DNA from: a virus
Direction: 5' to 3' (one strand)
Virus record (IMG/VR): IMGVR_UViG_3300045988_162375
Span: 746 to 64,745 of that record
DNA length: 64,000 bases
Shown: positions 1 through 64,000 of the stretch, piece after piece
Layout: each line of letters opens with the position of its first letter
Position numbering within the stretch: position 1 is the stretch's first letter
Position numbers and translations under genes: made by a program
The notes under the pieces: model-generated
The model's database searches: none
The model's input: the letters and a program-made list of their open reading frames with translations, nothing else
Told to the model about the DNA's origin: nothing

Positions 1-170
1 ATCTTCAAATTCTTTCGGAGAACGATCTTTTGTAACTAAAGTATAAGAGTCTCCTAAACTAAAATTCATTTCTAAACCGTCATTTGTAATTTTTCTTAAT
101 GTAAACATAAATGTATATATTTATAAATTATTTTAAACTAGATATGTAACATAGAGTTCTTTTTAGGAGC

Positions 171-2396
171 TCACGCTACATCATTTAGTAATCTTAGTAT
201 AGTAGAATCATCAAGCCTTTCGAAAAGTTCTTCAGGCCCTTTGTAAAGATTCATGTCTATAGCTTTTTCTATGGGTTCAATTTTCTTAGGAATAGTTGGA
301 TTGTTTATATTACTTTTATAGAACTGATTCTCTGTTCTAATTAAATAATCACCTGTATGGTTCTTATTTCTAAGTTCCTGAACCTCTTCTAAGGTATATT
401 CATGATTTGGATCTAAGTTATTATTAAATCTTAATTCCATTAATCTGGAATAAATTTCTGAAGGCTTATCCAAATAATCATCATACATTATTCCTGGTTT
501 TAATCCTCATCTATCAATAATTTCTTTAACTTTGGCAATCTGTTCATAAGGTCTAGATGCATGAGTTCATTCATGAACTTCTGTACTCTTACTATCATCA
601 GAAGTGGTTATAGTTTTCTCTTTATGATTAGTCAGTCCTGTAATTTTGTCTGGGAGTTTTCCTCTTTTAAAAGAGTATTTACTCATAGATGCAGATTGTC
701 TAAAATAAGGATTTTCTATTAATCCAGGTATTGCCAATCATCCTGAATAAACAGAATTATTTTTAAGTTTATCCTTCCTCTGTGAAAGCCAATTATCAAC
801 TCATTTTCGAGTATCTGCCCCATCTTGAGCTTTAATAATTCCTCCATTACGTTCTGATACTACCTCATTTCCAAGAACACCTGCTCCAAGTATCGCAGGG
901 ACTCTTCTAAATAGTTTCAAAATGATATCCTTATTCTCTTTCCAGAAGGTTTCTTTAGCTTGTAAAGCATTAGAGCTTGTAGTTGGATAAAACATGTTAG
1001 CATCCCAACCTATATCAAAGATTTTTCTAGCTTCTGCTTCAGTTAATTCTGTAAAAGAAGATCTAATTCCAGCTTCTGCTTTGTAACTCATAATTTTGGA
1101 ATAGATATCTTTAGCACTATTTTCCTGAGTCATTGCAGATAAGAATTTCTTTGGAAACAATTCTTTCTCTGTATAAGATAATCCTCTTAATCCAAAATCA
1201 TCTTTAGTTCCAACTAATTCTTGAAGAAGCTGCTTTGATGCAGCCTTCTCTCCTGAACGTAAAGGATTTTGTGCTGCAGGATTTATTTCAAGAATTGTTT
1301 CTCCAGTCTTTGCATCTTTAAAGAATGCATAGTCATGTTTTGGATTCCCCAATCTAACTTTAGAAATTTGTTTAGGAACCTCTAATCTTTCAGCTGCGGG
1401 AATACTTCCTTTATGAGCATTTCTTAACCATTTTAAAGCACCATGAAAATATTTAGATAAATCATTTCCATAATGTTTATAAATTAAGTTAACCCCTTCT
1501 TCTGCAGCTTTTACTGTATTTTTAGCAACTTCAGATGTACCCACTACTCCAGGCAGAACAGCTAGTCTGGCCGAATCTTCATCTCCTGTTGCTGAGTAAT
1601 GGAATAAACCGTAAGGAGTAAATCCTGCTATAATATCAGCTGGAGCTGAATTTGCTCAACTACTTGAATTGTATGCAGTAGCAATATTGTCTCATTTCCT
1701 TCTAAGTCAAGATCTATTATCTGGCCTAATTTCTCCAGTCCCTCCTGCTTGAAATTTAAGAATTCCTCCATGCTTAGCAGAGGCTATTATTCTTTTTAAA
1801 GTATCTGCATACCTTGGGTCTGTTGCATAACCTCCTTTGGCCACTCTGTCTGCGAAACCAGCTATGTCTCCAGTAAAAGCCTTATATCTATTGTTATTAA
1901 GTAGAGAAATTTTATATTTTGCATAGTCTTCTAAAGAATCAAAATCTCTAAAACTATCATTAATATAAACATCTTTCCCATTAATAACTTCTCTTGTTCT
2001 TTTTACAGAGCCTTTTCCTTTAATACCTCCAAAATTGAATTTACCAGAAGGCTTAGTTCCTCAGGCAGATTCAAGTCCATCTTGTGCAACTAACGCTTTG
2101 GCATAGGCTGCATTTAAACCCATTTGAGAAAGGATTCTCTCATAAATAGGTAACATAGTAGCCTTAAATTCATTCTTACTTTTAAATGAAGATGAAGTAG
2201 TATTTGCACTAATTGTATATGTAGGTTTTGATTCTTTCTCGGCTCTAGGTTTTTCTTCTGAAGTTTCAATACTATCAATTATAGGGGAGGCAACAGTTTG
2301 AGGTCTTGGTTCTTCCCTTTCTTCAGTGTTGAATCTGGGTAAATAACCTTGGAGCTCATCTGGCTCTCTTGAAATTTTCCTATACCATGTTTTCAT
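171..2396 (-). CDS. Large peptidoglycan hydrolase with glucosaminidase (FlgJ-like) domain, probably virion-associated. A single ~742-codon gene containing ~8 in-frame TGA codons
   Basis: Track ORFs 171-488, 801-1544 and 2061-2396 (all minus) are in the same frame and separated only by TGA codons. Motifs GGYATDPRYADTLKRII and FQAGGTG match the mannosyl-glycoprotein endo-beta-N-acetylglucosaminidase family. Confidence 0.55.
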
Positions 2397-2486
2397 AATT
2401 ACATTATTTGATCGCTACAAATATAGTTATAGTTCTATTTAAAACAAAATAAAAGCAGCCTTTTTATGAAGACTGTTTTTAAGAGG

Positions 2487-3029
2487 CTATGCTTTGAAAA
2501 AATAGATTTTATTTCCCTTAGTATTTCCTATATCAATATGTAATCATGTAATTTCTCCATTATTATCTCATTTTTCTACACGTATAGGATACTTAAGTTT
2601 ATCTTGATTATTTTCGAGGATTTCTCGCATCTCTTTAGCGGTTAATTTAGCTGATATTAAATCAAAAGCTTGTCCTTTATAATGATAACCTGTAGGAGTT
2701 CCTACTCCACATCCAGGTTCTCTATAACCGCTGTAATTTCTAGAGCCTCCTGCAGCTCAATTGTTACATATAAGAGGGGCATTTAGAATTTCTCTAACGT
2801 TCTCCAATGCTTCAAGAGCTTTTGGATCTAGAAATTTTATAGCATCATCTCCATATTGATTATATATTTTAGATGATACTAATTCTTTTACTTGAAAGTA
2901 TTTATTTGCTTGCATAATTTTATACAATAAGTTATGGCTACATCATTCTCTAATTAAAGACGGAATTGGTCTTTTGAATACAATATTGTTAGGATATAAT
3001 TCTTTTAAATATTGAATTATTTTCTTCAT
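2487..3029 (-). CDS. Peptidase M15-family (L-Ala-D-Glu / D-Ala-D-Ala peptidase-like) cell-wall hydrolase, 181 codons with 3 in-frame TGA
   Basis: Minus-strand reading from ATG at 3029 gives MKKIIQYLKELYPNN...; SGYR, HxxGxAxD (HYKGQAFD) and WLHID zinc-ligand motifs; frame passes through 3 TGA; stop TAG. Confidence 0.55.
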
Positions 3030-3266
3030 TTCTTTTCTTGAAAAATGAATTGTTTTATCATATATTTTTAGTTTTTGCTAAGTTAGAAAAAATTTTGGGA
3101 AAATACAAGAAATTGTGTAGGTATTGTGAGGGAGAGGACAGTTATCTTTTTTGGCCCCCTCCCGTTTTGTTTGGAAAATTGAAAATTTTTTTGAGACTAA
3201 TTTTATGGAGTTATATTTATACAAATATCTGGGAATAATCCCAATAACAACAAAACTCTCAAAACA

Positions 3267-3833
3267 ATGGCAAAAATCATTTCATCCGTCAAAATTGACG
3301 AAACGGCGATTTTCTTCACGTCGAACAGACCGACCGAAGGCACTAAAATTCTGTTTCTTTCGACCGAAGCCGCAAACGGCATTCTTACAGGTTACGACAA
3401 AAACGAGGACGGCGCGGCAGTGTACGCAAACGGCATTCGTTGCATCCTTTGCGACGAAGTAGGCTTGCGTCCTTACGTTATCCCCGTCAACGATTTTATG
3501 GCGCAAAGTACGGCGTTAATTAACAACAAATTCACGCCGCAGGACAGCCACACAATCACAAAGCGCATCCGCACTTTTGGCACGCCTGCTTTGCAGGAAC
3601 TCGGCAATGCTTGTGCGGTTGCTGTTGTGGGTGCGACCTATCCCATGAAAGTCAAAAAGTTTACATCTGACGACACGTACAATTGGACGACGTTAGGAGT
3701 AGACGAAACAAAAGACACTTATAAACTGAAAGACGGCGTAATTACTTACGACAAGAAAACAATTACCCTTGAGGAATGCGCCAAATTCTTCGAGGAACAC
3801 CAGAAACGGCAAAACGACAGACTTAACAAATAA
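3267..3833 (+). CDS. hypothetical protein (higher-GC block, no TGA)
   Basis: 188-aa intact ORF; composition (~50% GC) distinct from neighbours; hairpin-terminator-like sequence downstream at ~3985-4020. Confidence 0.45.
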   Translation: MAKIISSVKIDETAIFFTSNRPTEGTKILFLSTEAANGILTGYDKNEDGAAVYANGIRCILCDEVGLRPYVIPVNDFMAQSTALINNKFTPQDSHTITKRIRTFGTPALQELGNACAVAVVGATYPMKVKKFTSDDTYNWTTLGVDETKDTYKLKDGVITYDKKTITLEECAKFFEEHQKRQNDRLNK

Positions 3834-4155
3834 CAATCGAGGGAGTGAGAAATCACTCCCTTTTAATACCTTTAAGACCATGAAAGACATTATCGACGAA
3901 CTTTTCGAGGATTTTTACGCAAATGCAGAAATTGCAGCGTTGAACGAGTGTGCAAACTCTCAAATCATTCAGTTTTAACCCCACAACAACGAAGAGAGGG
4001 CGTAATGCCCTTTCTTTTTTCTTATGAGGGTATGGAGTTATATTCCTACAAGTCTTTGGGCATCGTGGTATCATAGCCTCATATCATGTATATCCATTTA
4101 AAACAAAGCCCTTTTCCTGCCTAAAGTTGTAAACAATTTAAATTTAAGTTATAAA

Positions 4156-4785
4156 ATGGCAAAAGTACCTGTTCTTAAAATTAAGCAAGAGAACTTCAAT
4201 GGCATCATGGCCAATCAGGAGTTCGCAACGCTCCGCATCCAGAATCAGCTGGGTGATCGTTTCTTCATTCCGAAGCCTGAAATGCTCCTCGTCGTAGGTT
4301 CGTCGATTCCTGCACTCGATCGTGATGGCAACACCATCAAGGACGAGAAGGGCAACGAGACGTATCGTTCGGTAGGTCAGCATTTCCCCGCAGTTCGTAT
4401 CGTCGACGGCAAGCCGACGGAAGTTGTCGAGCTGTATGTCGGTCAGCTCGTGAAGCTGGACATCAACCGCAAGCTGGTCTTCCCTGGCATCCTTTCGGAT
4501 TCTCTCCGTAAGGGTTCGGATGACTTCAAGAAGGCCATCTGCGGGAAGGTTCTGGAGATCACCGAAGAAACCGAATGCGACGATCGCGTCTGGGATGCGA
4601 ACAACGCTCGCTGGATGCGCGATCCCGAGGATGACACGAAGTTCGTGTCGCAGAAGAAGCGTGCCTTCAAGTTCGAACCGAAGGCTTCGGCACTGAACGC
4701 CGCAGATACCGACGAAGCATACAAGATGCTCGAACGGTATATCACCGAGATGTACTCGGAAATCGCTGAGACCGTTGAGAAATAG
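4156..4785 (+). CDS. hypothetical protein (higher-GC block)
   Basis: 209-aa ORF with an AAGTTATAAAATG ribosome-binding context; overlapping minus-strand ORFs are likely GC-frame artefacts. Confidence 0.45.
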   Translation: MAKVPVLKIKQENFNGIMANQEFATLRIQNQLGDRFFIPKPEMLLVVGSSIPALDRDGNTIKDEKGNETYRSVGQHFPAVRIVDGKPTEVVELYVGQLVKLDINRKLVFPGILSDSLRKGSDDFKKAICGKVLEITEETECDDRVWDANNARWMRDPEDDTKFVSQKKRAFKFEPKASALNAADTDEAYKMLERYITEMYSEIAETVEK

Positions 4786-5349
4786 TCTCATCACTCTGAA
4801 AGGTAGATGTGATTGACCGTATGTAATTACTTATTACGGTAAATATCGCATCTACCTTTCAGAGATCCCAATTAAAGCATATACATATTGGGAACTAATT
4901 AAAACAAACATCAAGATTAACGGAGAGTTTTGTTACATATTGCTACGGGCGATGTAAAGCTGGCTATGTTAAAACTCTCCCCTTAATGCAGCTTTAGCGG
5001 TGACAAGCCCGTGTAAATGCAGAGTCAAGGGTTTTGTTGTTATAGGGAGAGGCGTGAGAAACCTCTCCCAAATACTTTTAAAATTATGGATACATTAGCA
5101 CTTATTGGAGCTATTGCAGCGATTATAATCATTGCATACTTACTTCGAGATTTTCTCGACAAACCTTGTAAGTTTTAAGCTTATGAAAGACACAATAAAA
5201 GCAGCTATGAAAGCTGCATTGGCAGATATGGGAGTATCTCAAGATAAATATCAAGCTCTTGAATTTTCTGTAAAAAGTTTACAGGAGATTCGAGAGAATG
5301 ATGTAGTCATTCATAAAGAAACAACAGTAGCAATTAAAATAGTTCAGTA

Positions 5350-5685
5350 ATGAATAAAAATCTGAGAATCCTTAAATGGATTTATACGGAGGGTTTAAAA
5401 GAAAACCCGATGCCATATAAAGAGTTAGCTGAGCATTGTGGAGTATGTTCTGCCACAATTGCTTCTGTGGTTCGTAAGCTTGAGGCATTTGGAATTTTAA
5501 AGATTTCCAATAAAGGTAAAAGAAATGCCAAGTATAAGTGGATTAGCTCTGTGCAGCCGAATGAAAGTTTGGCTATCAGAGTAGGTAGAACTAAACTTAC
5601 TACTATGAATTTTACCGATTTTGAAGATTCTCGGCTTATTCAGGAATTGAAGAGCCGTGGTTATGTGATTTTCAAAGAGGTATAA
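5350..5685 (+). CDS. winged-helix DNA-binding regulator (putative)
   Basis: 111 aa; HTH-like segment ELAEHCGVCSATIASVVRKLEAFGIL; small upstream ORF 5132-5350 may be co-transcribed. Confidence 0.4.
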   Translation: MNKNLRILKWIYTEGLKENPMPYKELAEHCGVCSATIASVVRKLEAFGILKISNKGKRNAKYKWISSVQPNESLAIRVGRTKLTTMNFTDFEDSRLIQELKSRGYVIFKEV

Positions 5686-5708
5686 AGAAATTGAAGAGTA
5701 AGGAGGAA

Positions 5709-6296
5709 TTAATCTTCCTTCTCTTCAACTTCTTGTTCATAAGTAGTTAGTCTTTGATGTTGGATAACATTTTCTTCCAGAGGTTCACTGTTAACTGTTT
5801 CCCAACTTTCTTTTGGAATATCTCCAATTGCATAATCTACTTGAAATCTAAGTAATTTGGATCTATCTGCAAGTTTCCCTTTAAAGAAGAATAGAGGGTT
5901 TAGTTTGTATCTAGATCTACTTACTGCATAGATTAAATGTTTTTTAAGTAAAGCAGATATTGCATTATTGACAGTTCCAAGAGATACATTAATTTCTCCT
6001 GCTCACTTTTCTTTATCTTCCTTAAGAATAGTGATGATGTTTCCTTCATTTGTTGTTCCATTATTCATAGGTACATCTCTTCATATTAATGCCATTATTT
6101 TCATTTGAGTGGCATTATCCAAATTGATGAAAGAACTAATATCATTTAAGTAGACCATAATAAATTCATCATACGTTGAAAGTTTTTTTACTTGACGTAC
6201 TGTTTCTACTACATGAATATTTGTTATTTCACCAGTTGCTTGATCTAGATCATAATGTGTATTTTGATCTTTAATTTCAACTAATCCCATATTCAT
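5709..6296 (-). CDS. RepA_N-like replication initiator / DNA-binding protein, 196 codons with 2 in-frame TGA
   Basis: Track ORF 6081-6296(-) continues in frame through TGA to a TAA at ~5709-5711; residues ...GEINVSLGTVNNAISALLKKHLIYAVSRSRYK... resemble RepA_N wHTH; direct repeats lie immediately 5' of the gene (6297-6480). Confidence 0.4.
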
Positions 6297-6480
6297 TCAT
6301 TTTAATTACTAAACAAAGATAGTAAGATTACTTATATTCACCAAATTTGATGAATATTATTTTCAGAAAAAATTTAAAATTCATCTGAGATGATATTTAT
6401 ATTCATTAATTTTGATGAATTCATTCAGGGAGTGAACATTTTTCATTCAGGGAGTGAATTAAGTATTCGTAGTGAATGAA
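6297..6480. promoter_or_regulatory. Direct-repeat (iteron-like) region upstream of the RepA_N-like gene; candidate origin/operator
   Basis: Tandem TCATTCAGGGAGTGAA x2 (~6423-6460) and TTGATGAAT x2 (~6347, ~6411), AT-rich. Confidence 0.35.
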
Positions 6481-7458
6481 TATTAAAATGGAATTAACCT
6501 CGATTTAGAGGAAATATGAAGCATTTAGGGCTTCCATTTAGATGAGATAAGAAAATTCTCTTCTTATCTTTTCAACAGCATCCAAACTTGAAAATATGTC
6601 AGAGTATTCTGCAATAAATATAACACAATCAGTACTTCCTAGTGACGATAAAAAGTATCCACTTAAAGAGAATTCTACTATAAATTGGAATATGGATATG
6701 TTAATGAGATATTTTGAGGGTGTGAAGAAGATGAAAGGTGCTAGAGGGGACAGTCAAATCCTCCCTTCCTCTCCAGAAACTTTCTCTCTTTCTTAATCTC
6801 AAAATTCATCTCTAATATCCTTCCACATGGTACTTATTCTCAATCCAAATACTAAAGAAGCTACAACTCTCAACCTTTCTGAATTTCAACTCTTTATTGG
6901 AAATCGTCATCTCTCTATAAAAGATCTCTCTGGAGATCTTACCATAGAAAATATTCCAATTAATGAAAATAGGAAATCGAGAAAGCCTCTTCAAGTTTCT
7001 ATTCAGTCATATAAATTACAAATATTCAAATAGCCATGCCTGTAGAAATGATTATTATGTTAGTGGGGCTTGGATTGGGAGGTCATTTTGGCAAAGCCTT
7101 GGAAGATTCTGGTAAAGAGAATTTTACCAAGGATGAAATTCTTTCAATTCATGCATCTTCGATTGCGAAGTTCTGTGAAGATCTCAAAAAGAAACAGCAA
7201 GAAGAGCAGCAGAAAGCCAAGGAAGCAGAGCTTTCGAAATTGGGAATTCTTCCTAAATCTGGAATTTCGTAACAAATAAAATATACGTAAAACATCTACT
7301 ATTAAATAGTAGCCATAATTAATCTACCACAGAGTAGGATCACTTGGTTTAGAATCTCTTAAATGAAAACGCGTAAGTAGTTTTTGAGAAGCTCATAGCA
7401 TCAAGTATGGTTGTGTATTTTTTCTTTTTGAATCTTTTAAGTTTAACAATATCTAAAA

Positions 7459-7719
7459 TTGTACACCATGGAATACAAAGCAATTTCCAAGAAGACGATG
7501 CGATCGAAGGATTTCAAAGCTTTCAAAGCTCTCAAAGCAAAGAAACCTGGTTATCGCATGTACATCGTGACAACGGAAAAGAACACGAGAGACGTACTTT
7601 TCCGAACTCCGCGTGGATTCTTCATGCAGGAAGATGCCTTTCCTGCAATTGAAATCTCTGTAACACAGGCTCAAGCTTTCTTCGATAAGTATGGCATCGG
7701 AGTCGAAACAGGCTGGTAG
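7459..7719 (+). CDS. hypothetical protein (higher-GC)
   Basis: 86-aa ORF; the overlapping opposite-strand ORFs are likely spurious. Confidence 0.35.
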   Translation: MYTMEYKAISKKTMRSKDFKAFKALKAKKPGYRMYIVTTEKNTRDVLFRTPRGFFMQEDAFPAIEISVTQAQAFFDKYGIGVETGW

Positions 7720-7878
7720 ATATGACCAGAGAAGAGCTCAAAGAAAGAGTATCAAAGCTCATTCAAACATTAGAGAACGTTGAGAGATCTCTTCAGTTTA
7801 CAAATATCCCTGTACACGTTCTCATCAACTATATCAAAGAAGAAACAAACATTGACATCACAAAAAACTAAAAAGATC

Positions 7879-8214
7879 ATGGCAAAGAAAGAAATCAAAA
7901 AGCAGACCATCGAAGAAATCCTTGCAGAGCACACTCCGACCTCCGACGCCGTCAAGAGCGCAGTCCAGCGTTACAACGAAGAGAAGAAGAAGAAGCAGGA
8001 ACAGATCATCATCGATACCCTCGGCGCCGTCGACTGTATCGTCTCGGACCTTGTGGACGACCTTCGCAGGATCCGTGCAGAAGAGAAACGAGCTCAGCAG
8101 CGTATCCTCGACGTGACGGCGGCCAAGGAGGCCTATCTAGCAGATCCCGATCAGGAGGTTCTGGCCCAGGGGCTTCGCAAGGCAGGCATCAGCCTGTCCC
8201 GTTATGCAGAGTAA
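7879..8214 (+). CDS. hypothetical coiled-coil protein (higher-GC)
   Basis: Track ORF 7780-8214; a more plausible start is ATG at ~7879 (MAKKEIKKQ...). Confidence 0.4.
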   Translation: MAKKEIKKQTIEEILAEHTPTSDAVKSAVQRYNEEKKKKQEQIIIDTLGAVDCIVSDLVDDLRRIRAEEKRAQQRILDVTAAKEAYLADPDQEVLAQGLRKAGISLSRYAE

Positions 8215-8741
8215 CGGGAACTCGTCTAAGCGAGTCTAAACAGATCTTTAAGCTTAGAGCGTCTCTGGTCTTTATGACCAGAGGGTAGATAGAAGAAATT
8301 TAGATTTATAAAAATTTTAAATTTCTTATAAATTTATTATTATTGTGTTAATATTAACCCACCTAATTATAAATAATATGGAAGAATTTTGAATTCGGAA
8401 ATATAATACTTAAAGGTGGGGCGGAGGATATGGCCAGTTCCCTTGAGACAGTGCCATATTCAAGTATGTTATCTAGTCAATAATGTACTTCAGAGAAGGT
8501 TTTATACGCTCTGTTCCATTGTGCTATCAAGCCTTAACCCGACTTAAACTTAGTCTATGGGACTTTGATCGGTCCCATAGGCTCTTATGTGGTAGTGATT
8601 GCCGCGTTACTTCAATTTTGTTCATAGTGTTATTACTCTCTTCGAAATTGCCACATCTTGCAAGATCTGAGGGTTTGGTTGCAATCCAAGAAGCAGAAGA
8701 AAGAAAATGGTTATAAACTAAGTATTTCAAGCAACAACGTC

Positions 8742-8816
8742 GCTCGGTTCGTCTAGTTGGCCTAGGACGCAGGATTTTCATTCCTGAAATCATGGGTTCA
8801 AATCCCATACCGAGTA
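8742..8816 (+). tRNA. tRNA-Glu(TTC)
   Basis: Cloverleaf with acceptor GCTCGGT/ACCGAGT, Glu-like D arm TCGTCTAGTTGGCCTAGGAC, anticodon loop TTTTCAT, T-loop GGTTCAAATCC. Confidence 0.8.
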
Positions 8817-9235
8817 CAACTTAAACTTAAATAAATGAAATCTTTCCTCATAACGTATCTCTTCTATAACGAAGAAGGTATTCCGATTCAAAGTTCTCTT
8901 CCTGTTCTTGCTAAAGATGAATCTGACGCAAGAAATACTATGAAGTTACTCGCATTTGGGTGTATTGAAATCATATCAATTCAAAGAAATGGATAATGAA
9001 ACTCTCGGAGGTTGCATGGGAGCAATCATCGGAATTGTTGTAATTATCGCTATTGCAGCCTTCTTTATGAGCATTTTCATTTATTTGCTCTGGCCTGTAG
9101 TGATTCCCGCAGTATTTCCCAAACTTGTAGCAGAAGGTTACATTGTAGGTAAACTTTCACCTGCGCTCTCTTTAGGAGTTGCTATACTTTGTGCAAGTCT
9201 CTTTAAGGGAACTAGTTATAAAAATTAAAATTATT

Positions 9236-9309
9236 GGTGGTTTCATCTAATTGCGTTAGGATACCAGAGTCTCAGTCTGGAAATAGAGGTTGGAGTCCTC
9301 TAACCACTA
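9236..9309 (+). tRNA. tRNA-like gene with anticodon loop GTCTCAG (CTC by canonical numbering), G1-U72
   Basis: Acceptor GGTGGTT/AACCACT, anticodon stem CCAGA/TCTGG, T arm AGAGG-TTGGAGT-CCTCT; D arm irregular; overlaps 5' end of track ORF 9290. Confidence 0.4.
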
Positions 9310-9340
9310 CAAATGTTTAACAATATCACAAATTGTACTT

Positions 9341-10069
9341 ATGACAAAAAATCTGTTCTCGAATCGCACTCCTTTTGAGAAGTGTTATCTCGTAGAAAAC
9401 GTAAAACAGCTTTTGTTCATTCCTGGGAATCGTAGTCTTAGAATGGCTCATGTCAAGAGCATTTTCAAAGCCTTCCTTAACGGAGAGTGGATTCCTCCCG
9501 TGTTTGTCACTTCCAAAGGAGAGGTACTGGATGGTCAGCATCGTATCGCAGCATTTCGTATGCTGAAGGAGAAATACCCTGACAGCAAAGCAGCTCTTCC
9601 TGTGATGGTTGTTAATGTAGACGAATCAGCTCTGCTGTCGGCAATCAAGTTTAATTCGGGACATGCCAATTGGGTGATTGAGGACTACATGAGAGCGCAT
9701 CTGGAGAAAGGTATTCATGGGTATGAGCAGCTTCGTGACTTTTTGAAGGCTTACCCTGAATTCGAAATCAAAGCTGCAATCCAGCTTATCAAGGGTAAGC
9801 ACTCTACGAAAGAGTTCAAAGAAGGAGCTCTGAAAATCTCTGATGAAGAGTACATGGAAGCTTCCAAAAAGGCTGCTGCTCTGTGTCTTATCTCAGTGAA
9901 ACTCAACACCAAGGTCGTTTTCCGTCGGGATGTCGTGGTGGCATTCTACCGTGTATGGGATAAAATCCCTAATATCCAGACGTATGTCAAACGACTGAGT
10001 CTCTTCAAAATGCCGCTCACTGAATCCCGTAAAGAATGGGAGAGAGCGTACGAGGACTTACTGCGGTAA
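9341..10069 (+). CDS. ParB-like nuclease domain protein
   Basis: LDGQHRIAAF motif (ParB/Srx fold); start moved to ATG ~9341 because the track start overlaps a tRNA. Confidence 0.5.
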   Translation: MTKNLFSNRTPFEKCYLVENVKQLLFIPGNRSLRMAHVKSIFKAFLNGEWIPPVFVTSKGEVLDGQHRIAAFRMLKEKYPDSKAALPVMVVNVDESALLSAIKFNSGHANWVIEDYMRAHLEKGIHGYEQLRDFLKAYPEFEIKAAIQLIKGKHSTKEFKEGALKISDEEYMEASKKAAALCLISVKLNTKVVFRRDVVVAFYRVWDKIPNIQTYVKRLSLFKMPLTESRKEWERAYEDLLR

Positions 10070-11571
10070 GACCTCTATAAGTCAATAAAGTTTTTACTTT
10101 ATGCCTGCTACGATTTTCGAGCGTGTGATTAAATAGAAATTCCTTTAAGGAATTCTATTATGAACGCAGGTCGGTGATGGTCACTATCTCAGCCTCGCCA
10201 CAACGAAATACGCGCTGTCTGCTGTTGTTTTCTTTTTACATAACTTGAATCAACTGGATTAAACCTTGATTTAGAGAGGGAATTAAAGGCAATCCTTATA
10301 AATAAGCCTGTATTTTACTTCTGCCGTGGTAACGCAGATGAATAAGTGTTTGGTTGATTTAAGGTGAATCGTTTTCTTCGATTGTAGGTTCTTGTCGTAA
10401 GAAGTAACCTACGGGTTGTAGAGTTCGGATTTACCAATCCTTAAACCTATTTAACCAACTCTACAAGCTTTGTAAATTTAGTCACTTTACAAAGTGTAGC
10501 TCTACCTGCTGAGCGAGTCCTCTTACGGAGTTCGAGGAAGGATGCAGGACGACTTGCGCCAAGGTCCGAAGAATGTCTACTTCGTCGACACAGCAAGAGA
10601 TCTTTACTTGAAGGCTCATACTTTCTTTGTTTGTCCAGAGAGTGTAAAGATTTTAATATTTATGTGGCCGATTAATTTATCTATATCTGTAGCCTGGCAA
10701 GCGTTGACAATGCAGATATTTTTTTAATTTGAAAATTATGATTGGAATATATATATTCTGGGGAGTGATGACTATTTTATCCTTTTCACTATGGTTCATT
10801 GCGAGAGCTGCGTGGATTAAGAATACTCCTGATAAAAATAAATGTTTTTGGGTTTGTTTAGTAGGAACAATTCTTATACAATTTTTATTATTTGCAGCAG
10901 TAGAAACCGCAAAACCTAAAACAACTCTTCCAACAGAGAAAGTAAAAGTTACTATTAATAGTAACATTCCTAGAGACTCTATAGAATTAATAGTCAATTC
11001 CAATTATGAAGCACATAGTACTGATCTCCCATAACAGCGAAAATTCTTGGAAAGGTTTTTCAAGTTATAAAGAAGCTTTACAGTATATGGATTATTTAGA
11101 GGAACAGTTTGACGATATTACTGTAGAACTGGCCTATCTTTCTGAATAAGAAATTTAATCAAACAATAAACAGTATGAAGGGTGGAAAACCTGGACTGAA
11201 TGTCCGTCGCAAAGGTGCTCTTGCTCACCTAGAAGCTACGTATGCAGCTTTCAAAAAAGCAGGAAAAGACAAGGAAATCAAAGGGAAGATCATTCCTTTT
11301 GACCATGAACTCGCTCGTATGGAGCGTGAAATGGAAGTACTCAAATCTCGAATCTACAACTAAAGAGAAAACACATGGCAATTATCGGACAAGTACATCG
11401 TATCACTGAGAAACTCAGACTGGAAGCGATGAAAAAGGAAGCACGTCGGACTCGTCATTACATTCAGAAGATCGAGTTCTTCAACCCGAAAACGAAAAAG
11501 AAAGAGATTCGGGAGATCGAACATTTCAAGCCCAAGAAGAAAAAGGAAGAAACCGCAGCGTAAAGCTGTAG

Positions 11572-11644
11572 AGAGCTATAGTATTTATAGGTAAGTACAC
11601 TACTCTGAGGAGTAGAGATAGAGGTTCAAATCCTCTTAGCTCTC
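11572..11644 (+). tRNA. tRNA-like gene with a non-canonical 6-nt anticodon loop (possible pseudogene)
   Basis: Perfect acceptor AGAGCTA/TAGCTCT and T arm AGAGG-TTCAAAT-CCTCT, but anticodon arm CTACT-CTGAGG-AGTAG has a 6-nt loop. Confidence 0.3.
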
Positions 11645-12205
11645 CAAGACTTTTAAAATTTGTATAATGGAAAAAGTGACACAAAATGTACCTGATACAG
11701 GTTGTACAGATCCTGATGAATTCGTGAATGACCCTTGTATCGAAGCCATAGAGGATGAAGAACTTCTTAACATAGAATAATATGTACATAATAACTTTAA
11801 TTTTAGGAATTGTAGGTGTCGTCCTTCTTGCTTTTGCAATCAGGGAAGATGAAGATGATCGAGCCTTCCCGTTGGGAATACTATCAGTAGTCTCTCTGAT
11901 ATGCTCAGTGATGCTCTGGTGCTATACTGACACCAAGCATGAACGAGAACAACCCTTAACAACAATTTCAACTTTTGTTGAGGAGCATTCTCAATATCTC
12001 TCTCCAACTACAGTGAGAACTATAAGTGCAGCACCTATTCGGAAAATACCTGATGGATGTTTCGTATATAATGTTATTCTGGTTGATCAGGATTCTATGT
12101 ATACGTATTCTGCAGTTCTGGACCCTGAGAACATTGAGGTAGTTAATTTTATTCTCGAAGAATCTATTCCTCGACTCGAAAATCATCAAAATAAAAAAAT
12201 AAACA

Positions 12206-12868
12206 ATGGCAAAAAATCGTCTTTTTGGTTGGATGTTCGTTGAGGACTCCAATAAAGAGTCTGAGGCAGTTAAACCTTGTCCTTCACAGGAAGCGTCTGC
12301 TCCTGCTGCGGTTGCTGTTCCCAGTCCTGTCGTAACTTCTGTGCCTGCTCCTACGATTATGGCATCAGGAGATGTAGATACCAAACTGGTGGAACTCCTG
12401 GAACGCAAGATCAACGAAGCAAATCTTCCTGGTCCTGACTATCTGGAACTTCTCCAGTCTGCGGAACAGATGAAGCAGTATATCCCTGATGAGACTACAC
12501 GTCTCAAAGCTGCTTTTGGTTCCATTCAGGGCATGGATCCTCGGATGACGAAGGATGTCGTTCTGGCATCGATTGACACCTATCTGGGTGTAATTGAAGC
12601 TGAACGAGGGAAAGCAAAGCTTCGCATGGAAAAGCTTCGTAAGGAAACTGTCGAGGATAAGGCAGAAGAGCTGAAGGCAACGAATCTTCGTATCGAGCAG
12701 CTTCGTGAGGAACTGAAAACTCTCACAGACAAGTCAATTGATCTCAATTCCGAAATTCAGAAGAATACGGCAGAGACGACCGCATTTGAAGCTAGAACGA
12801 ATGCGACCATCGACAAGGTTACGAATCGTCTGAACGAGGACAAGGTCCGACTGGCACAAATTCTGTAA
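12206..12868 (+). CDS. hypothetical coiled-coil protein
   Basis: 220 aa, Pro/Ala-rich linker then long heptad-like region; higher GC. Confidence 0.4.
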   Translation: MAKNRLFGWMFVEDSNKESEAVKPCPSQEASAPAAVAVPSPVVTSVPAPTIMASGDVDTKLVELLERKINEANLPGPDYLELLQSAEQMKQYIPDETTRLKAAFGSIQGMDPRMTKDVVLASIDTYLGVIEAERGKAKLRMEKLRKETVEDKAEELKATNLRIEQLREELKTLTDKSIDLNSEIQKNTAETTAFEARTNATIDKVTNRLNEDKVRLAQIL

Positions 12869-12870
12869 GT

Positions 12871-13905
12871 ATGATGCTGCCTGAAGGTTCAAGTCTCTCT
12901 AACTGGGAAAAACCAGGAGGCAAAACTGGTATGGTAGTTTTGGGTTTGTTAGGTGCAGGAGGGTTGATGCTTTTTTATAAAGCTCTTCCTTTCCTGATTA
13001 CTCTGGCATCTAATACACTGTACTTTGGGCTGCTCCTGGGATTAATTGCAGGAATTATCTATCTCCTGTGTGATCCCAAGTTCAGGAAAATCTGCTCTGC
13101 CACTTATTTTATGTTAATGAGAAAGCTGACTGGATTGGTTATTGAAATCGATCCTATTGCTATCGTGGAACAACGTATCCGTGATATGCAGAAAAAGTCA
13201 GCTGACATTAAAAAGGTAATGGGAGATCTCAGAGGTTGTATCATTCGTTCTAAGAACGATATTCAGAACGATACAAGGGAAATGCGTAATTGCATGGATG
13301 AAGCACAAGTGTCTGAGCGTAATGGAAACATTGCAATGGCAACAATTCAAAAGCGCCAAGCACTTCGTCTTAAAGAATCGTTAGATGATCAGTTACTTGC
13401 TCTTAAGAACTCAGAAATGTGGTTTGATAAGCTTAAAAAGCTTGAAGAGTATGCTAATCTGACGATTCAGGATGTTACTAACGAAGTAAATATTCGTAAG
13501 AAAACATTCGAGCGCATTCGTGCCCAGCACAAAGCTTTCAAATCTGTAATGTCTATCGTTAAGGGAGACCCTGACGAATTGGCAATGTTCACTGATGCTA
13601 TGGATTTCATGGCAAAGGATATCTCGGATAAAATCGGAGAGATGGAACATGTCATTGACTCTACTACGGGTATGCTGGCTGACCTGGACGCAAAGAATGG
13701 TGTTGCCAATATGAGGGCAGAAGAATTGTTGGAACGATACAACAAGTCAGGAATTGACAGTCTCTTTAATAAGTTCTCTGATGGTCGTAAGGCTATCGCT
13801 GCACCGAAAGTAGGGGAGTATGTTCAGTTCCAAGAAATTCTCAAAGTCCCCGTAAATGGTAACGAAGCCGCTCCCAAGTCCCTCGACGATTTCTGGGGTG
13901 AGTAA
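12871..13905 (+). CDS. membrane-anchored coiled-coil protein
   Basis: 344 aa; two N-terminal hydrophobic helices then a long charged helical region; adjacent to 12206 and probably operonic. Confidence 0.4.
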   Translation: MMLPEGSSLSNWEKPGGKTGMVVLGLLGAGGLMLFYKALPFLITLASNTLYFGLLLGLIAGIIYLLCDPKFRKICSATYFMLMRKLTGLVIEIDPIAIVEQRIRDMQKKSADIKKVMGDLRGCIIRSKNDIQNDTREMRNCMDEAQVSERNGNIAMATIQKRQALRLKESLDDQLLALKNSEMWFDKLKKLEEYANLTIQDVTNEVNIRKKTFERIRAQHKAFKSVMSIVKGDPDELAMFTDAMDFMAKDISDKIGEMEHVIDSTTGMLADLDAKNGVANMRAEELLERYNKSGIDSLFNKFSDGRKAIAAPKVGEYVQFQEILKVPVNGNEAAPKSLDDFWGE

Positions 13906-14641
13906 ATTCTTTCTGAATAATAGAAATATTGCTATATGTATTCTTCTGAATACTGTAGTGATATTTCTGTTGTCCTTTCATCGATTCCAACATGTCCTTT
14001 TGCCACTAGATGTGGCGTTTACCATATTCTTTATAATAGAGATGATTGTCAAGATTAGATGTCTTGGTAAATTATTCTTTAAGGATAAAGAATGTGTTTT
14101 TGATTTATTAATTGTTGTAGTTTCATCAATCCCATTATTTGGGTTATTCAGTTTAGATTGGATTCAAGTAATGCGATTGACTCGAATATTTAAGAGTCTT
14201 CGATTGTTTGAATTGATTCCTAATTACAAAAAGCTACTCATCAATTTTAGGTTAGTAATTCGAAGTTGCATTGGAATCTTAGTAGGATTATCTATTTTGA
14301 TTTTTCTATTATCAATTATTCTGTCTTCTTTATATGGAAATATAGTTCCAGAGTATTTTGGAAATCCCCTTGAAAGTATTTATTCAGTTTTCCGATTGTT
14401 TTCTATTGAGGGTTGGTATGATATTCCAAATGCTATTGCTGAGCGTAGTTCCTATGTAATGGGATATTTATCTAAGTTTTTCTTATCAGGTATAGTTCTT
14501 GTTTTTGGTATATTCGGAATGGGATTTGTATCATCTATGTTTATTGATGAGGTAACTTCAGATAATAATGATGAAGTTCTACAACGATTAAGTAAGTTAG
14601 AAGAAATTTTAAAGAAAATACAAGAAAATGGCACAACTTAA
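13856..14641 (+). CDS. 6TM voltage-gated cation channel (BacNaV/NaChBac-like) with C-terminal coiled coil
   Basis: Six hydrophobic segments; S4-like helix with basic residues every third position (MRLTRIFKSLRLFEL); pore-like FRLFSIEGWYD resembling the TLESW filter; start may be a later ATG. Confidence 0.5.
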   Translation: MVTKPLPSPSTISGVSKFFLNNRNIAICILLNTVVIFLLSFHRFQHVLLPLDVAFTIFFIIEMIVKIRCLGKLFFKDKECVFDLLIVVVSSIPLFGLFSLDWIQVMRLTRIFKSLRLFELIPNYKKLLINFRLVIRSCIGILVGLSILIFLLSIILSSLYGNIVPEYFGNPLESIYSVFRLFSIEGWYDIPNAIAERSSYVMGYLSKFFLSGIVLVFGIFGMGFVSSMFIDEVTSDNNDEVLQRLSKLEEILKKIQENGTT

Positions 14642-16154
14642 GCCAGGATTCAAAGTAGTCCTGATCATGGTCGCTGTAATTGCAGCATTTTTCGTAATCA
14701 AAGCCGTCGTCCCTTCCTCCTCGTCGTCGGGATCATCCTCTACTTCGGGTCTCGGCGACATCTTCGGAGGAAAACCGACCATCAACATCGGAGTTAACAC
14801 GTATGCGGGGTTTGCTCCCATTGTGTGGATTAATGGTGGTCTTCGTCCCAATGACGAGTCTATCCTGACTAAGGAATATGGCATTCGTGCCAATATCATT
14901 ATCCAAGATGATTTTGTTGCTGGACGTAACGCTTTCCTGAATGGGGATATCGACCTTATTTATTGTACTACGGATGTATTGGCCGTAGAGATGGGTGAAG
15001 GTTCCGCAATGAACAGTGCTAAGTATGTAATGATGCTTAACCGTTCTCAGGGGGCAGATGCAATGGTAGTTACCAAGAATATTCGTACCGTTGCAGATCT
15101 TAAGGGTAAAAAGATTGCAGTAGCTGAAGGAACTGCATCTCATACTCTTCTTCTGAATATTCTTGAAACAAACGGGATCAGTCAGCATGACGTAACACTT
15201 GTGAAAGTTGATAACGGTGGTGCTGCAGCTGACACATTCAAAGCAGGTCAGGTAGATGCTTGTGTTACATGGGCACCTGATGACCAGGCTTGTGTAGATG
15301 CTATTCCTGGTTCGAGAGTCCTCGTTTCAACCAAACATGCAAAAGACCTTGTAACAGATGGTCTTGTAGGAAAGGCAGAGTGGCTGGATAAGAATCATAA
15401 CGATGTTAAAAAACTTATTTCTGCAATTCTGTATGCAAATTCGAAGTTGAATCATGATCCTGCAACTGTAAAGGAAGCATCAAAGATTTTTGCAAAAGCG
15501 TTCGGTACTGACCCTGAGTTTGCTGAAATTGGATGTAGCAATATCTGGTTTGCAACTCTGGGAGATGAAGAGAATTTCTTTGGCATAACTTCTGATTATA
15601 TGGGAATGAAGGCTGAGGAGATCTATTCAAAGATGGCTCGGACCTATGCTAATCTTGGACTTACTAAGAGTCCTCTGGGTTGGCGTAAGGTATCGGATAT
15701 GTCGTTCATCGAGGAGCTTTCCAATGAGGGTACTGTACAAGGCAATCAGGCTCCTCAACCCGCAGTTAAGTTCTCTGCTGTAACATCAGAAGTCAGGGAA
15801 AAACAGGCAATTTCTAATAAGAAGTTGACTATTAATTTCCCTGTCAATGGTGACATCCTCGACAATGATGCTCGAGCTCTTATTGATCGAGAGTTTGTTC
15901 CGATTGCTAAGCAGTTCAACAACGCACGTGTTCGTATTGAAGGTAACACTGACAATACGGGTAATCGTGCGTACAACGAGTCTCTTTCATCTCGACGGGC
16001 TCAGGCTGTAGCTAATTATTTAATTAATGACTACGGTTTTGATCCCAATCGATTTATCATCGTTGGTAACGGTCCTAAGAATGCTATCAATGATGGTGTT
16101 CAGGGTTCCAATATCAACTATCGAACTACTGATTTCATGCTCGTAACTGAGTAG
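14628..16154 (+). CDS. ABC transporter substrate-binding protein (NitT/TauT-type) fused to a C-terminal OmpA-like domain
   Basis: 508 aa; N-terminal TM anchor and Ser-rich linker, SBP-like core, C-terminal NTDNTGNRAYNESLSSRRAQAV OmpA-family motif. Confidence 0.55.
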   Translation: MAQLKPGFKVVLIMVAVIAAFFVIKAVVPSSSSSGSSSTSGLGDIFGGKPTINIGVNTYAGFAPIVWINGGLRPNDESILTKEYGIRANIIIQDDFVAGRNAFLNGDIDLIYCTTDVLAVEMGEGSAMNSAKYVMMLNRSQGADAMVVTKNIRTVADLKGKKIAVAEGTASHTLLLNILETNGISQHDVTLVKVDNGGAAADTFKAGQVDACVTWAPDDQACVDAIPGSRVLVSTKHAKDLVTDGLVGKAEWLDKNHNDVKKLISAILYANSKLNHDPATVKEASKIFAKAFGTDPEFAEIGCSNIWFATLGDEENFFGITSDYMGMKAEEIYSKMARTYANLGLTKSPLGWRKVSDMSFIEELSNEGTVQGNQAPQPAVKFSAVTSEVREKQAISNKKLTINFPVNGDILDNDARALIDREFVPIAKQFNNARVRIEGNTDNTGNRAYNESLSSRRAQAVANYLINDYGFDPNRFIIVGNGPKNAINDGVQGSNINYRTTDFMLVTE

Positions 16155-16155
16155 T

Positions 16156-16992
16156 ATGCAGTTGTTCAAAATGGGTGGGACGATTACCCATAAACAAGCA
16201 TTGGCAACAGGTATCATAGGAGCAATAGTTCTGCTGCTTCTATGGTATCTAGTTACCATGTCAGGGGAAATCATTCGTCCTCAGATTTTACCGAATCCTA
16301 TAAATGTGCTCAAGGCATATCCAGATTTAATCTCTAACTCAGCCCTCTTTACCAATACTTGGTATACAGTAAAGCTGAACCTTATGGGATATTTCTATGC
16401 TTTAATCATTGCAATCCCTTTGGGCCTTATTATAGGATTGTTTCCTGTCACAAAAGCGTTGTTTGGTAAGTACTTTGATGCTCTTCGGTATCTTCCTATT
16501 CCTGCAGTGTCTGGTATTTTTATCGCAGCTATTGGCATAGGATTTGATATGAAGGCTAGTTTTCTTGCTTTCGGAATCATCATATACATTCTTCCTGTTG
16601 TTGTTCAACGAGTATCTGAACTTCAGAATCCCGCCAACGATAAGGATTATGTGTATTTACAAACCATTTCAACGTTAGGTGCAACAAACTGGCAGAAATT
16701 TCGATATGTTTATTTTCCTTATGTGATGCAGCGAGTTTCAACCGATGTAATCAATTTAACTGCGATTTCCTATACTTATATAGTAATTGCAGAAACTCTT
16801 AATAAAGAGGGTGGTATCGGTGCACTGATAAATATAATGAGTAGGCAGTCGAGAACTGCAGAAGTTTATGCACTTCTCTTCTTAATTATCGGTATTGGAA
16901 TACTCCAAGATGTCCTTCTAAAGAAATTGGATGTTGTACTTTTTCCTTCAAAGTACAACAAACCATCCATCAAATCCAAAATAATGAAATAA
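16156..16992 (+). CDS. ABC transporter permease (TauC/SsuC-like)
   Basis: 278 aa polytopic membrane protein immediately following the SBP gene. Confidence 0.6.
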   Translation: MQLFKMGGTITHKQALATGIIGAIVLLLLWYLVTMSGEIIRPQILPNPINVLKAYPDLISNSALFTNTWYTVKLNLMGYFYALIIAIPLGLIIGLFPVTKALFGKYFDALRYLPIPAVSGIFIAAIGIGFDMKASFLAFGIIIYILPVVVQRVSELQNPANDKDYVYLQTISTLGATNWQKFRYVYFPYVMQRVSTDVINLTAISYTYIVIAETLNKEGGIGALINIMSRQSRTAEVYALLFLIIGIGILQDVLLKKLDVVLFPSKYNKPSIKSKIMK

Positions 16993-16994
16993 GT

Positions 16995-17831
16995 ATGGGG
17001 CTCTTTGATGGTTTAACTGGATCCGTTCCAGTTCCCACATCTCGTTATGAGGCCGTGGATGTAATTAACTTAAGAAATCTTAACCAGTCTTTTGATACTC
17101 CTAAAGGAAAGTTCACTCTCTTTAAGGATTTCAGTCTGGATATAAAAGACTTCTCAGGAGAAGGGCAGTTTATCAGTATCTTAGGAAAGAGTGGTTGTGG
17201 TAAATCTCAACTGCTCAAAATCATCTCTGGGCTTACACAGCCAGATTCAGGTGAAGTTCTTGTCTATGGAAAGCCACAGACAGGAAAAATCCCTATGGTA
17301 TTTCAGCAGTATTCTTCATTTCCATGGATGTCAGTTCTTGACAATGTAAAACTTCCGCTTATTCTTCGAGGAGTTTCTGATAAAGAAGCTACAGAGAGGG
17401 CTATGGAAATGATCAAAATTGTAGGTCTGGAAGGTAATGAAACTAAATGGGGTCAGTATCCTGTGTTATCGGGAGGACAGCTTCAACGAGTTTCAATGGC
17501 GCGAGCCCTGGTTGCAGATAACAAAATTCTTTTGTTAGATGAAGCCACTGGTGCATTAGATATTGTTATGAAACGAGAGATTCAGAACACCATTTTGGAT
17601 ATCTATTATAACGCCAAATTCGATCCTACAATCCTCAATGTTACACATAGCATTGAGGAGGCTGTATATCTCTCAAATCGAATTTACATTTTAGCTCCTA
17701 ATCCCTGTAAAGTTCAGGCTGTCATTGATGTTAACTTTGACGGTAGGAGAACGGATGCAATTCGTCAAACTACAGCATTTGCAAATTATGTGAAACAAGT
17801 AGAACAAGTAATGTCAGAAACACATGAGTAA
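16995..17831 (+). CDS. ABC transporter ATP-binding protein
   Basis: Walker A GKSGCGKS, signature LSGGQLQRV, Walker B ILLLDEATGALD. Confidence 0.7.
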   Translation: MGLFDGLTGSVPVPTSRYEAVDVINLRNLNQSFDTPKGKFTLFKDFSLDIKDFSGEGQFISILGKSGCGKSQLLKIISGLTQPDSGEVLVYGKPQTGKIPMVFQQYSSFPWMSVLDNVKLPLILRGVSDKEATERAMEMIKIVGLEGNETKWGQYPVLSGGQLQRVSMARALVADNKILLLDEATGALDIVMKREIQNTILDIYYNAKFDPTILNVTHSIEEAVYLSNRIYILAPNPCKVQAVIDVNFDGRRTDAIRQTTAFANYVKQVEQVMSETHE

Positions 17832-18002
17832 AATCAATTTCAAAGCTTTTCCTATGTATTTCAAGGAGAAGGTCTATGATGCCGAGGGCAATGTAAAGCG
17901 TAACAAAGATGGCGAAATCGTTTACCAGCGCGTACAGCGTATGGTACGTCATAACGCAGCCTACTTTCCTAGCCGAAAGTAAAACGGTTCTTTGAAACTC
18001 TG

Positions 18003-18029
18003 GTCGGAGATTAAACTCTCCGACTTTTA
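18003..18029 (+). terminator. Rho-independent terminator-like hairpin
   Basis: GTCGGAG-ATTAAACT-CTCCGAC followed by TTTTAT, 3' of the ABC operon. Confidence 0.45.
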
Positions 18030-18030
18030 T

Positions 18031-18101
18031 GGTGGAGTTGTCTAGCGATTTAGGACGCCAGTTCTCAGCTGGAAACAGTAGTTTGAATCTACTCTCCACT
18101 A
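18031..18101 (+). tRNA. tRNA-like gene, anticodon loop TTCTCAG (CTC), G1-U72
   Basis: Acceptor GGTGGAG/CTCCACT, T arm AGTAG-TTTGAAT-CTACT; paralogous to the 9236 gene. Confidence 0.4.
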
Positions 18102-18305
18102 CACTATTTTAATTATTTAATTTAGTTAGGGGTGCTCCTATATAATGCACGGTAGGATATTACCTAAGTATGCCCGAGCTAGTTGCTGAGAATCTCGTTA
18201 AACTTTAGAAATGTGGGTTTCAGAATTTATAATCCCCCGCAGCTAAAAATTCCCAGATACTATCAACTGGGAGCCTAACGGTATCCTCTTTGATAGTATC
18301 TATTT

Positions 18306-18378
18306 GGTCTGTTCGTCTAGTGATCTAGGACATTATCTTCTCAAGGTAAAGACAGAGGTTTGAATCCTCTACAGACTA
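18306..18378 (+). tRNA. tRNA with Glu-like D arm and anticodon loop TTCTCAA (CTC), G1-U72
   Basis: Acceptor GGTCTGT/ACAGACT, D arm TCGTCTAGTGATCTAGGAC, anticodon stem TTATC/GGTAA, T arm AGAGG-TTTGAAT-CCTCT. Confidence 0.5.
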
Positions 18379-18394
18379 CTAATATTAGTAAACT

Positions 18395-18769
18395 ATGAAG
18401 CTTAACAAATATAAAATGAAAATAGGAATTCCTGAGTCTGTGGAATTTCTTGTATATGGAAAAGATAATTTTGAGATTCCCAAGGAGATAGAAGAGATAA
18501 CTCTTCTTCAGGAAAATCTCAATAAAGAAGAGCTGGATGCTAACTTTGATCTTCCTATATATGAATTTACTGATTTTATGATTCTTTTCCTTCCTTTTAA
18601 AGGGAAACAGAAGAGAACTAGGGACAAAATTCTAAATGAAGTAGGAATTGTTTGTTGGGGAGACTTAGAAGTTGCGTATTACAACATTCGAAAACATGGA
18701 AGTGCTCTTTCTAAAAAACAGCGGGAGCTAGTTATTGAAAAATACTCAGAAATAATCAATGGAATATAA
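18395..18769 (+). CDS. hypothetical protein
   Basis: 124-aa ORF, AT-rich, no TGA. Confidence 0.3.
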   Translation: MKLNKYKMKIGIPESVEFLVYGKDNFEIPKEIEEITLLQENLNKEELDANFDLPIYEFTDFMILFLPFKGKQKRTRDKILNEVGIVCWGDLEVAYYNIRKHGSALSKKQRELVIEKYSEIINGI

Positions 18770-20340
18770 ACGTGTAAAACTCACAAAAGTAGGACTCACT
18801 GGTAGAATTCCTGATGGATTGCATCCTAACGGAATTGAAGTGGGTTATATAGAGGAAGGTTATATGGTAGAGCCTCCTAAAGTTGGAGAAATGTTTCTTC
18901 TCTATCCTCACAATAAAGTAGCCTTTAGTAATACTCCCTATTTTCATACTTCTCTTGTAACAGAGGTAATCTCAGCTACTGAATTCAGAACGTTAAACAG
19001 TTTATATAAAATCGAAGTAATATAGAAGGATTAGGTTGGTGGATATACTTGTGTTCTGTTGCTGGAGGGATATCAACTGTCTCATTGATATGCTCCATAG
19101 TATGCTTAGCTGCTTTTTTATTACTTCTGTTTCATATTGTAGTGATGAATGTGAATTGACTTATCTATAAACCTAATGCTATAGGAGAAATATTTATTAA
19201 AGGAATTTCATAATGAAACAACAATTGTATAGAGAAGTAAATGATGGTGTAGGAACTAAACTTATAGAAGTTTCTGAGGAAGAAGTCAAAGCTGCTAAAG
19301 AAAAGTATGCTAAGACAGGTGAATGTGATTGTATTTACATTTATGATGAATCTAGTTACTGTGGTTGGGATCTAAGATATTGTGGTATTTGTGGGAGCTT
19401 AGTTAGCCTCGTTTAAACATATAATACAAAATATGAAAGTTCGATTCAACAACAAAAAGAAATATTGGTATAAACCAGGGAAAATTTAACAAAGGGCTAT
19501 ATTACCGTATCCAAACCAGAGCCCTTGAGGCTAAAAGGAGCCATGGATTTTACCATGAGGAAGCTCAAAGTCAACAGTCTATTGGGTAATTCCATAGGAG
19601 TGCTGTTAGGGATACATTTTTAATTTAACTGGATAGAAGGGTAACTATGTATGAACAAATTGAGTTTACAGTTACGTTGGTAGTGTAAAAGCAACACATT
19701 TAGGATTACATTAGGGATAAGGGTACTGAAATGTACAACAGATTGAGGATGAGAAAACTCATGGCTGCATAAAAACAGTGAAATTCTGTAACTAATGTGA
19801 GAAGTAAGTTAAGTTAATTTTATAGACTTTCAGGCTTAAGTAAAAGACCAAGTGAATTCTGTTTCATGTCACTAATATCATAGATATTCTTAAAGGTAAT
19901 CTTTAGTGACCGCTGGCCTTCCGTGGGTACAGGTTGTGCTTGAAAAGAGGAAGTATAAGAATAGGCAGATACTTGCATACTTGAGAGTCATTACATCTCC
20001 TCAATGACTTGGTAAGAGAGGAGATTTTTGCATAATTATATCTCGCGGAAATGATAAGAGTACGGATGTTTACCTGTTCTCTGATATGATTATGTTTAGA
20101 CTATAGGAGTTTGATCGCTCCTATAGTCACCGTTTGCTTCAGAGGCTTAAGTCATACTAAGTAAATCTTGCTTGAATCTAATAAGCTGGAGTTCGAACCT
20201 ATTCAATGACTTAGTAAAGAGAATAGGATTTTTATATAGTATATGAAAGAAATCAAAGAATATCAAATATTAGGGATAGGATTTTTAGCGATAGCTATCC
20301 TTGCAGGGTTAATCCTAATTCTTATGTAGTTTTTATTTTA

Positions 20341-20413
20341 GGGCCTATAGTTAAAAGGTTTATAACGCACGACTCATAATCCTGTATTCCTGGTTCGAGT
20401 CCAGGTAGGCCCA
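20341..20413 (+). tRNA. tRNA-Met(CAT)
   Basis: Acceptor GGGCCTA/TAGGCCC, anticodon loop CTCATAA, T arm CCTGG-TTCGAGT-CCAGG. Confidence 0.8.
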
Positions 20414-21555
20414 CTAATTTAAGATATAAGCAATGAATGTAGATAAAGAACATATTATAAGTTATTTCCAAGATATTATTCATATATGTGAGAAGACGAC
20501 AACTGGAAATGTTTCTCATCAAATGAGTAATATTAGGATTACTTATAGTTATATTGCTGATAAAGTAAAGGAGCAATATGGAGAGAACATAGCATATAAT
20601 AATCTTATGCACGTTGTAGAGCTAGCTTCTGGAGCCACAACTGGTAACATTACTCATAAAGTTGCAACTATAAAGGGTTTATGCCGAAGATGTATTGATT
20701 TTATTAATGAATACGGATTAGAATAATCATGGGATTTTTAATTTGGATAGTGGCAGGTTCAACAATTCTATATATTTTAACGGTAGATGATTGTGAAGAT
20801 TTTTTCAGTAAAGTTTTTGTATCTATAATATATTTTAGTATTTTTGTAGCAATAGTTCTCTTTGTTAAGAGTGATGTAGTGTGTAATATACACATGGAAG
20901 CTTATGAAAAGGGGAAGCTTGAGAAAGTATATACTATAAGAGATTCTGATACAACATATAAATGGACCTACCGTGAGAAGAATTAGTTTTGAAACAGCTA
21001 ATTTAGCTGCTGAGAAAGGATATGATGAGGACTGTGATTCTGTTTATGATATTTATGGAAATATTATAGATATAGACAACTATGGTTTAGGTATTATTCC
21101 TGAATATTGTTGTCCAGCTCCATATCAGGCGGAGTTACAAGAGTGGCTGAGAAACGAGCATGGAGTAAGTGTATTAGTCTATTTAGATGAAACACTATCA
21201 TATATATGGACTATTACTTGTTTGCATCCTAGAGCCTCAATCATGGAATATCATCAGTCTAATGAGGTATGGTGTGGACATTATGAGGATTGCTTAGAAG
21301 CAGGCTTACAGGCAGCTTTAAAGCTATTGTAAATATTTAAAATCCTAATATGACGATATTAGGTCGCAAGTGCTCTCACTATCGGAGAAAGTAATGGTAG
21401 TTAGTAGTTATACTAGTTTAACGTGAATGAAAATAATCTATCGTTGTAGGTTTAATAGTAAAATCCAGTAACCTAACAAAGGCAGGAAAATGCAAAAAGT
21501 GCTACAGTTTTGTGAAGAGTCAAGGATAACTTGAGAAAGCTAGTCAAAACAAGAT

Positions 21556-21640
21556 GCCGAGATGGCGAAATGGCAGCCGCAGGGGACTTAAAATCCCCTG
21601 GTCAGTAATGGCCGTGCGGGTTCGACTCCCGCTCTCGGTA
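21556..21640 (+). tRNA. tRNA-Leu(TAA), type II
   Basis: Anticodon arm GGGGA-CTTAAAA-TCCCC, long variable arm GGTCAGTAATGGCCGT, T arm GCGGG-TTCGACT-CCCGC, A73. Confidence 0.8.
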
Positions 21641-22089
21641 CAGCAGTTATTTGATTACGCAACTAAGACAATAACAGCTTATGCACGAATGCGTCGTGAC
21701 GATAGGCAGGTGATAGTGAGGAAGACTACCGTAGGAAATGACGGGGCAGACTGTAAAGTTCTATCCAGATACTTACCTCCAGCAGTGGCTAAAAGAGTAT
21801 CATTTTTATTGAAATATTTTAATATATGGAAATTGTAAATATTATAGCAGCTTGTATAGTTGCTTACTTTCTTCAACTTGGTATGGGTGCTGTATTGGGA
21901 ACTAATCAAAATAAGTGGCTAAAGATTGGATTTATTATTCCTGGTATTGGCCTCCTTGTACAGCTCGTATATTTATTTTATTGCATGTTCTATATAATGT
22001 TTGATGAGGAGTAAGGTAATAAGGTGACATACAGCAATCTTTTTAAATTATTGCATTTGGGTAAATATGAACGTCACCTACCATTGATA

Positions 22090-22161
22090 GGAGTATGGCG
22101 CAATTGGTTAGCGCACCTCCCTGATACGGAGGGGGTTTCTGGTTCGAATCCAGATACTCCT
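22090..22161 (+). tRNA. tRNA-Ile(GAT)
   Basis: Acceptor GGAGTAT/ATACTCC, D arm GGCGCAATTGGTTAGCGC, anticodon arm CCTCC-CTGATAC-GGAGG. Confidence 0.8.
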
Positions 22162-22176
22162 ACTAATTACTTTTAT

Positions 22177-22617
22177 ATGTATAAAATCTTACTTTGTTTA
22201 CTTTTAGCATTTACTACTAATTATGGATATTCCCAATTAAAGTATAATCAAATAGATATCGAAATCGGGTTAAGTAGTAGTATTGATGAGCCACATATAA
22301 ACATGTTATATGTTGGAGGAACTATTTATAATGCATATTTAGAGTTTCAAACCAATGCATTTACAAAAGGAATGGGGTGTAACAATCTTATAGATATGAA
22401 AGCTATAAATGTTGGAGCTGTCTTCCCTATGTATCAAACTAATAAATTTTCATATATTATAACTCCTAAAATTGGTATATGGACTACTAATCCAAATACA
22501 TATTTTTGTGGAGGATTGAATTTCAGTGTAGTATATAAGTTTATACGAATATCTTTGCTTACAACATTTGTAAGAAGTGAGCAATTTATAGGAATTGGCT
22601 TAGGAGTTTCATTATAA
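22177..22617 (+). CDS. secreted/outer-membrane-like hypothetical protein
   Basis: Track ORF 22024-22617 overlaps tRNA-Ile; plausible start MYKILLCLLLAF (signal-peptide-like) at ~22177. Confidence 0.35.
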   Translation: MYKILLCLLLAFTTNYGYSQLKYNQIDIEIGLSSSIDEPHINMLYVGGTIYNAYLEFQTNAFTKGMGCNNLIDMKAINVGAVFPMYQTNKFSYIITPKIGIWTTNPNTYFCGGLNFSVVYKFIRISLLTTFVRSEQFIGIGLGVSL

Positions 22618-22624
22618 GTCCAAT

Positions 22625-22699
22625 TGGGGTGTGGTGTAGTGGCGGCACGTTGGATTTTGATTCCAAAAGCATCCGTAGGTTCGATTCCTACCACCCCAA
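22625..22699 (+). tRNA. tRNA-Gln(TTG)
   Basis: Acceptor TGGGGTG/CACCCCA, anticodon arm TTGGA-TTTTGAT-TCCAA, T arm GTAGG-TTCGATT-CCTAC. Confidence 0.75.
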
Positions 22700-22908
22700 C
22701 AATAATTAAAACAACAGTTATGATTTGGTATATTATCTTAGTAATTTTTATCATCTATCTTTTGGTAGTTTCAGGAATTATGTTTTTCTTTGCAACTAAG
22801 TTCGGATTGGTAAATACTATTGTTCAATGGGAAAAGAAAGATACTTTTTATATCTTTTGCCCCATTGTGCATTTATTTACATTGTACTATTTCTGGACTC
22901 TCAAATAG

Positions 22909-22982
22909 GACGCCTTGCCTGAATTGGTTAAAGGAGCTGCCTGCAAAGCAGTTTTGTGTGGGTTCGAGTCCTACAGGCGTCT
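22909..22982 (+). tRNA. tRNA-Cys(GCA)
   Basis: Acceptor GACGCCT/AGGCGTC, anticodon loop CTGCAAA, T-loop TTCGAGT. Confidence 0.75.
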
Positions 22983-22998
22983 CATTATAAATTTATAT

Positions 22999-23820
22999 TG
23001 CGGGGTAGAGCAGAGGCCAGCTCGTCAGCCTCATAACGGACTTATGTCTAAGATGAAGCTTGTCTACTTATTTATACGAACCTTTGTAAAGTTCGAAATT
23101 TTTTGTATATTTGTAGTATAAATTAATAATTAATACTATGAATAAATACTCAAAACAAGAACTAGAAACGTATATTTTAAAGGATAAACTTTCATATACA
23201 GCAATTGGAGGTATTTATGGAGTAACTGGAGCAGCAATAAAGAAAGCTGCTTTAAGGTATGGAATTATATTACCTAAAAAGAGAACCATAAATGCGAAAG
23301 AGAACTTTAGTCACAAAGGGAAATCTAAAGTAGACTCTTTTTCAGATTCAGAATTTATAGAAATTATTTCTAGTAACATTGGTTGGAAAAATATTGGATT
23401 TGCGCTGGGATATACTAACCGCCCATCAAGTGATGTTGTTTCAAATATAAAAAGTAGATGCTCGAAGTTAGGTATTGAGCCTATTATTGAACAACCTTCT
23501 CCAATACTATTTAAAACTAAGGGAGAATTATTATCTTCTAGAAAAAATTACCAAAGTTATAGAAGTTCTATTAGAAAACATGCTGAGTTAACCTATTTTA
23601 GATCAACTAAGGTTAAAAAATGTGCAATATGTGGATATGATAAACATATAGAAATTGCACATATTAAATCAGTAGCAGAGTTTGATGATTCTGTAACAAT
23701 TGCTGAAATCAATTCCGTTGATAATCTCATAGCTTTATGCCCTAACCATCATTGAGAATACGATAATGGATTGATTACGATATAAGCTGAAGGTCGGGGG
23801 TTCGAATCCCTCTCCCGCTA
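22999..23820 (+). tRNA. Split initiator-like tRNA(CAT): 5' part 22999-23036, 3' part 23786-23820, interrupted by a ~750-nt insertion encoding an HNH endonuclease
   Basis: 5' part TGCGGGG-TA-GAGCAGAGGCCAGCTC-G-TCAGC-CTCATAA closely resembles bacterial tRNA-fMet including the 1:72 mismatch; 3' part GCTGA-AGGTC-GGGGG-TTCGAAT-CCCTC-TCCCGCT-A supplies the complementary anticodon-stem strand, T arm and acceptor strand. Confidence 0.5.
23138..23755 (+). CDS. HNH homing endonuclease (inside the split tRNA(CAT))
   Basis: 205 aa; C-terminal HNH motifs (CAICGYDKHIEIAHIKS...LIALCPNHH); paralogous to the two HNH ORFs at 28.7 and 29.7 kb; contains no TGA. Confidence 0.65.
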   Translation: MNKYSKQELETYILKDKLSYTAIGGIYGVTGAAIKKAALRYGIILPKKRTINAKENFSHKGKSKVDSFSDSEFIEIISSNIGWKNIGFALGYTNRPSSDVVSNIKSRCSKLGIEPIIEQPSPILFKTKGELLSSRKNYQSYRSSIRKHAELTYFRSTKVKKCAICGYDKHIEIAHIKSVAEFDDSVTIAEINSVDNLIALCPNHH

Positions 23821-23878
23821 GAGTATACAGATAGTATACCTCCACGTGGTTATACTCGGGTAACGCTAAATTACTATC

Positions 23879-24523
23879 ATGGTTTGCATATATCGTATAA
23901 TAAATAAAATAAATAATAAACAATATGTAGGTAAAACTACAGTAGGAATCTGAAGAAGATGAAAGACTCACATAAGGGATTGTGAGAAAAGGGAAGAAGA
24001 AAGTCGTCCGCTGTATAGAGCTTTTCACAAGTATGGAATTTCTAATTTTAGAATTGAAATTTTAGAAGAATGCACTTTAGAAAAGTTATCAGAAAGGGAA
24101 ATCTATTGGATAAGTAAGCTTAATACTTATAAATTTGGGTATAACGCTACCAAGGGTGGAGATGGTTCACAGCTGTACAATTATGAGGAAATAGTAGCTC
24201 TTTATAAAGAAGTAAAGTATGTATGTAAAGTTGCAGAAATTGTGCAATGTTCAACCGATACTGTTAGTAAATGCTTAAAACTTTATCAAATTCCAGTATA
24301 CCATCATTTATCAGGTAATGTTAATTCTCCAAGAAAGATTCAGCAGTACTCTTTAGAAGGTGATTGATTATGTGAATTTAATTCAGTGCAGGAAGCTGCG
24401 GAGTGATTATATAATAATGGAAAGGTTAAAACTTTGAGTTCTGGAGTCCGAGGTCATATATCGGATGCCGCTAGAGGTAAAATAAAATCCGCATATAAAT
24501 ACACATGAAAATATAAACAATAA
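23879..24523 (+). CDS. GIY-YIG homing endonuclease, 215 codons with 5 in-frame TGA
   Basis: N-terminus MVCIYRIINKINNKQYVGKTT (GIY-YIG), YWISKLNTYKFGYN; track shows no ORF here because the gene is broken by TGA codons. Confidence 0.55.
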
Positions 24524-24591
24524 GGTGTCAAACAGCAAACTTTTACAATCGAATGACTTTTAATCATTAAATGATGTAGGGATACCTTTCT

Positions 24592-24665
24592 GGAACATAT
24601 GGTGTAATTGGCTAACATATCGCCCTGTCACGGCGAAGTTCGGGGTTCGAATCCCCTATGTTCCG
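24592..24665 (+). tRNA. tRNA-Asp(GTC)
   Basis: Acceptor GGAACAT/ATGTTCC, anticodon arm TCGCC-CTGTCAC-GGCGA, T-loop TTCGAAT. Confidence 0.8.
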
Positions 24666-24679
24666 CAAAATTATGATTT

Positions 24680-25066
24680 ATGGATGTAAAATGGCTATCT
24701 GATAAGTCTTTTGTAGTTAGGGGTACTACATATACTGTACAAGCTCCTGTTACTTTAGAGGAAGCTTTGGAAGAGATGCAAACTGCACTTTCCGAGATAA
24801 AAAAGAAAAAGGAGTATTATAAAGGTTTATTGGAAAAACTAAATTTCTCTGATTCTTTTTTGAATAAAGCTCCTATCAAAGTAATAGTAGATAAAATTAA
24901 AATTGAGGAAGATACATATAAAATGTTATTCTTTCTTAATGAAGAAGAATATAAATATACCTTGCATTTAAAAATCATTTTAAGAGTACTTGATTTTGTT
25001 AACCTAGCATATCAGGAACTTGACTATAAAATGAAACATAAATTAATTCCTGAAGATTTAGACTAA
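24680..25066 (+). CDS. hypothetical protein
   Basis: 128-aa ORF between GIY-YIG gene and tRNA-Ser. Confidence 0.35.
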   Translation: MDVKWLSDKSFVVRGTTYTVQAPVTLEEALEEMQTALSEIKKKKEYYKGLLEKLNFSDSFLNKAPIKVIVDKIKIEEDTYKMLFFLNEEEYKYTLHLKIILRVLDFVNLAYQELDYKMKHKLIPEDLD

Positions 25067-25134
25067 ATGATAGGTGCTGATCCTTTATAAATGTGAAAGG
25101 CTCTCAAGATATATCTAAATAATAGGAATGATTC

Positions 25135-25223
25135 GGAGGGTTGTCAGAGTTGGTTTATTGTGTCACTCTTGAAAAGTGATGTACGTGATGAGCGTACCAG
25201 GGGTTCGAATCCCTTACCCTCCG
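25135..25223 (+). tRNA. tRNA-Ser(TGA), type II
   Basis: Acceptor GGAGGGT/ACCCTCC, anticodon arm TCACT-CTTGAAA-AGTGA, long variable arm, G73. Confidence 0.8.
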
Positions 25224-25294
25224 CGCGGTAGTAGTTCTTTGTGAAATTCTCTGCGGTATACAGTTAGTGGAAGCATAAAAGAATTTCACTTTAA

Positions 25295-25366
25295 GCACCT
25301 TTGGTGTAATTGGTAACACGATGGTCTCCAAAACCATAGTTTAGAGTTCAAGTCTTTAAGGGTGTG
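25295..25366 (+). tRNA. tRNA-Trp(CCA)
   Basis: Anticodon arm ATGGT-CTCCAAA-ACCAT, T arm TAGAG-TTCAAGT-CTTTA, acceptor GCACCTT/AGGGTGT with G1-U72. Confidence 0.7.
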
Positions 25367-25423
25367 CATAGTTTTATTATTATTTATTACAAAGTCTCTT
25401 CAGCAAAATTTATAGCATGGGGG

Positions 25424-25495
25424 CACTACGGTCACAGGTTCAATTCCTGTTTAATAGAAAAGTTCTATTAATAGCTCAGTTGGTAGAGCATAGTT
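25424..25495 (+). tRNA. Inverted-order tRNA halves (3' half 25424-25458 immediately upstream of a complementary 5' half 25465-25495): candidate permuted tRNA gene or remnant
   Basis: 3' half: CACTA-CGGTC-ACAGG-TTCAATT-CCTGT-TTAATAG-A; 5' half: CTATTAA-TA-GCTC-AGTTGGTA-GAGC-A-TAGTT; acceptor strands are perfectly complementary and anticodon-stem strands pair 4/5. Confidence 0.3.
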
Positions 25496-25516
25496 AAAAA
25501 TATAGAGACTTTATAT

Positions 25517-25607
25517 CTGGGTATGGAGGAGTCAGGTCAACCTCGCTGGTTTTGGGAACCAGAGCAAGCTGTAATGGCGGGCGCAAGTTCGAATCTTGCT
25601 ATCCAGA
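25517..25607 (+). tRNA. tRNA with anticodon TGG (Pro-like, G37) but an unusually long (~20 nt) variable region, 91 nt
   Basis: Acceptor CTGGGTA/TATCCAG, D arm GAGG-AGTCAGGTCAA-CCTC, anticodon arm CTGGT-TTTGGGA-ACCAG, T arm GCAAG-TTCGAAT-CTTGC. Confidence 0.4.
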
Positions 25608-25623
25608 CAATATTTAAAAATAT

Positions 25624-26199
25624 ATGAATAAGATAGATAAATATTTAAGAAGGTTTGCATACAAAATTGAAACCTCTGAGACAAAGGAATCTAGGTATTA
25701 TACTATTGGGGATTTAATCGTTAGAGTATCTAATCATATTGGGAAAAATTCTTCTGGGAATATATCAATAATTATTGACAGAAATAATTATATACTTTAT
25801 GTTCCATCAACTAATAAAGTAAGTCTTATTTCTTATGAGGAGTGTAAAACTTTAATCAGAGGTATTGTATTACATGCTTCTTTATTTTTGGTTGGAGATT
25901 CTACATATCAAAAAAGTCTTGTTAAGGAGAATGAAGAGTTAAAATTTCAGATTAGTAATTTAAAGCAGAAAATAAATATTCAGGAAAGACAATTAATTCC
26001 GAAGAAAAAACCAAATGATACGTCTATCAAAGTAATTCGAGCTATTTTAATAAATTTAGAAAAGTGCAAAAAGAAAAAAATTAAAGTTAAGTATGGCTCT
26101 TGTGAATTTCAAACGTTACCTGACAGTACGATTTATGAAATTTGGAAAGATCCAGAAATTCGAAAATATGTTAAAGAACTTAAAATTAATTTAATATGA
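25624..26199 (+). CDS. hypothetical protein
   Basis: 191-aa ORF. Confidence 0.35.
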   Translation: MNKIDKYLRRFAYKIETSETKESRYYTIGDLIVRVSNHIGKNSSGNISIIIDRNNYILYVPSTNKVSLISYEECKTLIRGIVLHASLFLVGDSTYQKSLVKENEELKFQISNLKQKINIQERQLIPKKKPNDTSIKVIRAILINLEKCKKKKIKVKYGSCEFQTLPDSTIYEIWKDPEIRKYVKELKINLI

Positions 26200-26981
26200 A
26201 ATTAAATGTATTGCTCGCAAAACTGGAGCAGGGTGCTTCCCAGTTTAAAGCTCTCCTTCGAGATTATACAACCTTCTTTAAGAAGGAGTCAGACAACTTT
26301 CGAGGTGTTAAAAATACCTACGAACCTCGTCCTGACACTGTAGATCTTCCCAGTGAACGTAAACTCATTGCGGTTGTAACAACTGTAGATGAGAAATTCG
26401 ACTATTTCACTAATATGGTAAAAAGCTATATCAGTGAGATGTTTAATTGTGAAGCAACTAATGCATCGGGAACTGCTCGTGCAGATCTGGTTGTGGATGG
26501 TAATGTAATTGCTAATCTGAGCAGTCTGGAGCTTCTTAAGCTCAAGTCATTTCTGGAAAATCCTCAGCTTCAGGAGATGTTCCAGAACATTCCCGTTCGT
26601 AAAGATTCTGAGATCTGGGAACCATGTACTGAAGAAATGTATGCAGGTCGAGCAATTATGCAGTCTCCCCTTCTGAAAGGTACTAAAAAGTCTATCACTA
26701 AGACTCAGTACATTTTGGAAGATCCGAATGTTCAGAAGCTCGGCAATGCAACTCACTATCAGCCCCAAATTGCAGTAAAAGATACTGTGATGGAACTTGG
26801 TGATTATACCATGCAGCGTTTCTCTGGTGAGTGGACCCCTCGTCAGCGAGCATTAGCTCTTCAGCGTAGAAGTACTCTTCTGTCAGCAACTATTGCTGCA
26901 CTGAAAGTAGCAAATGAGGTAGAAGCAGTAAAATCCAATCTGGATTCAGAATGGCTGCTGAACTATCTCCAAGGTAGGTAA
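26196..26981 (+). CDS. hypothetical protein
   Basis: 261-aa ORF, moderately higher GC, start overlaps upstream stop. Confidence 0.4.
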   Translation: MKLNVLLAKLEQGASQFKALLRDYTTFFKKESDNFRGVKNTYEPRPDTVDLPSERKLIAVVTTVDEKFDYFTNMVKSYISEMFNCEATNASGTARADLVVDGNVIANLSSLELLKLKSFLENPQLQEMFQNIPVRKDSEIWEPCTEEMYAGRAIMQSPLLKGTKKSITKTQYILEDPNVQKLGNATHYQPQIAVKDTVMELGDYTMQRFSGEWTPRQRALALQRRSTLLSATIAALKVANEVEAVKSNLDSEWLLNYLQGR

Positions 26982-27148
26982 TAAAACAAACAAAATATTT
27001 GACGATAGACTTAGCTTCAGACTTAGACTAAGTAGCAAAGAGCTGTAATATCCTAGATAAATTACAAGGAGCTACATAAGATTTAGTGTCGCGTCAAAAG
27101 CTTTAGTCTCAAAGTTAATAAGGATGTGCTAATTCACTAATAAAAAAA

Positions 27149-27232
27149 TCATAAGACTGGGGGTTCGAGTCCCCCATTCGCCGCTAATTAAATCACTATA
27201 TGGCGAATTGGAGAAATGGTTAACTCGTATGA
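27149..27232 (+). tRNA. Second inverted-order tRNA half pair (3' half 27149-27183, 18-nt spacer, 5' half 27202-27232)
   Basis: 3' half: TCATA-AGACT-GGGGG-TTCGAGT-CCCCC-ATTCGCC-G; 5' half: GGCGAAT-TG-GAG-AAATGGTTAA-CTC-G-TATGA; acceptor and anticodon-stem strands are perfectly complementary. Confidence 0.3.
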
Positions 27233-27342
27233 ATACAATAAGTTAAAGTGAATTAGATGCACATTATCGTACAATATTTAAAAATACTGTAATTCATCAA
27301 TGAAGGAGAAGTAAGCGGGCCATGCTTGCTTCTCCATTTTAT

Positions 27343-27422
27343 GGCCCTGTAAGCAAATTGGTAAAGCTGCTTATATATTCTAGGTTCATAAGTGTGTGGA
27401 GGTTCGAATCCTTCCATGGCCA
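27343..27422 (+). tRNA. tRNA-like gene with a 13-nt anticodon loop (anticodon undetermined)
   Basis: Acceptor GGCCCTG/CATGGCC, U8, D arm AGC-AAATTGGTAA-GCT, stem CTTAT/ATAAG enclosing ATATTCTAGGTTC, T arm GGAGG-TTCGAAT-CCTTC. Confidence 0.3.
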
Positions 27423-27522
27423 CATGGTTTTCGTAATTTGATTTGTTTTAGTGAAAGGTAACTTACAGCAAATTTAAGTATAATTCGTCTGTTAATTATT
27501 CATAGTTACCTAGTTTTAAGGA

Positions 27523-27609
27523 GCGGGTATGGCGCAATTGGTAGCGCAGAGCACTTTTAATGCTAAGGGAGCCGAAAGGCCGTTCAGGGTTCAAGTCCCT
27601 GTGCCCGCA
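27523..27609 (+). tRNA. Type-II-fold tRNA (19-nt variable arm, A73) with anticodon loop CTTTTAA (TTT, Lys-type)
   Basis: Acceptor GCGGGTA/TGCCCGC, D arm GCGC-AATTGGTA-GCGC, anticodon stem GAGCA/TGCTA (one mismatch), variable GGGAGCCGAAAGGCCGTT, T arm CAGGG-TTCAAGT-CCCTG. Confidence 0.45.
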
Positions 27610-27801
27610 CTATTTTTTGGATATATAAAATAAAGTTATTATCTTTGTAACACAAGGTTACTTCAGCAAGCTTCTTCTACTGAATTGTATTTTGTTGAAC
27701 AGCGATCTGGGTTCGAGTCCCAGTTATAGGAAACTTCAGGGCTGAGAAGTACTATAGTCGTCTAATGGTAGGATGTAAATTAGAGTAACCTAGCCCAATA
27801 T

Positions 27802-27885
27802 GTACAGATGGCCGAGTGGTCGATGGCACAAGACTGTTAATCTTGCAGATTTATCTCACCGTAGGTTCGATTCCTGCTCTGTACG
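27802..27885 (+). tRNA. Ser-like type-II tRNA (G73, 15-nt variable arm) with anticodon loop CTGTTAA (GTT, Asn-type; one change from Ser GCT)
   Basis: Acceptor GTACAGA/TCTGTAC, D arm GCC-GAGTGGTCGAT-GGC, anticodon arm CAAGA-CTGTTAA-TCTTG, variable CAGATTTATCTCACC, T arm GTAGG-TTCGATT-CCTGC. Confidence 0.5.
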
Positions 27886-27903
27886 CTTAAACTTTAATGA
27901 AAA

Positions 27904-28362
27904 ATGATAAAGATTTATCTTGCAGGTCCGTTTTTCAATGAAAAAGAACGGCATCTTGTAGAAACTGCAGCACTCATTCTGCGTAATCAAGGATATGAAG
28001 TTATAGTTCCTATGGAACACTTCATTGAAAATGGTGAAAAGTTAACTAATGAAGAGTGGGCACGTAAAGTATTTGAATATGATGTAGAGCAAATCAGAAA
28101 TGCAGATTGTATACTTGCAATTTATCATGGTCATTACTCTGATAGTGGTACTGCATGGGAAATAGGCTTTGCATTTGCACATGATACAACTTGTATTGTT
28201 GCTCATGTTGATCCAAGTATTACAGCAAGTATCATGCCTGTTACTGGATGCTACTACAATATTAAATTCTCAGATATTGGTAAGATAGATCTGAAGAATT
28301 TACTTGATAATGAAAGGCCTTCTTCCAGAGGATTGAATGCTTGGATAGTAGAGCAGAAGTAA
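27904..28362 (+). CDS. nucleoside 2-deoxyribosyltransferase-family protein
   Basis: N-terminal IYLAGPFF motif and GTAWEIGFA region typical of Nuc_deoxyrib_tr/DNPH1-like proteins. Confidence 0.5.
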   Translation: MIKIYLAGPFFNEKERHLVETAALILRNQGYEVIVPMEHFIENGEKLTNEEWARKVFEYDVEQIRNADCILAIYHGHYSDSGTAWEIGFAFAHDTTCIVAHVDPSITASIMPVTGCYYNIKFSDIGKIDLKNLLDNERPSSRGLNAWIVEQK

Positions 28363-28576
28363 CACAACTAGGATTTGTAGTGAAATGTAAAGCCGAGAGT
28401 GCGGTATGGACATTGCAGGCTCTGATATGAAGGCACTCTAATCTATCAGTATTAGTCCAGAGATCAGAAATGATTCAAAGCGAAAATTTCATAGTTGTGT
28501 TTTTACAAGGTCTCTTACAGCAACCTTTATTTAGCAATAGACTTTTAATCTACGGAGCTTTATAGAGACCTTTTAT

Positions 28577-28648
28577 GAGGTATTGGTGTTAGTGATAGCA
28601 TATGTGACTTCCAATCACAAGGGGAGAGTTTGAATCTCTTATACCTCT
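28577..28648 (+). tRNA. tRNA-Gly(TCC)
   Basis: Acceptor GAGGTAT/ATACCTC, anticodon arm TGTGA-CTTCCAA-TCACA, T-loop TTTGAAT. Confidence 0.75.
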
Positions 28649-28683
28649 CAATTGTAACTAATAATTATTAATAAACTAAATTA

Positions 28684-29418
28684 ATGAAACGTTTTAAAGA
28701 ACTTTCAGATGATATAATCAGAACTGTGTGAAATAACAGTAAAAGTTTGTTTGAAATTTGTAAAAAGTTAGAAATTCATGATAATATTTCTAATAGAAAT
28801 AAATTAAAAGAATGGGCAGTTAAAAATAAAGTGGAGATTCCTGTTACTAACATACTTACAAAAGATAGTTATGAAAAGAATCCTAAACTATGTAAACAAT
28901 GCGGAAGTGCAATTTCATGAAGTAAGAGAGCCAATGACTTTTGTTCCCATTCATGCAGTGCTACATATATAAATTTAAAAAGAGGCGCTAAGTCAAGTGG
29001 TAAGTATGTTCGTGGTGCTACTTCTATCTGTGTAAATTGTGGAAATGTAGTACCTGCAAGAAATCAATATTGTAATCACAAATGCCAAGCTGAATATGCC
29101 TACAAGGAATTTATCAAACGCTGAAAAGAAGGTAAAGAATTAGGAATGGCAGGTGAAGATGGATTATCTGCACATATTCGACGATATTTATTAGAGAAGG
29201 CTAATTATACCTGTGAAATTCCAGGATGTGGATGTAATTTCATTAATTCTTATACTAATTTATCCATTCTTCAGGTACATCATATTGATGGAGATGCAAC
29301 TAACAATAAAGAAGAAAATCTCCAGGTTTTGTGTCCAAATCATCATGCAATGACTGAACATTTTGGATCAAGGAATAAAAATAGTACTAGACGATATCGA
29401 TACTCTAAAAATAAATAG
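28684..29418 (+). CDS. HNH endonuclease, free-standing between tRNA genes, ~245 codons with 3 in-frame TGA
   Basis: Frame from MKRFKELSDDIIRTV-W-NNSK... runs through 3 TGA into track ORF 29146-29418 (HHIDGD...NLQVLCPNHH); N-terminus paralogous to the 23138 HNH. Confidence 0.55.
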
Positions 29419-29644
29419 TTTATAGGCTAGCTCAAAGCCTATTCGAACAAACTACCGAAGTACAAGGTAATGAGCACTCCCTAAATGTTAGGGTAAAGTC
29501 GATGCTGATAGACAATAAAGAAACAAGTTAGTTTCATTCAGCAATTTTAGCGGCGTAATAACTCTTAACATATAAATTGATCATTTGTATGGAGTTTCTG
29601 TGGCAATAAAAAATCAGACGTGCAAACTACGATAGTGTTTATAA

Positions 29645-29726
29645 GCCTCCTTGGCACAGCGGCGACTGCAACGGTTTTGTAATCCGTCTTCATTTGAACG
29701 CGTCGGTTCGAGTCCGACAGGAGGCT
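29645..29726 (+). tRNA. tRNA with 14-nt variable arm and anticodon region TTTTGTAAT (TGT by canonical numbering, ambiguous)
   Basis: Perfect acceptor GCCTCCT/AGGAGGC, T arm GTCGG-TTCGAGT-CCGAC, variable CTTCATTTGAACGC, anticodon stem ACGG(T)/(T)CCGT with a 31-39 mismatch. Confidence 0.4.
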
Positions 29727-29742
29727 CTAAAATACTATAATT

Positions 29743-30309
29743 ATGAAACAATCAAAATATGATTATAATTTATTAAATAAATGAATTAATGAGGAGAATC
29801 TCAGTTATGAAGAAATAGGTCGTAAGTATGGAGTTACTGGGAATGCTATTAAGAAAGCAGCTAAACGTATTGGTGTTACTTTAACTCCTAGGAAAGCTCT
29901 AAAGACTCTTAAGAGTGTAAGAATCAGGAAATGTATAAATTGTGACAAAGTGCTCGATTATACCGCTGCTAAATTTTGTTCAAAACACTGTCAATGAGAT
30001 TTCCAATACAAAAAATATATTTCTTTGTGAAAAAGTGGCAAAGTAAACGGAATTACTGGGAAAGCTGATATTTCATCACATGTTAGACGTTATTTATTTG
30101 AAAAATACCATTCAAAATGTCAAATATGTGGATGATCTCAAATAAATCCTGTAACTGGTAAGATCCCTTTACAAATTCATCATATAGATGGAGACTGTTT
30201 AAATAATAAAGAAAATAATCTTCAATTGTTGTGCCCTAATTGCCATTCTTTAACTTCAACTTTTGGAAGTCTAAATCCCAATAGTAAAAGGAGTTACAGA
30301 AGACATTAA
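29743..30309 (+). CDS. HNH endonuclease, free-standing, 189 codons with 4 in-frame TGA
   Basis: MKQSKYDYNLLNK-W-INEENLSYEEIGRKYGVTGNAIKKAAKRIGV..., C-terminal HHIDGD...LLCPNCH; paralog of the 23138 and 28684 genes. Confidence 0.55.
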
Positions 30310-30321
30310 ATTTTATAGATG

Positions 30322-30394
30322 GGGGAGCATGTACCAAGGCTGGCGATAGACACTTGCAATGTCTGTGTGGTGAGTTCGATTCTCATCTTCTCCA
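30322..30394 (+). tRNA. tRNA-Ala(TGC)
   Basis: G3-U70 pair in acceptor GGGGAGC/CTTCTCC, anticodon arm AGACA-CTTGCAA-TGTCT, T-loop TTCGATT; D arm irregular. Confidence 0.6.
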
Positions 30395-30513
30395 CAATCT
30401 TCTATAAACTAGAGTTCTATATAGAAAGAGTACTGTAATCTGTTAAGGGCTTATAAATCAGACGTTAAAGAAAAAAGTCTTCGGGGCTGAAGAGCCCTGC
30501 TATGAACTTAATT

Positions 30514-30540
30514 CCAGTAGAAATACTGGAATTTTTTATT
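30514..30540 (+). terminator. Rho-independent terminator-like hairpin
   Basis: CCAGTA-GAAA-TACTGG followed by AATTTTTTATT. Confidence 0.45.
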
Positions 30541-30613
30541 GGGACTGCGGTGTGCGTGGTGCGCTCGTTGGACTGAAAATCCAAAGGTGAACGTTCGACT
30601 CGTTCCAGTCCCA
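30541..30613 (+). tRNA. tRNA-Phe(GAA)
   Basis: Acceptor GGGACTG/CAGTCCC, anticodon arm TTGGA-CTGAAAA-TCCAA, T arm GAACG-TTCGACT-CGTTC. Confidence 0.8.
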
Positions 30614-30700
30614 CTAATAGGCTACATACAGCAATTAGCTTCTTAATGTATTTTTTTGGATGATAGTGCAGCCTTTCTTTGAAATTAATTATTACAAAAT

Positions 30701-31189
30701 ATGACTTGGTATTTAATTTTATTAGTAATCTCTGCTTGTATCTTAATTGGACAGACAGTCTTATCCTTTATTGGAGGAGAGATTGATGTTGATATGGATA
30801 CAGACATAGATTCGAGTGACATGTTATCTTTTAAGGGTATTGTTCACTTTGTATTTGGATTTTCTCTAACATTGACTACAATGGGAGGAGTTTCAGTACT
30901 ATCTACTTTCGTAGCTGTTTTGGTAGGATTGTTATTTACTATGATTCTGTTCTATCTTTACAGATACATATATAAGCATCTTCGTCAAGAAATCATCTAT
31001 CAAGATGAAATTAAGGATACTCCCGCACAGGTTTATTATTGGGACTCCGAGTTAAATAAAGGAGAGGTAGTAGTAAAGCTGGAAGGAAGATTAGTATATG
31101 TGGATGCAACATCCACAAAGAATGTTAACTATCAACCTGGAGAATCAGTTATAGTGGAAGGTACACGACATCAAGTAACAATTAAATAA
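30701..31189 (+). CDS. NfeD-like membrane protein (partner of SPFH protein)
   Basis: 162 aa; N-terminal TM helices and C-terminal beta-rich soluble domain; immediately upstream of a flotillin-like gene. Confidence 0.45.
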   Translation: MTWYLILLVISACILIGQTVLSFIGGEIDVDMDTDIDSSDMLSFKGIVHFVFGFSLTLTTMGGVSVLSTFVAVLVGLLFTMILFYLYRYIYKHLRQEIIYQDEIKDTPAQVYYWDSELNKGEVVVKLEGRLVYVDATSTKNVNYQPGESVIVEGTRHQVTIK

Positions 31190-31196
31190 TTAAAAG

Positions 31197-32810
31197 ATGA
31201 CTCTATTTATCATTCTCGGTGCAGCACTACTGTTAGTGTTGCTCTCAGTAGTGGGAATTCTCTCACGGTACAGAAAATGTCCTTCTGACAAGATTCTTGT
31301 AATCTTTGGTAAGACAGGGGGCGAAAAATCTGCTAAGTGCATTCATGGAGGAGCAGCTTTCGTGGTACCTATCGTACAGGGTTACAGTTTCATGTCACTT
31401 AAACCTTTGCAGTTTGAGTGTAATCTTCAGAAAGCTCTGTCTTCACAGAATATCCGAGTAGATGTTCCAACTACTGTGACTGTAGGTATTTCTACAGAAC
31501 CTGAAGTAATGCAAATGGCTGCAGAGCGATTGCTTGGATTGACTACTGACCAGATTGAAGATCTCGTTAAGGATATTGTATATGGTCAGATGCGTCTAAT
31601 TGTGTCTAATATGACCATTGAAGAGCTGAACTCTGAACGAGACAAGTTCCTGGAAGAAGTGAAGAATGTTGTTGGTGGAGAGCTTCGTAAGATTGGCCTG
31701 CATCTTATCAACGTCAATATCACTGATATCAGGGATGAGGCAGGTTATATCATCGCATTAGGTCAGAAGGACAAAGCAATTGCTCTTAATAAGGCAAATG
31801 TTGAAATCGCTAAGGCTGAAAAGGACGGTGCAACTCAAACTGCAGAGCAGAACAAAATTAAGAACTCTGAAGTTGCTGTAACCCAACGTGAGGAAGCAGT
31901 TGCGGTCGCAGTGGCAAATGCCGAGCGAGATTCCAAGGTTGCAGAAACTCAGCGTACTCGTGATATCAATGTGGCAACTGCTAAAGCAGAAGGTGAGATT
32001 GGTAAAATCGAAGCTGAGAAGACTGTAACAAACAAGAATGCTGAGTTGGAAGTTGTGCGAGCAGATGCTGAAAAGGCTGCAAACACAGCTCGTGTAAAAG
32101 CAGAAGCTGAAGTCGCTAAGGAGAAAGAGCTTGCTCAAGTAGAAGTTGTTAAGGCTGAAGCAAAAGTGCTGCAAGAGCAAGAACTCGCTCAGAAGACTGC
32201 AGAAGAAGCTCGTGCTCAGCGTCAAGAAGCAGCCTTACATGCTGATAAGATTGTACCTGCAGAAATTTCTAAGAAAGAGAGTCTGCTGCGTGCTGAAGCT
32301 TATCAGCTGGAACAGGAGAAAATCGCAGAAACTAATGCTAATAAGACTAAAATCGAAGCTGATGGTAAAGCGCAAGCTGAAGCTCTCAAGGGTGAAGGTG
32401 AGGCTAAAGCCATTACTGCTAAAGGTCTTGCTGAAGCAGAGGTTGTTCGTCAGAAAGGTTTGGCTCAGGCAGAAGCAGAGAAAGCTTCTCTTAAGGCTCA
32501 GGCAGATGGTTTCCGTGAGATGATCGAAGCTGCCAAAACTGATCCTGCGATTGCAATTCAGTTCAAGATGGTTCAAGAAGGAACCTACGAAAACATTGCT
32601 AAGCAACAGGTTGAGGCTTACAAGCACATGAACTTCGGTAATGTGACCATCATGGACACTACGAAGGGTGGAGGCCTCACAAATGTGATGCAAAGCCTTC
32701 TGTCTCAAGTATCCCCCATGCTGAATGTTATGAAAGAAATGAAAATTCCTGGAGTATCAAAGGCATTGGAAGAGAAAACTGAGGATGCTAAATTTCCTGA
32801 AGTTAAGTAA
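31197..32810 (+). CDS. SPFH/band-7 (flotillin-like) protein with long Ala/Glu/Lys-rich coiled coil
   Basis: 537 aa; N-terminal TM, SPFH-like region, ~250-aa EA-repeat coiled coil (AEAEVAKEKELAQVEVVKAEAK...). Confidence 0.6.
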   Translation: MTLFIILGAALLLVLLSVVGILSRYRKCPSDKILVIFGKTGGEKSAKCIHGGAAFVVPIVQGYSFMSLKPLQFECNLQKALSSQNIRVDVPTTVTVGISTEPEVMQMAAERLLGLTTDQIEDLVKDIVYGQMRLIVSNMTIEELNSERDKFLEEVKNVVGGELRKIGLHLINVNITDIRDEAGYIIALGQKDKAIALNKANVEIAKAEKDGATQTAEQNKIKNSEVAVTQREEAVAVAVANAERDSKVAETQRTRDINVATAKAEGEIGKIEAEKTVTNKNAELEVVRADAEKAANTARVKAEAEVAKEKELAQVEVVKAEAKVLQEQELAQKTAEEARAQRQEAALHADKIVPAEISKKESLLRAEAYQLEQEKIAETNANKTKIEADGKAQAEALKGEGEAKAITAKGLAEAEVVRQKGLAQAEAEKASLKAQADGFREMIEAAKTDPAIAIQFKMVQEGTYENIAKQQVEAYKHMNFGNVTIMDTTKGGGLTNVMQSLLSQVSPMLNVMKEMKIPGVSKALEEKTEDAKFPEVK

Positions 32811-32854
32811 TTAACTTCTTTATGAGCTGTATAGTTAATATGCAGCTCTTTTAT

Positions 32855-32940
32855 CCCGACGCGGCTACGATGGTGGAGTGGCGCAGCACTGTAAATGCTG
32901 TACATCAGAAACTCATGAGGTTCGAATCCTCACGGCGGGA
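32855..32940 (+). tRNA. tRNA-Tyr(GTA), type II
   Basis: Anticodon arm CAGCA-CTGTAAA-TGCTG, 15-nt variable arm, T arm TGAGG-TTCGAAT-CCTCA, A73. Confidence 0.65.
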
Positions 32941-32956
32941 CTAATTTATATTGACA

Positions 32957-33426
32957 TGAAAATTGTAGATAATTTTATATTCTTCTGGGGAGGTTGGTTA
33001 AGTAACTTTCATCCTTGTAGAATAGTATTTGGCTCTAAAGTTTTTAAATCATCTGAACAGCTTTTTATGTATCTTAAAGCTTTGCATTTTGGTGATATAG
33101 AAACAGCAGAGAGGATTCTATTAGCAGAGACTCCAAAGGAAGCTAAAACCCTTGGTAGGGAGGTTAGAAACTTTGATGAAAAATCCTGGAATGAGGTTAA
33201 GATTCAGAAAATGTATCTTGCCTTGGAAGGTAAATTTAGCCAAAATAAAGATTTAATGGATAAACTTAAAGACCCAGCATTAAATGGGAAATTCTTTGTT
33301 GAAGCATCCCCCTTTGATAGAGTCTGGGGTATAGGCTATGATCAAGATCATGCACTTCAAAACCAATCAAATTGGGGAGAAAATCTACTTGGTAAGACTC
33401 TTACCTTTTACAGAGGATCTTTATAA
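32957..33426 (+). CDS. NADAR (YbiA-like) domain protein
   Basis: FFWGGWLSNFHPC...FKSSEQLFMYLKALHFGD...PKEAKTLGREV...ASPFDRVWGIGY match NADAR family conserved blocks; track start 32878 overlaps tRNA-Tyr, so start moved to ATG ~32957. Confidence 0.6.
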
Positions 33427-33433
33427 ACAATTT

Positions 33434-33470
33434 GCGGATATTGACATCGCTCAATATCCGCTTTATTTTT
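33434..33470 (+). terminator. Rho-independent terminator
   Basis: GCGGATATTGA-CATCGC-TCAATATCCGC followed by TTTATTTTT. Confidence 0.55.
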
Positions 33471-33483
33471 AAAACTTAATAAG

Positions 33484-35175
33484 ATGTTTGAAGCAAAAAA
33501 GAAAACATTATTTGCTGTTGATAGCAGTAAATCGGCATCTAAATCAGCCTTTATTCAGGCAGGATTAAAAACTGCAGCAGAAACCACTACAGGTAACGGT
33601 GGTAAAGCCTATTCCAGTACAGGGGATCCCTTCGTTGACCAGTTTGGTAGTACATCTAAGTACAGAGAGATTCGCCCATTTGCAGAAATTGCAAAAGATT
33701 GTGAAATTCTCTGGGCAGAAAATAAAGAAGATACTGTTAAATTTATCTTTTTCTTGCGAATGATTTGTCGTAAGATTAATGATAAAGAGTATGGTACCAA
33801 AGAAGCACAGAAGGGTTCTGAACTTCGTCATGAAGGTATTATGCGTCTCATCTGGCTGCATATCAAAGATAAAGAAGTGTTCTGGAAGAATGCTTGGTTG
33901 ATTCCCTTAGTGGGTTCTTGGAAAGATCTCTTCGTTATGCTTCGTTATGACTTAGTTTATAACGGCTGGGAACACCGAGTTCTGGATTGGCGCCGTTTTG
34001 CAGATCTGATTACTGCTGGCCTTAGTTCTGATTCCCAAACGAATCTTCTTCGTAAGTATCTTCCTCAGATCAAGGCACATTCCAAGTGTACTACAGTAGA
34101 GGCACAAGCAAATTGTATGATTGCAAAATGGCTGTGTTCAGAACTTTACGGTGCGTCAGGAGCAAAGACAGATGCTGAAAAGTATCAGGTATATCGTTCT
34201 TATGCAAAGATGAAAGCCGCAGGGACAGCACATAGCTGGCAACAGCTTATTTCAAAGCAACGATATACAGAGATTGACTTTGATAAGATTCATGGTCGTG
34301 CCTTAAACCTTCTTGTACACTCCAAGTTCTTAGAGAATCATAATCTCAAAGAGAAGTATCAGGAATGGATAGGAGCTCCAGAGACAAAGAAGGTGAAGTA
34401 CACAGGTTTTGTACATGAGCTCTTTAAACCTATTTGTAACACTGCTCCTTATAATATAGAGCAGCATATCAAAGATACTATTAATAAGCAGTTTATGACT
34501 CTTGTTAATAAGTGTAAGGAAGAGGGCAATACTACAGATCTAATTGTAGTACGTGATACTTCTGGTTCAATGGGTGCAGAAGCAACTGGAACTTCCATGT
34601 CTTGTTACAATGTAGGTAAGGCAATTGCTCTGTATTTCTCTTACTTCTTGAGAGGAAGGTTTCAAAATGCATGGATTGAGTTCAACTCGAAAGCTATGAT
34701 GCATGAGTGGAAAGGAGAAACTCCTCTGGAAAAATGGTTTAATGACCATTCAGGGTACTATGGAAGTACAAACTTTGAGGGTGTTATTAACCTCTTTACT
34801 CAGTTGAAACTTGAAGGTGTTCCAGAAGAGGAATTTCCTAAAGGAATTCTTTGTATCAGTGATTGTGAGTTTGATGCTTCAAGTCTGAATAAGACTTCAG
34901 TTGAAAGAGTTCATGATACATTGACAGCTGCAGGATTTTCTAAAGAGTATGTTGATAATTTTGTCATTTGCCTTTGGAATTTGAGAAATGATTACTACGG
35001 ACATAATGTACAAAATCGTGTTCCATTCCAAACTTATGGTGACGTCAAGAATGTCTACTATATGTCTGGATATTCAGCACAGATTGTATCTTTCTTAAAT
35101 GGGAAGGTGCAGACTACACGGGATCTGTTTGATGAGGCTATGAATCAAGAGATTCTGTCTCTCATTAAGATGTAA
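33484..35175 (+). CDS. vWA-domain protein with N-terminal helical domain (Ro60/TROVE-like or DUF2828-like architecture)
   Basis: 563 aa; C-terminal MIDAS-type motif LIVVRDTSGSMGAEATG; large N-terminal alpha-rich domain. Confidence 0.45.
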   Translation: MFEAKKKTLFAVDSSKSASKSAFIQAGLKTAAETTTGNGGKAYSSTGDPFVDQFGSTSKYREIRPFAEIAKDCEILWAENKEDTVKFIFFLRMICRKINDKEYGTKEAQKGSELRHEGIMRLIWLHIKDKEVFWKNAWLIPLVGSWKDLFVMLRYDLVYNGWEHRVLDWRRFADLITAGLSSDSQTNLLRKYLPQIKAHSKCTTVEAQANCMIAKWLCSELYGASGAKTDAEKYQVYRSYAKMKAAGTAHSWQQLISKQRYTEIDFDKIHGRALNLLVHSKFLENHNLKEKYQEWIGAPETKKVKYTGFVHELFKPICNTAPYNIEQHIKDTINKQFMTLVNKCKEEGNTTDLIVVRDTSGSMGAEATGTSMSCYNVGKAIALYFSYFLRGRFQNAWIEFNSKAMMHEWKGETPLEKWFNDHSGYYGSTNFEGVINLFTQLKLEGVPEEEFPKGILCISDCEFDASSLNKTSVERVHDTLTAAGFSKEYVDNFVICLWNLRNDYYGHNVQNRVPFQTYGDVKNVYYMSGYSAQIVSFLNGKVQTTRDLFDEAMNQEILSLIKM

Positions 35176-35183
35176 ACTTAATA

Positions 35184-35215
35184 GGCTCTAGTAGAAATAC
35201 TAGAGCCTTTTTATT
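35184..35215 (+). terminator. Rho-independent terminator
   Basis: GGCTCTAGTA-GAAA-TACTAGAGCC followed by TTTTTATT. Confidence 0.55.
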
Positions 35216-35645
35216 AATAATCTAATTATGGGTAAGTACCTTAAAGATTATCAAATTCCTGATTATTGCGAGGAGGATAAACCTAGAATGCCAAAGCGGC
35301 CTAAGAAGTTTAAAGACCAAGAGGGAGGAAAACCTTTAGTAAAGAAAAAGTTCAAGCGATGAAGAGATGATTCTTAAGAGTATTTAGAAGGTTTAATGAA
35401 CCATCAACTGATAGTTCAAAAGAATTTCCTAAAAAAGTAATTGACTTAGAACAATTTGACGATGTATTCATAGTTACTAATAAAAAAGTATATAAGGCCT
35501 GGGTTATGAAAAGAACCAGTAGACTTTTACAGATTTTTATTTGGGAGTCTAAAAAGGAGGTAATTATAAATACAATTGGACAAGCTAATTCTAGTGTTAT
35601 TCCTTTTGGCAAGGATAGCTATTTAATTATAAATAAAAAAGATAT

Positions 35646-36227
35646 ATGCGATTACTTGTAGTAGTTGATATGCAAGAAGACTTCATCAGAGGTGCATTAA
35701 CGGTTCCTGGTGCTGAAGAAATAATTTCTCCTATAGAGAAATTAGTTAAAGAGTATATAACAGCAGATGATGCTGTCCTTTTTACTCGGGATACTCATTA
35801 TGAGCATAGTGATACTAGGGGATTCAGCTATGCTATGACTCGTGAAGGTAGAAATCTTCCAATTCTTCATTGCGTTTGTGGAACTGAAGGTCATAAGCTT
35901 ATTAAGGAATTTAAGCCTTATCTTCGTTCCTGCTATGTAATGGATAAACTAAATAGGTTTGGATTTATCCAGGATGAGTTTAATGATGCCAAGATAGATG
36001 ATGGAGAATATTTATTCGACATCGCTGATTGCATTACAGAAATTACTTTGGTTGGTGTAGTAACTAATCTTTGTGTTATTTCATGTGCTGTAAGTTTTCA
36101 GCAAATATTCCCTGATGCAGATATCATCATAGATGCTTCCTGCTGTCGTTCCAATAACAATGAACTTCATAACAAAGCTTTAGATGTTATGGAGGGTTTA
36201 CAAATGACTATAATTAATCGTTATTAA
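35646..36227 (+). CDS. pncA: nicotinamidase / isochorismatase-family cysteine hydrolase (PncA-like)
   Basis: N-terminal LLVVVDMQEDF (catalytic Asp), TNLCVISC (catalytic Cys), 193 aa. Confidence 0.55.
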   Translation: MRLLVVVDMQEDFIRGALTVPGAEEIISPIEKLVKEYITADDAVLFTRDTHYEHSDTRGFSYAMTREGRNLPILHCVCGTEGHKLIKEFKPYLRSCYVMDKLNRFGFIQDEFNDAKIDDGEYLFDIADCITEITLVGVVTNLCVISCAVSFQQIFPDADIIIDASCCRSNNNELHNKALDVMEGLQMTIINRY

Positions 36228-36228
36228 T

Positions 36229-37713
36229 ATGTTTAAACCTTGTGGAGCTCTACTGACTGATTTTTATAAGCAGGATCACCAGCGTCAATATGACCCTAGC
36301 ATCACTAAGGTAGTTTCTTACTATGTACCTCGTAAAACTAGGATTCCTGAATTTGATAAGGTAGTAGTTTTTGGTATTCAAGCATTTATTGAGGAGTATC
36401 TGATTGAGTACATGAATGAAACTTTCTTTAACCGTCCCTTAGAAGAAGTTATTGCAGAATATGAATTTGTGATTTCTTCTACTATGGGAGCAGACCGTGT
36501 TAACTCGGATAAAATTAAAAACCTTCATGAATTAGGATATCTTCCTATCGAAATTTGGGCACTTCCTGAGGGATATAAAGTAGGAATGAATATCCCCTGT
36601 ATCGAGATTTCTAATACTAATCCAGAATTTGCATGGTGTACTAATTTCATTGAAACCTTGATGCTCTCTGAGCTTTGGTATCCAATGTGTGTTGCAACTG
36701 CTGTAACTAAATATCGTAGTATCGTAAATGATTTTTATTCTAAAACTTCTGATATTTCTGGTCGTTCTGCTATTTCTGAGTTCGGATTTAGAAGTTTAGT
36801 TGGACTTCATGGTGCTATTAAAGCTTCGTGTGGATTTTTGCTCTCTTTTAATAAGACTGCGACTATTCCTGGCATTATGTATGCTTCAAAGTATTATCAT
36901 ACCCCAATGTCTGTAGTAGGTGGAGGTATGGCTTCTACTGAGCACTCCGTAATGTGTAGTTCTGCTGCCATTGATGGGGATGAAAAAGTTATGATTCGAC
37001 GCCTCCTTACTGAGGTCTATCCTAATGGATCATTCTCTATGGTAAGTGATTCCTATGATTACTGGAATGTTGTCGATGAGATTCTCCCATCTCTTAAGGA
37101 AGAAATTCTCAGTAGAAATGGTACTTTGTATGTTCGTGGTGACTCTGGAGATCCTGTAGAAATTGTAACTGAGACGGTTTTTTCTCTTTGGGAGACTTTT
37201 GGAGGCACTGTCAACTCTAAGGGATATAAAGTCTTAGACCCTCATGTTCGAGCTTTATATGGTGATGGCATCACTCAGTTACGTGCAAAACAGATTTATC
37301 AGATTTTGTATGATAAAGGATTCTCTGCAGAGAATGTTGCACTTGGTGCAGGAGGATTTTCCATGCTTTCTTACATGGATGAGTTTGGGAATGTAGATAT
37401 GTTCTCTCGCGATACATTTAATGTAGCAATTAAATGCAGCTATGTAGAACAAACCATTGATGGAAAAACTAAATCTATCATGGTCTACAAAGATCCTAAA
37501 ACGGATTCAGGAATGAAGAAATCCCACAAAGGATGTTGTGCTGTTTTCTACAACCATGTAACTGGTGAGTTTGATTGTGATGAAGGTATGACACTGAAAG
37601 AAGCTCATAATGAGCCTTTCAATTTACTTCGTCCTATCTTTTCAGATGGAAAAATGAGAGAGCAAACTACTCTCACAGAAATTCGTAGAACTCTTTGGAA
37701 CGGGAAATTCTAA
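36229..37713 (+). CDS. NAMPT/NAPRT-family phosphoribosyltransferase (NadV or PncB, or Namat-like)
   Basis: 494 aa; N-terminal LLTDFYKQDHQRQYDP characteristic of the nicotinamide/nicotinate PRTase family. Confidence 0.55.
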   Translation: MFKPCGALLTDFYKQDHQRQYDPSITKVVSYYVPRKTRIPEFDKVVVFGIQAFIEEYLIEYMNETFFNRPLEEVIAEYEFVISSTMGADRVNSDKIKNLHELGYLPIEIWALPEGYKVGMNIPCIEISNTNPEFAWCTNFIETLMLSELWYPMCVATAVTKYRSIVNDFYSKTSDISGRSAISEFGFRSLVGLHGAIKASCGFLLSFNKTATIPGIMYASKYYHTPMSVVGGGMASTEHSVMCSSAAIDGDEKVMIRRLLTEVYPNGSFSMVSDSYDYWNVVDEILPSLKEEILSRNGTLYVRGDSGDPVEIVTETVFSLWETFGGTVNSKGYKVLDPHVRALYGDGITQLRAKQIYQILYDKGFSAENVALGAGGFSMLSYMDEFGNVDMFSRDTFNVAIKCSYVEQTIDGKTKSIMVYKDPKTDSGMKKSHKGCCAVFYNHVTGEFDCDEGMTLKEAHNEPFNLLRPIFSDGKMREQTTLTEIRRTLWNGKF

Positions 37714-38483
37714 TGAAAGAAGTATATGAAGGAATAGTTTCCTTTCTTAAGAATTATCAAGAACGTACCCATGTGAAAGGGTATGTTCTTGGTATTTCTG
37801 GAGGAAAGGATTCTACTGTAGTGGCCAAATTATTGGTAGATTCTATAGGTAAGGAAAATGTATTAGGTGTGCTAATGCCTAATGGTAAGCAAGCTGATAT
37901 TGAGGATAGTTATACAGTATGTGACTTTCTTGATATTAACTATACTGTTGTTAATATAGAAAATGCGTTTGATGAACTTATTCATCAAATTGATGTTTCG
38001 AAAATAACTACAGTGGAAGGGAATGAAGAAAACATTCCAGTAACGGAAAAGGCTCTTACTAATGTTCCTCCTCGTATTCGTATGACTATTCTATATACTA
38101 TAGCTCAGTCTGTAGGATATCGAGTAGCGGGGACTAGTAATGCTTCAGAATTATTTATTGGTTGGGGAACTAAATGGGGAGATTTGGCATCTGATATTAA
38201 TCCTATTTCTCAATTAACATGTTCTGAAGTTATTTCTTTAGGAGACTATATGGGACTCCCATATGATCTTATACATAAGACTCCTGCAGATGGATTAACA
38301 GGAAAGTCTGATGAAGAAAATTTTGGTTTTACATATAAAGAACTTGACACTCTTATTGTAAAGCAGCGAAATCTTACTTGCACAGGTAGAATACAATGTG
38401 CTTTTACTGAACAAGAATTAAAAATCTTAAAATTACATGAAGCTGCGTATCACAAAGATCATGTAATTAAAATACATTATTAA
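37695..38483 (+). CDS. nadE: NH3-dependent NAD+ synthetase (NadE-like PP-loop ATP pyrophosphatase)
   Basis: PP-loop YVLGISGGKDSTVVAKLL; 262 aa. Confidence 0.6.
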   Translation: MEREILMKEVYEGIVSFLKNYQERTHVKGYVLGISGGKDSTVVAKLLVDSIGKENVLGVLMPNGKQADIEDSYTVCDFLDINYTVVNIENAFDELIHQIDVSKITTVEGNEENIPVTEKALTNVPPRIRMTILYTIAQSVGYRVAGTSNASELFIGWGTKWGDLASDINPISQLTCSEVISLGDYMGLPYDLIHKTPADGLTGKSDEENFGFTYKELDTLIVKQRNLTCTGRIQCAFTEQELKILKLHEAAYHKDHVIKIHY

Positions 38484-38484
38484 T

Positions 38485-39375
38485 ATGGGAAGCGGATCAT
38501 GGAGTTCTAACACATATAAAGCTTTTGCTGATAGCTATACTAAAAAATCCAGAGAAGAAATCTTTCATCAAAGATCTCTACACGAAGAAATGGATCTTAC
38601 AAAAAGTAAGACGCATATTCGAGAATCTAGAGATTCTGAGGAACACCCAGAATCTCTTCCAGTTTTCATTGCATTAGATGAAACTGGTTCAATGGGCTCA
38701 ATTCCTGATAAGATGATCAGGGATTATCTTCCGAAGTTAATGGATTCTATTATTGATTCTATTGGAGTTAAACACCCTCAAATTCTTTTTATGGGAGTAG
38801 GAGATCATGAATGTGATTACTGCCCGTGTCAGGTAGGTCAATTCGAATCTTCAACTGTTGCAATTAATCAATGTCTCTCTAAAATCTATTTGGAGGGTCG
38901 TGGTGGAGGTAATAGTGGAGAATCCTACTTACTTCCTTGGATTATTGCAGGAAATCACACGTCAATTGATAGCTGGGAAAAGCGAAAGCAAAAAGGATTC
39001 CTTTTTACAGTTGGTGATGAACCTACTTTGACAAGAATAAGTAGGGGAACTTTGGCATCCCTCACTGGAATGGAGTATGAGCGTGATTATACCTGGCAGG
39101 AGGCTTATGAACTTGCCTGTGAGAAATATCATGTGTTTCATATCCATGTTCGACATGGAAGTGAACATTATGATGAGGTAGTAGCTAAACAAATGAAAGA
39201 AATTCTTAGAGAAAACTTTATTGTGTGTAAACCTGATGAAGTTGTAGAAGCCATTTGTGAAGCTATGGGTAAAACTCTAAAAGGTAGCTCTTCAGTAATT
39301 GAAGAGGTTTCTGCAGAAAAAACTGTAGAAAATACAGAATCAAAACCTAATATATTTGACATACATCGACGATAA
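38485..39375 (+). CDS. hypothetical protein, possible vWA-like fold
   Basis: 296 aa; motif VFIALDETGSMGS resembles a MIDAS variant. Confidence 0.3.
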   Translation: MGSGSWSSNTYKAFADSYTKKSREEIFHQRSLHEEMDLTKSKTHIRESRDSEEHPESLPVFIALDETGSMGSIPDKMIRDYLPKLMDSIIDSIGVKHPQILFMGVGDHECDYCPCQVGQFESSTVAINQCLSKIYLEGRGGGNSGESYLLPWIIAGNHTSIDSWEKRKQKGFLFTVGDEPTLTRISRGTLASLTGMEYERDYTWQEAYELACEKYHVFHIHVRHGSEHYDEVVAKQMKEILRENFIVCKPDEVVEAICEAMGKTLKGSSSVIEEVSAEKTVENTESKPNIFDIHRR

Positions 39376-40469
39376 TGTATAATATTGTAGTGGGTTGTAC
39401 GTTTGGCGACGAGGGTAAGGGTCAAGTGACTCATGCCCTTTGTTGCGACGCTAAAAGAAAGCGTTTAAAACCTCTGGTTGTTAGATTTTCTGGAGGGCAT
39501 CAAGCAGGGCACACAGTAACTACTTCATCTGGAACAATGCATATATTTTCTTGCTTTGGATCTGGAACATTTGCTGAAGCACCTACCTATTGGATGAAGC
39601 AATGTGTTATGGATCCACTACAATGGATGCGGGAACGAGAGGAGTTGGATTTCTTAGGATGTAATATCCCTATCCAATATTTTGATCCATATGTACAAGT
39701 AACAACTCCTTTTGACGTAATGCTGAATTCTGAAAGGAGTAAAGGTTTTACAGTAGGAAAAGGGATATGGGAGACTGTTCAGAGACAAAGAGAAGGACTA
39801 GCTTTATATGTAAAAGATTTAGCTTTTCCTCAAGTTGTAAAAATGAAGCTCCGATTAATTAGAGAATGGGCGGAAGATAGACTCCAGTTTAAGGAAACTT
39901 ATTCAAGATTTGCTCATGTTTTCGATAACTTAGATTCTTTAGTACATACTTATTGTAAGATTTTTTATCCCAATATAGTATTGGAGGATACGTTATCTAA
40001 ATTAGCATGGAAAGAAAAGACTTCTGTGATATTTGAGGGTTCTCAAGGAGTACTTTTGGACCCTAATATTGGATTTTCACATGAATATACTACCCCACTT
40101 CCATGTTGTCCATCGTGGGACAATCTCCCATTCTTTTTAAGTGATGATCAACTAATATTTAATTTTGTATATAGATCTTATTTAACAAGACATGGTAAAG
40201 GGCCTGTTGGAGGTTCTATATTCAAGGAGATTAATAATCCTTATGAAACAAATTTAAATAATCCTTTTCAAGGGGAATTTCAAACTTATGAATTCAATAA
40301 GGAATTAGTCTTGTATGGAATTGATCATGTTAAATCACACTTTAATCCTGAATATAAGGTAAGGTTGATTGAAACATGTTGTGACATATGTGCAGGACAT
40401 GACTTAGGAATCCCTTATAATTACTCTATCAAAACCTGCAAAAAGAATTTTGACTCTGTATGCAAATAA
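39375..40469 (+). CDS. Adenylosuccinate synthetase homolog, short form (PurA-like, or possibly PurZ-like)
   Basis: N-terminal VGCTFGDEGKGQV and VVRFSGGHQAGHTV match the PurA P-loop/GDP-binding signatures; 364 aa, shorter than bacterial PurA (~430 aa). Confidence 0.55.
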   Translation: MYNIVVGCTFGDEGKGQVTHALCCDAKRKRLKPLVVRFSGGHQAGHTVTTSSGTMHIFSCFGSGTFAEAPTYWMKQCVMDPLQWMREREELDFLGCNIPIQYFDPYVQVTTPFDVMLNSERSKGFTVGKGIWETVQRQREGLALYVKDLAFPQVVKMKLRLIREWAEDRLQFKETYSRFAHVFDNLDSLVHTYCKIFYPNIVLEDTLSKLAWKEKTSVIFEGSQGVLLDPNIGFSHEYTTPLPCCPSWDNLPFFLSDDQLIFNFVYRSYLTRHGKGPVGGSIFKEINNPYETNLNNPFQGEFQTYEFNKELVLYGIDHVKSHFNPEYKVRLIETCCDICAGHDLGIPYNYSIKTCKKNFDSVCK

Positions 40470-41281
40470 TTAACTTTTTATACCCAGAAAAGTCAGAAAT
40501 AAAGTATCGAATTGATACTTATCCTGATTCTCAATCTCATCTTGTACTTGAGTCTGAAATGGATAGACGAAAGTCTTTGTCGATATATACTAGACTGTCC
40601 AATTTGAATGATATTTGGATCCTAATGCAATTAGCTGATATTTGTCATCGTCAAGGTATCCAGATTTCCTTTTTACGAATAGCTTATTTATTTGCAGCAC
40701 GAACTGATAGATTATTTTCTTTTAACGAAGCATTAGATTTGGAGCTTGTTAAAAAATGTCTTATCTTTGTACAAGCAGATCAAATTCTAATATTAGATCT
40801 TCATTCTAATCGTTTAATTGTAGAAGGAATAGGTGATAATGATTGGCCTACATTTTTTACCTTAAACCCAGGTTTTAATATTCCAGAGAGTATTTTATTC
40901 CCTGATGAAGGCGCTTATCATCGTTACAGTGAGCTTTTAGACTTTAATATAAAATATCGTACTACAACGTATGTTGCTACAAAGCATAGGATCTCAAGGG
41001 ATAAGTTAGAGGTAAAATTACCTTCTGAAATAAAGCCAAATACTTCTATTCTAGTTTTTGATGATTTATGTGATGGTGGGGGAACTTTCTTTGCAATTCA
41101 TAAAGCATTACAAGATATGGGAGTAACTGATGTGCATTTACGTGTTACGCATGCTATCCAAAAAGAACCTTTAGTAAAGTTATCAAAACTTTACAAAACA
41201 ATAACAATTACCAATTCTTATAAGGATTGGGATAAAGAAGAACTTCCAAACAATATAAAAGTAATAAGAGTTTATGAATAA
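40460..41281 (+). CDS. Ribose-phosphate pyrophosphokinase (Prs) family protein; possibly an ADPR-PP synthetase-like enzyme
   Basis: Prs motifs LRIAYLFAARTDR (cf. PYFGYARQDR), DLHS, LFPDEGA, ILVFDDLCDGGGT (PRPP-binding loop). Confidence 0.55.
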   Translation: MQIINFLYPEKSEIKYRIDTYPDSQSHLVLESEMDRRKSLSIYTRLSNLNDIWILMQLADICHRQGIQISFLRIAYLFAARTDRLFSFNEALDLELVKKCLIFVQADQILILDLHSNRLIVEGIGDNDWPTFFTLNPGFNIPESILFPDEGAYHRYSELLDFNIKYRTTTYVATKHRISRDKLEVKLPSEIKPNTSILVFDDLCDGGGTFFAIHKALQDMGVTDVHLRVTHAIQKEPLVKLSKLYKTITITNSYKDWDKEELPNNIKVIRVYE

Positions 41282-41624
41282 ATTTAATGAAATTCTGAGT
41301 GCTACTGGAACTGCGGTACTCAAGAAACGTGCTGAAATCATCAATGCTGATGCCCGCGAAGCAGCTAAGGATCAGGTTAATCTCATTGAGAAAGAGATTC
41401 GTCAGATTAAGTCCAAGATTATGAATCTGGAGGATCTGTCGATTAAATCGACCGAATCACTGGTTGTAGGTACGGATTTTAAGGCAGATGAGTGGGTAAC
41501 TCAGATGTTCAAGCTTCGTGATGACTTGCGCAACGCTGAAATCTGTCTGGAAATTGCTCAGAATATTTATAATGAGTATTTCACGGAACTTCCTGAAGTA
41601 GACTGTGATAAGAAAGCAGAATAG
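41274..41624 (+). CDS. hypothetical coiled-coil protein
   Basis: 116 aa. Confidence 0.3.
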   Translation: MNKFNEILSATGTAVLKKRAEIINADAREAAKDQVNLIEKEIRQIKSKIMNLEDLSIKSTESLVVGTDFKADEWVTQMFKLRDDLRNAEICLEIAQNIYNEYFTELPEVDCDKKAE

Positions 41625-41631
41625 CTTCATA

Positions 41632-41652
41632 GGCGGATTTACTCCGCCTTTT
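41632..41652 (+). terminator. Rho-independent terminator-like hairpin
   Basis: GGCGGA-TTTAC-TCCGCC followed by TTTTAA. Confidence 0.45.
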
Positions 41653-41654
41653 AA

Positions 41655-41728
41655 GGGCCCTTAGCTCAATTGAATAGAGCATCTGACTACGAATTAGAAG
41701 GTTACAGGTTTGAGTCCTGTAGGGCCCA
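41655..41728 (+). tRNA. tRNA-Arg(ACG)
   Basis: Acceptor GGGCCCT/AGGGCCC, D arm TAGCTCAATTGAATAGAGC, anticodon loop CTACGAA, T arm ACAGG-TTTGAGT-CCTGT. Confidence 0.75.
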
Positions 41729-41924
41729 CATATGAAAACTGTTTTATATAGAATACAATCAATTGAAGCCCCAGAAAATGAAGGGTTTCGGTATGGCTCA
41801 TTAAGAACACTATCTAAGACAAAGGTAGATGAAGAAATGTGCTTAAGGAATGAGTTTGGAAGTCATTATCTAATTAATGTTCCAGATTATTGAATTTGTG
41901 AGATTTTAAAAGAAATAGAAGAAG

Positions 41925-42986
41925 ATGATGTATAGTTTAGATGAAATAGGTATTTTACCTAGTTCAAAAGCCACGGATATTACAAGTCGTAGTGAGTGTA
42001 GTCCTTTAGGAGACTTAGGAACATATCCTATTTTTGTTTCTCCTATGACATCCGTTATTGATGAATCAAATTATCAACTTTTTACAAAGGCTGATGTGCT
42101 TCCAATTATTCCAAGACGTGTAGATAATTTACAGTTTAGACTTAATGCATGTAACCATGTTTGGTGTGCATTTAGTTTAAAGGAATTTGAAACATTCTTT
42201 TGTGAAGGAGAACCTTCTGATGAGTGTCCTCTGGTACTTATTGATATGGCTAATGGCCACATGAAGAAAATTTATGACCTGGTTAAGAAGGCTAAGGAAA
42301 AGTGGAGCACGATTATTATCATGGTAGGTAATATAGCTCATCCAGATCTTTATTGGGAATGCTATGATGCAGGGGTGGACTATGTTCGTGTAGGTATTGG
42401 AACTGGCAGTGTATGTACTACAGGAGTAAAAACTGGAGTACATGCTTCTATGGAATGGCTATTGCAACAATTAGTTAAGCGTCGATCCATGATTAAAGAG
42501 TCTCCTAAACCTAAAAAGGCTCCAAAGATTATCGCAGATGGAGGAATTTCTACAATAGATCGAGCTATAAAGTGTTTAGCTTTGGGCGCCGATTATGTAA
42601 TGATGGGTAAAATGTTTGCTCAATGTAACGAAGCTTGTGGGTATGTTAGAACAAAGTGGCCAGATGATAATGATACTATACTTAAATATTTTGCATCTTT
42701 AACTAAAGCAGAAAGTGATCGAATCATTGAAGTGTATCCTAAAGAGCGATTATACTACGGAATGGCAAGTGAACGTGGTCAAAAGGATATTTCAAACACT
42801 AAAAAGGCCGAAGAAGGAATTGAAATTTGGGTTCCTGTTGAATATACTCTTGAATCTTTACTTTCTCAATTTGATTCTGCATTAAGGTCTGCTATGTCTT
42901 ATACAGGATGTAGGACTCTTGAAGAATTCAAAAATGTAAAATGGGAGTATATGTCTCCCTCTGAAAGAAATGCTTATTACAAATAA
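41925..42986 (+). CDS. GMP reductase / IMP dehydrogenase-family enzyme (GuaC-like)
   Basis: 353 aa TIM-barrel; catalytic-Cys loop VGIGTGSVCTTGVKTG and C-terminal KIIADGGISTIDRAIKCLALGADYVMMGKMFA match the IMPDH/GMPR family. Confidence 0.55.
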   Translation: MMYSLDEIGILPSSKATDITSRSECSPLGDLGTYPIFVSPMTSVIDESNYQLFTKADVLPIIPRRVDNLQFRLNACNHVWCAFSLKEFETFFCEGEPSDECPLVLIDMANGHMKKIYDLVKKAKEKWSTIIIMVGNIAHPDLYWECYDAGVDYVRVGIGTGSVCTTGVKTGVHASMEWLLQQLVKRRSMIKESPKPKKAPKIIADGGISTIDRAIKCLALGADYVMMGKMFAQCNEACGYVRTKWPDDNDTILKYFASLTKAESDRIIEVYPKERLYYGMASERGQKDISNTKKAEEGIEIWVPVEYTLESLLSQFDSALRSAMSYTGCRTLEEFKNVKWEYMSPSERNAYYK

Positions 42987-43174
42987 AATGAATAATCTTG
43001 ATTTATACACAGTAATAGTTTTTGGAATCTTTGTTTTATGTTTATTATTAGGACTTGGATTTGCATTAACTATGTGGTCTGCTCCTTGGGGAATATTCTA
43101 CTTCGGAGGAATGATCGTGCTTACTATTTATTATCTTAATATATTAAAAGATAGGATAGAGTAATTAAAGGTTT

Positions 43175-43259
43175 GCGGAGGTGACCAGAATGGATAATGG
43201 ACCAGTCTTCTAAACTGGCGGCTGAATAGCCATTGTGGGTTCGAGTCCCACCCTCCGTA
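43175..43259 (+). tRNA. Type-II-fold tRNA (3-bp D stem, 16-nt variable hairpin, A73) with anticodon loop CTTCTAA (TCT, Arg-type)
   Basis: Acceptor GCGGAGG/CCTCCGT (G1-U72), D arm CCA-GAATGGATAA-TGG, anticodon arm CCAGT-CTTCTAA-ACTGG, variable CGGCTGAATAGCCATT, T arm GTGGG-TTCGAGT-CCCAC. Confidence 0.5.
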
Positions 43260-43911
43260 CTAATAACATTATAATATGGCATGGATATACAGAGATAAAA
43301 ATGGAGACTTAATGTTCTCCAAAGTAAAACCTGAAAAAGTTTATATTTTCAGATTTAAAAATTATGAAATTCATAAAGAATCAGAAAGTAAATATTTTAT
43401 TGGGGATCGTAATTATATTTTTACAGTTAAAATATTAGAATCTTATTTTCAACATCCTGGATATTATGAACTAAAAAGTTTTGATGGAGAGGAAGTATTA
43501 AGAAAAATTTATATTCAAGATGTTATTTTTGAAGGAGACTACACTATGGGTTTTCCTGTAGAATTTAAACCTGAGACTATTTCTGCTTTAAAATCTATTG
43601 TTGATTTAGAGAATCTTACTATTGAGGATGGATTAATTGAACTATAATGAAAGAGATTAAAATTAACAATAACATTGAAGAAGATCATGTTCCTTTATAT
43701 AATCCTGAAGGTAAGTTAGTTGGAATTATAGAAAATGAACTAGCTTTTAATGATGTTCGTATTCAAATCATGGAAAACAAACTAAGAGGGTACTATATTG
43801 TATATAAAGGTCAGGTATGTCGAATAGATATTCATGGAGAATTAGATATTTGGCCTAATGACTTATATAGGACAAATGTAGACCAACTATCAAAATTATT
43901 ATGCTTTTAGT

Positions 43912-44100
43912 ATGAAACAAATAAAAACATACTGTCCAAATTGTGGTAGGGAAACTATTCATGTTATTTATACAGAAGATGGATATGGGGCTTCTGGTGT
44001 AGCAAGAATTTTTTCAAGTTTACTTTCCCTTGGAACGTCTAATTTAGCTTGTACTACATATAGTAAGTGTATTAGTTGTGGAAAGACTAAAGAATTATAA
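43912..44100 (+). CDS. small zinc-ribbon protein
   Basis: 62 aa with CPNCG...CISCG. Confidence 0.3.
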   Translation: MKQIKTYCPNCGRETIHVIYTEDGYGASGVARIFSSLLSLGTSNLACTTYSKCISCGKTKEL

Positions 44101-44504
44101 CTAAATATGGGAACTATAGTAAAACCTTGTGATGATTACCTTCATATGTTAGAGATTCGTAAGTTACTTGAATCTAAAATAAAGGAGTTACATAATCCAT
44201 GTATTCCCAGTATGTGGAGCCCTTTATCTATTTTAAGTGTACTTAATCATAAACTATTTTGTAGAGTTATATACAATGCTGTTTGCTATAGTATAGCAGA
44301 ACGTAATCAGAAAAATATATCATCTAAATATCTTGTGGCAGACATTTCTGTTATTGATGCTTTGTGTATGCATTTAACTGAAGAATGTCCTGGATTTGAA
44401 ACTCCTAGATATTTATATAAAGTAAATATTCTTGGAACAGTACTAGAGGTTATTCAGGACATTCCAAGACCAAATAAAGATAAATATAATTTTTTAATAT
44501 TATA

Positions 44505-44936
44505 ATGAAAACACTTCTTTGGGTAGATGATGCTCGTAATCCAATGGAAGATGATTGGATGAATTTTAGTCCAATTGGTAGAAATTGTAAAGTTGTATGG
44601 GCTCAATCTTACCAAGAAGCGATTGATTTTCTTGAGAAAGAATGGCCTGATGCAATTTGTCTAGATCATGATTTAGGGGAAGAGAAATCTGGATATGATA
44701 TAGCTAAGTATATTGTGGATCGGTGTATTGATGAGGATAAAAAACTTCCTGAGTTTGCTAGTCAGTCTGCTAATCCTGTTGGAAGGGAAAATATTATTAC
44801 ATTATTGAGCAATTATAAGAGACATGAACTTCTAGATCATATTCAAAAAGTTATTGATTATAAACATGATTGGCGGAAAGCAGTACAAGAAGGAAAAAGT
44901 TTGCCAAAATGGAATGGAAAAATTAAAGTCAATTAA
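44505..44936 (+). CDS. hypothetical protein with receiver (CheY-like)-type N-terminal pattern
   Basis: LLWVDDARNP ... ICLDHDLG pattern; 143 aa. Confidence 0.3.
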   Translation: MKTLLWVDDARNPMEDDWMNFSPIGRNCKVVWAQSYQEAIDFLEKEWPDAICLDHDLGEEKSGYDIAKYIVDRCIDEDKKLPEFASQSANPVGRENIITLLSNYKRHELLDHIQKVIDYKHDWRKAVQEGKSLPKWNGKIKVN

Positions 44937-45281
44937 TTTATGACACAGTATATTTATATACATACAAACAAATTTTCTAGGTGATTCCTTTTAAGATATC
45001 TTAAAAAGAAAGGTTATACTTTTAGAAATAACATGACTCAGGAACATATTTTTATTCATCCTTATGGCAGATATGCTTTTTGCATGTGTGAGAAAATCAT
45101 AGCCTATGAGGAAGTATGGGCTTGGGTTGTTTTTAACAGTATATTTAAATAATTTCAACAATGCTTTACTGTAATATATGTGGATCTCCTTTACGATATA
45201 TAGGAGAAACTAAGGATGCTAGTGGAAATGTTATAAGCATCTATTCATGTCCAAAATGTAACAAGTTAGTTTATATTTAGT

Positions 45282-45662
45282 ATGTTCTTTCTTAATTTAG
45301 CTGTATTAATTTTTTGTGGAGCAGTTCTTGGATATGAGAGACAAAAAACTAACAAGGTAATTGGAATTCGTTCCGTTGTTCTACTGATGTTAGGATCTTT
45401 TATATTTACATATATCTCTACAAGAATAGGTGGAGATCCTTCTAGAGTAGCTGCCCAGATAGCTTCTGGAGTTGGCTTTATTGGTGCTGGAATCATTTGG
45501 AAGGATAAATCTACCAATATAGCTAACTTAACAACAGCAATTCTCATTTGGGTTATTGCAGCTTTAGGAAGCATGATTTCTATTGGATTACTTGCTGAAG
45601 CAGTAGTAATAACAGGAGTAATTTACATTGTCCTTAGATTTAATTTTTTGAAGGACGTCTAA
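45282..45662 (+). CDS. mgtC: MgtC/SapB-family membrane protein (N-terminal domain only)
   Basis: GYERQKTNKVIGIRSVVLL, AAQIASGVGFIGAGII, LTTAILIWVIAALG are conserved MgtC-family blocks; 126 aa. Confidence 0.55.
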   Translation: MFFLNLAVLIFCGAVLGYERQKTNKVIGIRSVVLLMLGSFIFTYISTRIGGDPSRVAAQIASGVGFIGAGIIWKDKSTNIANLTTAILIWVIAALGSMISIGLLAEAVVITGVIYIVLRFNFLKDV

Positions 45663-45668
45663 AGGTTT

Positions 45669-45753
45669 GGAGAGTAATCCTTGATGGTGATAGGGCTTGC
45701 CTGCTAAGCAATGTGTGCCTTTCTGGCATGTGGTTCGATTCCACTGCTCTCCG
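45669..45753 (+). tRNA. tRNA-Ser(GCT), type II
   Basis: Acceptor GGAGAGT/GCTCTCC, anticodon loop CTGCTAA, long variable arm, G73. Confidence 0.65.
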
Positions 45754-45977
45754 CAAATAAACTAATATTAGAAGGGTATGGAATTTAAAGTAATCAGAAT
45801 TATCTTTGATAATGGAACAGAACAGGTTTTTAATTTTCAACATGTAAGAGATTTCAGTTACAATGAGAAAAATAAATCTGCAGTTATAACTATAAAAGGA
45901 AACGGACCAAATTGGGATACTCAGCTATTTGATAATATTACTGAATTATATATTTCGAATTTAGAGTAATTAAGGAT

Positions 45978-46060
45978 GCCCCTGTGGCGTAATTTGGTAG
46001 CCGCGCTAGACTTAGGATCTAGTGAGGAAACTCGTGCAGGTTCGAGTCCTGTCAGGGGTA
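45978..46060 (+). tRNA. tRNA-Leu(TAG), type II
   Basis: Anticodon arm CTAGA-CTTAGGA-TCTAG (G37), variable TGAGGAAACTCGT, T arm GCAGG-TTCGAGT-CCTGT, A73. Confidence 0.7.
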
Positions 46061-46089
46061 CTTAACAATGTTTAAAATTATTAATACCA

Positions 46090-46656
46090 ATGAATATTGA
46101 AAATTTTTCAACGATAAATCTTCCTGGTCTAGCAGACCTAGGAGATACTAAAAATTGGGCAAGTATTAAAGGGGATGATCCAGGGCCTAAAGGGCCTATA
46201 GGTTCTGTGGGATATTCAGCAACAGGTGTAGGCAGGGGAAATCTTACTTCTACTACCTCAACTGGAATCGGTACTAATAGTATCACTATAAGCTCTAGTA
46301 ATCCGTATGCATATGGGCCAATTAAAACAGAAAGATTTCCTATGAGTGAAGAACTTTATTTATATATAACTGGTGGTAAAAGTTGTATTTCTACAGCACC
46401 TCCTACTTGGAATAGTCAAGAGAACTGTCTTTGGCATGCAAAAGGTTCCCGAGTATTTTCAATAGAAGGTGATTATGGACTATCTCGTCTTATAAAATCT
46501 TATATTGGTTCTGAACTAGATATAATTTACACATATCTTACTATAAATGGATTTAATGTTTATGCTACTATTTTAGGACCTTCTGGAGAATTATTTGTAG
46601 AAAAGGCACCTATTAAAGGTAAAGAAGATCTAATTCATAGAAATCGAAAGAAATAA
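46090..46656 (+). CDS. hypothetical protein (Gly-rich N-terminus; possible fibre or structural protein)
   Basis: 188 aa; GDDPGPKGPIGSVG collagen-like triplets. Confidence 0.3.
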   Translation: MNIENFSTINLPGLADLGDTKNWASIKGDDPGPKGPIGSVGYSATGVGRGNLTSTTSTGIGTNSITISSSNPYAYGPIKTERFPMSEELYLYITGGKSCISTAPPTWNSQENCLWHAKGSRVFSIEGDYGLSRLIKSYIGSELDIIYTYLTINGFNVYATILGPSGELFVEKAPIKGKEDLIHRNRKK

Positions 46657-46667
46657 TAGAAAGGATG

Positions 46668-47364
46668 GGGATGTAGTGTAATGGTAGCACAGCGGTCTTT
46701 AACTGAATAAAATTATGAGTGATTGAAAAACAATTGAAAAGGGTTACTTAGGTAGCCTACTAGTAGAACAGAAATTTATTGAAAATGGGTATAACCTATT
46801 TAAACCTGTTTTAGAGAATGGGAAAGTAGATTTAATTGCAGAAAAAGATAATAAATATATTAAACTGCAGATTAAAACTATACAAATAGAAAGTAATGGT
46901 AGAAGAATAATTCCAGTGAGAAAAATATCTCATAATATGGGAGAATATAAAGTAAAACTGTATACTGAAAAAGATATAGATTATTTTATTGGAGTTGACT
47001 TAGATACTAAAGACTTATATATTTTACCTGTACATTTCTCTTCTCAGTATAGAAGTTCTATTGGTGTAAACAGTTGTCAAGATTACAAAAATAATTTTAA
47101 ACAAATGGAGCCTATTAGTGGAAACACTAATAGTGGACACGATGATAACGTTGAATCCTTAACAGATAATGCTGATGGTAACGACGTCGGAATAGAAGAA
47201 ATTCTAGCCGCGAACGAGTAGATAATCGTGCACCTAAGTCGAAAGATATGGTGAAGACGTACTCTAGACTACAAACGAAAGGCAGTGAAAACTGTAGTGG
47301 TAAGCAAAACCGTAAACGGGGGTCTCCAAAACTCCAGGTGTGGGTTCGAATCCTGCCATCTCTG
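46668..47364 (+). tRNA. Split tRNA-Trp(CCA)-like gene: 5' acceptor/D-arm part 46668-46693, 3' part 47318-47364, separated by a ~620-nt insertion containing an ORF
   Basis: 5' part GGGGATG-TA-GTGT-AATGGTA-GCAC-A; 3' part G-GGGGT-CTCCAAA-ACTCC-AGGT-GTGGG-TTCGAAT-CCTGC-CATCTCT-G. Acceptor strands pair at all 7 positions (3 G-U). No 5' acceptor lies adjacent to the 3' part. Confidence 0.4.
46715..47221 (+). CDS. ORF inside the split tRNA-Trp; putative PD-(D/E)XK-type endonuclease, 169 codons with 1 in-frame TGA
   Basis: MSD-W-KTIEKGYLGSLLVEQKFIENGYNLFKPVLENGKVDLIAEKDNKYIKLQIKT... restriction-endonuclease-like pattern; joins track ORF 46916-47221 in frame. Confidence 0.35.
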
Positions 47365-47885
47365 CTATAAAACTTAAAAATATGACTTATAAACAAATTT
47401 TTATTGGAGGGATTACTATTCTGGGTATGTATATGCTACTGGGTTTGATGTTAAATTTCCCATGTAAATCAGAAGTGCCTCCAGTAAACTCTCCTGTAAT
47501 TATTACAGAAGATTGTGATTCTCTTACAGAGTGGCAAGTTTTTATCATGGCACTTGTTGAAGTAGAATGTGAGAGAAATCCAAAAGTAAAATCTAGTAAA
47601 AATGCAATAGGCCCATTCCAAATTACTAAAATTTATGTTGATGAAGTTAATAACTTATATAACACTAATTTTGTGTTAGAGGATGCTTGGGATCTTGATA
47701 AAGCTTTAACTATGTTTGAAATGATGAATGACCATTATAATCCAACTAGAGATATTGATAGAGCAATTAAACTACATAATCCTGGGGCTGGTAAATGGTA
47801 TGGGAAAAGAATAAAAGATCGTATGGAACTAATTCGATTTAGTGAAGCACTAAGATTCAAAATTGTTGAACTTTACGATAATTAA
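47340..47885 (+). CDS. lytic transglycosylase (SLT-domain) with N-terminal membrane anchor; candidate endolysin
   Basis: ALVEVECERNPKVKSSKNAIGPFQITK matches the SLT catalytic Glu region; N-terminal hydrophobic helix; track start overlaps the tRNA 3' part, true start probably ~47382. Confidence 0.45.
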   Translation: MGSNPAISAIKLKNMTYKQIFIGGITILGMYMLLGLMLNFPCKSEVPPVNSPVIITEDCDSLTEWQVFIMALVEVECERNPKVKSSKNAIGPFQITKIYVDEVNNLYNTNFVLEDAWDLDKALTMFEMMNDHYNPTRDIDRAIKLHNPGAGKWYGKRIKDRMELIRFSEALRFKIVELYDN

Positions 47886-48034
47886 TATGTGGTGGTTGAT
47901 TGGATTACTATTAGCTATTGCTATCATACTTAGTCCTATGTTATGGGCTATTTATAAACATATAACGTATGAGAAGTTGAATAACTAAAATTTTAAGTGG
48001 AGTTGCAATTATTTTAGGAATAACTGTTTACTTC

Positions 48035-48580
48035 ATGAATGTAAGGATAAATGATTTAAATAAATCATTAGATATATCCGTTAATAATGAAAAAGCATAC
48101 TCGGCTGAAAACTCAGCCTTGAAAGAGAGTAATATAGTTTTTAGATTTGAGTTAGCTCAAATGACCCACATGAATGATTCAATTCTTGTGAAAATGCGAG
48201 AAGTAGCCCAAGAACTCAAAATAAAGGATAAGAAATTAGAATCTTTACAATATCAGTTAGAACATATTTCTAAGTCAGATACTATTTTTATTAGAGATAC
48301 TATATTTAAAGATCCTGGTTTTAAACTTGATACGTGTATTCAAGATAAATGGGCTAGAACTTGTCTGCATCTTGAATATCCAAATGAAGTAGGAGTGTCA
48401 AGTGAGTTTAACAATGAAAAATATATTATTACTTCCTGGAAAAAAGAACCAATTAAGCAAAGGAAGTGGTTCCTTCCAAGATGGTTTACGAAAAAACAAA
48501 AAATTATAACTGTTGACGTAGTAGATAAGAATCCTTATGTAACTACAGAAAGACAGAGATTTGTACAAATTGTAGATTAA
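48035..48580 (+). CDS. hypothetical protein
   Basis: 181-aa ORF. Confidence 0.3.
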   Translation: MNVRINDLNKSLDISVNNEKAYSAENSALKESNIVFRFELAQMTHMNDSILVKMREVAQELKIKDKKLESLQYQLEHISKSDTIFIRDTIFKDPGFKLDTCIQDKWARTCLHLEYPNEVGVSSEFNNEKYIITSWKKEPIKQRKWFLPRWFTKKQKIITVDVVDKNPYVTTERQRFVQIVD

Positions 48581-48833
48581 ATGATTACAACAATACCTAC
48601 AAAATATGATATAGGGCAGAAAGTATATTTAAAGAAAACTGCTCTTGACTTTTCTCGAGGATATTTCATTGATGTTGAAGTTCCAGATCCAACTCCTTAC
48701 ATAATTACATCTATTAGAATTCATGTATATCCTGATTATACAAGTATTTATTATCGTATCGATGGAAAACAGGAATCTATTAGGGAGGATAAAGTATTTA
48801 GTTCTTTAGAAGAGGTGGAAGCCCATTGTAAGC

Positions 48834-49328
48834 ATGATTCAGAATAGTTTTTTGGAAAAAGGTAAAGAGAAAGAATTAGAATTTGCCTTAGCTCTTTGCA
48901 AAGCTAAAAGTCTTTCGTCCTCTATAATAGAAGAAGCTAGCAAGGAAGATGACATTTATCGTCATATTGATATCTGGGTAGGAGCAAATAGTTTCGATGT
49001 TAAAGCTGCAAAGAAAATTAACCGCTCTGATTTACTTCCTAACTATGATATTCATTGGATAGAACTCAGAAACGTTCATGGAGACAAAGGCTGGCTATTC
49101 GGGCAAGCTGATTATATAGCCTTTGAGTTGAAAACTACTTGGTGTATCTGTCCAAGAATTTCTTTAATACGGTCTCTAAAGGGTAGAATTGATTTTTCCA
49201 ATTTTACTACTAATAGGGATGATATGTTTAGAGTATATAGACGTAAAGATAGATTAGATGCTATTGTTAAAGTCGATAGTGATTTTTTGACCAAGGTTAC
49301 GTCTAGTTTTTTAATTCCTAAAGAATAG
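48834..49328 (+). CDS. hypothetical protein
   Basis: 164-aa ORF. Confidence 0.3.
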   Translation: MIQNSFLEKGKEKELEFALALCKAKSLSSSIIEEASKEDDIYRHIDIWVGANSFDVKAAKKINRSDLLPNYDIHWIELRNVHGDKGWLFGQADYIAFELKTTWCICPRISLIRSLKGRIDFSNFTTNRDDMFRVYRRKDRLDAIVKVDSDFLTKVTSSFLIPKE

Positions 49329-49525
49329 ACTATGATTTTCTCTTTAGTGTATTACTTGATTTGTGTAGGTATTATTTTTGGATCTGATGATGGAAAACCT
49401 TGGAAGTTTTCAGATTATGTTCTTTTATTATTTGCTGGCATTTATGCTCCTTTAAGTGTAGGAATGTATATTGGTCGATTTTTAAAAGAAAATAAGGTAT
49501 ATAAGGAAGAGTAATCTTCCTATAT

Positions 49526-49601
49526 GGTGCGTATAGCTCAGTTGGTTTAGAGCGCCAGATTGTGGCTCTGGAGGTCACCGATTCGAATTCGGTTATGCAC
49601 C
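49526..49601 (+). tRNA. tRNA-His(GTG) with encoded G-1 and C73
   Basis: G-1 then acceptor GTGCGTA/TATGCAC, D arm GCTC-AGTTGGTTTA-GAGC, anticodon arm CCAGA-TTGTGGC-TCTGG, T arm ACCGA-TTCGAAT-TCGGT. Confidence 0.75.
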
Positions 49602-49899
49602 CTTAAATTATTTTTATGAAGACATTTACTGAGTTTAAAAAACTTATTCCCAATAATAAATTGGGTGTTATTTCTCATCCTTGTAATAATTCAGTAACAG
49701 AGCCAAATATCTTAAAATGTTTGAATTACAAGATGCAATTTTCACTTCGAAAATGTAATCTTATCTATTGGAATATGCTGAAACAGCTTTATATATCATC
49801 TGATGATATGTTTAAATTTCTTAAAGGAGGAGTAAGTTATAGAGAAAGTATGACTGCCTTAATGGTAAGAGTACTAAGAGAAAATGTAGCTAAAAACGT

Positions 49900-50388
49900 A
49901 TGAAAAAACTAAATATAGCACTCGTTGCACATGATACACGAAAACAAGAATTAATTGATTGGGTTAAATTTAATAAACACTTATTATATAACCATCATAT
50001 TACTGCTACTGGCACTACAGGCAGATTACTTGGTAATATCATGGTTAAACAAGTTGCAGAAACAGACTGGAAAGGAAATGAATATTTTGTAAATAAATAT
50101 TTAAATGTAACCTCTGTTCTTTCTGGACCTCTTGGAGGAGATCAAATGATTGGTGCAATGATTGCACAAGGTCAAATTGATGTATTAATCTTCTTCTGTG
50201 ATAATCTTATTACACAAGGACATCAAACAGATATTTCTGCATTAACTCGATTGGCATCCTTATATAATATTGCATTTGCAACAAATAGAACTACAGCAGA
50301 CATGATTCTTACTTCGTCATTATTTGCGAATGAAGAATATTGTCCTGTAAAAGCGGATTTTAGTAGTTATTTAAATCGCAAACTTTAG
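49900..50388 (+). CDS. mgsA: methylglyoxal synthase-like protein (MGS domain)
   Basis: IALVAHDTRKQELIDWV...LYNHHITATGTTGRLL...GPLGGDQMIGAMIAQGQIDVLIFF follows the E. coli MgsA motif order. Confidence 0.55.
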   Translation: MKKLNIALVAHDTRKQELIDWVKFNKHLLYNHHITATGTTGRLLGNIMVKQVAETDWKGNEYFVNKYLNVTSVLSGPLGGDQMIGAMIAQGQIDVLIFFCDNLITQGHQTDISALTRLASLYNIAFATNRTTADMILTSSLFANEEYCPVKADFSSYLNRKL

Positions 50389-50774
50389 TTATGTCAAAAA
50401 GTCGCAAACTTCCAATTTTTAAAGATAAAGGTCTTAAAGGCATTTATCACAGAATCGTTAAAAGGAGAATAAAAAATTATTTAAAGAGTAATTTTTTAAG
50501 ATTACAAGATGAGGATTTTGATTGTAATATTCCAAATCCTAAAACAATAGTTAGCGACTACAATTATAGCGATTATACAATCGATTTACGTTATGAAAAA
50601 GGTAAAAGATGGGGAGAAGAGTGGAAAGCTAAATTCTCTAGAAAATAAACGTATCTTAGATTACATAAAGGCTGTAAGGAAGAAATCAAGGGAAGAGGAG
50701 ATCCAATTGTATGGAAAACCTCTTCCTAAAACTAAGATTAAAGAATCAAAAAAGATATATAAGAGAAATAAAAA

Positions 50775-52151
50775 ATGACTGCATTAGATTTTTTTTATGA
50801 TGAGTTTGTTGCATTTTGCAATAAGTATGATCTAGTGGAACAATTTAATAAAGGGTTGCAGATAAAAGGTTTTCCTTACGAGTTAAGCTGTAAACCCTTT
50901 ATTTTATCTAGGTTATCTCCAGAAATATTTAATTACTCTTTACATTGGGCAGAAACTCCTACCCCAAAATCACATTCATGGAGAGAAATTCATGATCTTT
51001 GGGCAGAAAAAAGTGCAAAGATAGAAAATAGCTTCAAGAAGAAATCAAAAGTATTTGAATCATTTCCAGTATACTACTTTAAGTATAAAGGATATGATTA
51101 TTTAGACTATGTTTCCGATTATATTAGGCAGTTATACTATGCAGATCAGTTAATTCCAGTAAGAGTTATAGATGTAGAACAAGTAGACGTAAAAAATGGA
51201 TGCCCAGAAGGTGTACATATTATTTCAAATATGTCCATGTGGGCATTAAAAATGGTGACTAAGTATAAGGGGGTTGTTGAATATAAGGAGTATGACTTAG
51301 GAAAGAACATTATTAGAATGTCTGATAAGTTTGCATCTATTATGAAAGCATTCCCAGCTGGATTATCTGCCATTCTAGAACTAAATCCTTCTAAAAAGGT
51401 CAATTATCTAGATATTGACTATAATACAGGCAAAGTTTCTTATCTTCCTATAGAGAAAACTCTTAAAAAGGATTTTGAGTCTGTACGTGCATATGCAGAT
51501 AGTAATAGGAAAACAACTACTATAGGACGATTACTCAATAAGTTCAATTGGGCCCCTTATCTAGATAGATGTGATATCGAAAGGATATCTAATTTTGTTT
51601 CTGGATATGGAGAAACTCTTAGTGTAGAAATTTGGGAACCTGAAAAAATACGTATAGCATATTTAGAAGATAATTATGCAGAAGAACTAAGATGTATAAA
51701 ATCTACATTGCATAATTCTTGTATGCGACATGCTGAGTGTCAAGATTTTTTTGAGTTTTATGAAAAAGCTGATGCAAAGATTGCTGTAGCACTTGATGAA
51801 AAAGGTAAAGTTTGTGCCAGAGCAATACTTTGGCAAATCAATGATTCTTTATACTTTCTGGATAGGATTTACTCAATTAGTCCTTTTTACTATGTAAAGT
51901 TTGCAAAAGCTGTTGCAAGTAAGGTTCCTATAGACTTTTATAAAGTAGATAGAACTATATACAATATAAAAACTCTCACTGAAGCAGAAATGCCAGTTTA
52001 TAGATTATTTAGACCGAAGTTAATAAATTATGAAGGATTGGTTCCCTATGTAGATACTTTCTATATATTTGATTCTACTTGTGGAGAACTATTGACTGAT
52101 GCAAAAATTTTTAAACTTCAAACTACTGAAGGAAATTTAATACATATATAA
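50775..52151 (+). CDS. hypothetical protein
   Basis: 458-aa ORF. Confidence 0.4.
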   Translation: MTALDFFYDEFVAFCNKYDLVEQFNKGLQIKGFPYELSCKPFILSRLSPEIFNYSLHWAETPTPKSHSWREIHDLWAEKSAKIENSFKKKSKVFESFPVYYFKYKGYDYLDYVSDYIRQLYYADQLIPVRVIDVEQVDVKNGCPEGVHIISNMSMWALKMVTKYKGVVEYKEYDLGKNIIRMSDKFASIMKAFPAGLSAILELNPSKKVNYLDIDYNTGKVSYLPIEKTLKKDFESVRAYADSNRKTTTIGRLLNKFNWAPYLDRCDIERISNFVSGYGETLSVEIWEPEKIRIAYLEDNYAEELRCIKSTLHNSCMRHAECQDFFEFYEKADAKIAVALDEKGKVCARAILWQINDSLYFLDRIYSISPFYYVKFAKAVASKVPIDFYKVDRTIYNIKTLTEAEMPVYRLFRPKLINYEGLVPYVDTFYIFDSTCGELLTDAKIFKLQTTEGNLIHI

Positions 52152-52152
52152 T

Positions 52153-52518
52153 ATGAAAAATGCACGTTTTTATTACAGTGTTCCGCTGAGCACTGTAAAG
52201 GTTTTAGTTGTAGGAACTCAAGATTTTATTCCTGATGATGTTGCTGGTTTTTACAAATCTTCAATTCAGCCTATGCCTCGAATTACTATTTGTAGTCTGC
52301 TTAATGAGGATCGTACAAAATTATCTTTTGGAGTAGCTGTATGTTCAGCTAAAGATCGTTTCGTAAAGAAGATTGGTCGTGAGTTAGCTTACAAAAGAGC
52401 CCTTGAACATCCTTTCAAAGTAGCTGAAGTTACTAAAGATAATATTCGTGAAGTACGAATGAATGTATCTCAGGCTATTGAAGGAGAAATATGGGCAATG
52501 CATCCTAAGAAATTCTAA
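52153..52518 (+). CDS. hypothetical protein
   Basis: 121-aa ORF. Confidence 0.35.
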   Translation: MKNARFYYSVPLSTVKVLVVGTQDFIPDDVAGFYKSSIQPMPRITICSLLNEDRTKLSFGVAVCSAKDRFVKKIGRELAYKRALEHPFKVAEVTKDNIREVRMNVSQAIEGEIWAMHPKKF

Positions 52519-52668
52519 TGGAGTACGAAATTATAATTCATGGTAAAGTTTCTACTAAAAATGTAGATAAATTCAAAGAATGCTTCGGAAAAGCATTAAC
52601 AGATAGTGAATCCACCTTTAGGGGGAATACTTATATCTATGAATTTACAGAATACGAAGAGGTAAAAG

Positions 52669-53082
52669 ATGATACAGAAAGCTAGGGAATTTACTGTTCC
52701 TATTCTTAATGTCAAAGTGTCAATCTTAATTGGAAGTCCACTATCCGTAGAAAGTTACCTTCAGGATGTTCATAACAAAGTATTCGGACATAGTGCACCA
52801 AATGTAGTTGCAGAAACCTTTTATTCTACTGAATCAGATGCTGATGAGTTTTTGTATATTGCATTATACGATGATACAGATATAAAAGATTCTGCATATA
52901 ACGTTATACATGAATGTCTTCATGCTGCTCATAAAATCTGTACTTTCAGAGGAGTTGAGTTAGATGAAGAGTTTCTATGTTATTTGCAGGGATTCTTAAT
53001 TAACAAAGTATTTGAATGTTTGAATGCTGAACTGATGGTAGTTACAAACCATCAATTGACTGCGGAGGATACTCTGCAATAA
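52669..53082 (+). CDS. hypothetical protein
   Basis: 137-aa ORF; 3' end overlaps RNase H gene in another frame. Confidence 0.35.
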   Translation: MIQKAREFTVPILNVKVSILIGSPLSVESYLQDVHNKVFGHSAPNVVAETFYSTESDADEFLYIALYDDTDIKDSAYNVIHECLHAAHKICTFRGVELDEEFLCYLQGFLINKVFECLNAELMVVTNHQLTAEDTLQ

Positions 53083-53459
53083 TAACTCAAAATGGTGAAG
53101 TTATAAAAAAACTTTACAGAGGTTATAGAAACACTACTAACAACCGTATGGAACTTCTAGGGGTCTTAGAATGTCTTAGATATTTTACAAACCCTGAACA
53201 AATAACCATATATTCGGATTCTCAATATGTAGTATCGAGTATTAACAACAAGCATCTTACCAAGTGGGTTGAAGACAATGATCAATCCAAAAAGAATCTT
53301 GATTTGTGATATCCAATTTATGAATTATTGAAGTTTCATACGGTTACTTTTGTGTGAGTAAAAGGCCATAATAATAACAAATTTAATGAGTTAGCGGATT
53401 TATTTGCAACTCATGCAAGTGATTGTTTAGATCTACCAGAAGATAATGGTTCATTTTAA
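53016..53459 (+). CDS. rnhA: Ribonuclease H (RnhA-like), 148 codons with 3 in-frame TGA
   Basis: MFEC-W-TDGSYKPSIDCGGYSAI...TNNRMELLGVLECL...IYSDSQYVV...NLDL-W-YPIYELL...VTFV-W-VKGHNNNKFNELADLFA. TGA falls at the two Trp positions conserved in E. coli RNase HI (DLW, EWVKGH). No ORF in track because of TGA. Confidence 0.6.
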
Positions 53460-53958
53460 GATTAAAAAAGTCGGAAACCACTGGTATCCATGTGTTAATC
53501 ATGAATATGACAGTGACATATCGTTGGATCCAAAAATTGAGAAATATCTCAATAACTACTCTGTAAAATCTGGATATGTGGATGAAGTTACAATAGAGTT
53601 GGAAGAGATTCCAATGATAACAGAAGATATTAATTTAATCTTCTTTAACGAGTCTGATATTACAAGATATTATACTACTGATGACGATTTCAATCTTAGG
53701 TTTGAAATCAATGACCATGAATTTGAGATTGATGCATATTTATTTGGATGCTTTGAATTGCAATTCAATTTAAATTTTCATGAAAATCTCTATAAATTAC
53801 ATATCTGGTAATGAAATATGAAATCAGGATAGTGCAGATTACTCCCAATGGTTGTTGTTTAGTATATGCTAAAGACTATGAGACCGATGAGGAAATTGAA
53901 GAGATGACAGTGTATAATAAGAAATTACGCTGTTTCATGACAAAGGAACGCAAAAACG

Positions 53959-54534
53959 ATGAAATTAAAAACTGAGGCACAGGAATCAACAGAGAAATTA
54001 GATATTAAGAGAAGGAAGTGTACTTTATCTGAGAATATTCAAAAACTTTTACTGCGGCAATTAAAACACGAGCTGTATAATCATAACCTCTATATGAGTT
54101 TTTCTAACTTTTATGGAGTGCAAGGATTAGCTGTTCTGGAACAGTATTATAAAGAACGTGCAGATGAGGAATATCATCATCATTCATGGATTCGTACATA
54201 TATGAATGAGAATGATGCAGCATATATTTACCCTGATATTCCTGCCATTAGTGAAACTTTTGAAGATAATGTAACGCCATTTAAGTTAACTGTAGATAAG
54301 GAGATTCAAACAACTCAACTTATTTATGAAATTGTGGATGCAGCTCTTGAAGAGGGGGACTGGGCCACTTTTAATTGGCTAAATGGAGATAACGATGAAA
54401 CTGGACGACTTGTTCAAGAACAAGTTGAAGAAGAATCAATCTCACGTACTGCTCTAGATATTGCTATGGAGGAAGGTTCTTGGCTTCGTAAGGAGAAATC
54501 CATTATGAATGCTTATAAAGGAGATGTTGATTAA
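53959..54534 (+). CDS. hypothetical acidic protein
   Basis: 191-aa ORF. Confidence 0.35.
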   Translation: MKLKTEAQESTEKLDIKRRKCTLSENIQKLLLRQLKHELYNHNLYMSFSNFYGVQGLAVLEQYYKERADEEYHHHSWIRTYMNENDAAYIYPDIPAISETFEDNVTPFKLTVDKEIQTTQLIYEIVDAALEEGDWATFNWLNGDNDETGRLVQEQVEEESISRTALDIAMEEGSWLRKEKSIMNAYKGDVD

Positions 54535-55264
54535 GTTACCCGAAGACATTAATGATCTATATTTCTGTGGTGATATTCATGGTAATTTAGATTATTTAAA
54601 GTATTTTATAAATACAGGAGTTGGATTCCCACAAAAGATATTTAACTCCTGTATTGTTTTATGTGGAGATGTAGGATTAGGATTTTCTCCTGATCTTGAA
54701 AGTATGAAGATCTCTTTCTTAAATAAGCTCTGCGAAAAAACTAATAATTATATTATCGCCATAAGAGGGAATCATGATGATCCTCAACAGTTTAAAAACC
54801 TTTATAACAAGAGATTCAAAGCGGTTGAAGATTATTCTGTAATTCAATATAAAGATAAAAATATCTTGTGTATTGGAGGTGGAACTTCTATAGATAGAAT
54901 CTATAGAAAAAATAACAAATGGGGATATTGGGAAGATGAAAAGATTGTTGAGTTGGATAATTTTGATTCAATTCCATATTGTCAAATTATCGCATCCCAT
55001 TGTGCTCCTACCTGTGCATACCCTTATGGAATAGGAAAGTTAGTAATGGAATTCTGTGATGGAGATGATTCATTACTGGAAGAATTACTTTGGGAGAGAA
55101 ATTATCTTCAAACTTGCTACGAAGAAATGTCTAAAAAAGGACCAGTAGAAGATTGGTATTATGGGCATTACCATAGTACTATGGATACTACTGTAGATAA
55201 TACGAGGTTTCATTTACTTGGTATTAATTACCTTTCTAGATATTGTTATAATGATTACAATTAA
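54509..55264 (+). CDS. calcineurin-like metallophosphoesterase
   Basis: LYFCGDIHGN, VLCGDVG, IRGNHDD motifs. Confidence 0.55.
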   Translation: MLIKEMLIKLPEDINDLYFCGDIHGNLDYLKYFINTGVGFPQKIFNSCIVLCGDVGLGFSPDLESMKISFLNKLCEKTNNYIIAIRGNHDDPQQFKNLYNKRFKAVEDYSVIQYKDKNILCIGGGTSIDRIYRKNNKWGYWEDEKIVELDNFDSIPYCQIIASHCAPTCAYPYGIGKLVMEFCDGDDSLLEELLWERNYLQTCYEEMSKKGPVEDWYYGHYHSTMDTTVDNTRFHLLGINYLSRYCYNDYN

Positions 55265-55570
55265 ATGTTGTTTAGTTGCAGTTCAGACTGGACAATATTC
55301 TAAATTGGTGTTTGAGGACCTTAATAGGGATCCTTGCGATGATTTAAAATATGTCACTGTTGTAATGCTTCCAAATTGAGACTATAAAGATACTCTCAAA
55401 ATTGGAGATACTGGATATCTGCAATTTGAAAGTGTAAAAGCTGGAGAAACTCAGTGATATAATAGAGAAATACAAGATTTTGCAGTTTATAAATTTAATG
55501 CTAATTATTTTATAAACTTCATTAAACACAAAGAGATAAATAATATGAAAGAATTTAAGTTTGATTAAAT

Positions 55571-56401
55571 ATGGATACAGAATTTGGAGCTAAGTTAAAG
55601 GAAGCTATAACGGCTAAAGACAATGATATTAATAGCTTGGTATGAAAAGACAAAACTGGTGTAAACATTCGTTTAATGGATATTTCCCAGAATGAACTAA
55701 AGCGATATCATCGTCATTGCGAACAAATGCTAACTAACAGGGACATTTACAAACCTGGTAAATTAGTAATTCGTGAAAACATCCAAAAATGTTGAGATTC
55801 TTGTAATGCTGAATTGTTTGCAAGATATTTAATGCATGATTGTGAGACAGATATTAAAACCAATAAAGATCTACTTGACTTTATCAATGTCCAAAGAAAA
55901 GCAAATAATGTAGATGTGGAAGACAGTATTTCAGTTTTATTTACTGGACTTCCTCCTATCTATGAGAAAGTTACTGTAGGGAAGTTAATGGATGTATGTT
56001 TTGATAAGCTTGATGTACTTAACAAAAAGATGATTACAGACAAGTTTATTATTGCGCAGGGAATCTGACTCACAGACGAAGAAAAACAAGAGCTCACAGA
56101 ATTAGAAACAGGGGGTAAAATTAGAAATCGAATGGAAGTTATCAAGGAAAGACTTTGTCTTAATCCTGATATTAGACTGCGTGTAAGTCCTACAGGACTT
56201 TCATTTGCTGAGTTTAGAGCTTTAATTCAACTTTCTGATCTCCCTAAAATATCTTCCTTGTCTACAATTGCTCTTAAAACTCTTAGAGACAAAGTTTTAC
56301 TGCTTTTGGACAATGATCTTGATTATCATATCAATAAATGGATGAAAATTAAGAAGGATATTGAACGAGTAGCAGAATATAAAAACTGGAATTTAGATTA
56401 G
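55571..56401 (+). CDS. hypothetical protein, 277 codons with 3 in-frame TGA
   Basis: Frame from ATG 55571 runs through TGA at ~55640, ~55784 and 56066, joining track ORFs 55814-56068 and 56132-56401; contains both TGG and TGA codons. Confidence 0.4.
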
Positions 56402-56426
56402 GTTCTGAAAATTAATTTTAGTAATT

Positions 56427-57356
56427 TTGGAACAAGTAAATACAACACTATTAAAAGCTCTATGCGAAATAGTACATCCTTCTAGACAGGAACAGTCCAT
56501 GATAACTTATATACTTAACTTCTGTTATACAATAGAAGGTATACAATTTGAAATGGATGATGAAAATAATCTTTTTATTACAAAAAATACTACTAATCCA
56601 GCGGTATATCCTTGTCTAGTAGCACATATGGATGAAATTCTACATTATACAGGTGTAAAATGTGCAAAAATTAAAGGAAATAAAATTTATGGCTATTATA
56701 AGAAGACAGGAAAACAATGTGGACTTGGGTTAGATGACTGTTTTGGCATCTATATTTGTCTACATTGTTTATATTGCCTTCCAGACCTAAAAGTTTGTTT
56801 CACAACTCAAGAAGAAATGGGTTGTATAGGAGCAGAAATTGCAGGTTTAAATATTGATTTCTTTGATAATTGCAGATTCCTGTTACAAGCTGATAGAATG
56901 GGAGGTCAAGATTTGATTACACATACTAATGGCATAGACATTACTTCAGATGAGTTTCTAGAAGATATAGATAGTCTTTTAGAAAAATATAAGTACAAAG
57001 AGGCACGAGGTACAATGACAGATGTTGGAACTTTAAAAGAAAACATTAATCTGTCTGCAGTTAATATTTCGTGCGGATATTATTGTGCTCATACACACAA
57101 AGAATATGGAAATTTAACGGAGTTAAATAATTGTTTAAATTTTATCTTAGAGATTATTAGGCTTAATGATAAAGTTTATGAACATACAGCTGATCTTTCT
57201 GGATCATATGCAAGGTATTCAGATTTTGATTGGCCTCCTGGAGAATCTAGGCATGTTTATGCTTACCAAGATTCTGATGAAGCTTTCTATGAAAATCTTG
57301 CAGATAAGTGTTCCAACTGTAAGACTTATAGATGTGATGAGTGCGGTTACTATTGA
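56427..57356 (+). CDS. putative M42/M28-type metallopeptidase-like protein with C-terminal zinc ribbon
   Basis: LVAHMDEI (H-x-D) and TTQEEMGCIGAE (EE-x-G) resemble co-catalytic metallopeptidase motifs; CSNCKTYRCDECGYY at C-terminus. Confidence 0.35.
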   Translation: MEQVNTTLLKALCEIVHPSRQEQSMITYILNFCYTIEGIQFEMDDENNLFITKNTTNPAVYPCLVAHMDEILHYTGVKCAKIKGNKIYGYYKKTGKQCGLGLDDCFGIYICLHCLYCLPDLKVCFTTQEEMGCIGAEIAGLNIDFFDNCRFLLQADRMGGQDLITHTNGIDITSDEFLEDIDSLLEKYKYKEARGTMTDVGTLKENINLSAVNISCGYYCAHTHKEYGNLTELNNCLNFILEIIRLNDKVYEHTADLSGSYARYSDFDWPPGESRHVYAYQDSDEAFYENLADKCSNCKTYRCDECGYY

Positions 57357-57364
57357 CGTGGCTA

Positions 57365-58585
57365 ATGGACAAAACTCAACGTCAACGATTAGGCGTTCAA
57401 AAATGAATTAATAATAAAGGAAATGGGATTTGGGTTTGAAGTACTGGTGTTGGTAAATCATTTGGAGCTTTAATGGCTTGTGTGAAATTACTAAAAATTA
57501 GACCAGATGCTAAAATTCTAATTTCTGTACCTACAACAATTCTCAAGGAACAATGACTAAGAGACGTAGCTAAAACTAAATTCTTTGGAAATGTTACTGT
57601 TGAGGTTATTAATTCTATTTTAAAAAAATCTTGAGAAGTTGATTTTCTAATAATTGATGAGCTTCATACTGCGGTATCGGAGCAGTCAATAAAAATATTT
57701 GATCAAGTTAAGTATGATTTCTTTCTGGGGCTTACAGCTACTTTAGAAAGACTTGATGGAAGAGAGGAATTACTATCTTTATATACTAGAGTAATTGATG
57801 TCATTACAACTGAAGAAGCAATAAAAAATGGATGATTATCGCCATTTAGGTATTACAAAGTTCTTGTGGAGGTTGATGACATGGATACTTATTATGTAAT
57901 GAACCAAAAGTTTAATTCAGTTTTTGCATTCTTTAATTTTGATTTCAGTTCTGCAATGAAATGTGCAACTGATCGAAAGTTCCGTAATAATTACGCTTAT
58001 AAGATGGGATATGATAGAAAGCAGGTTTTAAATGCTGCTATGGCGTGGATGCAATTAATGCAGAAGCGCAAAAAATTTGTTATGTCCCACCCTAAAAAGT
58101 TTGAAATAGCGAAAAAAATTATAGAAGCAAGAAAAGATAAAAAAATTATTACTTTTTCAGCCACTATTAAAGATGCGGAATCTTTAAAAGTTGGATATAC
58201 TCTTCATAGCAAAAAGAAAAAACAAGAAAACTCAGAAACTATTGCATTGTTTAAGTCTCAATCTTCAGGGGTTCTTAATACATCTAAAGCAGCTAATGCA
58301 GGATTGGATTGCCCTGATATAAATTGTGAGATTAGAATTAGTGGAACTAGTTCTGGAATTGATGCAAGGCAGATTTTGGGAAGGGGATTGCGTTATGTTA
58401 ATAATAAGATAACTGAAGTTTTTACTTTGGTTGTTAAAGGCACTAATGAAGAATCCTGGTTTAATAAGGCCCATCAAGGCATTTCATATATTACTATCAC
58501 TGAAGATCAACTTGACTTAGTTTTAAAAGGAGAAGAAGTAATCACAAGAAAACGAGATGATGTAATTACTAACTATAGATTTTAA
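57365..58585 (+). CDS. SF2 DEAD/DEAH-box-type helicase, 407 codons with 5 in-frame TGA
   Basis: MDKTQRQRLGVQK-W-INNKGNGIWV-W-STGVGKS (Walker A), LIIDELH (Walker B), continuing in frame into track ORF 57866-58585 with QILGRGLR motif VI. Confidence 0.55.
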
Positions 58586-58650
58586 ACAGTACTAAGTATC
58601 GTAATAACTGTAGGTACTTAGATTTGAATTTAACTTCCAAAACTATATAA

Positions 58651-59250
58651 ATGGAGTTAAATACAATACTTAACATAATGGCAGAATATCATATTAGTGC
58701 AGACGAACTGTTACTAATATGATTAACTCTCTATGCTCGGGATGAAGAAGGCCATTCTGAGCTTTTCTTAAAGTGGTGGACAGATTGTGAGGGAAAACAG
58801 AAACTGAAAACCATGTTTGAGAACCTAAAAGAAAAATCCATAATCAAGAAGAATTATAATCCAGAATCTTATGTTCCTAATGATATTGAATTTAATAAAA
58901 ATTTTCTAAAGAAGTATTATAAACAATCAGGAGTTCTTGGAAAAGAGCTATTTGATAACTATGAACCATTTATCCAAATTAATGGAAAGATGGCCAGTCT
59001 TAGAAATATTGCTAAGAAATTTTATACTTTAGAGGAATTTTACTTTTATTATTCTTCTCAAATAGGACATAATCCAGAAAAGCATAAAGAGGTGATGGAA
59101 ATTTTACGATGGGCTCGTGAAAACAAGCTTTGTAAAGTTTCTATTCTTGAGTTCGTTGCTTCTCATAAATGGAATGAATTTGCACAGATGAAGGCTGAAG
59201 GATTTAGTCCTGATGTTGGTACTTCTTTTGATGTTTATCAGGATTTTTAA
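58651..59250 (+). CDS. hypothetical protein, 1 in-frame TGA
   Basis: ATG 58651 in frame with track ORF 58813-59250 through one TGA. Confidence 0.35.
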
Positions 59251-60344
59251 TGGAGGATCTAAATTTACTTTGGCATTTAATTGAGCAAGGCAGAAAAGGG
59301 GAAAATAAAGGTTTGTCTGTAGGATTACCTAAATTAGACAAGATTATAGGTGGAATACAACCCTCGAGATACTATTGTATATCTGGAGCATCTTCTGCAG
59401 GTAAAACTGCTTTAGTTCTGTATTTCATATATCGGCTTTTTAAGGATTATCCTAAAGAACCTATATATCTTGTTTATTTTAGTTTGGAGATTGGTTCTGA
59501 AGTGCTACTAGCGAAGCTTATGGCTTTGTATTGTGCAGAAGAATTTGGAGTATATCTTACTATAAATGATATCCTTTCCTTTGATTCTATTCTCAGTGAT
59601 TCTGATTATCAGTATCTAAAGAAGGCAAGAGACTGGATTGCAACTCTTGGTTCCAGGTTAATTATTCTTGATAAGGGTCTTAATGCTCGCATTCTATATA
59701 AAGAGATTTGTGAGCTTATGAAGAAATTAGGTTCTATAGAAAATGTAGGAAATAAAGAAGTTTATGTTCCAAAACATCCTAGGCAAAGAGTAATTGGAGT
59801 TATTGATCACATGTCATTAATTAGACCAGAAGAAGGAAGAACCTTAAAAGCTGAAATTGATTTAACTTCGTCTTTTATGGTTACACTAAAACGTAAGTTT
59901 TATCTTTCTTGAATGGCTTTAATGCAGCAGAATAGAGAATCTTCTTCTATGGATAGAAGAAAAGCAGAACTTAATGAACCAGGTTTAAATGACGTAAAGG
60001 ATTCAGGAGGACCTGTTCAAGATAGTGATGTGGTTCTTCAACTATATTATCCTGCAAGAGACAAAATTCCAACATACCGAGAGTATAAAATTCTCGGACC
60101 TCATAGTTTAGCTGGAAGATTTAGAAGTATTATTGTATCTAAGAATAGATATGGTATTGCAGACAGAGTAATAGGATGTGGATTTTATGGAGAAGTTGGA
60201 TGGTTTAAAGAACTTCCACTAGGAAGAGATATTACTGACTTCACAAAATATTTGGACATTAACGCTAACATTAGAGGTATAGATACAACTGTAGTAGGTA
60301 CAGTAGAAATAGATAAGAACAACATCGTATATAGTTTATCATAA
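59250..60344 (+). CDS. DnaB-family replicative helicase (RecA-fold C-terminal domain), 1 in-frame TGA
   Basis: Walker A GASSAGKT; track ORFs 59250-59912 and 59913-60344 are joined by a single TGA; H4 region LMQQNRESSSMDRRKAELNEPGLNDVKDSGGPVQDSD matches DnaB. Confidence 0.55.
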
Positions 60345-60345
60345 T

Positions 60346-61083
60346 ATGTCTATTGTATTACCAACAGCGAAGGTTCCCGCTGAAACTCAGGATCCTAAAA
60401 ACTTAATTCTATTTGGACTTCCTAAAGTAGGAAAAACTACCATTCTTAGTACACTGGAAAATAATCTTATTCTTGACTTTGAAAATGGTTCTACATATGT
60501 AGATGCTCTTAAAGTTAAGGTTTCTAGTTTAAAAGAGCTAAAAGAGGTTATTAAAGCTATCAAGGATGCAGGAAAGCCATATACTTATATTACAATTGAT
60601 ACAATCACAGCCTTAGAAGAAATGACCAAAGATATGGCTCTTAAAATGTGGCAAAATTCTCCTCAGTTTACTACAAAGTATGAAATTAAGGACGTTACAC
60701 AAATTCCTAATGGAGCTGGATATAGTTTTTGAAGGCAGGCACTGGAAACAGTTATTGACTTAATTGCCTCTGCTGCTCCTAACTTAATTATTTGTGGTCA
60801 CGTTAAAGATACAGCATTATCTGAAGGTCTTGATGGATCTGTAAAAGATCTTGATCTTGTAGGTAAAACTAAAAGGGTATTATCTGCTAAATCTGATGCA
60901 ATTGGATTTGTTCATCGTGATGAAGAATCTAATTTGTGTATCAATTTTGGTATGAATGGAGAAGTACTTTGTGGTGCTCGTCCTGCTCATTTGGCAAATA
61001 AAGATATCATTGTAGCTGAGTATCAAGAAGATGGTACATTTGTATCTCATTGGGAGAGAATCTATCCCTCTCTGTCTAAATAA
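60346..61083 (+). CDS. RecA-like/AAA ATPase (Sak4-like?), 246 codons with 1 in-frame TGA
   Basis: LILFGLPKVGKTT Walker A; the ORF continues past TGA at 60730 to TAA at 61081. Confidence 0.45.
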
Positions 61084-61088
61084 ATCAT

Positions 61089-61589
61089 ATGTTTAAAGTA
61101 ACATTTGAATTTGATGAAACAACTAAGTCTATTAGTAACTTAAAGTGTGAGGAACTTAAGTCTTCAAAACCAAAGGTTAACTCTAATGGGCAACCAATCA
61201 TTGAAGTAGGAGAAAATAAGTTAATTATTTCTCCTGAAGCAGCCGCTCTAATCGGAGCAACTGCTGGAGATAGAATCTCAATTGCTTATTCTCAAAAATC
61301 TAATGAGGTAACTATTCCTCTTATTGGCAAATCTGAAATGTTTGCGGATAAAGATGCTGGGAACAAGCTAACTAAATCAAATACTGTTTCCTTTAAAGGT
61401 AAGCAAAGAACTATGCTATTACAGTATGGTTCTATATTCAAACTGGAACAAAGTACTAGAGATCAGGTATTTGACCTGATAGCAGTTACTGAAGATTCTA
61501 GTACAGAATTGGCTTCAGAGGAATTAAAAGAAGAGACTCTTGATTTAGATATAACAAATTTTGAAGAATTAGATAAATTACCTTTTTAA
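61089..61589 (+). CDS. hypothetical protein with acidic C-terminal tail ending LPF
   Basis: 166 aa, ...EELDKLPF. Confidence 0.35.
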   Translation: MFKVTFEFDETTKSISNLKCEELKSSKPKVNSNGQPIIEVGENKLIISPEAAALIGATAGDRISIAYSQKSNEVTIPLIGKSEMFADKDAGNKLTKSNTVSFKGKQRTMLLQYGSIFKLEQSTRDQVFDLIAVTEDSSTELASEELKEETLDLDITNFEELDKLPF

Positions 61590-61604
61590 TAAAAAATAAA
61601 TAAT

Positions 61605-62294
61605 ATGGGAATGTATGATGCTACCAGCGCGGCTCGTGCTGAGGTTAAACCCGCAGCGAGTTATTTGCGTGCAGGTATTCACAATGTAAGATTCACTGGT
61701 GTTGAGAAAGGAACTAGCGAATATTCAACAATTGATTTTTCCTTTGAGGGTGTTGATGAAGGAGAAGTAGGTGCTCTTCATAATGAGCGTATGTTCGAGC
61801 CTAAGTCCTCAGAACGTATGCCTAATCGTTTCAATTCAGCTATTACTGATCCTTCTCAGGCAGAACAGTTTATGTGTAAACTTATGCATATTATTGCTGC
61901 ACTAAATCCTGCTGCACATAAAAAGATTCAAGATGGGACTGCCAAGTTTGCACCAAGTGATTTCGACACTCTTATTAAACTGGTTAAGAAGATTCTCGAT
62001 CCAGTAGTTGGTACAGAGGTTCAGATTAAACTTCTGCCTAATGGTCGTTTCTGTGGTTTTCCAGGATTTCCTGCAAGAATCAGCAAGAATGGAGATCTCT
62101 TCTTGAGTACTTCATTCATTGGGCAGGATCTAACTTTATCTGCCTATGAAAAGGCACAAATTGATAAAGCAAACGCTGCTCAGCCTACTAATATGACTAA
62201 TACTGGTTCTGAACTCGACAGCATGCGTCGTGATATTGATGAATTGGAAGAAGAGAGTTCCAGTTCAATTGATGACGACGATTTGCCTTTCTAA
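61605..62294 (+). CDS. putative ssDNA-binding/annealing protein with SSB-like acidic tail
   Basis: 229 aa ending ...SSSIDDDDLPF (cf. SSB C-terminal DDDIPF). Confidence 0.35.
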   Translation: MGMYDATSAARAEVKPAASYLRAGIHNVRFTGVEKGTSEYSTIDFSFEGVDEGEVGALHNERMFEPKSSERMPNRFNSAITDPSQAEQFMCKLMHIIAALNPAAHKKIQDGTAKFAPSDFDTLIKLVKKILDPVVGTEVQIKLLPNGRFCGFPGFPARISKNGDLFLSTSFIGQDLTLSAYEKAQIDKANAAQPTNMTNTGSELDSMRRDIDELEEESSSSIDDDDLPF

Positions 62295-62308
62295 ATTTAG
62301 AAGTTTAG

Positions 62309-63352
62309 ATGCAATTTACATTAGGACCGACCACTGTTACTAAAGAACTAATTCTGAACAGTGTAAGTGAAGAAACTTTAATGGAGCATTATTTAGGAGT
62401 CCCTGTGAAAAAGGGACTCCTAAAATCTCCGTTAAGACAAGATAATAAACCCACTTGTGCTTTTTATAGAAACAAGAAAGGAGATCTTATATTTAAGGAC
62501 TTCCGTGGTGATTTTTCAGGTAATTTCATTTCGGTTGTAATGTATAAATTTCAATGCTCTTACGGAAAAGCCTTAAATATTATTGCTAATGACTTTGGAA
62601 TAGTCTCTCGACCTAAACTGCAAGTTAATCCCCCTCTTATTAAATATACAAATAAAAAGTTTGAGGAAACACAAGAAGCTATTATACAAATAGAAGTGAA
62701 GGATTTTGAACAGTATGAGTTAGATTGATGGCTAAAATTTGGAGTTACTAGAAAGATATTAAGGAAATTTAGAATATTTTCCTGTAAGAACGTTTTTCTA
62801 AATGGAAACATATTTCATCTTCATAAAGATAAACAATTAGTTTTTGGATATTTTGGAGGTATTCGAGAAGATATTGAACGCTGGAGAATATATTTTCCTG
62901 GCAATACAAAGTATAAATTTATATCTAATTGAAAATCTTTTAGGTTGCAGGGAGCACATGCTCTTCCCAAAGAGGGAGGAGAATATCTTGCAATTACTAA
63001 ATCTTTAAAAGATGTTGCATGTTTATATAGTTGTGGTATTACAGCTATAGCCCCAATTTCTGAGAACTGTTTTGTTACAGAGGCTCAATTTGAAAGGCTA
63101 AGTAAAAAATTTAAAAAAATTATTCTTTTTTACGATAATGACTCTGCTGGAATAACTCACATGAATAAGTTTAGAAAACAATTTCCAGATGTTTATGTGT
63201 TATGAATCCCCCGTCATTTTGGCGCGAAAGATATTTCTGACTATTATAAGAAGTATGGTAGGGAAAAAACACTGAACTTAATCGAACAAGCTAAACTTAA
63301 GGTTAATGCCGAAGAAGAAAGAAGAAGAAAGTCCAAAGAAAAAGAGGTCTAA
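62309..63352 (+). CDS. DnaG-type primase (Toprim domain), 348 codons with 3 in-frame TGA
   Basis: Track ORFs 62309-62728 and 62945-63205 share a frame through TGA; Toprim ILFYDNDSAGITHM; putative zinc-binding N-terminal region. Confidence 0.45.
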
Positions 63353-63701
63353 ATCATACTCTAGAACTAAAGGACATTCATATGAAACTAAAATAGCTAA
63401 GGAACTTAGGGAATTAGGATACGAAGGAATTGTTACCTCCAGATCTGAATCTAAATCTACTGATGATAAGAAAGTAGATTTGATTGATACTCAAAACCAA
63501 TTTCCTTACTATGTTCAGTTAAAGTGTACCCAGAATACTCCAGCATATCATCAAATAAGTGCAGAGTGTCCATTAAAGGATAAACCATTTATTTTAATCT
63601 GAAATAAACAAGTTAAAAAGCAGACTAATATTTGCTCAGCTGGAGAAGTTGTTATTATTCCTAAAGAAGAATTTTATAAATTAATTAAATTGAAAGAGTA
63701 G
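63306..63701 (+). CDS. hypothetical basic protein, possible PD-(D/E)XK nuclease, 1 in-frame TGA
   Basis: ...VDLIDTQNQFPYYVQLKCTQ...; the frame continues through TGA at 63600 to TAG at 63699; overlaps the primase 3' end in another frame. Confidence 0.3.
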
Positions 63702-63730
63702 AAGAGGGATCTTCTGCTCTTTTTTGTTAT

Positions 63731-64000
63731 ATGAAAACATTATTTGTATTTCAAATTCAATCATTTACTGATGTGGTTACAAATAGTTCTAGTGAGCTGT
63801 TTGTATTTACTGGAACCACTGAAGTTGTAAGTGATATATTAGATTCTAATGTTCCAGGATGGGAACACGAATATGATGACCCACAGTCAGTACAGGATTT
63901 AAGTCCCAGCTCTTTAGAAACTTATCTTTCTTATGCTTACAACAATTATGATTGGAACTGGGACAATAAACGAATAACTAGAGAAACAAGTAGACAAACT
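63731..64000 (+). CDS. hypothetical protein (truncated by window end)
   Basis: ATG at 63731, open to end of window. Confidence 0.3.
   Translation, partial: MKTLFVFQIQSFTDVVTNSSSELFVFTGTTEVVSDILDSNVPGWEHEYDDPQSVQDLSPSSLETYLSYAYNNYDWNWDNKRITRETSRQT

Follow-up and report, generated by a model that had tools for sequence, protein, structure and literature searches.

The closest described relative of the locus analyzed here is NARP1, which consists of the enzymes Adps and Namat (Osterman et al. 2024). Adps converts ADP-ribose (ADPR) and ATP to ADPR-PP, and Namat combines ADPR-PP with nicotinamide to give NAD+; structures of Namat have been reported (9W5X/9W5W), and D215 of the SPbetaL1 enzyme (D219 in the human protein) hydrogen-bonds the nicotinamide amide (PMC12774641). 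NARP2, a Nampt with a bifunctional Nmnat in Vibrio phage KVP40, likewise uses a phage NAMPT-family enzyme to rebuild NAD+, and NARP3 comprises a PnuC-like transporter and a NadR-like bifunctional enzyme (PMC13464706). Homologs of NARP1 are found in bacteria (PMC12774641), and the nrtR-prs-nadV operons of Shewanella and Acinetobacter (Rodionov et al. 2008) resemble the present locus in having a second Prs paralog and a NadV-like gene, there held in cells under the repressor NrtR, whose effector is ADP-ribose (PMC2330246). These operons show that the pathway type is not confined to phages.

Here we describe a phage operon encoding an Adps-like and a Namat-like protein together with a nicotinamidase and an NAD synthetase. 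We judge it somewhat probable (about 55%) that the phage has its own copy of a conserved module in which four enzymes reconstitute NAD+, derived from NARP1 and proceeding via deamidated intermediates. Gene content, family and clade placement, residue states, and co-occurrence are observations; all substrate assignments, and the biological role of the module, we infer.

A translationally coupled operon for NAD metabolism

The window, the whole 64-kb stretch of DNA that was analyzed, is phage-like, and its source appears to be a large phage: it carries 24 tRNAs, its long ORFs lie nearly all on the + strand, and it matches IMG/VR viral contigs of 140-178 kb at 98-99% identity. A sequence-only reading had proposed that four NAD-related enzymes cluster here. 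The ORF list bears this out, with PncA-like, NAMPT-family, NadE, and Prs-family genes all present on the + strand at 35646-41281 in one coupled operon; that reading overlooked the vWA-like and PurA-like genes between them. The seven genes from 35646 to 41624 all abut or overlap and are translationally coupled (Table 1). The Namat-like stop codon and the NadE start overlap as TAATG, and this ATG is the likely start of NadE, as against the TTG at 37695 in the ORF list. The strong hairpin upstream marks the end of a DUF2828 gene and the 5' boundary of the operon.

Table 1. Positions of the NAD operon genes and neighboring features in the window
Feature	Position	Strand	Remarks
NADAR-domain protein	32878..33426	+	ADP-ribose-processing N-glycosidase family; two genes upstream; outside conserved core
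Terminator-like hairpin	35183..35208	+	11-bp stem, then T run
PncA-like nicotinamidase, 193 aa	35646..36227	+	Pfam Isochorismatase 1.3e-20
Namat-derived transferase, "Ala-type," 494 aa	36229..37713	+	Pfam NAPRTase and NAMPT_N; Namat clade
NH3-dependent NAD synthetase NadE	37713..38483	+	Pfam NAD_synthase 1.6e-54; no glutaminase domain
vWA-like protein, 296 aa	38485..39375	+	phrog_2971; MIDAS-like DETGS motif
Truncated, divergent adenylosuccinate-synthetase-like (PurA-like) protein, 364 aa	39375..40469	+	Pfam Adenylsucc_synt 9e-29; phrog_1211
Adps-like Prs homolog, 273 aa	40460..41281	+	phrog_619; Adps clade
116-aa protein, function not assigned	41274..41624	+	Translationally coupled to operon end; conserved in close relatives
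GMP-reductase/IMPDH-like protein	41925..42986	+	GSVCTT catalytic-Cys motif; downstream, after tRNA-Arg

Two of the operon genes are accessory to the module. All distant modules and some close relatives lack the vWA-like gene, and the PurA-like gene, whose product gave a weak PurZ N-terminal match and PDB PurA matches of only about 50 bits, is found with the module solely in this phage lineage. In L003, a distant relative, a GMP-reductase/IMPDH-like gene likewise borders the module. The NADAR protein may be an ADPR supplier or an anti-defence neighbor.

PncA-like and NadE proteins

The nearest solved relative of the PncA-like protein is the yeast nicotinamidase Pnc1 (2h0r), with which its catalytic triad (D8, K101, and C143) and metal ligands (D49, H51, and H75) align. 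It scored 27 bits against the curated PncA equivalog, far under the cut-off of 174, and is therefore a divergent member; its predicted reaction is the conversion of nicotinamide to nicotinate and NH3. NadE exceeded the TIGR00552 cut-off (180 bits against 63.65), has the SGGxDS loop of an ATP-pyrophosphatase domain in the form GISGGKDS, and found NH3-dependent NAD synthetases as its top PDB matches. It is predicted to convert NaAD, ATP, and NH3 to NAD+. Francisella NadE (3fiu, 108 bits), a member of the short NadE subgroup, amidates NaMN, and this counts against a route through NaAD.

The Prs and NAMPT homologs belong to the Adps and Namat clades

The 273-aa protein falls below all curated Prs cut-offs. 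The validated SPbetaL1 Adps belongs to the same phrog family (phrog_619) and likewise falls under the TIGR01251 (Prs) cut-off. In a neighbor-joining (NJ) tree with few Prs outgroups, two of the Prs reference sequences being entered by hand, 96 phage Adps-like sequences, this one included, split from three Prs references with a bootstrap value of 100; the 273-aa protein is sister (bootstrap, 99) to the crAss/Lak Adps, whose partner is canonical Namat. Adps-state motifs are present as DLHS, PDEGAYHRY, TKHR, and DDLCDGGGTF, and the protein is predicted to convert ADPR and ATP to ADPR-PP and AMP. Its gene lies four genes from the Namat-like gene in the same operon, within the ten genes expected of NARP1.

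The 494-aa protein scored 438 bits against NCBIfam PRK09198 (cut-off, 405). In a PDB search, its top sequence match was SPbetaL1 Namat (9w5x/9w5w, 375 bits, compared with about 195 bits for human NAMPT), which was also its top fold match (TM, 0.86 to 0.88). NJ trees with few Nampt outgroups placed it inside the Namat clade, with a bootstrap value of 100 separating it from KVP40 and human Nampt. Phylogenetic placement thus supports the proposed relationship of the Prs-like and NAMPT-like genes, which are of the NARP1 type, and ordinary Prs, NadV, or PncB identity was rejected, since both proteins lie in the Adps and Namat clades.

Other described NARP systems were also considered. The KVP40 Nampt of NARP2 is outside the Namat clade (bootstrap, 99 to 100), with Asp as its amide-site residue and a GGGLLQ-type loop; NARP2 lacks a Prs homolog and depends on an NMNAT. 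The 494-aa protein falls outside the KVP40 clade, and a HIGH-motif scan and three seed proteins detected no NMNAT/nucleotidyltransferase-like ORF in the 64-kb window. A NadR-like ORF, as in NARP3, is likewise absent from it.

The base pocket is altered and the adenine clamp is kept

As in NARP1, the catalytic and ribose-phosphate contacts are all kept in the window protein, including the phospho-His and R306/D308, and the adenine-clamp residues R38 and F377 are retained. Across the Ala/Ser type, R40 is Arg in 95% of sequences and F392 is Phe in 93%, where Nampts have Lys and Gly. Unlike in NARP1, the amide-binding Asp (D215) is replaced by Ala and the pocket residue A242 by Ser. Among 169 relatives of the Ala/Ser type, the D215 position is Ala in 86% and Ser in 14%, and it is Asp/Glu in 100% of the canonical Namats sampled; at the A242 position, 99% of Ala/Ser-type sequences have Ser and 98% of Asp/Glu-type sequences have Ala. 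NaPRTases carry Ser at the amide-Asp position, which is held to favor nicotinate (PMC4442680, PMC10907753). Loss of the Asp alone does not prove nicotinate use. The predicted reaction of the Ala-type enzyme is nicotinate plus ADPR-PP to NaAD plus PPi.

A further difference from NARP1 is an interrupted SCH motif. This region reads GGFSM-lsymdefgnv-DMFSRD, with a 10-residue insertion that breaks the published Namat motif and G-G-F-S-M in place of G-S-X-Phi-X; it still has the Phe at position 3 and an aromatic residue preceding SRD. Within the subclade of the 494-aa protein, the insertion ranges from 10 to about 30 residues. Basal Ala/Ser-clade members (P0140, P0147, P0152, and Phass-1) match the published SCH motif, and the full Namat motif GSYTYQYNTRD is kept in basal Ala-type members. 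Because Y396, one of the three adenine-stacking positions, is unalignable in the 494-aa protein, its use of ADPR-PP might be weakened. Bootstrap support for the Ala/Ser clade was only 59% in a simple NJ tree.

PncA and NadE co-occur with loss of the pocket Asp

Genes for PncA, NadE, Adps, and the Ala-type protein lay within 10 kb of one another in 82 of the 87 related viral or metagenomic loci fetched, and the full operon was found in 65 of 80 loci on genome contigs (the best 80 of 347 matches). The fetched Asp/Glu-type Namat loci contained Adps in 77 of 83 cases and PncA or NadE in none (0/83). After clustering at 80% identity the comparison stood at 17/18 Ala-type against 0/67 Asp/Glu-type loci (Fisher p = 6e-17). 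Chance falls far short of explaining how often the four genes lie together. The genes for the basal Ala-type proteins P0140, P0142, and P0152 lie in this four-enzyme operon too. The Ala/Ser clade has essentially one origin, and its perfect association with PncA and NadE therefore largely reflects a single inherited event.

PncA and NadE had been described as extra steps in an unusual combination. Unusual it is, with a NadE homolog in only 44 of 50,697 phage records; "extra" does not fit two genes whose presence perfectly tracks the loss, in the Namat homolog, of the Asp that binds nicotinamide. From this covariation we would expect the enzyme's base specificity to have changed and the intermediate to be NaAD instead. 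We think it improbable that there was no specificity switch, with the Namat homolog acting in a normal NARP1 and PncA and NadE forming a parallel booster that passes surplus nicotinamide through host PncB and NadD. Such an arrangement would suit the conservation of every catalytic and ribose-phosphate contact, and replacement by Ala costs one hydrogen bond and need not abolish nicotinamide binding. However, the association of D215A/S and A242S with PncA/NadE is perfect in both directions over 250 loci, which would be hard to explain if the two halves were independent, and a nicotinamidase expressed alongside Namat would draw on the very substrate that Namat needs.

Proposed pathway and the alternative of a PRPP-based route

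In the pathway that we propose, PncA would turn nicotinamide released by NAD+ cleavage into nicotinate, and the Adps-type Prs homolog would pyrophosphorylate ADP-ribose to ADPR-PP. The Ala-type Namat, its pocket altered and its adenine clamp kept, would join nicotinate and ADPR-PP directly into NaAD, which the NH3-dependent NadE would amidate to NAD+. The module resembles NARP1 in that Adps-clade, Prs-derived and Namat-clade, NAMPT-derived enzymes are encoded close together in a phage and in that NADase defences generate its predicted inputs. It differs in comprising four obligatorily linked genes instead of two, in being common on bacterial chromosomes with NrtR as well, and in a predicted transferase product of NaAD rather than NAD+, so that NadE would be needed.

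The module also resembles the Preiss-Handler pathway (PncA-PncB-NadD-NadE), with a nicotinamidase first, an NAD synthetase last, NaAD between them, and NrtR-regulated cellular copies. Here, though, the Adps-type Prs homolog and the Namat-derived enzyme would stand in place of the PncB-type NaPRT and NadD, and no adenylyltransferase would therefore be needed; the predicted donor is ADPR-PP, with the ADP-ribose skeleton recycled rather than rebuilt from PRPP and ATP. The window PRTase is of the NAMPT/Namat family, on whose profile the PncB-type gp277 of phage G scored only 21 bits. A HIGH-motif scan and searches with three seed proteins turned up neither a NadD-like ORF nor any other adenylyltransferase in the 64-kb window, and no adenylyltransferase in 82 of the 87 Ala-type loci.

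Ordinary Preiss-Handler salvage with odd parts, in which the Prs homolog makes PRPP, the Ala-type enzyme makes NaMN, host NadD makes NaAD, and phage NadE finishes, seems to us unlikely. The change from Asp to Ala/Ser does resemble the Ser of true NaPRTases (PMC4442680, PMC10907753), PncA and NadE are that pathway's first and last enzymes, and PRPP remains a usable substrate for canonical Namat in vitro (PMC12774641). Among the Ala-type phages, a small CTP_transf_like gene adjoins NadE in L001, and L032/L033 have a NadR-like gene. NadD is essential and present in hosts. The missing phage adenylyltransferase is only suggestive, as host NadD could complete a PRPP-based route. Yet both proteins nest in the ADPR-specific Adps and Namat clades, not with Prs and Nampt; R40 and F392 are conserved though unneeded for PRPP use; and Adps is kept in ~95% of Ala-type loci. 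The PRPP-using phage pathways, moreover, lack a Prs homolog and have an adenylyltransferase: NARP2 (Osterman 2024 preprint), X1, Bacillus phage G (PncA, PncB, NadD, and NadE; no Adps), and Sinorhizobium phage Phosso (PncB, NMNAT, and NadE; no Adps). The sequence-only reading had equated a PRTase using only nicotinate with ordinary salvage, which is too simple, since nicotinate may also be combined with ADPR-PP, and that, if true, would not be ordinary salvage.

Distribution and biological role

Phages are not the only carriers of the four-gene module. Gut Clostridia genomes frequently contain the operon, with 347 matches in bacterial assemblies, and NrtR flanks it in 47 of 80 genome loci (the best 80 of the 347 matches) versus 4 of 86 viral loci. 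In Pseudoruminococcus massiliensis, housekeeping genes surround the operon, and NrtR and a glutamine-dependent NadE lie there too. The nrtR-prs-nadV operons listed by Rodionov et al. (2008) differ in having two enzyme genes only, without PncA and NadE; a four-gene pncA-adps-namat-nadE operon is not among them, and we found no description of one in the searchable literature.

Since the operon is also frequent in gut Clostridia, often beside NrtR, a counter-defence role for the module stays at the level of a plausible analogy; the chromosomal copies under NrtR suggest housekeeping recycling over dedicated anti-defence. Whatever the chemistry, the phage may have borrowed from gut Firmicutes a general auxiliary metabolic operon that raises NAD+ supply or recycles ADPR during infection and is no dedicated counter to NADase immunity, a possibility to which we give appreciable weight, short of even odds. 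The bacterial abundance of the operon, its P. massiliensis setting, and the NrtR counts are consistent with it, as are the ABC importer, nucleoside deoxyribosyltransferase, PurA-like, and GMP-reductase-like genes in the window. Pointing the other way, canonical two-gene relatives experimentally defeat Thoeris, DSR1/2, SIR2-HerA, and SEFIR (Osterman 2024 preprint), the predicted substrates of the module, ADPR and nicotinamide, are the exact products of those defences, and the NADAR gene is nearby; the metabolic and counter-defence roles are not mutually exclusive. What would be gained by passing through deamidated intermediates is not obvious. During infection the phage would use the module to maintain a supply of NAD+, also in the face of defences that deplete it.

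Organization of the NAD+ gene cluster

The window is phage-like, as judged by its 24 tRNA genes, the plus-strand bias of its ORFs (nearly all long ORFs lie on that strand), its viral relatives in IMG/VR (contigs of 140 to 178 kb, with 98 to 99% protein identity), and PHROG matches to phage replication and other functions. The tRNA genes are dispersed and serve most amino acids, with three for tRNA-Glu; one tRNA call has an odd two-base anticodon. A DNA search of positions 35000 to 42000 against 50,697 phage records returned just short NAMPT and tRNA matches, and hence no close sequenced relative is present among those records.

The sequence-only reading had placed four NAD-related enzymes at 35646-41281, and all four were confirmed there on the plus strand. 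Its gene list was incomplete, however, having missed a vWA-like gene and an adenylosuccinate synthetase (PurA)-like gene that lie between the four. In the ORF listing, seven abutting or overlapping ORFs run on the plus strand from 35646 to 41624, preceded by a terminator-like hairpin; the ATG of nadE at 37713 overlaps the stop codon of the preceding gene (TAATG). A promoter scan was uninformative on regulation, with 25 sigma-70-like sites found versus 28 expected. Against this lack of enrichment, one perfect 12/12 consensus match (TTGACA-16 nt-TATAAT), located where the vWA-like gene ends and directly before the PurA-like start, may by its sequence serve the PurA-like and Adps genes as an internal promoter.

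Features of the operon and of other parts of the window
Feature	Position	Strand	Evidence or remarks
Isochorismatase-domain (PncA-like) protein, 193 aa		+	Pfam Isochorismatase, 1.3e-20
494-aa Namat-like protein		+	Pfam NAPRTase and NAMPT_N; NCBIfam PRK09198, 438 bits (cutoff 405)
NAD synthetase (NadE), about 256-262 aa		+	Pfam NAD_synthase, 1.6e-54; glutaminase domain absent
vWA-like protein	38485-39375	+	phrog_2971
PurA-like protein, truncated, 364 aa	39375-40469	+	GDEGKG P-loop; phrog_1211
Prs-like protein, 273 aa		+	Pribosyltran weak; under every curated Prs cutoff (TIGR01251, 55 versus 113 bits)
GMP reductase/IMPDH-like protein	41925-42986		Just downstream of operon; GSVCTT Cys motif
Terminator-like hairpin	35183-35208		11-bp stem
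Sigma-70 consensus site	39356-39383		Candidate internal promoter
NADAR-domain and DUF2828/DUF7788 proteins	32878-35175		Directly upstream of operon
ABC importer	14628-17831		Substrate-binding protein, permease, ATPase
24 tRNA genes	8742-49602	+
tRNA call, odd anticodon	11572-11645	+
Ion-transport-family membrane protein; nucleoside 2-deoxyribosyltransferase; SPFH/Band-7 protein	13856-14641, 27904-28362, 30701-32810

The core of the operon is of the NARP1 type

Among solved structures, the 494-aa protein matched Namat from SPbetaL1 (9W5X/9W5W; PMC12774641) at 375 bits, Haemophilus NadV at 295 bits, and NAMPT from human and Xanthomonas at about 195 to 200 bits. An AlphaFold2 model (pLDDT of 84) gave the same ranking by fold, with TM-scores of 0.86 to 0.88 to Namat; the scores for NAMPT were nearly equal, so that structure alone does not discriminate. 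We built a neighbor-joining (NJ) tree of 157 sequences, comprising the window protein, its counterparts from SPbetaL1, KVP40, and the crAss-like phage cr85_1, human NAMPT, and 150 representatives (the best at 50% identity from 1.8 billion proteins). At bootstrap values of 99 to 100, all 154 of 154 Namat-like proteins were split from the Nampt of KVP40 and from human NAMPT. Here and below, trees used Kimura-corrected distances rather than maximum likelihood and few outgroups; the E. coli Prs, human PRPS1, and human NAMPT sequences were entered by hand, and the B. subtilis Prs outgroup agrees with the PDB alignment.

Three other identities were rejected. A PncB-type NaPRT was excluded, since Pfam domains and PDB matches clearly place the protein in the NAMPT/Namat family. 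Membership of NARP2, the Nampt-Nmnat pair of KVP40, was rejected because the protein stands apart from KVP40 Nampt and no NMNAT-like ORF was detected in the window, and membership of NARP3 (PnuC and NadR; PMC13464706) because no NadR-like ORF was detected in these 64 kb.

The best phage matches of the 273-aa protein, at 30 to 36% identity, were from crAss-like and Lak phages. In the part of the Osterman et al. tables available, these are Prs/Adps homologs, the crAss-like phages carry a Namat homolog at most ten genes away, and the Namat homologs of cr85_1 and Lak phages bear the tag "Adps-associated." Both the 273-aa protein and the experimentally validated SPbetaL1 Adps belong to phrog_619 and fall under the Prs cutoffs. 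A 99-sequence NJ tree separated 96 phage Adps-like proteins from three cellular Prs references (bootstrap, 100) and clustered the 273-aa protein with crAss/Lak Adps (bootstrap, 99). Its diagnostic motifs have the Adps states, DLHS, PDEGAYHRY, TKHR, and DDLCDGGGTF, of which TKHR is the equivalent of K162, whose mutation inactivates Adps. With one protein in the Namat clade and the other in the Adps clade, the core is of the NARP1 type, in agreement with the pattern that the sequence-only reading had proposed for the Prs-like and NAMPT-like genes.

An altered nicotinamide pocket with a retained adenine clamp

In Namat and NAMPT, an Asp (D215 in SPbetaL1, D219 in the human enzyme) hydrogen-bonds the amide of nicotinamide (PMC12774641); NaPRTases have Ser at the equivalent position, which is regarded as favoring nicotinate (PMC4442680; PMC10907753). 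In the window protein (FNKTATIP) and in 120/120 of its closest homologs, the residue is Ala. Among 275 aligned family members, 147 have Ala at this position, 23 have Ser, 1 has Val, 100 have Asp, and 2 have Glu, with a gap in 2. A second pocket residue covaries with it: at A242 of SPbetaL1, 99% of Ala/Ser-type proteins have Ser and 98% of Asp/Glu-type proteins have Ala. The Ala/Ser type conserves the remaining NAD+ contacts of the Namat structure, among them two adenine-stacking positions out of three: 95% of its members have Arg at R40 and 93% have Phe at F392, the corresponding residues in Nampts being Lys and Gly. The Ala/Ser proteins form one clade inside the Namat radiation, matching the residue state exactly (NJ bootstrap, 59).

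In the subclade of the window protein (bootstrap, 68), the SCH motif of the adenine clamp is broken by an insertion of 10 residues (up to about 30), predicted in the AlphaFold2 model to form a β-hairpin; basal Ala/Ser-type proteins keep the canonical GSYTYQYNTRD. Several canonical Namat homologs (P0160, P0193, and P0202) have an insertion of ∼300 aa exactly within this motif (GSFCV...SHNTY-QMNTRD), which from its sequence looks like an intein, and many other family representatives are 570 to 1,100 aa long, with insertions near residue 314.

The Ala type is linked to PncA and NadE

We fetched 80 IMG/VR loci with an Ala-type alignment, 80 with a canonical Namat alignment, and several metagenomic contigs, and scored each locus with PncA, NadE, and Adps profiles; each set consists of the 80 best-scoring loci of its scan and is not a random sample. 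PncA, NadE, and Adps were all found within 10 kb in 82 of the 87 Ala-type loci, the exceptions being mostly truncated contigs, and PncA or NadE in none of the 83 Asp/Glu-type loci; Adps was present in 84 and 77, respectively. After alignment-based single-linkage clustering the counts were 17/18 versus 0/67 clusters at 80% identity (Fisher P = 6e-17) and 10/11 versus 0/49 at 70%. Three basal Ala-type proteins that lack the SCH insertion lie in the same isochorismatase/Adps-like/Namat-like/NadE operon, in slightly variable order. Gene order is not the same in all lineages, and within the Adps clade the partners of Ala-type enzymes are polyphyletic; the linkage is therefore maintained and not mere inherited synteny. 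Since the Ala/Ser clade has essentially one origin, the statistics reflect stable maintenance, not many independent events.

A candidate route from nicotinate to NAD+

In the most economical reading of these gene contents and residues, PncA would convert nicotinamide to nicotinate, Adps would convert ADPR to ADPR-PP, the Ala-type Namat would join nicotinate and ADPR-PP to give NaAD, and NadE would amidate NaAD to NAD+; the NH3 released by PncA would balance that consumed by NadE. Every substrate assignment in this scheme is an inference. The alternative is a PRPP-based Preiss-Handler route. Against it, both enzymes descend from ADPR-specific clades and retain the adenine-clamp residues, and about 95% of Ala-type loci keep Adps. 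Searches for the HIGH motif and with three seed proteins detected no NadD, NMNAT, or NadR-like ORF in the 64-kb window (part of a genome of roughly 155 to 178 kb) or in 82 of 87 Ala-type loci (the exceptions being L001/L002/L022 and L032/L033). Phages that clearly use the PRPP route are also built differently: Bacillus phage G has an isochorismatase, a PncB-type NaPRT, NadD, and NadE but no Prs homolog; Sinorhizobium phage Phosso has PncB, NMNAT, and NadE; and Xanthomonas phage X1 has Nampt (with Asp and a GGGLL loop), NMNAT, and NadE. On these grounds we favor the ADPR-PP route. Compared with the nrtR-pncA-pncB-nadD-nadE operon of C. acetobutylicum (PMC2330246), pncB and nadD have seemingly been replaced in the module by adps and Ala-type namat.

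Neighboring genes

The PurA-like protein is very divergent, lacks the C-terminal third, and matches PurA structures at about 50 bits; its gene is not part of the module. Its PHROG family is the PurZ family, its N-terminal match to PurZ is weak (27 bits versus a cutoff of 300), and no PurZ structure was among its PDB matches. From sequence, the PurA-like and GMP reductase/IMPDH-like pair could convert G to A nucleotides, or the former could be a PurZ-like enzyme of a 2-aminoadenine genome. An IMPDH-like gene also adjoins the module in a distant phage relative, L003, where an ADP-ribosylglycohydrolase (PF03747) and a HAD-family gene follow the module (15436-16697 of that locus); these further ADPR-processing neighbors recall the accessory genes that have been described for NARP1 loci.

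Directly upstream of the operon are a NADAR-domain protein (ADP-ribose N-glycosidase family; 1.7e-40) and a 563-aa TROVE-like vWA protein, the vWA-like protein inside the operon being a second. Close relatives keep NADAR, and some distant loci have DUF2828 homologs about 10 kb upstream. In the importer, the substrate-binding protein is NMT1/THI5-like and is fused to an OmpA domain. Homologs of all three of its parts lie 4 to 9 kb from the Ala-type module in at least three other lineages (L040, L063, L065, L072, L073, L075, L182, and L186), and none was found in 80 canonical-Namat loci; it may be a vitamin (niacin?) importer tied to the module, or just shared synteny. The SPFH/Band-7 (flotillin-like) protein has 537 aa and a small membrane protein ahead of it.

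Distribution and regulation

NadE homologs are rare in sequenced phages (44 of 50,697 records). The same module is present in a public genome of a gut phage, Phass-1 (OQ749652.1), where its genes are annotated separately as nicotinamidase, ribose-phosphate pyrophosphokinase, nicotinamide phosphoribosyltransferase, and two hypothetical proteins. The Namat-like enzyme of Phass-1 is of the Ala type, with a near-canonical SCH motif (GIGAYTYQYVTRD). A bacterial scan with one genome per species gave 347 relatives. The best 80 of these were all of the Ala type, 65 of them in a compact PncA-Adps-Namat-NadE operon, and came mostly from gut Clostridia MAGs. Isolates among these carriers include Pseudoruminococcus massiliensis, Dysosmobacter segnis, whose copy looks prophage-like, and Hominicoprocola fusiformis. 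The module is therefore not phage specific. In P. massiliensis (L229, 6611-12303), genes for AgrB, a Tim44-like protein, and aspartate-semialdehyde dehydrogenase surround the operon, and an NrtR regulator comes after it; its NadE is a glutamine-dependent 648-aa enzyme in place of the short NH3-dependent one.

NrtR-like genes lie beside 47 of these best 80 genome loci, versus 4/86 viral loci; an NrtR-type Nudix/winged-helix regulator flanks cellular and some viral operon copies (L229, L087, and L001 at 6499-7206). ADP-ribose frees NrtR from DNA (PMC2330246), and NrtR control fits an ADPR-consuming pathway. Canonical NARP1 has been demonstrated by experiment to act in counter-defense (Osterman 2024 preprint). 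The phage copies of the module may serve counter-defense or general NAD+ supply, which we give in no order of preference.

Implications

Previous reports describe NARP1 and NARP2 (Osterman et al. 2024), Namat structures and bacterial NARP1 homologs (PMC12774641), RyDEP accessory genes in NARP1 loci (10.64898/2026.05.28.727677), aRES (10.64898/2026.01.28.702374), phage NadV, NadM, and NadR (PMC9503650), and nrtR-prs-nadV operons (PMC2330246). In the literature searchable outside subscription-only papers, the NARP1 papers mention neither NadE, PncA, nicotinate, nor a deamidated variant, and NARP1, Namat, or Adps was not found combined with NadE, nicotinamidase, NaAD, or NARP4. Ala-type proteins such as that of Phass-1 were not found in the partial version of the Osterman tables.

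We give about even odds (roughly 50%) to an unrecognized NAD+ recycling pathway in which nicotinate and ADPR-PP give NaAD directly, bypassing PncB and NadD. A single switch readable from the active site, Asp to Ala/Ser with Ala to Ser, would make Namat a "nicotinate ADP-ribose transferase." The pathway would be common in gut Clostridia, with ADPR-sensing NrtR as its regulator, and in their large phages, which may use it as a fourth means of reconstituting NAD+ in the face of NADase immunity. If so, the reaction and the route would be new to NAD metabolism and would account for a conserved four-gene operon now annotated as unrelated "salvage" genes. A simple sequence rule, based on the residue at position Asp215 and on PncA/NadE neighbors, would separate two functional classes that probably share the label NARP1/Namat at present. 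Predictions of NAD+ auxotrophy and niacin use in abundant gut Clostridia would change, and phage-host conflict would gain a further NAD+ reconstitution strategy, one that might respond differently to defenses or inhibitors aimed at nicotinamide-dependent NARP1.

Follow-up and report, generated by a model that had tools for sequence, protein, structure and literature searches.

The closest described relatives of the enzyme reported here are the bacterial adenylosuccinate synthetase PurA (E. coli PurA; TIGR00184 / NF002223) and the phage-encoded PurZ/PurZ0 proteins of phiVC8, S-2L and Gordonia phage Archimedes (NF038379). The latter are short members of the PurA superfamily, assigned to PHROG 1211, that carry Ser in place of Asp13, keep the TT..RR loop, use dGMP as substrate and are found in the company of DatZ, MazZ and DpoZ. 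The S14D substitution in phiVC8 PurZ abolishes its selectivity, and Ser occupies the Asp13 site in 100% of 147 phage PurZ/PurZ0 sequences (PMC12884076). Regarding gene context, NrtR/WYL-regulated systems centred on ADP-ribosylglycohydrolases and supplied with vWA 'chaperones' were described by Iyer et al. (2022, PMC9503650), and an independent report placed adenylosuccinate-synthetase-domain genes beside the DarT-like ART family Lmac_3114, together with NUDIX (PMC12522546). A pair formed by a vWA gene and a PurA-like gene, its third component, its sequence signature and its abundance in phages appear in neither of these two reports, and the main text of PMC9503650 makes no mention of a PurA-like enzyme.

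Such a pair was found in a viral DNA stretch of 64,000 nucleotides (IMG/VR record IMGVR_UViG_3300045988_162375, positions 746 to 64,745; hereafter the window), in which all features discussed below lie on the + strand. The PurA-like ORF (39375–40469, 364 aa, ATG start) is preceded by a gene coding for a vWA/MIDAS-domain protein (38485–39375, 296 aa; PHROG 2971, no Pfam family), whose stop shares 1 nt with the start of the PurA-like ORF. Of 83 viral loci, grouped into 52 lineages at 70% identity, 82 have the vWA gene directly 5′ of the PurA-like gene, among them those of the cultured phages phiKT1024, Bread and RHph_Y65; at least 71 of the 80 bacterial loci are arranged likewise. In this sense, the PurA-like gene has an obligate 5′ partner in the vWA gene. 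The third component is of two types. In type A cassettes it is a small helical protein, encoded in the window at 41274–41624 (116 aa) and without any family match in Pfam, PADLOC or PHROG; its homologs were detected in 49 of the 83 viral and 21 of the 80 bacterial loci, each time adjoining the vWA gene, and its usual place in other phages and in bacteria is directly 5′ of that gene. In type B cassettes this place is taken by a J-domain/kinase-like protein, whose kinase-like domain is devoid of catalytic residues in several members. The general cassette order is small helical or J-domain/kinase-like protein, vWA/MIDAS protein and PurA-like enzyme, and this large and unstudied three-gene unit occurs in numerous bacteria and in phages numbering in the thousands.

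The PurA-like ORF and a GuaC-like ORF further downstream (41925–42986, 353 aa) are genuine genes. Their coordinates in the first-pass annotation were exact, and its assignment of the two proteins to the PurA superfamily and to the GuaC/IMPDH-like enzymes was borne out by Pfam, with 100.9 bits for PF00709 (Adenylsucc_synt) and 135.9 bits for PF00478 (IMPDH/GMPR). The former match covers only positions 1–281 of the 416 in the profile, and the score against the NCBIfam PurA model was 81.5 bits, about one-fifth of the cut-off of 402. The AF2 model (pLDDT 90) presented the PurA fold, with Foldseek E values of ~1e-19 and TM scores of ~0.65–0.7 against bacterial PurA, which gave the top matches, and PurZ appeared at rank 32 or lower. 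Similarly, profile alignment by hhalign related the vWA-linked PurA-like family to E. coli PurA with a probability of 99.8 (E 4e-30, 299 columns), as against 85 over 102 columns for S-2L PurZ. By profile and by fold, bacterial PurA is thus a nearer relative of the protein than PurZ is. Canonical PurA identity was ruled out by the score of 81.5 bits against the cut-off of 402 and by the replaced aspartate loop described below; Pfam, NCBIfam, signature residues, AF2 and Foldseek together place the protein in a distinct, vWA-linked family of the PurA superfamily. Within the assembly collection, 195 blocks contain an identical copy; the contigs that carry it, of which 24 were read, reach lengths of ~176–177 kb. 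The 90% cluster of the protein comprised 368 member sequences.

The family preserves the PurA motifs GDEGKG, the P-loop with the catalytic Asp, GGHxAGHT with the catalytic His, EGxQGxLLD with the Gln that reads the 6-oxopurine, and TRxGxGP, in addition to the catalytic Lys, the phosphotransfer residues and a T-C-x-D motif that resembles G4 and carries the Asp specifying guanine. Asp13 was found in 114 of 114 aligned members, and Asp13, His41 and Gln224 were invariant across thousands of sequences. Relative to E. coli PurA, the family presents the substitutions N38Q, T129V/C, R131V/L/K, V273H and K331C, R143 is unconserved, and the C-terminus is shorter than that of bacterial PurA, whose gene lacks the vWA pairing. 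In the alignment of the substrate pocket against PurA and PurZ, which the first-pass annotation had put forward as a check, Asp13 and the 6-oxopurine Gln are retained as in PurA, and most ligands of the IMP 5′-phosphate (N38, T129 and R143) are changed. The L-aspartate loop common to PurA and PurZ (ATTGRRRR in E. coli PurA, YTTVTKLPRR in S-2L PurZ, LTTVTKKVRR in phiVC8 PurZ) is absent from the family, which carries at this place a shortened N-x-[FYW]-Q-G-x-F motif, NPFQGEFQ in the window protein; this motif and the His at the V273 position are family-invariant gains. No counterpart of E. coli PurA A299–T301 and R303 was found in the family by hhalign, and three of the four Arg implicated in aspartate binding by mutagenesis in E. 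coli are replaced. The argument from this loop is one of sequence and profile alignment, and the aspartate site could conceivably have been remodelled rather than lost. The window protein itself departs from the family consensus by YTT for VTR at 238–240, by FQ for FR in the loop and by a shortened C-terminus.

Bacterial cassettes show tight linkage to genes of NrtR-type Nudix regulators and, in many cases, to ADP-ribose-processing genes. An NrtR-like gene, overlapping, divergent or downstream, accompanied the cassette in 51 of 80 bacterial loci, a count made with a profile that could also catch plain Nudix hydrolases, and the loci from Flavobacteriia hold NADAR, Macro, ARG (ADP-ribosylglycohydrolase), Tpt1, DUF4291 and NAMPT genes. 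Bacterial cassettes thereby share with the systems of Iyer et al. the proximity of NrtR, NADAR, Macro, ARG, Tpt1 and DUF4291 (ART-like), and the association with ART and NUDIX recalls that reported for the Lmac_3114-linked adenylosuccinate-synthetase-domain genes. In phages, the cassette has NAMPT, Prs, NadE or NADAR genes as neighbours in several lineages, a minority of only ~3–5 of the 52. In the window, the phage cassette is translationally coupled within an NAD-salvage island. Directly 5′ of it lies an NAD/ADP-ribose stretch (32878–38483), recognized by means of Pfam, PHROG and NCBIfam, that codes for NADAR (32878–33426), a DUF7788/TROVE-like protein (33484–35175), an isochorismatase/nicotinamidase-like protein (35646–36227), a NAMPT-like protein (36229–37713; 438 bits against NF006629, cut-off 405) and NadE (37695–38483). 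In this lineage, a Prs-like (ribose-phosphate pyrophosphokinase-like) ORF (40460–41281, 273 aa; PHROG 619, 1.6e-37) is inserted into the cassette and overlaps both of its neighbours. It scored 55 bits against TIGR01251 (cut-off 113), and the phage 'Prs' family was found by tblastn in 638 phage records, best in crAss-like and Lak phages. By analogy with the Adps/Namat pair described in the NARP1 literature, this ORF is likely an Adps-type partner of the NAMPT-like gene in NAD+ reconstitution. The Prs-like and 116-aa ORFs and a tRNA-Arg (ACG) predicted by ARAGORN between the cassette and the GuaC-like gene (41655–41729) had been left out of the first-pass annotation of 39375–42986, as had the vWA gene abutting its start.

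The GuaC-like ORF codes for a divergent TIM-barrel enzyme of the GMP-reductase type. Its best NCBIfam match was GMP reductase NF003966 (120.7 bits, cut-off 344) and it shares 27% identity with E. coli GuaC. As in GuaC, the barrel lacks a CBS domain, Cys164–Thr166 (GIGxGSVCTT) and Glu297–Gly298 are present, and the flap is short, without the IMPDH Arg-Tyr dyad; it differs from GuaC in that the phosphate-binding GxxxAG is changed to GKMFAQ and in an insertion at ~240–270. These residues suggest that it is probably a functional GMP reductase, which may supply IMP locally. Homologs were found in 67 of 50,697 phage records. A GuaC-like gene was present within 8 kb of the PurA-like gene in 2 of the 52 PurA-like lineages, namely the window's own, where the two genes are 1.5 kb apart, and the distantly related L032–L034, where in L032 a GuaC/IMPDH gene lies 414 bp 3′ of the PurA-like gene; no PurA-like gene adjoins the GuaC relatives of other phages. 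The GuaC-like ORF does not belong to the conserved unit and is an accessory gene of the relatives of this phage. Its proximity in two distant lineages fits an IMP-consuming, purine-pool role, which speaks against the reading preferred below.

On balance, and with moderate confidence, the PurA-like ORF is taken here to supply the catalytic activity of a widespread but so far uncharacterised cassette with an NAD+/ADP-ribose-linked role, from which the GuaC-like gene is separate. The residues kept and changed suggest that the cassette probably performs a GTP-dependent purine-nucleotide ligation without free aspartate. The enzyme would phosphorylate the 6-oxo group of an IMP-like purine nucleotide at the expense of GTP, and the acceptor of the activated purine would be some nucleophile different from free L-aspartate, the reaction taking place together with, or on, the vWA partner; substrate, nucleophile and the part played by this partner are all inferred. 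The linkage to NrtR and ADP-ribose genes and the place in an NAD-salvage island point to a role in NAD+/ADP-ribose-linked nucleotide metabolism or phage–host conflict, which would be neither bulk AMP synthesis nor the manufacture of Z-DNA.

Two other readings were weighed against this ligase. The first-pass annotation had proposed that a working adenylosuccinate synthetase, together with the GuaC-like enzyme and host PurB, converts guanylate into adenylate for an AT-rich genome. The retention of the catalytic Asp, His, Gln and Lys and of the GTP-specifying Asp, the resemblance to a working GMP reductase of the GuaC-like protein, in which Cys-Thr and Glu are of the GMPR type and the IMPDH dyad is lacking, and the short distances between the genes here and in L032 are in its favour, as is the AT-rich window, whose GC content is ~31–42%, and ~33–36% near the genes, rather than the 30% originally given. 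This proposal is, however, unlikely, since the aspartate loop of both PurA and PurZ is missing along with three of the four Arg, the PurA equivalog score is far below its cut-off, the invariant partner, a vWA protein, is not required for AMP synthesis, a GuaC-like gene is near in so few lineages, and bacteria place the cassette beside NrtR and ADP-ribose genes. Cassette-bearing bacteria are, moreover, expected to have their own purA. Some connection with purine metabolism may nevertheless exist, given the retained 6-oxopurine and phosphotransfer residues and the GuaC-like protein. Still less probable is a protein that, instead of a biosynthetic ligase, is mainly a GTPase for regulation or sensing, or a scaffold that binds nucleotides on behalf of its vWA and J-domain (co-chaperone-like) partners; one conceivable task would be to sense nucleotides of the IMP or GTP type within a conflict system that responds to ADP-ribose. 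PurA does have a P-loop GTPase fold, proteins with vWA and J domains typically serve as co-chaperones or peptide-binding modules, the type B kinase-like domain has lost its catalytic residues in several members, and vWA 'chaperones' were predicted in NrtR-regulated ADP-ribose systems by Aravind and colleagues (PMC9503650); the invariance of Asp13, His41 and Gln224, which serve purine chemistry only, would nevertheless be unusual for a pure switch.

The alternative that the enzyme is a PurZ/PurZ0 producing the 2-aminoadenine precursor from dGMP in a phage with Z-DNA, also raised in the first-pass annotation, is extremely improbable. It was suggested by the short length of the protein (364 aa), by its family, PHROG 1211, which bears a PurZ-derived label, and by a Phe ahead of the P-loop Gly, as in phiVC8 PurZ. 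The alignment, however, showed Ser at the Asp13 site of phiVC8 and S-2L PurZ against Asp in the PurA-like family, the residue by which S14D abolishes phiVC8 PurZ selectivity; the score against the PurZ HMM (NF038379) was 26.9 bits, for a cut-off of 300; and the loop that PurZ needs for aspartate is missing. In Foldseek, no members of the fold were more distant than the PurZ structures (13% identity; 13–16% across PurZ/PurZ0 structures), and a phmmer search of the PDB retrieved PurA chains and no PurZ at E<=0.001. DatZ, MazZ and DpoZ are not among the neighbours: as initially annotated for MazZ and DatZ, a tblastn search of the window with DatZ, MazZ, DpoZ and PurZ of phiVC8 and S-2L gave a best E of 0.48, and no HD, MazG or PolA domain was detected among ~40 Pfam-scanned window ORFs. 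PurZ/PurZ0 identity was accordingly ruled out by Asp13, the HMM score, the profile and fold ranking and the lack of Z-cluster genes in the window. The phage records matched by the PurA-like protein had Mycobacterium, Rhizobium and Vibrio as hosts, and those matched by phiVC8 PurZ had Arthrobacter, Vibrio, Microbacterium and Acinetobacter, so that the two host profiles are largely different.

The PurA-like gene singled out by the first-pass annotation was recovered at 39375–40469 on the plus strand, encoding a 364-aa protein with a Pfam Adenylsucc_synt match of 100.9 bits limited to profile positions 1–281 of 416, and the accompanying GuaC-like gene was likewise found at 41925–42986 (+, 353 aa), with an IMPDH/GMPR domain scoring 135.9 bits in Pfam. 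The same interval also contained a Prs-like ORF (40460–41281), a 116-aa ORF (41274–41624) and a tRNA-Arg gene (41655–41729). Immediately upstream lay a 296-aa ORF coding for a vWA protein (38485–39375), whose final nucleotide doubled as the opening nucleotide of the PurA-like start codon. The four successive ORFs spanning 38485–41624 overlapped by 1, 10 and 8 nt and therefore constitute one translationally coupled unit, from which the GuaC-like gene was separated by the tRNA-Arg and a gap of ~200 nt. A promoter/terminator scan of the interval between this cassette and the GuaC-like gene returned the same counts as in shuffled sequence. The source phage, of ~176 kb, was recorded from metagenomes only and had no near-identical relative in INPHARED by megablast; the identical PurA-like protein was indexed in 195 assembly-collection blocks, and the 24 contigs read reached 176–177 kb.

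The PurA-like protein had been regarded in the first-pass annotation as a PurZ candidate on account of its size, a reading that would make it the producer of a 2-aminoadenine precursor and that is almost certainly wrong. In a 2026 survey, 99% of the PurA clade carried Asp13, whereas all 147 phage PurZ/PurZ0 proteins had Ser there (PMC12884076), and the S14D substitution in phiVC8 PurZ abolished its selectivity (bioRxiv 2025.10.22.683976). The P-loop of the window protein, GDEGKG, carries the Asp, which was present in 114 of 116 homologs and gapped in the remaining two, whereas Ser occupied this position in phiVC8 PurZ and S-2L PurZ in the same alignment. The NCBIfam PurZ model NF038379 gave 26.9 bits against a cut-off of 300, matching residues 3–69 only, and a phmmer search of the PDB with the PurA-like query retrieved 15 PurA sequences and zero PurZ. 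The profile of the family, composed of the vWA-linked homologs of this protein, aligned by hhalign with E. coli PurA over 299 columns (probability 99.8, E 4e-30) and with S-2L PurZ over 102 columns (probability 85). Similarly, structure prediction, run on database proteins, yielded an AF2 model (pLDDT 90) whose nearest structures were bacterial and plant PurA (E about 1e-19), PurZ0 appearing at rank 25 and PurZ from rank 32 onward, with 13% identity.

Moreover, tblastn with the DatZ, MazZ, DpoZ and PurZ proteins of phiVC8 and S-2L found no match in the 64-kb window of the ~176-kb genome, bearing out the earlier remark that no MazZ or DatZ was seen there. Z-cluster genes were also absent among about 40 Pfam-scanned window ORFs, and no such partner (DatZ, MazZ/DUF550 or DutZ/DmtZ, DpoZ) recurred across 83 related loci. 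The phage-collection records matched by the PurA-like protein (238, including 202 from Mycobacterium, 10 from Rhizobium and 6 from Vibrio phages) and by phiVC8 PurZ (204, including 105 from Arthrobacter, 38 from Vibrio, 18 from Microbacterium and 10 from Acinetobacter phages) had largely different host profiles. PurZ or PurZ0 identity was thus rejected on the basis of the Asp in place of Ser, the PurZ model score and the lack of Z-cluster genes in the window. Since the PurZ evidence was negative, the label "2-aminooxy adenylosuccinate synthetase" used in PHROG and RefSeq is misleading for this family; PHROG 1211 and RefSeq-style annotation name such proteins PurZ in hundreds of phage records, including those of cluster C mycobacteriophages, Rhizobium phages and Vibrio phages. 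The presence of the catalytic Asp, together with the absence of Z-cluster genes from the window and of any that recur in the related loci, argues at the sequence level that the phages so labelled would not make Z-DNA by means of the PurA-like enzyme.

Canonical PurA identity was also rejected, with scores far below the equivalog cut-offs (NF002223, 81.5 versus 402 bits; TIGR00184, 64.9 versus 395.55 bits), an alignment covering only the N-terminal ~286 residues, and replacement of the aspartate loop and of most IMP-phosphate ligands. Asp13, Lys16, His41, Gln224 and Asp333 of PurA corresponded to D12, K15, H46, Q224 and D337 in the window protein and were family-invariant, the elements retained in the family being GDEGKG, His41, Gln224/Leu228, Thr271-Arg272 and Asp333. 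Considering the IMP 5′-phosphate ligands (Asn38, Thr129, Arg143 from the other subunit, and Thr239), the family did not match the PurA set: N38 was replaced with Q in 111 of 116 members and T129 with V or C in 115 of 116, R143 was unconserved, and T239 was kept in 101 of 116, the window protein departing with YTT there. Further substitutions comprised R131 to V/L/K, V273H in 116 of 116, K331C in 114 of 116, and S240R, which introduced a new Arg in 86 of 116, the window having YTT at that site. The substrate pocket, expected to distinguish PurA from PurZ, agreed with PurA in its catalytic and GTP residues and lacked the PurZ Ser, but most of its IMP 5′-phosphate ligands were changed.

The aspartate loop was shortened in the family, E. 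coli A299–T301 and R303 being without counterpart by hhalign, and its place was taken by N-x-[FYW]-Q-G-x-F, whose Gln was shared by 115 of 116 members. The loop read EFGATTGRRRR in E. coli PurA, EYTTVTKLPRR in S-2L PurZ, ELTTVTKKVRR in phiVC8 PurZ and NNPFQGEFQTY in the window, and was common to both aspartate-using branches, PurA and PurZ, despite their low mutual identity. According to the Honzatko/Fromm literature, the aspartate-site arginines of E. coli PurA are R131 and R303–R305. In S-2L PurZ, T273–T276 and R280 have been reported as aspartate contacts (PMC8342488). The window protein carried the family signature (Q43 at the N38 position, H273 at the V273 position, Q299-G300 and T334-C335-x-D337), whose residues were invariant or at least 90% conserved in the family alignment (A3), and it differed from the consensus at few positions. 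The enzyme is thus a PurA-fold protein that retains the GTP, phosphotransfer and 6-oxopurine residues, has lost the aspartate loop and has altered phosphate ligands.

The gene directly 5′ of the PurA-like gene in Vibrio phage phiKT1024, Mycobacterium phage Bread and Rhizobium phage RHph_Y65 was a homolog of window 38485–39375 (E 1e-31 to 2e-58), which belongs to the PHROG 2971 family; in Bread the cassette corresponds to genes 258–259. Across 83 viral loci, comprising these three cultured phages and 80 IMG/VR loci and representing 52 lineages at 70% identity, the vWA gene lay directly upstream on the same strand in 82, the lone exception beginning at a contig end. This obligate partner matched nothing in Pfam and nothing significant in a PDB profile search, its putative vWA identity coming solely from the predicted fold. 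A MIDAS-like motif, D-x-T-x-S, was present, and the N-terminal Met-Gly-x-Gly was invariant. Database searches gave 4670 homologs and, among the matches listed, only "hypothetical protein" names were found and none had a Pfam family. The segment Met1-Gly2-x-Gly4(-Ser), encoded at window 38485–38500, was invariant or nearly so across vWA partners only ~45% identical overall and resembles, in its sequence, a processed N-terminal glycine signal.

A third, helper gene completed the cassette in one of two forms. Type A encoded a ~115-aa helical protein, homologous to window 41274–41624, and stood directly 5′ of the vWA gene in 49 of 83 loci; type B encoded a protein of ~295 aa that combined a kinase-like domain with the HPD motif of a J-domain, and homology between the two helpers was rejected (hhalign probability 0.3). 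The window lineage carried its type-A gene 3′ of the PurA-like gene, behind the inserted Prs-like gene. The family reached 4512 representatives at E ≤ 1e-30 in a 50%-identity library, some of which may be canonical PurA. None of the top 150 presented a Rosetta-stone fusion, all being single-domain proteins of 346–463 aa, and the apparent fusions of PF18127 or PF02540 with PF00709 were rejected as short chimeric calls from adjacent genes. PADLOC defence models did not match the PurA-like, vWA or small protein, and literature searches on the vWA/PurA-like pairing gave only one loosely related report (PMC12522546).

In several phage lineages (L027, 7241–7981; L076, 7009–7914; L091, 7127–7996; and L041), a GIY-YIG/NUMOD homing-endonuclease gene was inserted exactly at the junction of the vWA and PurA-like genes, and an Endonuclease_7 gene was likewise inserted between the nicotinamidase-like and NAMPT genes in two close relatives of the window (L002 and L003). 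Type-B IMG/VR cassettes (L025, 53–4996; L027, 5069–11674) were flanked by genes for HAD_SAK_2, a "Swiss Army Knife" RNA-repair HAD, R2K-clade ATP-grasp and ATP-dependent DNA/RNA ligase, so that the cassette may have some connection with modules for RNA repair or protein modification.

The cassette was also found on ~1-Mb bacterial contigs and in 80 species genomes, including Chryseobacterium, Flavobacterium, Chitinophaga, Nocardia, Streptomyces, Streptosporangium, Rhodococcus, Massilia and Methylobacterium, with the vWA gene upstream in at least 71 of these 80 loci. A gene combining Nudix and NrtR-winged-helix domains was tightly linked in 51 of the 80, by a profile that may include plain Nudix genes; it stood upstream on the same strand in 27 cases (4-nt overlaps included) and upstream in divergent orientation in 12, the other 12 being downstream or overlapping. 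The loci from Flavobacteriia carried NADAR directly 3′ of the PurA-like gene, as well as Macro, DUF4291, ADP-ribosylglycohydrolase, metallophosphoesterase, Tpt1 and NAMPT genes. NrtR regulators are ADP-ribose sensors. ARG systems under NrtR/WYL control that include vWA "chaperones", Macro and NADAR were presented by Iyer et al. (2022), whose main text names no PurA-like enzyme (PMC9503650). In a 2025 survey, a DarT-like ART family had a gene with an adenylosuccinate-synthetase domain in its vicinity in 60% of cases, accompanied in P. aeruginosa by AAA and NUDIX genes; the same survey classed DUF4291 as ART-like (PMC12522546). A minority of the phage lineages (L020, L024 and L075) also had NAMPT, Prs, NadE or NADAR genes adjoining the cassette. 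This NrtR, ADP-ribose-processing and NAD-salvage context places the cassette in the arms race that phages and bacteria wage over NAD+/ADP-ribose. The cassette is very common and is carried by cultured phages and by cultured bacteria (Chryseobacterium, Flavobacterium, Nocardia, Streptomyces, Rhodococcus), and M. smegmatis cluster C phages, Vibrio phage phiKT1024 and Flavobacteriia are tractable systems in which it occurs. On one ~1-Mb bacterial contig, an HNH endonuclease gene was immediately 5′ of an isolated three-gene cassette (L123, 8253–8627; L124, 49–423), consistent with cassette mobility.

In the window, the cassette was preceded by a contiguous NAD/ADP-ribose island (32878–38483) of NADAR, DUF7788/DUF2828 (TROVE-like), isochorismatase/nicotinamidase-like, NAMPT-like (438 bits against a cut-off of 405) and NadE genes, and it enclosed the Prs-like gene. 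The Prs-like ORF belonged to a broad phage "ribose-phosphate pyrophosphokinase" family of 638 records, encoded just 273 aa and lay 2.7 kb from the NAMPT-like gene upstream. Members of the phage Prs family serve as Adps, an ADP-ribose pyrophosphokinase, in NARP1 NAD+ reconstitution together with a NAMPT-like Namat; the marks of Adps are a PRPS-like fold without C-terminal regulatory helices and a catalytic Lys185 in the ICP1 enzyme. It is plausible that the Prs-like ORF is an Adps, and the island with this gene looks like a NARP1-type (Adps plus Namat) reconstitution set joined by enzymes of the deamidated route. A large SPFH/Band_7 gene was found 5′ of NADAR/DUF7788 both in the window (31197–32810) and in L032 (2266–4593), a distant relative with 37% PurA-like identity, and this shared order suggests a larger conserved syntenic block.

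Concerning the GuaC-like protein, alignment with E. coli GuaC and GuaB revealed conservation of the catalytic Cys164-x-Thr166 and Glu297-Gly298, the absence of a CBS insert and a short flap (GMASERGQKD, versus ...SSDRYF... in GuaB) without the IMPDH Arg-Tyr dyad. Its best NCBIfam model was GMP reductase NF003966 (120.7 bits, cut-off 344), with TIGR01306 also below cut-off (101.7 versus 465.65 bits). A divergent GMP reductase is its most likely identity. Phage homologs were rare (67 of 50,697 records), mainly in crAss-like and Lak phages and in further uncultured phages of very large size known from metagenomes. Among the 52 lineages, a GuaC/IMPDH gene within 8 kb of the PurA-like gene was found only in the window lineage and in L032–L034, which are not an independent case because they share wider synteny with the window (Band_7, DUF7788). 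The GuaC-like relatives in seven other viral contigs had no PurA-like, vWA, Prs or NAMPT neighbour. The idea of GuaC as a conserved partner was rejected from both directions, most PurA-like lineages being without a GuaC gene within 8 kb and these seven GuaC contigs without a PurA-like neighbour. The classical conversion of GMP into IMP and then adenylosuccinate, which the first-pass annotation had extended with host PurB, would count on the probable GMP reductase in this genome and would have to accommodate both this lack of conserved linkage and the missing aspartate loop; we consider it unlikely.

We somewhat favour a reading in which the PurA-like enzyme would use GTP to activate a 6-oxopurine nucleotide and would then pass the activated purine to some nucleophile that is not free aspartate, as part of a process linked to NAD/ADP-ribose. 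Ammonia, a different amine and the vWA partner are the candidate nucleophiles. E. coli AdSS can accept hydroxylamine instead of aspartate. A mainly regulatory GTPase is decidedly improbable. Beyond the activation and transfer that we favour, it may tentatively be proposed that the cassette is a new ADP-ribose-responsive, NrtR-controlled nucleotide-ligase system of bacteria and large phages, whose PurA-like enzyme would catalyze a reaction that has so far not been described in nature. This might be the amination of 6-phosphoryl-IMP without aspartate, giving AMP in one step, with ammonia possibly supplied by the GuaC reaction; alternatively, the activated purine nucleotide might be joined to an amine of the vWA partner, with its invariant N-terminal Met-Gly-x-Gly. 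If so, the phage cassette would oppose immunity that destroys NAD+ or deaminates adenine nucleotides.

Other features of the window were also observed. It contained 24 tRNA genes, spread over 8742–49602, several of which measured 83–92 nt although neither Leu nor Ser (Pro 92, Lys 88, Tyr 87, Arg 86, Asn 85 and Thr 83), and a tRNA call at 11572–11645 had a 2-base anticodon; these may reflect introns or unusual structures. At 13856–17831, an Ion_trans channel-like protein was followed by a complete ABC importer set, consisting of an NMT1-type substrate-binding domain fused to OmpA, a permease and an ATPase, which is unusual cargo for a phage. Just 3′ of the GuaC-like gene, a cREC_REC (cyclic-phosphate-processing receiver) protein and an MgtC-like membrane protein were encoded at 44505–44936 and 45282–45662, and both were kept in relatives. 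Finally, a ferritin-like protein adjoined a calcineurin-like metallophosphoesterase at 53959–55264, and a metallophosphoesterase recurred close to the bacterial cassettes too.

What the first reader, a model, noticed from the sequence alone, without database searches (positions are those of the whole stretch)
46668..47364. Second split tRNA: tRNA-Trp(CCA) body separated from its 5' acceptor/D arm by ~620 nt encoding a nuclease-like ORF
The 3' part (anticodon arm CTCCAAA, T arm, acceptor strand CATCTCT) has no 5' partner nearby. A perfectly complementary acceptor strand plus D arm (GGGGATG-TA-GTGTAATGGTAGCAC) sits 620 nt upstream, followed by a degenerate copy of the anticodon stem (GCGGTCTTTAA versus GGGGTCTCCAAA). 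The intervening ORF (46715-47221) has a PD-(D/E)XK-like pattern. This is the second tRNA in the window interrupted by an endonuclease gene, suggesting mobile introns or inteins-of-tRNA in this lineage.
Basis: partly seen in the sequence, partly recalled or inferred. Interest (0 to 1): 0.7.

Follow-up and report, generated by a model that had tools for sequence, protein, structure and literature searches.

The report
Intron-split opal suppressor tRNA gene
A phage that reads the stop codon TGA as tryptophan carries its TGA-reading tRNA gene split by a self-splicing-type (group I) intron that encodes a homing nuclease, which explains why standard tRNA finders miss this gene.

Summary
The two tRNA pieces and the nuclease ORF are real. 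They do not form a tRNA-Trp(CCA) split next to the D arm.

Eight related phage contigs carry the uninterrupted gene, reading ...GCGGTCTT|CAAAACCGT.... This places the junction between positions 34 and 35 of the anticodon loop. The mature anticodon is therefore UCA, an opal (UGA) suppressor with a tRNA-Trp-like body.

Its stem covaries and its loop CUCCAAA is conserved.

The 605-nt insert (46700-47304) has group I intron anatomy:
- U34 pairs with G in a guide sequence.
- It has P2-P9, a P3/P7 pseudoknot and a terminal G.
- 99% of cells are paired and 15 pairs show compensatory changes.

Rfam's group I model does not detect this core.

The ORF sits in the P1 loop and matches the I-Ssp6803I homing endonuclease family. 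Its single Trp codon is TGA in every ORF-bearing copy examined, so translation needs UGA suppression, for which the only candidate tRNA found in this window is its own host gene.

The window uses TGA as Trp in many genes, and no other UCA tRNA was found in it.

Splicing, charging and nuclease activity are inferred, not shown.

Verdict: a new variant of a known kind.

The parts
46667..46699 (+). Exon 1 of tRNA(UCA). Contains the acceptor 5' strand GGGGATG, TA, the D arm GTGT-AATGGTA-GCAC, A26, the anticodon stem 5' strand GCGGT, and loop bases C32 U33 U34.
   Evidence: Sequence. The 24-mer is shared by 48 viral contigs. Intron-less alleles continue directly with CAAAACCGT.
46700..47304 (+). Group I-type intron, 605 nt. 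It begins with UAACUG and ends with GGUAAG (terminal G at 47304).
   Evidence: Boundaries are fixed by comparison with intron-less alleles. The core structure is supported by covariation.
46715..47221 (+). Homing endonuclease ORF, 168 aa, PD-(D/E)XK of the I-Ssp6803I family. It lies in the P1 loop and runs on through the guide sequence and P2-P6 to a TAG stop inside P7. Codon 4 (46724-46726) is TGA, read as Trp.
   Evidence: Pfam PF11645 E=1e-14 over residues 8-119. PDB 2OST E=0.005. A near-identical 168-aa protein is in the public collection: identical over the 132-aa query, with one difference, R for G at residue 141, in the ribozyme-encoded tail. Codon 4 is TGA in every ORF-bearing copy examined.
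47106..47111 (+). Internal guide sequence UGGAGC. P1: G47110-C32, A47109-U33, G47108-U34 wobble, extended by G47107-U46700 and U47106-A46701. P10: G47107-C47305 and U47106-A47306.
   Evidence: Read from the sequence. GGAGC is conserved in all 23 intron variants, with T or C before it. There is no variation, so covariation cannot be tested.
47112..47133 (+). P2 hairpin CUAUUAGUG-GAAA-CACUAAUAG.
   Evidence: 4 of 9 pairs show compensatory changes. Recovered by MFE folding.
47138..47230 (+). P3 (47138-43 with 47225-30) encloses P4 (47148-53 with 47182-87), P5 (47157-58/47177-78 and 47163-65/47172-74), P6 (47188-90/47208-10 and 47193-97/47202-06) and the 5' strand of P7 (47216-20).
   Evidence: P4 and P6 have compensatory changes. 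P3 and P5 are invariant.
47231..47253 (+). P8 hairpin with a GAAA loop.
   Evidence: 3 pairs with compensatory changes. Recovered by MFE folding.
47260..47264 (+). P7 3' strand UACUC, pairing with GAGUA at 47216-20. This forms a pseudoknot with P3. J8/7 is AAGACG at 47254-59.
   Evidence: U-A changes to C-G in 2 sequences. By eye, J8/7 plus P7 resemble the Rfam consensus UGAAGAUAUAGUCU (consensus shown).
47268..47304 (+). P9.0 (47268-72 with 47297-301) encloses P9 (47282-86 with 47291-95, GAAA loop). Then AAG, ending in the terminal G at 47304.
   Evidence: Both helices have compensatory changes. Recovered by MFE folding. This 3' end is shared with the Rfam-detectable Type A introns.
47305..47364 (+). 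Exon 2: C35 A36 A37 A38, anticodon stem 3' strand ACCGU (47309-13), the variable region with the extra arm, the T arm GUGGG-UUCGAAU-CCUGC (47340-56), acceptor 3' strand CAUCUCU (47357-63) and discriminator G47364. No CCA is encoded.
47319..47335 (+). Extra arm GGGGU-CUCCAAA-ACUCC.
   Evidence: All 5 stem pairs covary and loop positions 2-7 (UCCAAA) are invariant in 14 sequences; position 1 is C in 13 and G in L080. UCCAA lies in the variable region of 23 of 32 long tRNA(UCA) genes from unrelated contigs, in the predicted hairpin loop in 22 of them. The window's own tRNA-Trp(CCA) has the same loop.

Best explanation
The locus is one gene for an opal-suppressor tRNA with anticodon UCA and a tRNA-Trp-derived body. 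It is interrupted between U34 and C35 of the anticodon loop by a 605-nt group I-type intron.

Proposed mechanism (inferred, not shown):
1. The precursor folds so that the anticodon stem GCGGU/ACCGU brings the two splice sites together.
2. C32-U33-U34 pair with the guide GAG at 47108-10, with a U34-G wobble, forming P1.
3. The compact P2-P9 core binds guanosine, cleaves after U34, and joins U34 to C35 after the terminal G47304.
4. This gives a 93-nt tRNA(UCA).

The mature tRNA keeps a second hairpin with the loop CUCCAAA in its variable region. The phage needs this tRNA because many of its genes use TGA for Trp.

The intron's P1 loop holds a PD-(D/E)XK homing endonuclease gene of the I-Ssp6803I type. 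By analogy, the nuclease cuts intron-less tRNA(UCA) alleles near the anticodon-loop sequence and so spreads the intron.

Its only Trp codon, codon 4, is always TGA. The nuclease can therefore be made only once a UGA suppressor is available, and the only candidate found in this window is the spliced product of its own host gene. Early termination at codon 4 would also keep ribosomes off the ribozyme core, which the ORF overlaps.

Shown: gene structure, junction, conserved and covarying RNA structure, protein family, and use of TGA as Trp.
Inferred: self-splicing, Trp charging, nuclease target, and the timing logic.
For: Junction and tRNA identity:
- 8 intron-less alleles read GCGGTCTT|CAAAACCGT, and ARAGORN calls them tRNA(tca) of 93-97 nt.
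- The spliced window sequence gives a 94-nt tRNA(tca).
- Its best annotated relatives in GenBank phages are tRNA-Trp genes.

Ribozyme:
- On 11 distinct cores, 57 proposed pairs are 99.2% paired, against 24-52% when the partners are slid.
- 15 pairs carry compensatory changes, and 0 of 500 shuffles reach that number.
- MFE folding independently recovers P2, P5, P6, P8, P9.0 and P9, with z=-3.1.
- ORF-less introns at the same site share the guide sequence and the 3' end. They hit Rfam Intron_gpI at E=0.009 with the AGACUA...GAUAUAGUC core.

Mobility:
- The same core occurs in several forms: with the PD-(D/E)XK ORF, with an unrelated HNH/EndoVII-like ORF fused to the same ribozyme-encoded tail, with decayed ORFs, and with no ORF.
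- About 37 of 48 contigs carry an intron.

Protein:
- PF11645 E=1e-14.
- I-Ssp6803I structure 2OST E=0.005, with the D...QxK residues aligned.

Genetic code:
- GIY-YIG, HNH, helicase-like, ATPase-like and primase genes in the window need TGA read through.
- With TGA masked as X, one TGA aligns to the conserved W of I-TevI.
- No other UCA tRNA is found in the window.
Against: - Rfam's group I model does not detect the window's core type, even in an ORF-less copy.
- P1 is short (3 exon pairs plus 2 intron pairs) and invariant, so it has no covariation support. P3 and P5 are also invariant.
- The 11 cores are closely related, so some covariation counts may reflect shared descent.
- No RNA data were available, so splicing is not demonstrated.
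- The long variable arm plus G73 could in principle attract SerRS, so Trp charging is not proven.
- Only 64 kb of a genome of roughly 170 kb was examined (size judged from the 171,367-bp contig that holds the near-identical protein). Another UCA tRNA could lie outside the window.
Confidence: 0.85

Rival explanations
1. One reading: a tRNA-Trp(CCA) whose anticodon arm is the CUCCAAA hairpin. About 620 nt, including the GCGGUCUU piece, would be removed from between the D arm and the anticodon arm.
For: The CUCCAAA hairpin is followed by a 4-nt stretch and then the T stem. That spacing is like a class I variable loop. The hairpin is identical in its loop to the window's tRNA-Trp(CCA) anticodon loop.
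Against: - Intron-less alleles keep the UCA hairpin in the gene, directly after A26.
- ARAGORN places tca as the anticodon.
- Splice sites at 26/27 would have neither a U before the cut nor a fitting terminal G.
- The covarying ribozyme ends at G47304, not at 47318.
- The phage already has a normal tRNA-Trp(CCA) at 25295-25367.
Confidence: 0.03
2. A dead gene: the endonuclease element has disrupted a tRNA(UCA) gene, the insert no longer splices, and suppression is supplied from elsewhere.
For: Rfam does not recognise the core. P1 is weak. Some copies have decayed ORFs. The tRNA-Met gene in the same window looks simply disrupted.
Against: - The RNA core stays intact and covaries even where the ORF has decayed or been replaced.
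- The exons remain a perfect cloverleaf with covarying acceptor, T and extra arms.
- The window depends on TGA=Trp and shows no other UCA tRNA.
Confidence: 0.08
3. The spliced tRNA reads UGA but inserts an amino acid other than Trp, for example Ser via SerRS recognition of the long extra arm plus G73, or acts as a selenocysteine tRNA.
For: ARAGORN labels it "SeC" because of tca plus a long arm. SerRS uses a long variable arm and G73 as identity elements (PMC7609411).
Against: - The acceptor/T arms are 7/5 bp and the D stem is 4 bp, not the 13-bp acceptor/T helix and long D stem of tRNA-Sec.
- A masked TGA aligns with the conserved Trp of I-TevI.
- Codon 4 of the endonuclease is W, F or Y in homologues.
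- The nearest annotated relatives are tRNA-Trp genes.
- Published zeta crAss-like phages read TGA as Trp (PMC12386605).
Confidence: 0.07

Closest known systems
Synechocystis PCC 6803 tRNA-fMet group I intron encoding I-Ssp6803I (PDB 2OST)
   Same: A group I intron in a tRNA anticodon loop carries a PD-(D/E)XK homing endonuclease of Pfam family PF11645. That the known enzyme targets the anticodon region of the intron-less tRNA gene is from my own recollection of Bonocora and Shub 2001 and Zhao et al. 2007.
   Different: - The host here is a phage, and the host gene is a stop-codon suppressor tRNA.
- The insertion site is 34/35.
- The ORF lies in the P1 loop and is read on through the ribozyme core.
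- The ORF contains a conserved TGA that needs a UGA suppressor.
- Protein similarity to I-Ssp6803I is remote (E=0.005).
Cyanobacterial and plastid tRNA-Leu(UAA) group I intron (Anabaena type, subgroup IC3); Azoarcus tRNA-Ile and Agrobacterium tRNA-Arg introns
   Same: - The insertion position, between U34 and position 35, matches tRNA-Leu.
- P1 is very short, built from anticodon-loop bases, with a GAG-type guide.
- The core is compact with GNRA-capped hairpins.
- Splicing probably relies on exon pairing in the anticodon stem.
These properties of the known introns are from my own knowledge (Zaug, McEvoy and Cech 1993).
   Different: The window's core is not matched by Rfam RF00028. P7 reads GAGUA/UACUC instead of GACUA/UAGUC. 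The known tRNA-Leu, tRNA-Ile and tRNA-Arg introns have no ORF.
Phage group I introns with recoded endonuclease genes (Agate phages, Borges et al., bioRxiv 10.1101/2021.08.26.457843; intron-rich zeta crAss-like phages, PMC7886860)
   Same: Both are large gut phages with TGA=Trp and many introns. The published work notes an intron endonuclease that prefers TGA over TGG, and proposes that this delays nuclease production.
   Different: The published cases are in protein-coding genes. Here the intron sits in the suppressor tRNA gene itself, so nuclease translation needs UGA suppression, for which the only candidate tRNA found in this window is the product of its own host gene.
286-nt "tRNA-Arg" annotated in Microcoleus phage My-WqHQDG (OR578706.1)
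   Same: This is a phage record whose annotated tRNA feature spans a stretch similar to the Type A intron core. An intron-bearing phage tRNA therefore already exists in a public record.
   Different: It has a different tRNA and host, no endonuclease ORF inside the 286 nt, and no link to recoding. I did not analyse it further.
Class II tRNAs (Ser, Leu, bacterial Tyr) and tRNA-Sec
   Same: They also carry a base-paired extra arm between the anticodon and T arms.
   Different: Here the arm has a 7-nt loop whose sequence is conserved and equals a tRNA-Trp anticodon loop. The linkers on both sides are longer. The rest of the body is tRNA-Trp-like.

Membership tests
Group I intron | The 5' exon ends in U, which forms a U-G wobble with an internal guide sequence (P1). 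| tested here: met
   The junction fixed by intron-less alleles leaves U34 as the last exon base. GAG at 47108-10 pairs with C32-U33-U34, with a G-U at the splice site. GGAGC is conserved in all variants. The helix is short and invariant, so there is no covariation.
Group I intron | The intron ends in a guanosine (omega G). | tested here: met
   The intron ends ...GGUAAG at 47304 in the window and in all 23 variants.
Group I intron | A conserved core of paired regions P3-P9, with a P3/P7 pseudoknot in the canonical order. | tested here: met
   57 pairs are 99.2% paired. 15 have compensatory changes, distributed over P2, P4, P6, P7, P8, P9.0 and P9. No shuffle of 500 reaches this.
Group I intron | A guanosine-binding site in P7: a G-C pair followed by A-U, next to a bulged base. 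| tested here: inconclusive
   G47216-C47264 and A47217-U47263 are invariant and are preceded by an unpaired C47215. This is consistent with the feature, but assigning the site rests on my recollection of the Tetrahymena and Azoarcus cores.
Group I intron | A match to the curated covariance model Rfam RF00028. | tested here: not met
   There is no hit up to E=10 in the window or in an ORF-less copy of the same core type. ORF-less Type A relatives at the same site score 19.8 bits, E=0.009, below the gathering score of 50.
Group I intron | Self-splicing with a guanosine cofactor. | not testable with these tools
   This needs in vitro transcription and splicing, or RNA sequencing.
I-Ssp6803I-type PD-(D/E)XK homing endonuclease (Pfam PF11645) | Sequence membership in PF11645, and similarity to the solved enzyme. 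| tested here: met
   55.2 bits against a cut-off of 26.1. 2OST matches at E=0.005, with D39, Q52 and K54 aligned to D, Q and K of the chain. 220 relatives all carry PF11645.
I-Ssp6803I-type PD-(D/E)XK homing endonuclease (Pfam PF11645) | Encoded inside an intron, with intron-less target alleles present in the population. | tested here: met
   The ORF lies within 46700-47304. Intron-less, ORF-less, ORF-decayed and ORF-swapped alleles coexist in related contigs.
I-Ssp6803I-type PD-(D/E)XK homing endonuclease (Pfam PF11645) | Site-specific cleavage of the intron-less allele. | not testable with these tools
   This needs a cleavage assay.
   The arm that follows A26 carries UCA after splicing. 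CCA lies in the extra arm.
Opal suppressor tRNA inserting Trp | A cloverleaf with anticodon UCA. | tested here: met
   ARAGORN on the spliced sequence. Acceptor and T arms covary.
Opal suppressor tRNA inserting Trp | The genome uses in-frame TGA at Trp positions. | tested here: met
   Several genes are intact only with TGA read as sense. A masked TGA aligns to the conserved W of I-TevI.
Opal suppressor tRNA inserting Trp | Aminoacylation with tryptophan. | not testable with these tools
   Indirect evidence only: G73, a Trp-like body, and a Trp anticodon-loop copy in the extra arm.
tRNA-Sec | A 13-bp acceptor/T helix (8/5 in bacteria) and an extended D stem. | tested here: not met
   The arms are 7/5 bp with a 4-bp D stem. 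True Sec-like tRNAs with the same anticodon arm look different.

The most novel reading that the evidence does not exclude
The mature suppressor is a tRNA with two anticodon-type arms.

- The arm in the normal position (UCA) decodes UGA.
- The second arm is a preserved copy of the tRNA-Trp anticodon stem-loop (loop CUCCAAA). It would serve as a stand-in identity element, so that the host tryptophanyl-tRNA synthetase, which reads C34-C35-A36, still charges a tRNA whose working anticodon has been changed.

On top of this, the intron forms a self-referential circuit. The endonuclease ORF overlaps the ribozyme core and carries a fixed UGA at codon 4. Ribosomes are therefore kept off the ribozyme, and the nuclease is withheld, until a UGA suppressor has accumulated; the only candidate found in this window is the spliced tRNA itself.

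I found no description of either idea in the paper library searched.
Probability: 0.35. Interest if true: 0.85.

Novelty: new variant of a known kind. Interest (0 to 1): 0.68.

Why it matters
- Two studies of crAss-like phages state that stop-codon reassignment and detectable suppressor tRNAs do not match up. They suggest host suppressors or "extremely divergent" phage tRNAs as the reason (PMC7886860; PMC12386605).
- This locus gives a concrete and checkable cause. The suppressor gene is present but is split by an intron at 34/35, where tRNA finders do not look. About three quarters of the related contigs sampled carry such an intron.
- Annotation pipelines could recover these genes by searching for the exon pair or the ribozyme core.
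- The locus ties a selfish element to the phage's recoding switch. Nuclease translation needs UGA suppression, and the only candidate tRNA in this window is the one whose gene it invades.
- The conserved Trp-anticodon-like extra arm, found in 23 of 32 long UCA tRNAs from diverse viral contigs, is a testable lead. It bears on how a suppressor keeps its amino-acid identity after its anticodon changes, which is relevant to engineered suppressor tRNAs.

Tried and rejected
1. I first tried splice sites inside the shared GGTCT, or at 26/27, to keep CCA as the anticodon. None gives a U before the cut together with a terminal G. The intron-less alleles then ruled these out.

2. I considered an archaeal-type bulge-helix-bulge intron, because GCGGT pairs with ACCGT across the insert. 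That helix is simply the anticodon stem.

3. Rfam gave no group I hit for the window's core type, at gathering threshold or at E up to 10.

4. BLAST of the locus and tblastn of the endonuclease against the GenBank phage collection found nothing. This lineage is not in that collection.

5. I suspected circularly permuted tRNA genes at 25.4 and 27.1-27.8 kb and tried all junctions with ARAGORN, without a clear answer. Rfam then pointed to Y RNA-like (YrlA) elements instead.

6. I tested whether the other split tRNA (Met-CAU) is also a group I intron. The junction and Rfam both say it is not shown to be one.

7. Literature searches for an intron in a phage suppressor tRNA, or for an anticodon-like variable arm, returned nothing relevant.
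Full report
**Setting**

The window is AT-rich (35% G+C). It carries 24 ARAGORN tRNA genes, all on the + strand. Nucleotide-metabolism genes are present. A primase is about 33% identical to those of crAss-like phages.

Related contigs are 100-178 kb viral genomes from IMG/VR. Many genes are intact only if TGA is read as sense. These include GIY-YIG and HNH endonucleases in the tRNA array and helicase-like, ATPase-like and primase genes at 55-63 kb. The helicase and ATPase labels are by eye from motifs. When TGA codons of the GIY-YIG gene are masked as X, one aligns with the conserved Trp of the RWKRH motif of I-TevI. The phage therefore uses TGA as Trp. Neither ARAGORN nor Rfam finds a UCA tRNA in the window.

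**Checking the observation**

The described pieces are in the sequence. A 5' acceptor strand and D arm lie at 46667-46690. A 3' part with a CUCCAAA hairpin, T arm and acceptor strand ends at 47364.

The acceptor helix has two G-U pairs, so it is not perfectly complementary. ORF 46715-47221 needs read-through of TGA at codon 4. Under the standard code only a 101-aa ORF is listed. With read-through, the product matches Pfam PDDEXK_5 (PF11645) at E=1e-14.

**Where the gene is really split**

A scan of viral contigs with 24 bases of the 5' piece found 48 contigs. In 8 of them the sequence continues directly as GCGGTCTT|CAAAACCGT, followed by the rest of the 3' piece. ARAGORN calls these uninterrupted genes tRNAs of 93-97 nt with anticodon tca.

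The same 9-mer, CAAAACCGT, lies at 47305-47313 in the window, directly after a G. The insert is therefore 46700-47304 (605 nt). Exon 1 ends at U34 and exon 2 starts at C35. The anticodon stem is GCGGU/ACCGU and the anticodon is UCA. Joining the window's exons in silico gives a 94-nt tRNA(tca) by ARAGORN.

**What the insert is**

Related contigs carry inserts of 341-707 nt at exactly this site. They fall into two core types that share the first element after the splice site, (U/C)GGAGC, and the last 40 or so bases.

- *Type A* (341-360 nt, no ORF) hits Rfam Intron_gpI weakly (E=0.009). The match includes the hallmark AGACUA...GAUAUAGUC core. Parts of it resemble group I introns of other phages.
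- *Type B*, the window's type, has a compact core of about 200 nt that Rfam does not detect, even in an ORF-less copy.

For Type B I derived a structure by eye and tested it on 11 distinct sequences (alignment A1):

- 57 pairs are 99.2% paired, against 24-52% when the 3' partners are slid.
- 15 pairs carry changes on both sides, and 0 of 500 shuffles reach this.
- Compensatory changes occur in P2, P4, P6, P7, P8, P9.0 and P9. P3 and P5 never vary.
- The order is P2, P3, P4, P5, P6, P7, P3', P8, P7', P9.0, P9, terminal G, with P3 and P7 interleaved. This is the group I plan.
- MFE folding alone recovers the local hairpins (z=-3.1).

P1 is short. C32-U33-U34 pair with GAG at 47108-10, with a U34-G wobble. 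Two intron bases extend the helix. G47107 and U47106 can then pair with C35-A36 as P10. These helices are invariant, so they rest on sequence alone.

From my own knowledge, the Anabaena tRNA-Leu intron sits at the same 34/35 position. It also has a very short P1 and depends on exon pairing in the anticodon stem. The same could apply here.

**The ORF and mobility**

The ORF begins 15 nt into the intron, inside the P1 loop. It runs through the guide sequence and P2-P6, and stops at a TAG inside P7. The Pfam domain covers residues 8-119. The last 38 or so residues are simply the translation of the ribozyme core.

An unrelated ORF with weak HNH/EndoVII-like matches replaces the PD-(D/E)XK ORF in other contigs and is fused to the same tail. 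Other copies have the ORF truncated by a deletion, a frameshift or a stop. One Type B copy has no ORF at all, yet its core is intact. This mix of empty, occupied and decaying alleles is what a homing element produces.

The protein matches the solved I-Ssp6803I structure (2OST, E=0.005), with D39, Q52 and K54 aligned to D, Q and K of that chain. From my own recollection, I-Ssp6803I is encoded in the tRNA-fMet intron of Synechocystis.

The family is abundant, with 220 clusters, all carrying PF11645. A near-identical 168-aa protein is already in the public collection: identical over the 132-aa query, with one R-for-G difference in the ribozyme-encoded tail.

The same intron also sits in UCA tRNAs with other bodies (L077/L081, which lack the extra arm, and L079). 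These share only GGTCTT|CAAAACC. This suggests that the anticodon arm is the nuclease target.

**The TGA codon**

In the PD-(D/E)XK ORFs, down to 69% identity, the single Trp codon is TGA at codon 4. In the HNH-like ORFs both Trp codons are TGA, never TGG. Homologues have W, F or Y at that position.

Borges et al. noted a TGA-preferring intron endonuclease in Agate phages and proposed delayed production. Here the dependence is circular, because the nuclease needs a UGA suppressor and the only candidate found in this window is its own host gene. I also infer that early termination keeps ribosomes off the overlapping ribozyme until some tRNA has been made. That step is not tested.

**The extra arm**

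In 14 distinct spliced sequences, all five stem pairs of the extra arm change in a compensatory way. Loop positions 2-7 (UCCAAA) are invariant; position 1 is C in 13 sequences and G in L080. The D and anticodon arms are invariant only because the search pattern fixed them.

A second, unbiased scan used only the 15-base anticodon arm. It gave 47 distinct tRNA(tca) genes: 15 short and 32 long. Of the long ones, 23 have UCCAA in the variable region, in the predicted hairpin loop in 22 of them, across many different acceptor and D arms. The other 9 look Sec-like.

The loop equals that of the window's tRNA-Trp(CCA). The nearest annotated relatives of the spliced tRNA are tRNA-Trp genes. The simplest history is a duplicated anticodon arm of a tRNA-Trp, with C34 changed to U in the first copy.

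One hypothesis is that the second arm keeps TrpRS recognition. I found no report of such an arm.

**Comparison and novelty**

Group I introns in tRNA anticodon loops, and a PD-(D/E)XK homing endonuclease inside one, are known. A 286-nt "tRNA-Arg" in a Microcoleus phage record overlaps a group I-like core.

New here:
- the host gene is a phage stop-codon suppressor;
- the core type escapes Rfam;
- the ORF lies in the P1 loop and is read into the core;
- the ORF depends on UGA suppression, with its own host tRNA the only candidate in the window;
- the tRNA has a two-arm architecture.

Published analyses record TGA-recoded crAss-like genomes with no detectable suppressor. Intron-split genes like this one are a direct candidate explanation.

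**Limits**

- No RNA or biochemical data were available.
- The sequences supporting the core are closely related.
- P1, P3 and P5 lack covariation.
- Only 64 kb of the genome was seen.
- The other split tRNA in the window (Met-CAU) is not explained by this mechanism.

Noticed in passing
window 8220-8290 (+): A full-length match to the Pistol self-cleaving ribozyme (Rfam RF02679): 73 bits against a gathering score of 34.5. It lies about 450 nt upstream of tRNA-Glu.
   Followed up: no
window 23001-23820 (+): The other split tRNA, Met (CAU), has a 749-nt insert holding an HNH endonuclease ORF (23138-23785, with one TGA). An intron-less allele in L084 shows that the insert is bounded by an ATAA microhomology, so no choice of splice sites leaves a terminal G. 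There is no group I signal in Rfam. A terminator-like hairpin and a promoter-like motif precede the ORF. It may be a free-standing nuclease gene that simply disrupts the tRNA.
   Followed up: partly
window 25391-25515, 27090-27300, 27655-27790 (+); perhaps 27455-27520: These elements have a T arm and 3' acceptor strand followed by the matching 5' acceptor strand and D arm, all enclosed by a long-range helix next to a T(C/A)CAGCAA motif. They look like permuted tRNAs. However, 25405-25515 hits the Y RNA-like family YrlA (31.8 bits, E=2e-4, below gathering). A protein at 33484-35175 matches DUF2828/DUF7788 and PHROG 850, "RNA-binding protein". This could be a phage Ro/Y-RNA-type system with several Y RNAs.
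   Followed up: partly
window 23879-24523, 28684-29418, 29743-30309 (+): Three more endonuclease genes lie between tRNA genes: one GIY-YIG and two HNH. Nearly all their Trp codons are TGA, so they are invisible under the standard code.
   Followed up: partly
window 55559-63352 (+): Replication-type genes contain 1-7 in-frame TGA codons each: helicase-like 57332-58585, ATPase-like 60313-61083 and primase 62309-63352. Recoding is therefore not limited to late genes here.
   Followed up: partly
window 25517-25608, 27523-27610, 27802-27886, 29645-29727, 43175-43260 (+): tRNAs for Pro, Lys, Asn, Thr and Arg are 83-92 nt long. They have hairpins (some GNRA-capped) in the variable region, which is unusual for these amino acids.
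   Followed up: no
window 11572-11645 (+): ARAGORN reports a tRNA with a two-base "anticodon" (ga). Rfam scores it 49 bits as a tRNA. This is an odd anticodon loop.
   Followed up: no
L080 2061-2219: In a related contig, a complete tRNA-Pro(UGG) sits inside the anticodon-loop region of another tRNA. With the inner gene removed, ARAGORN calls the outer one Lys(UUU) with a 15-nt intron. This is a tRNA nested in a tRNA.
   Followed up: partly
L079 (reverse strand), about 540-1270 of the stretch printed: A contig syntenic with the window has the same intron and endonuclease, but in a very atypical tRNA-like body. It has acceptor GCGCCTG/CAGGCGT, anticodon stem GAGGT/ACCTC, and no normal D or T loop.
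   Followed up: no
L002 3660-3925 (-): A separate, Rfam-detectable group I intron (84 bits) lies about 2.6 kb from the tRNA(UCA) gene of that contig. This fits the intron-rich nature of the lineage.
   Followed up: no
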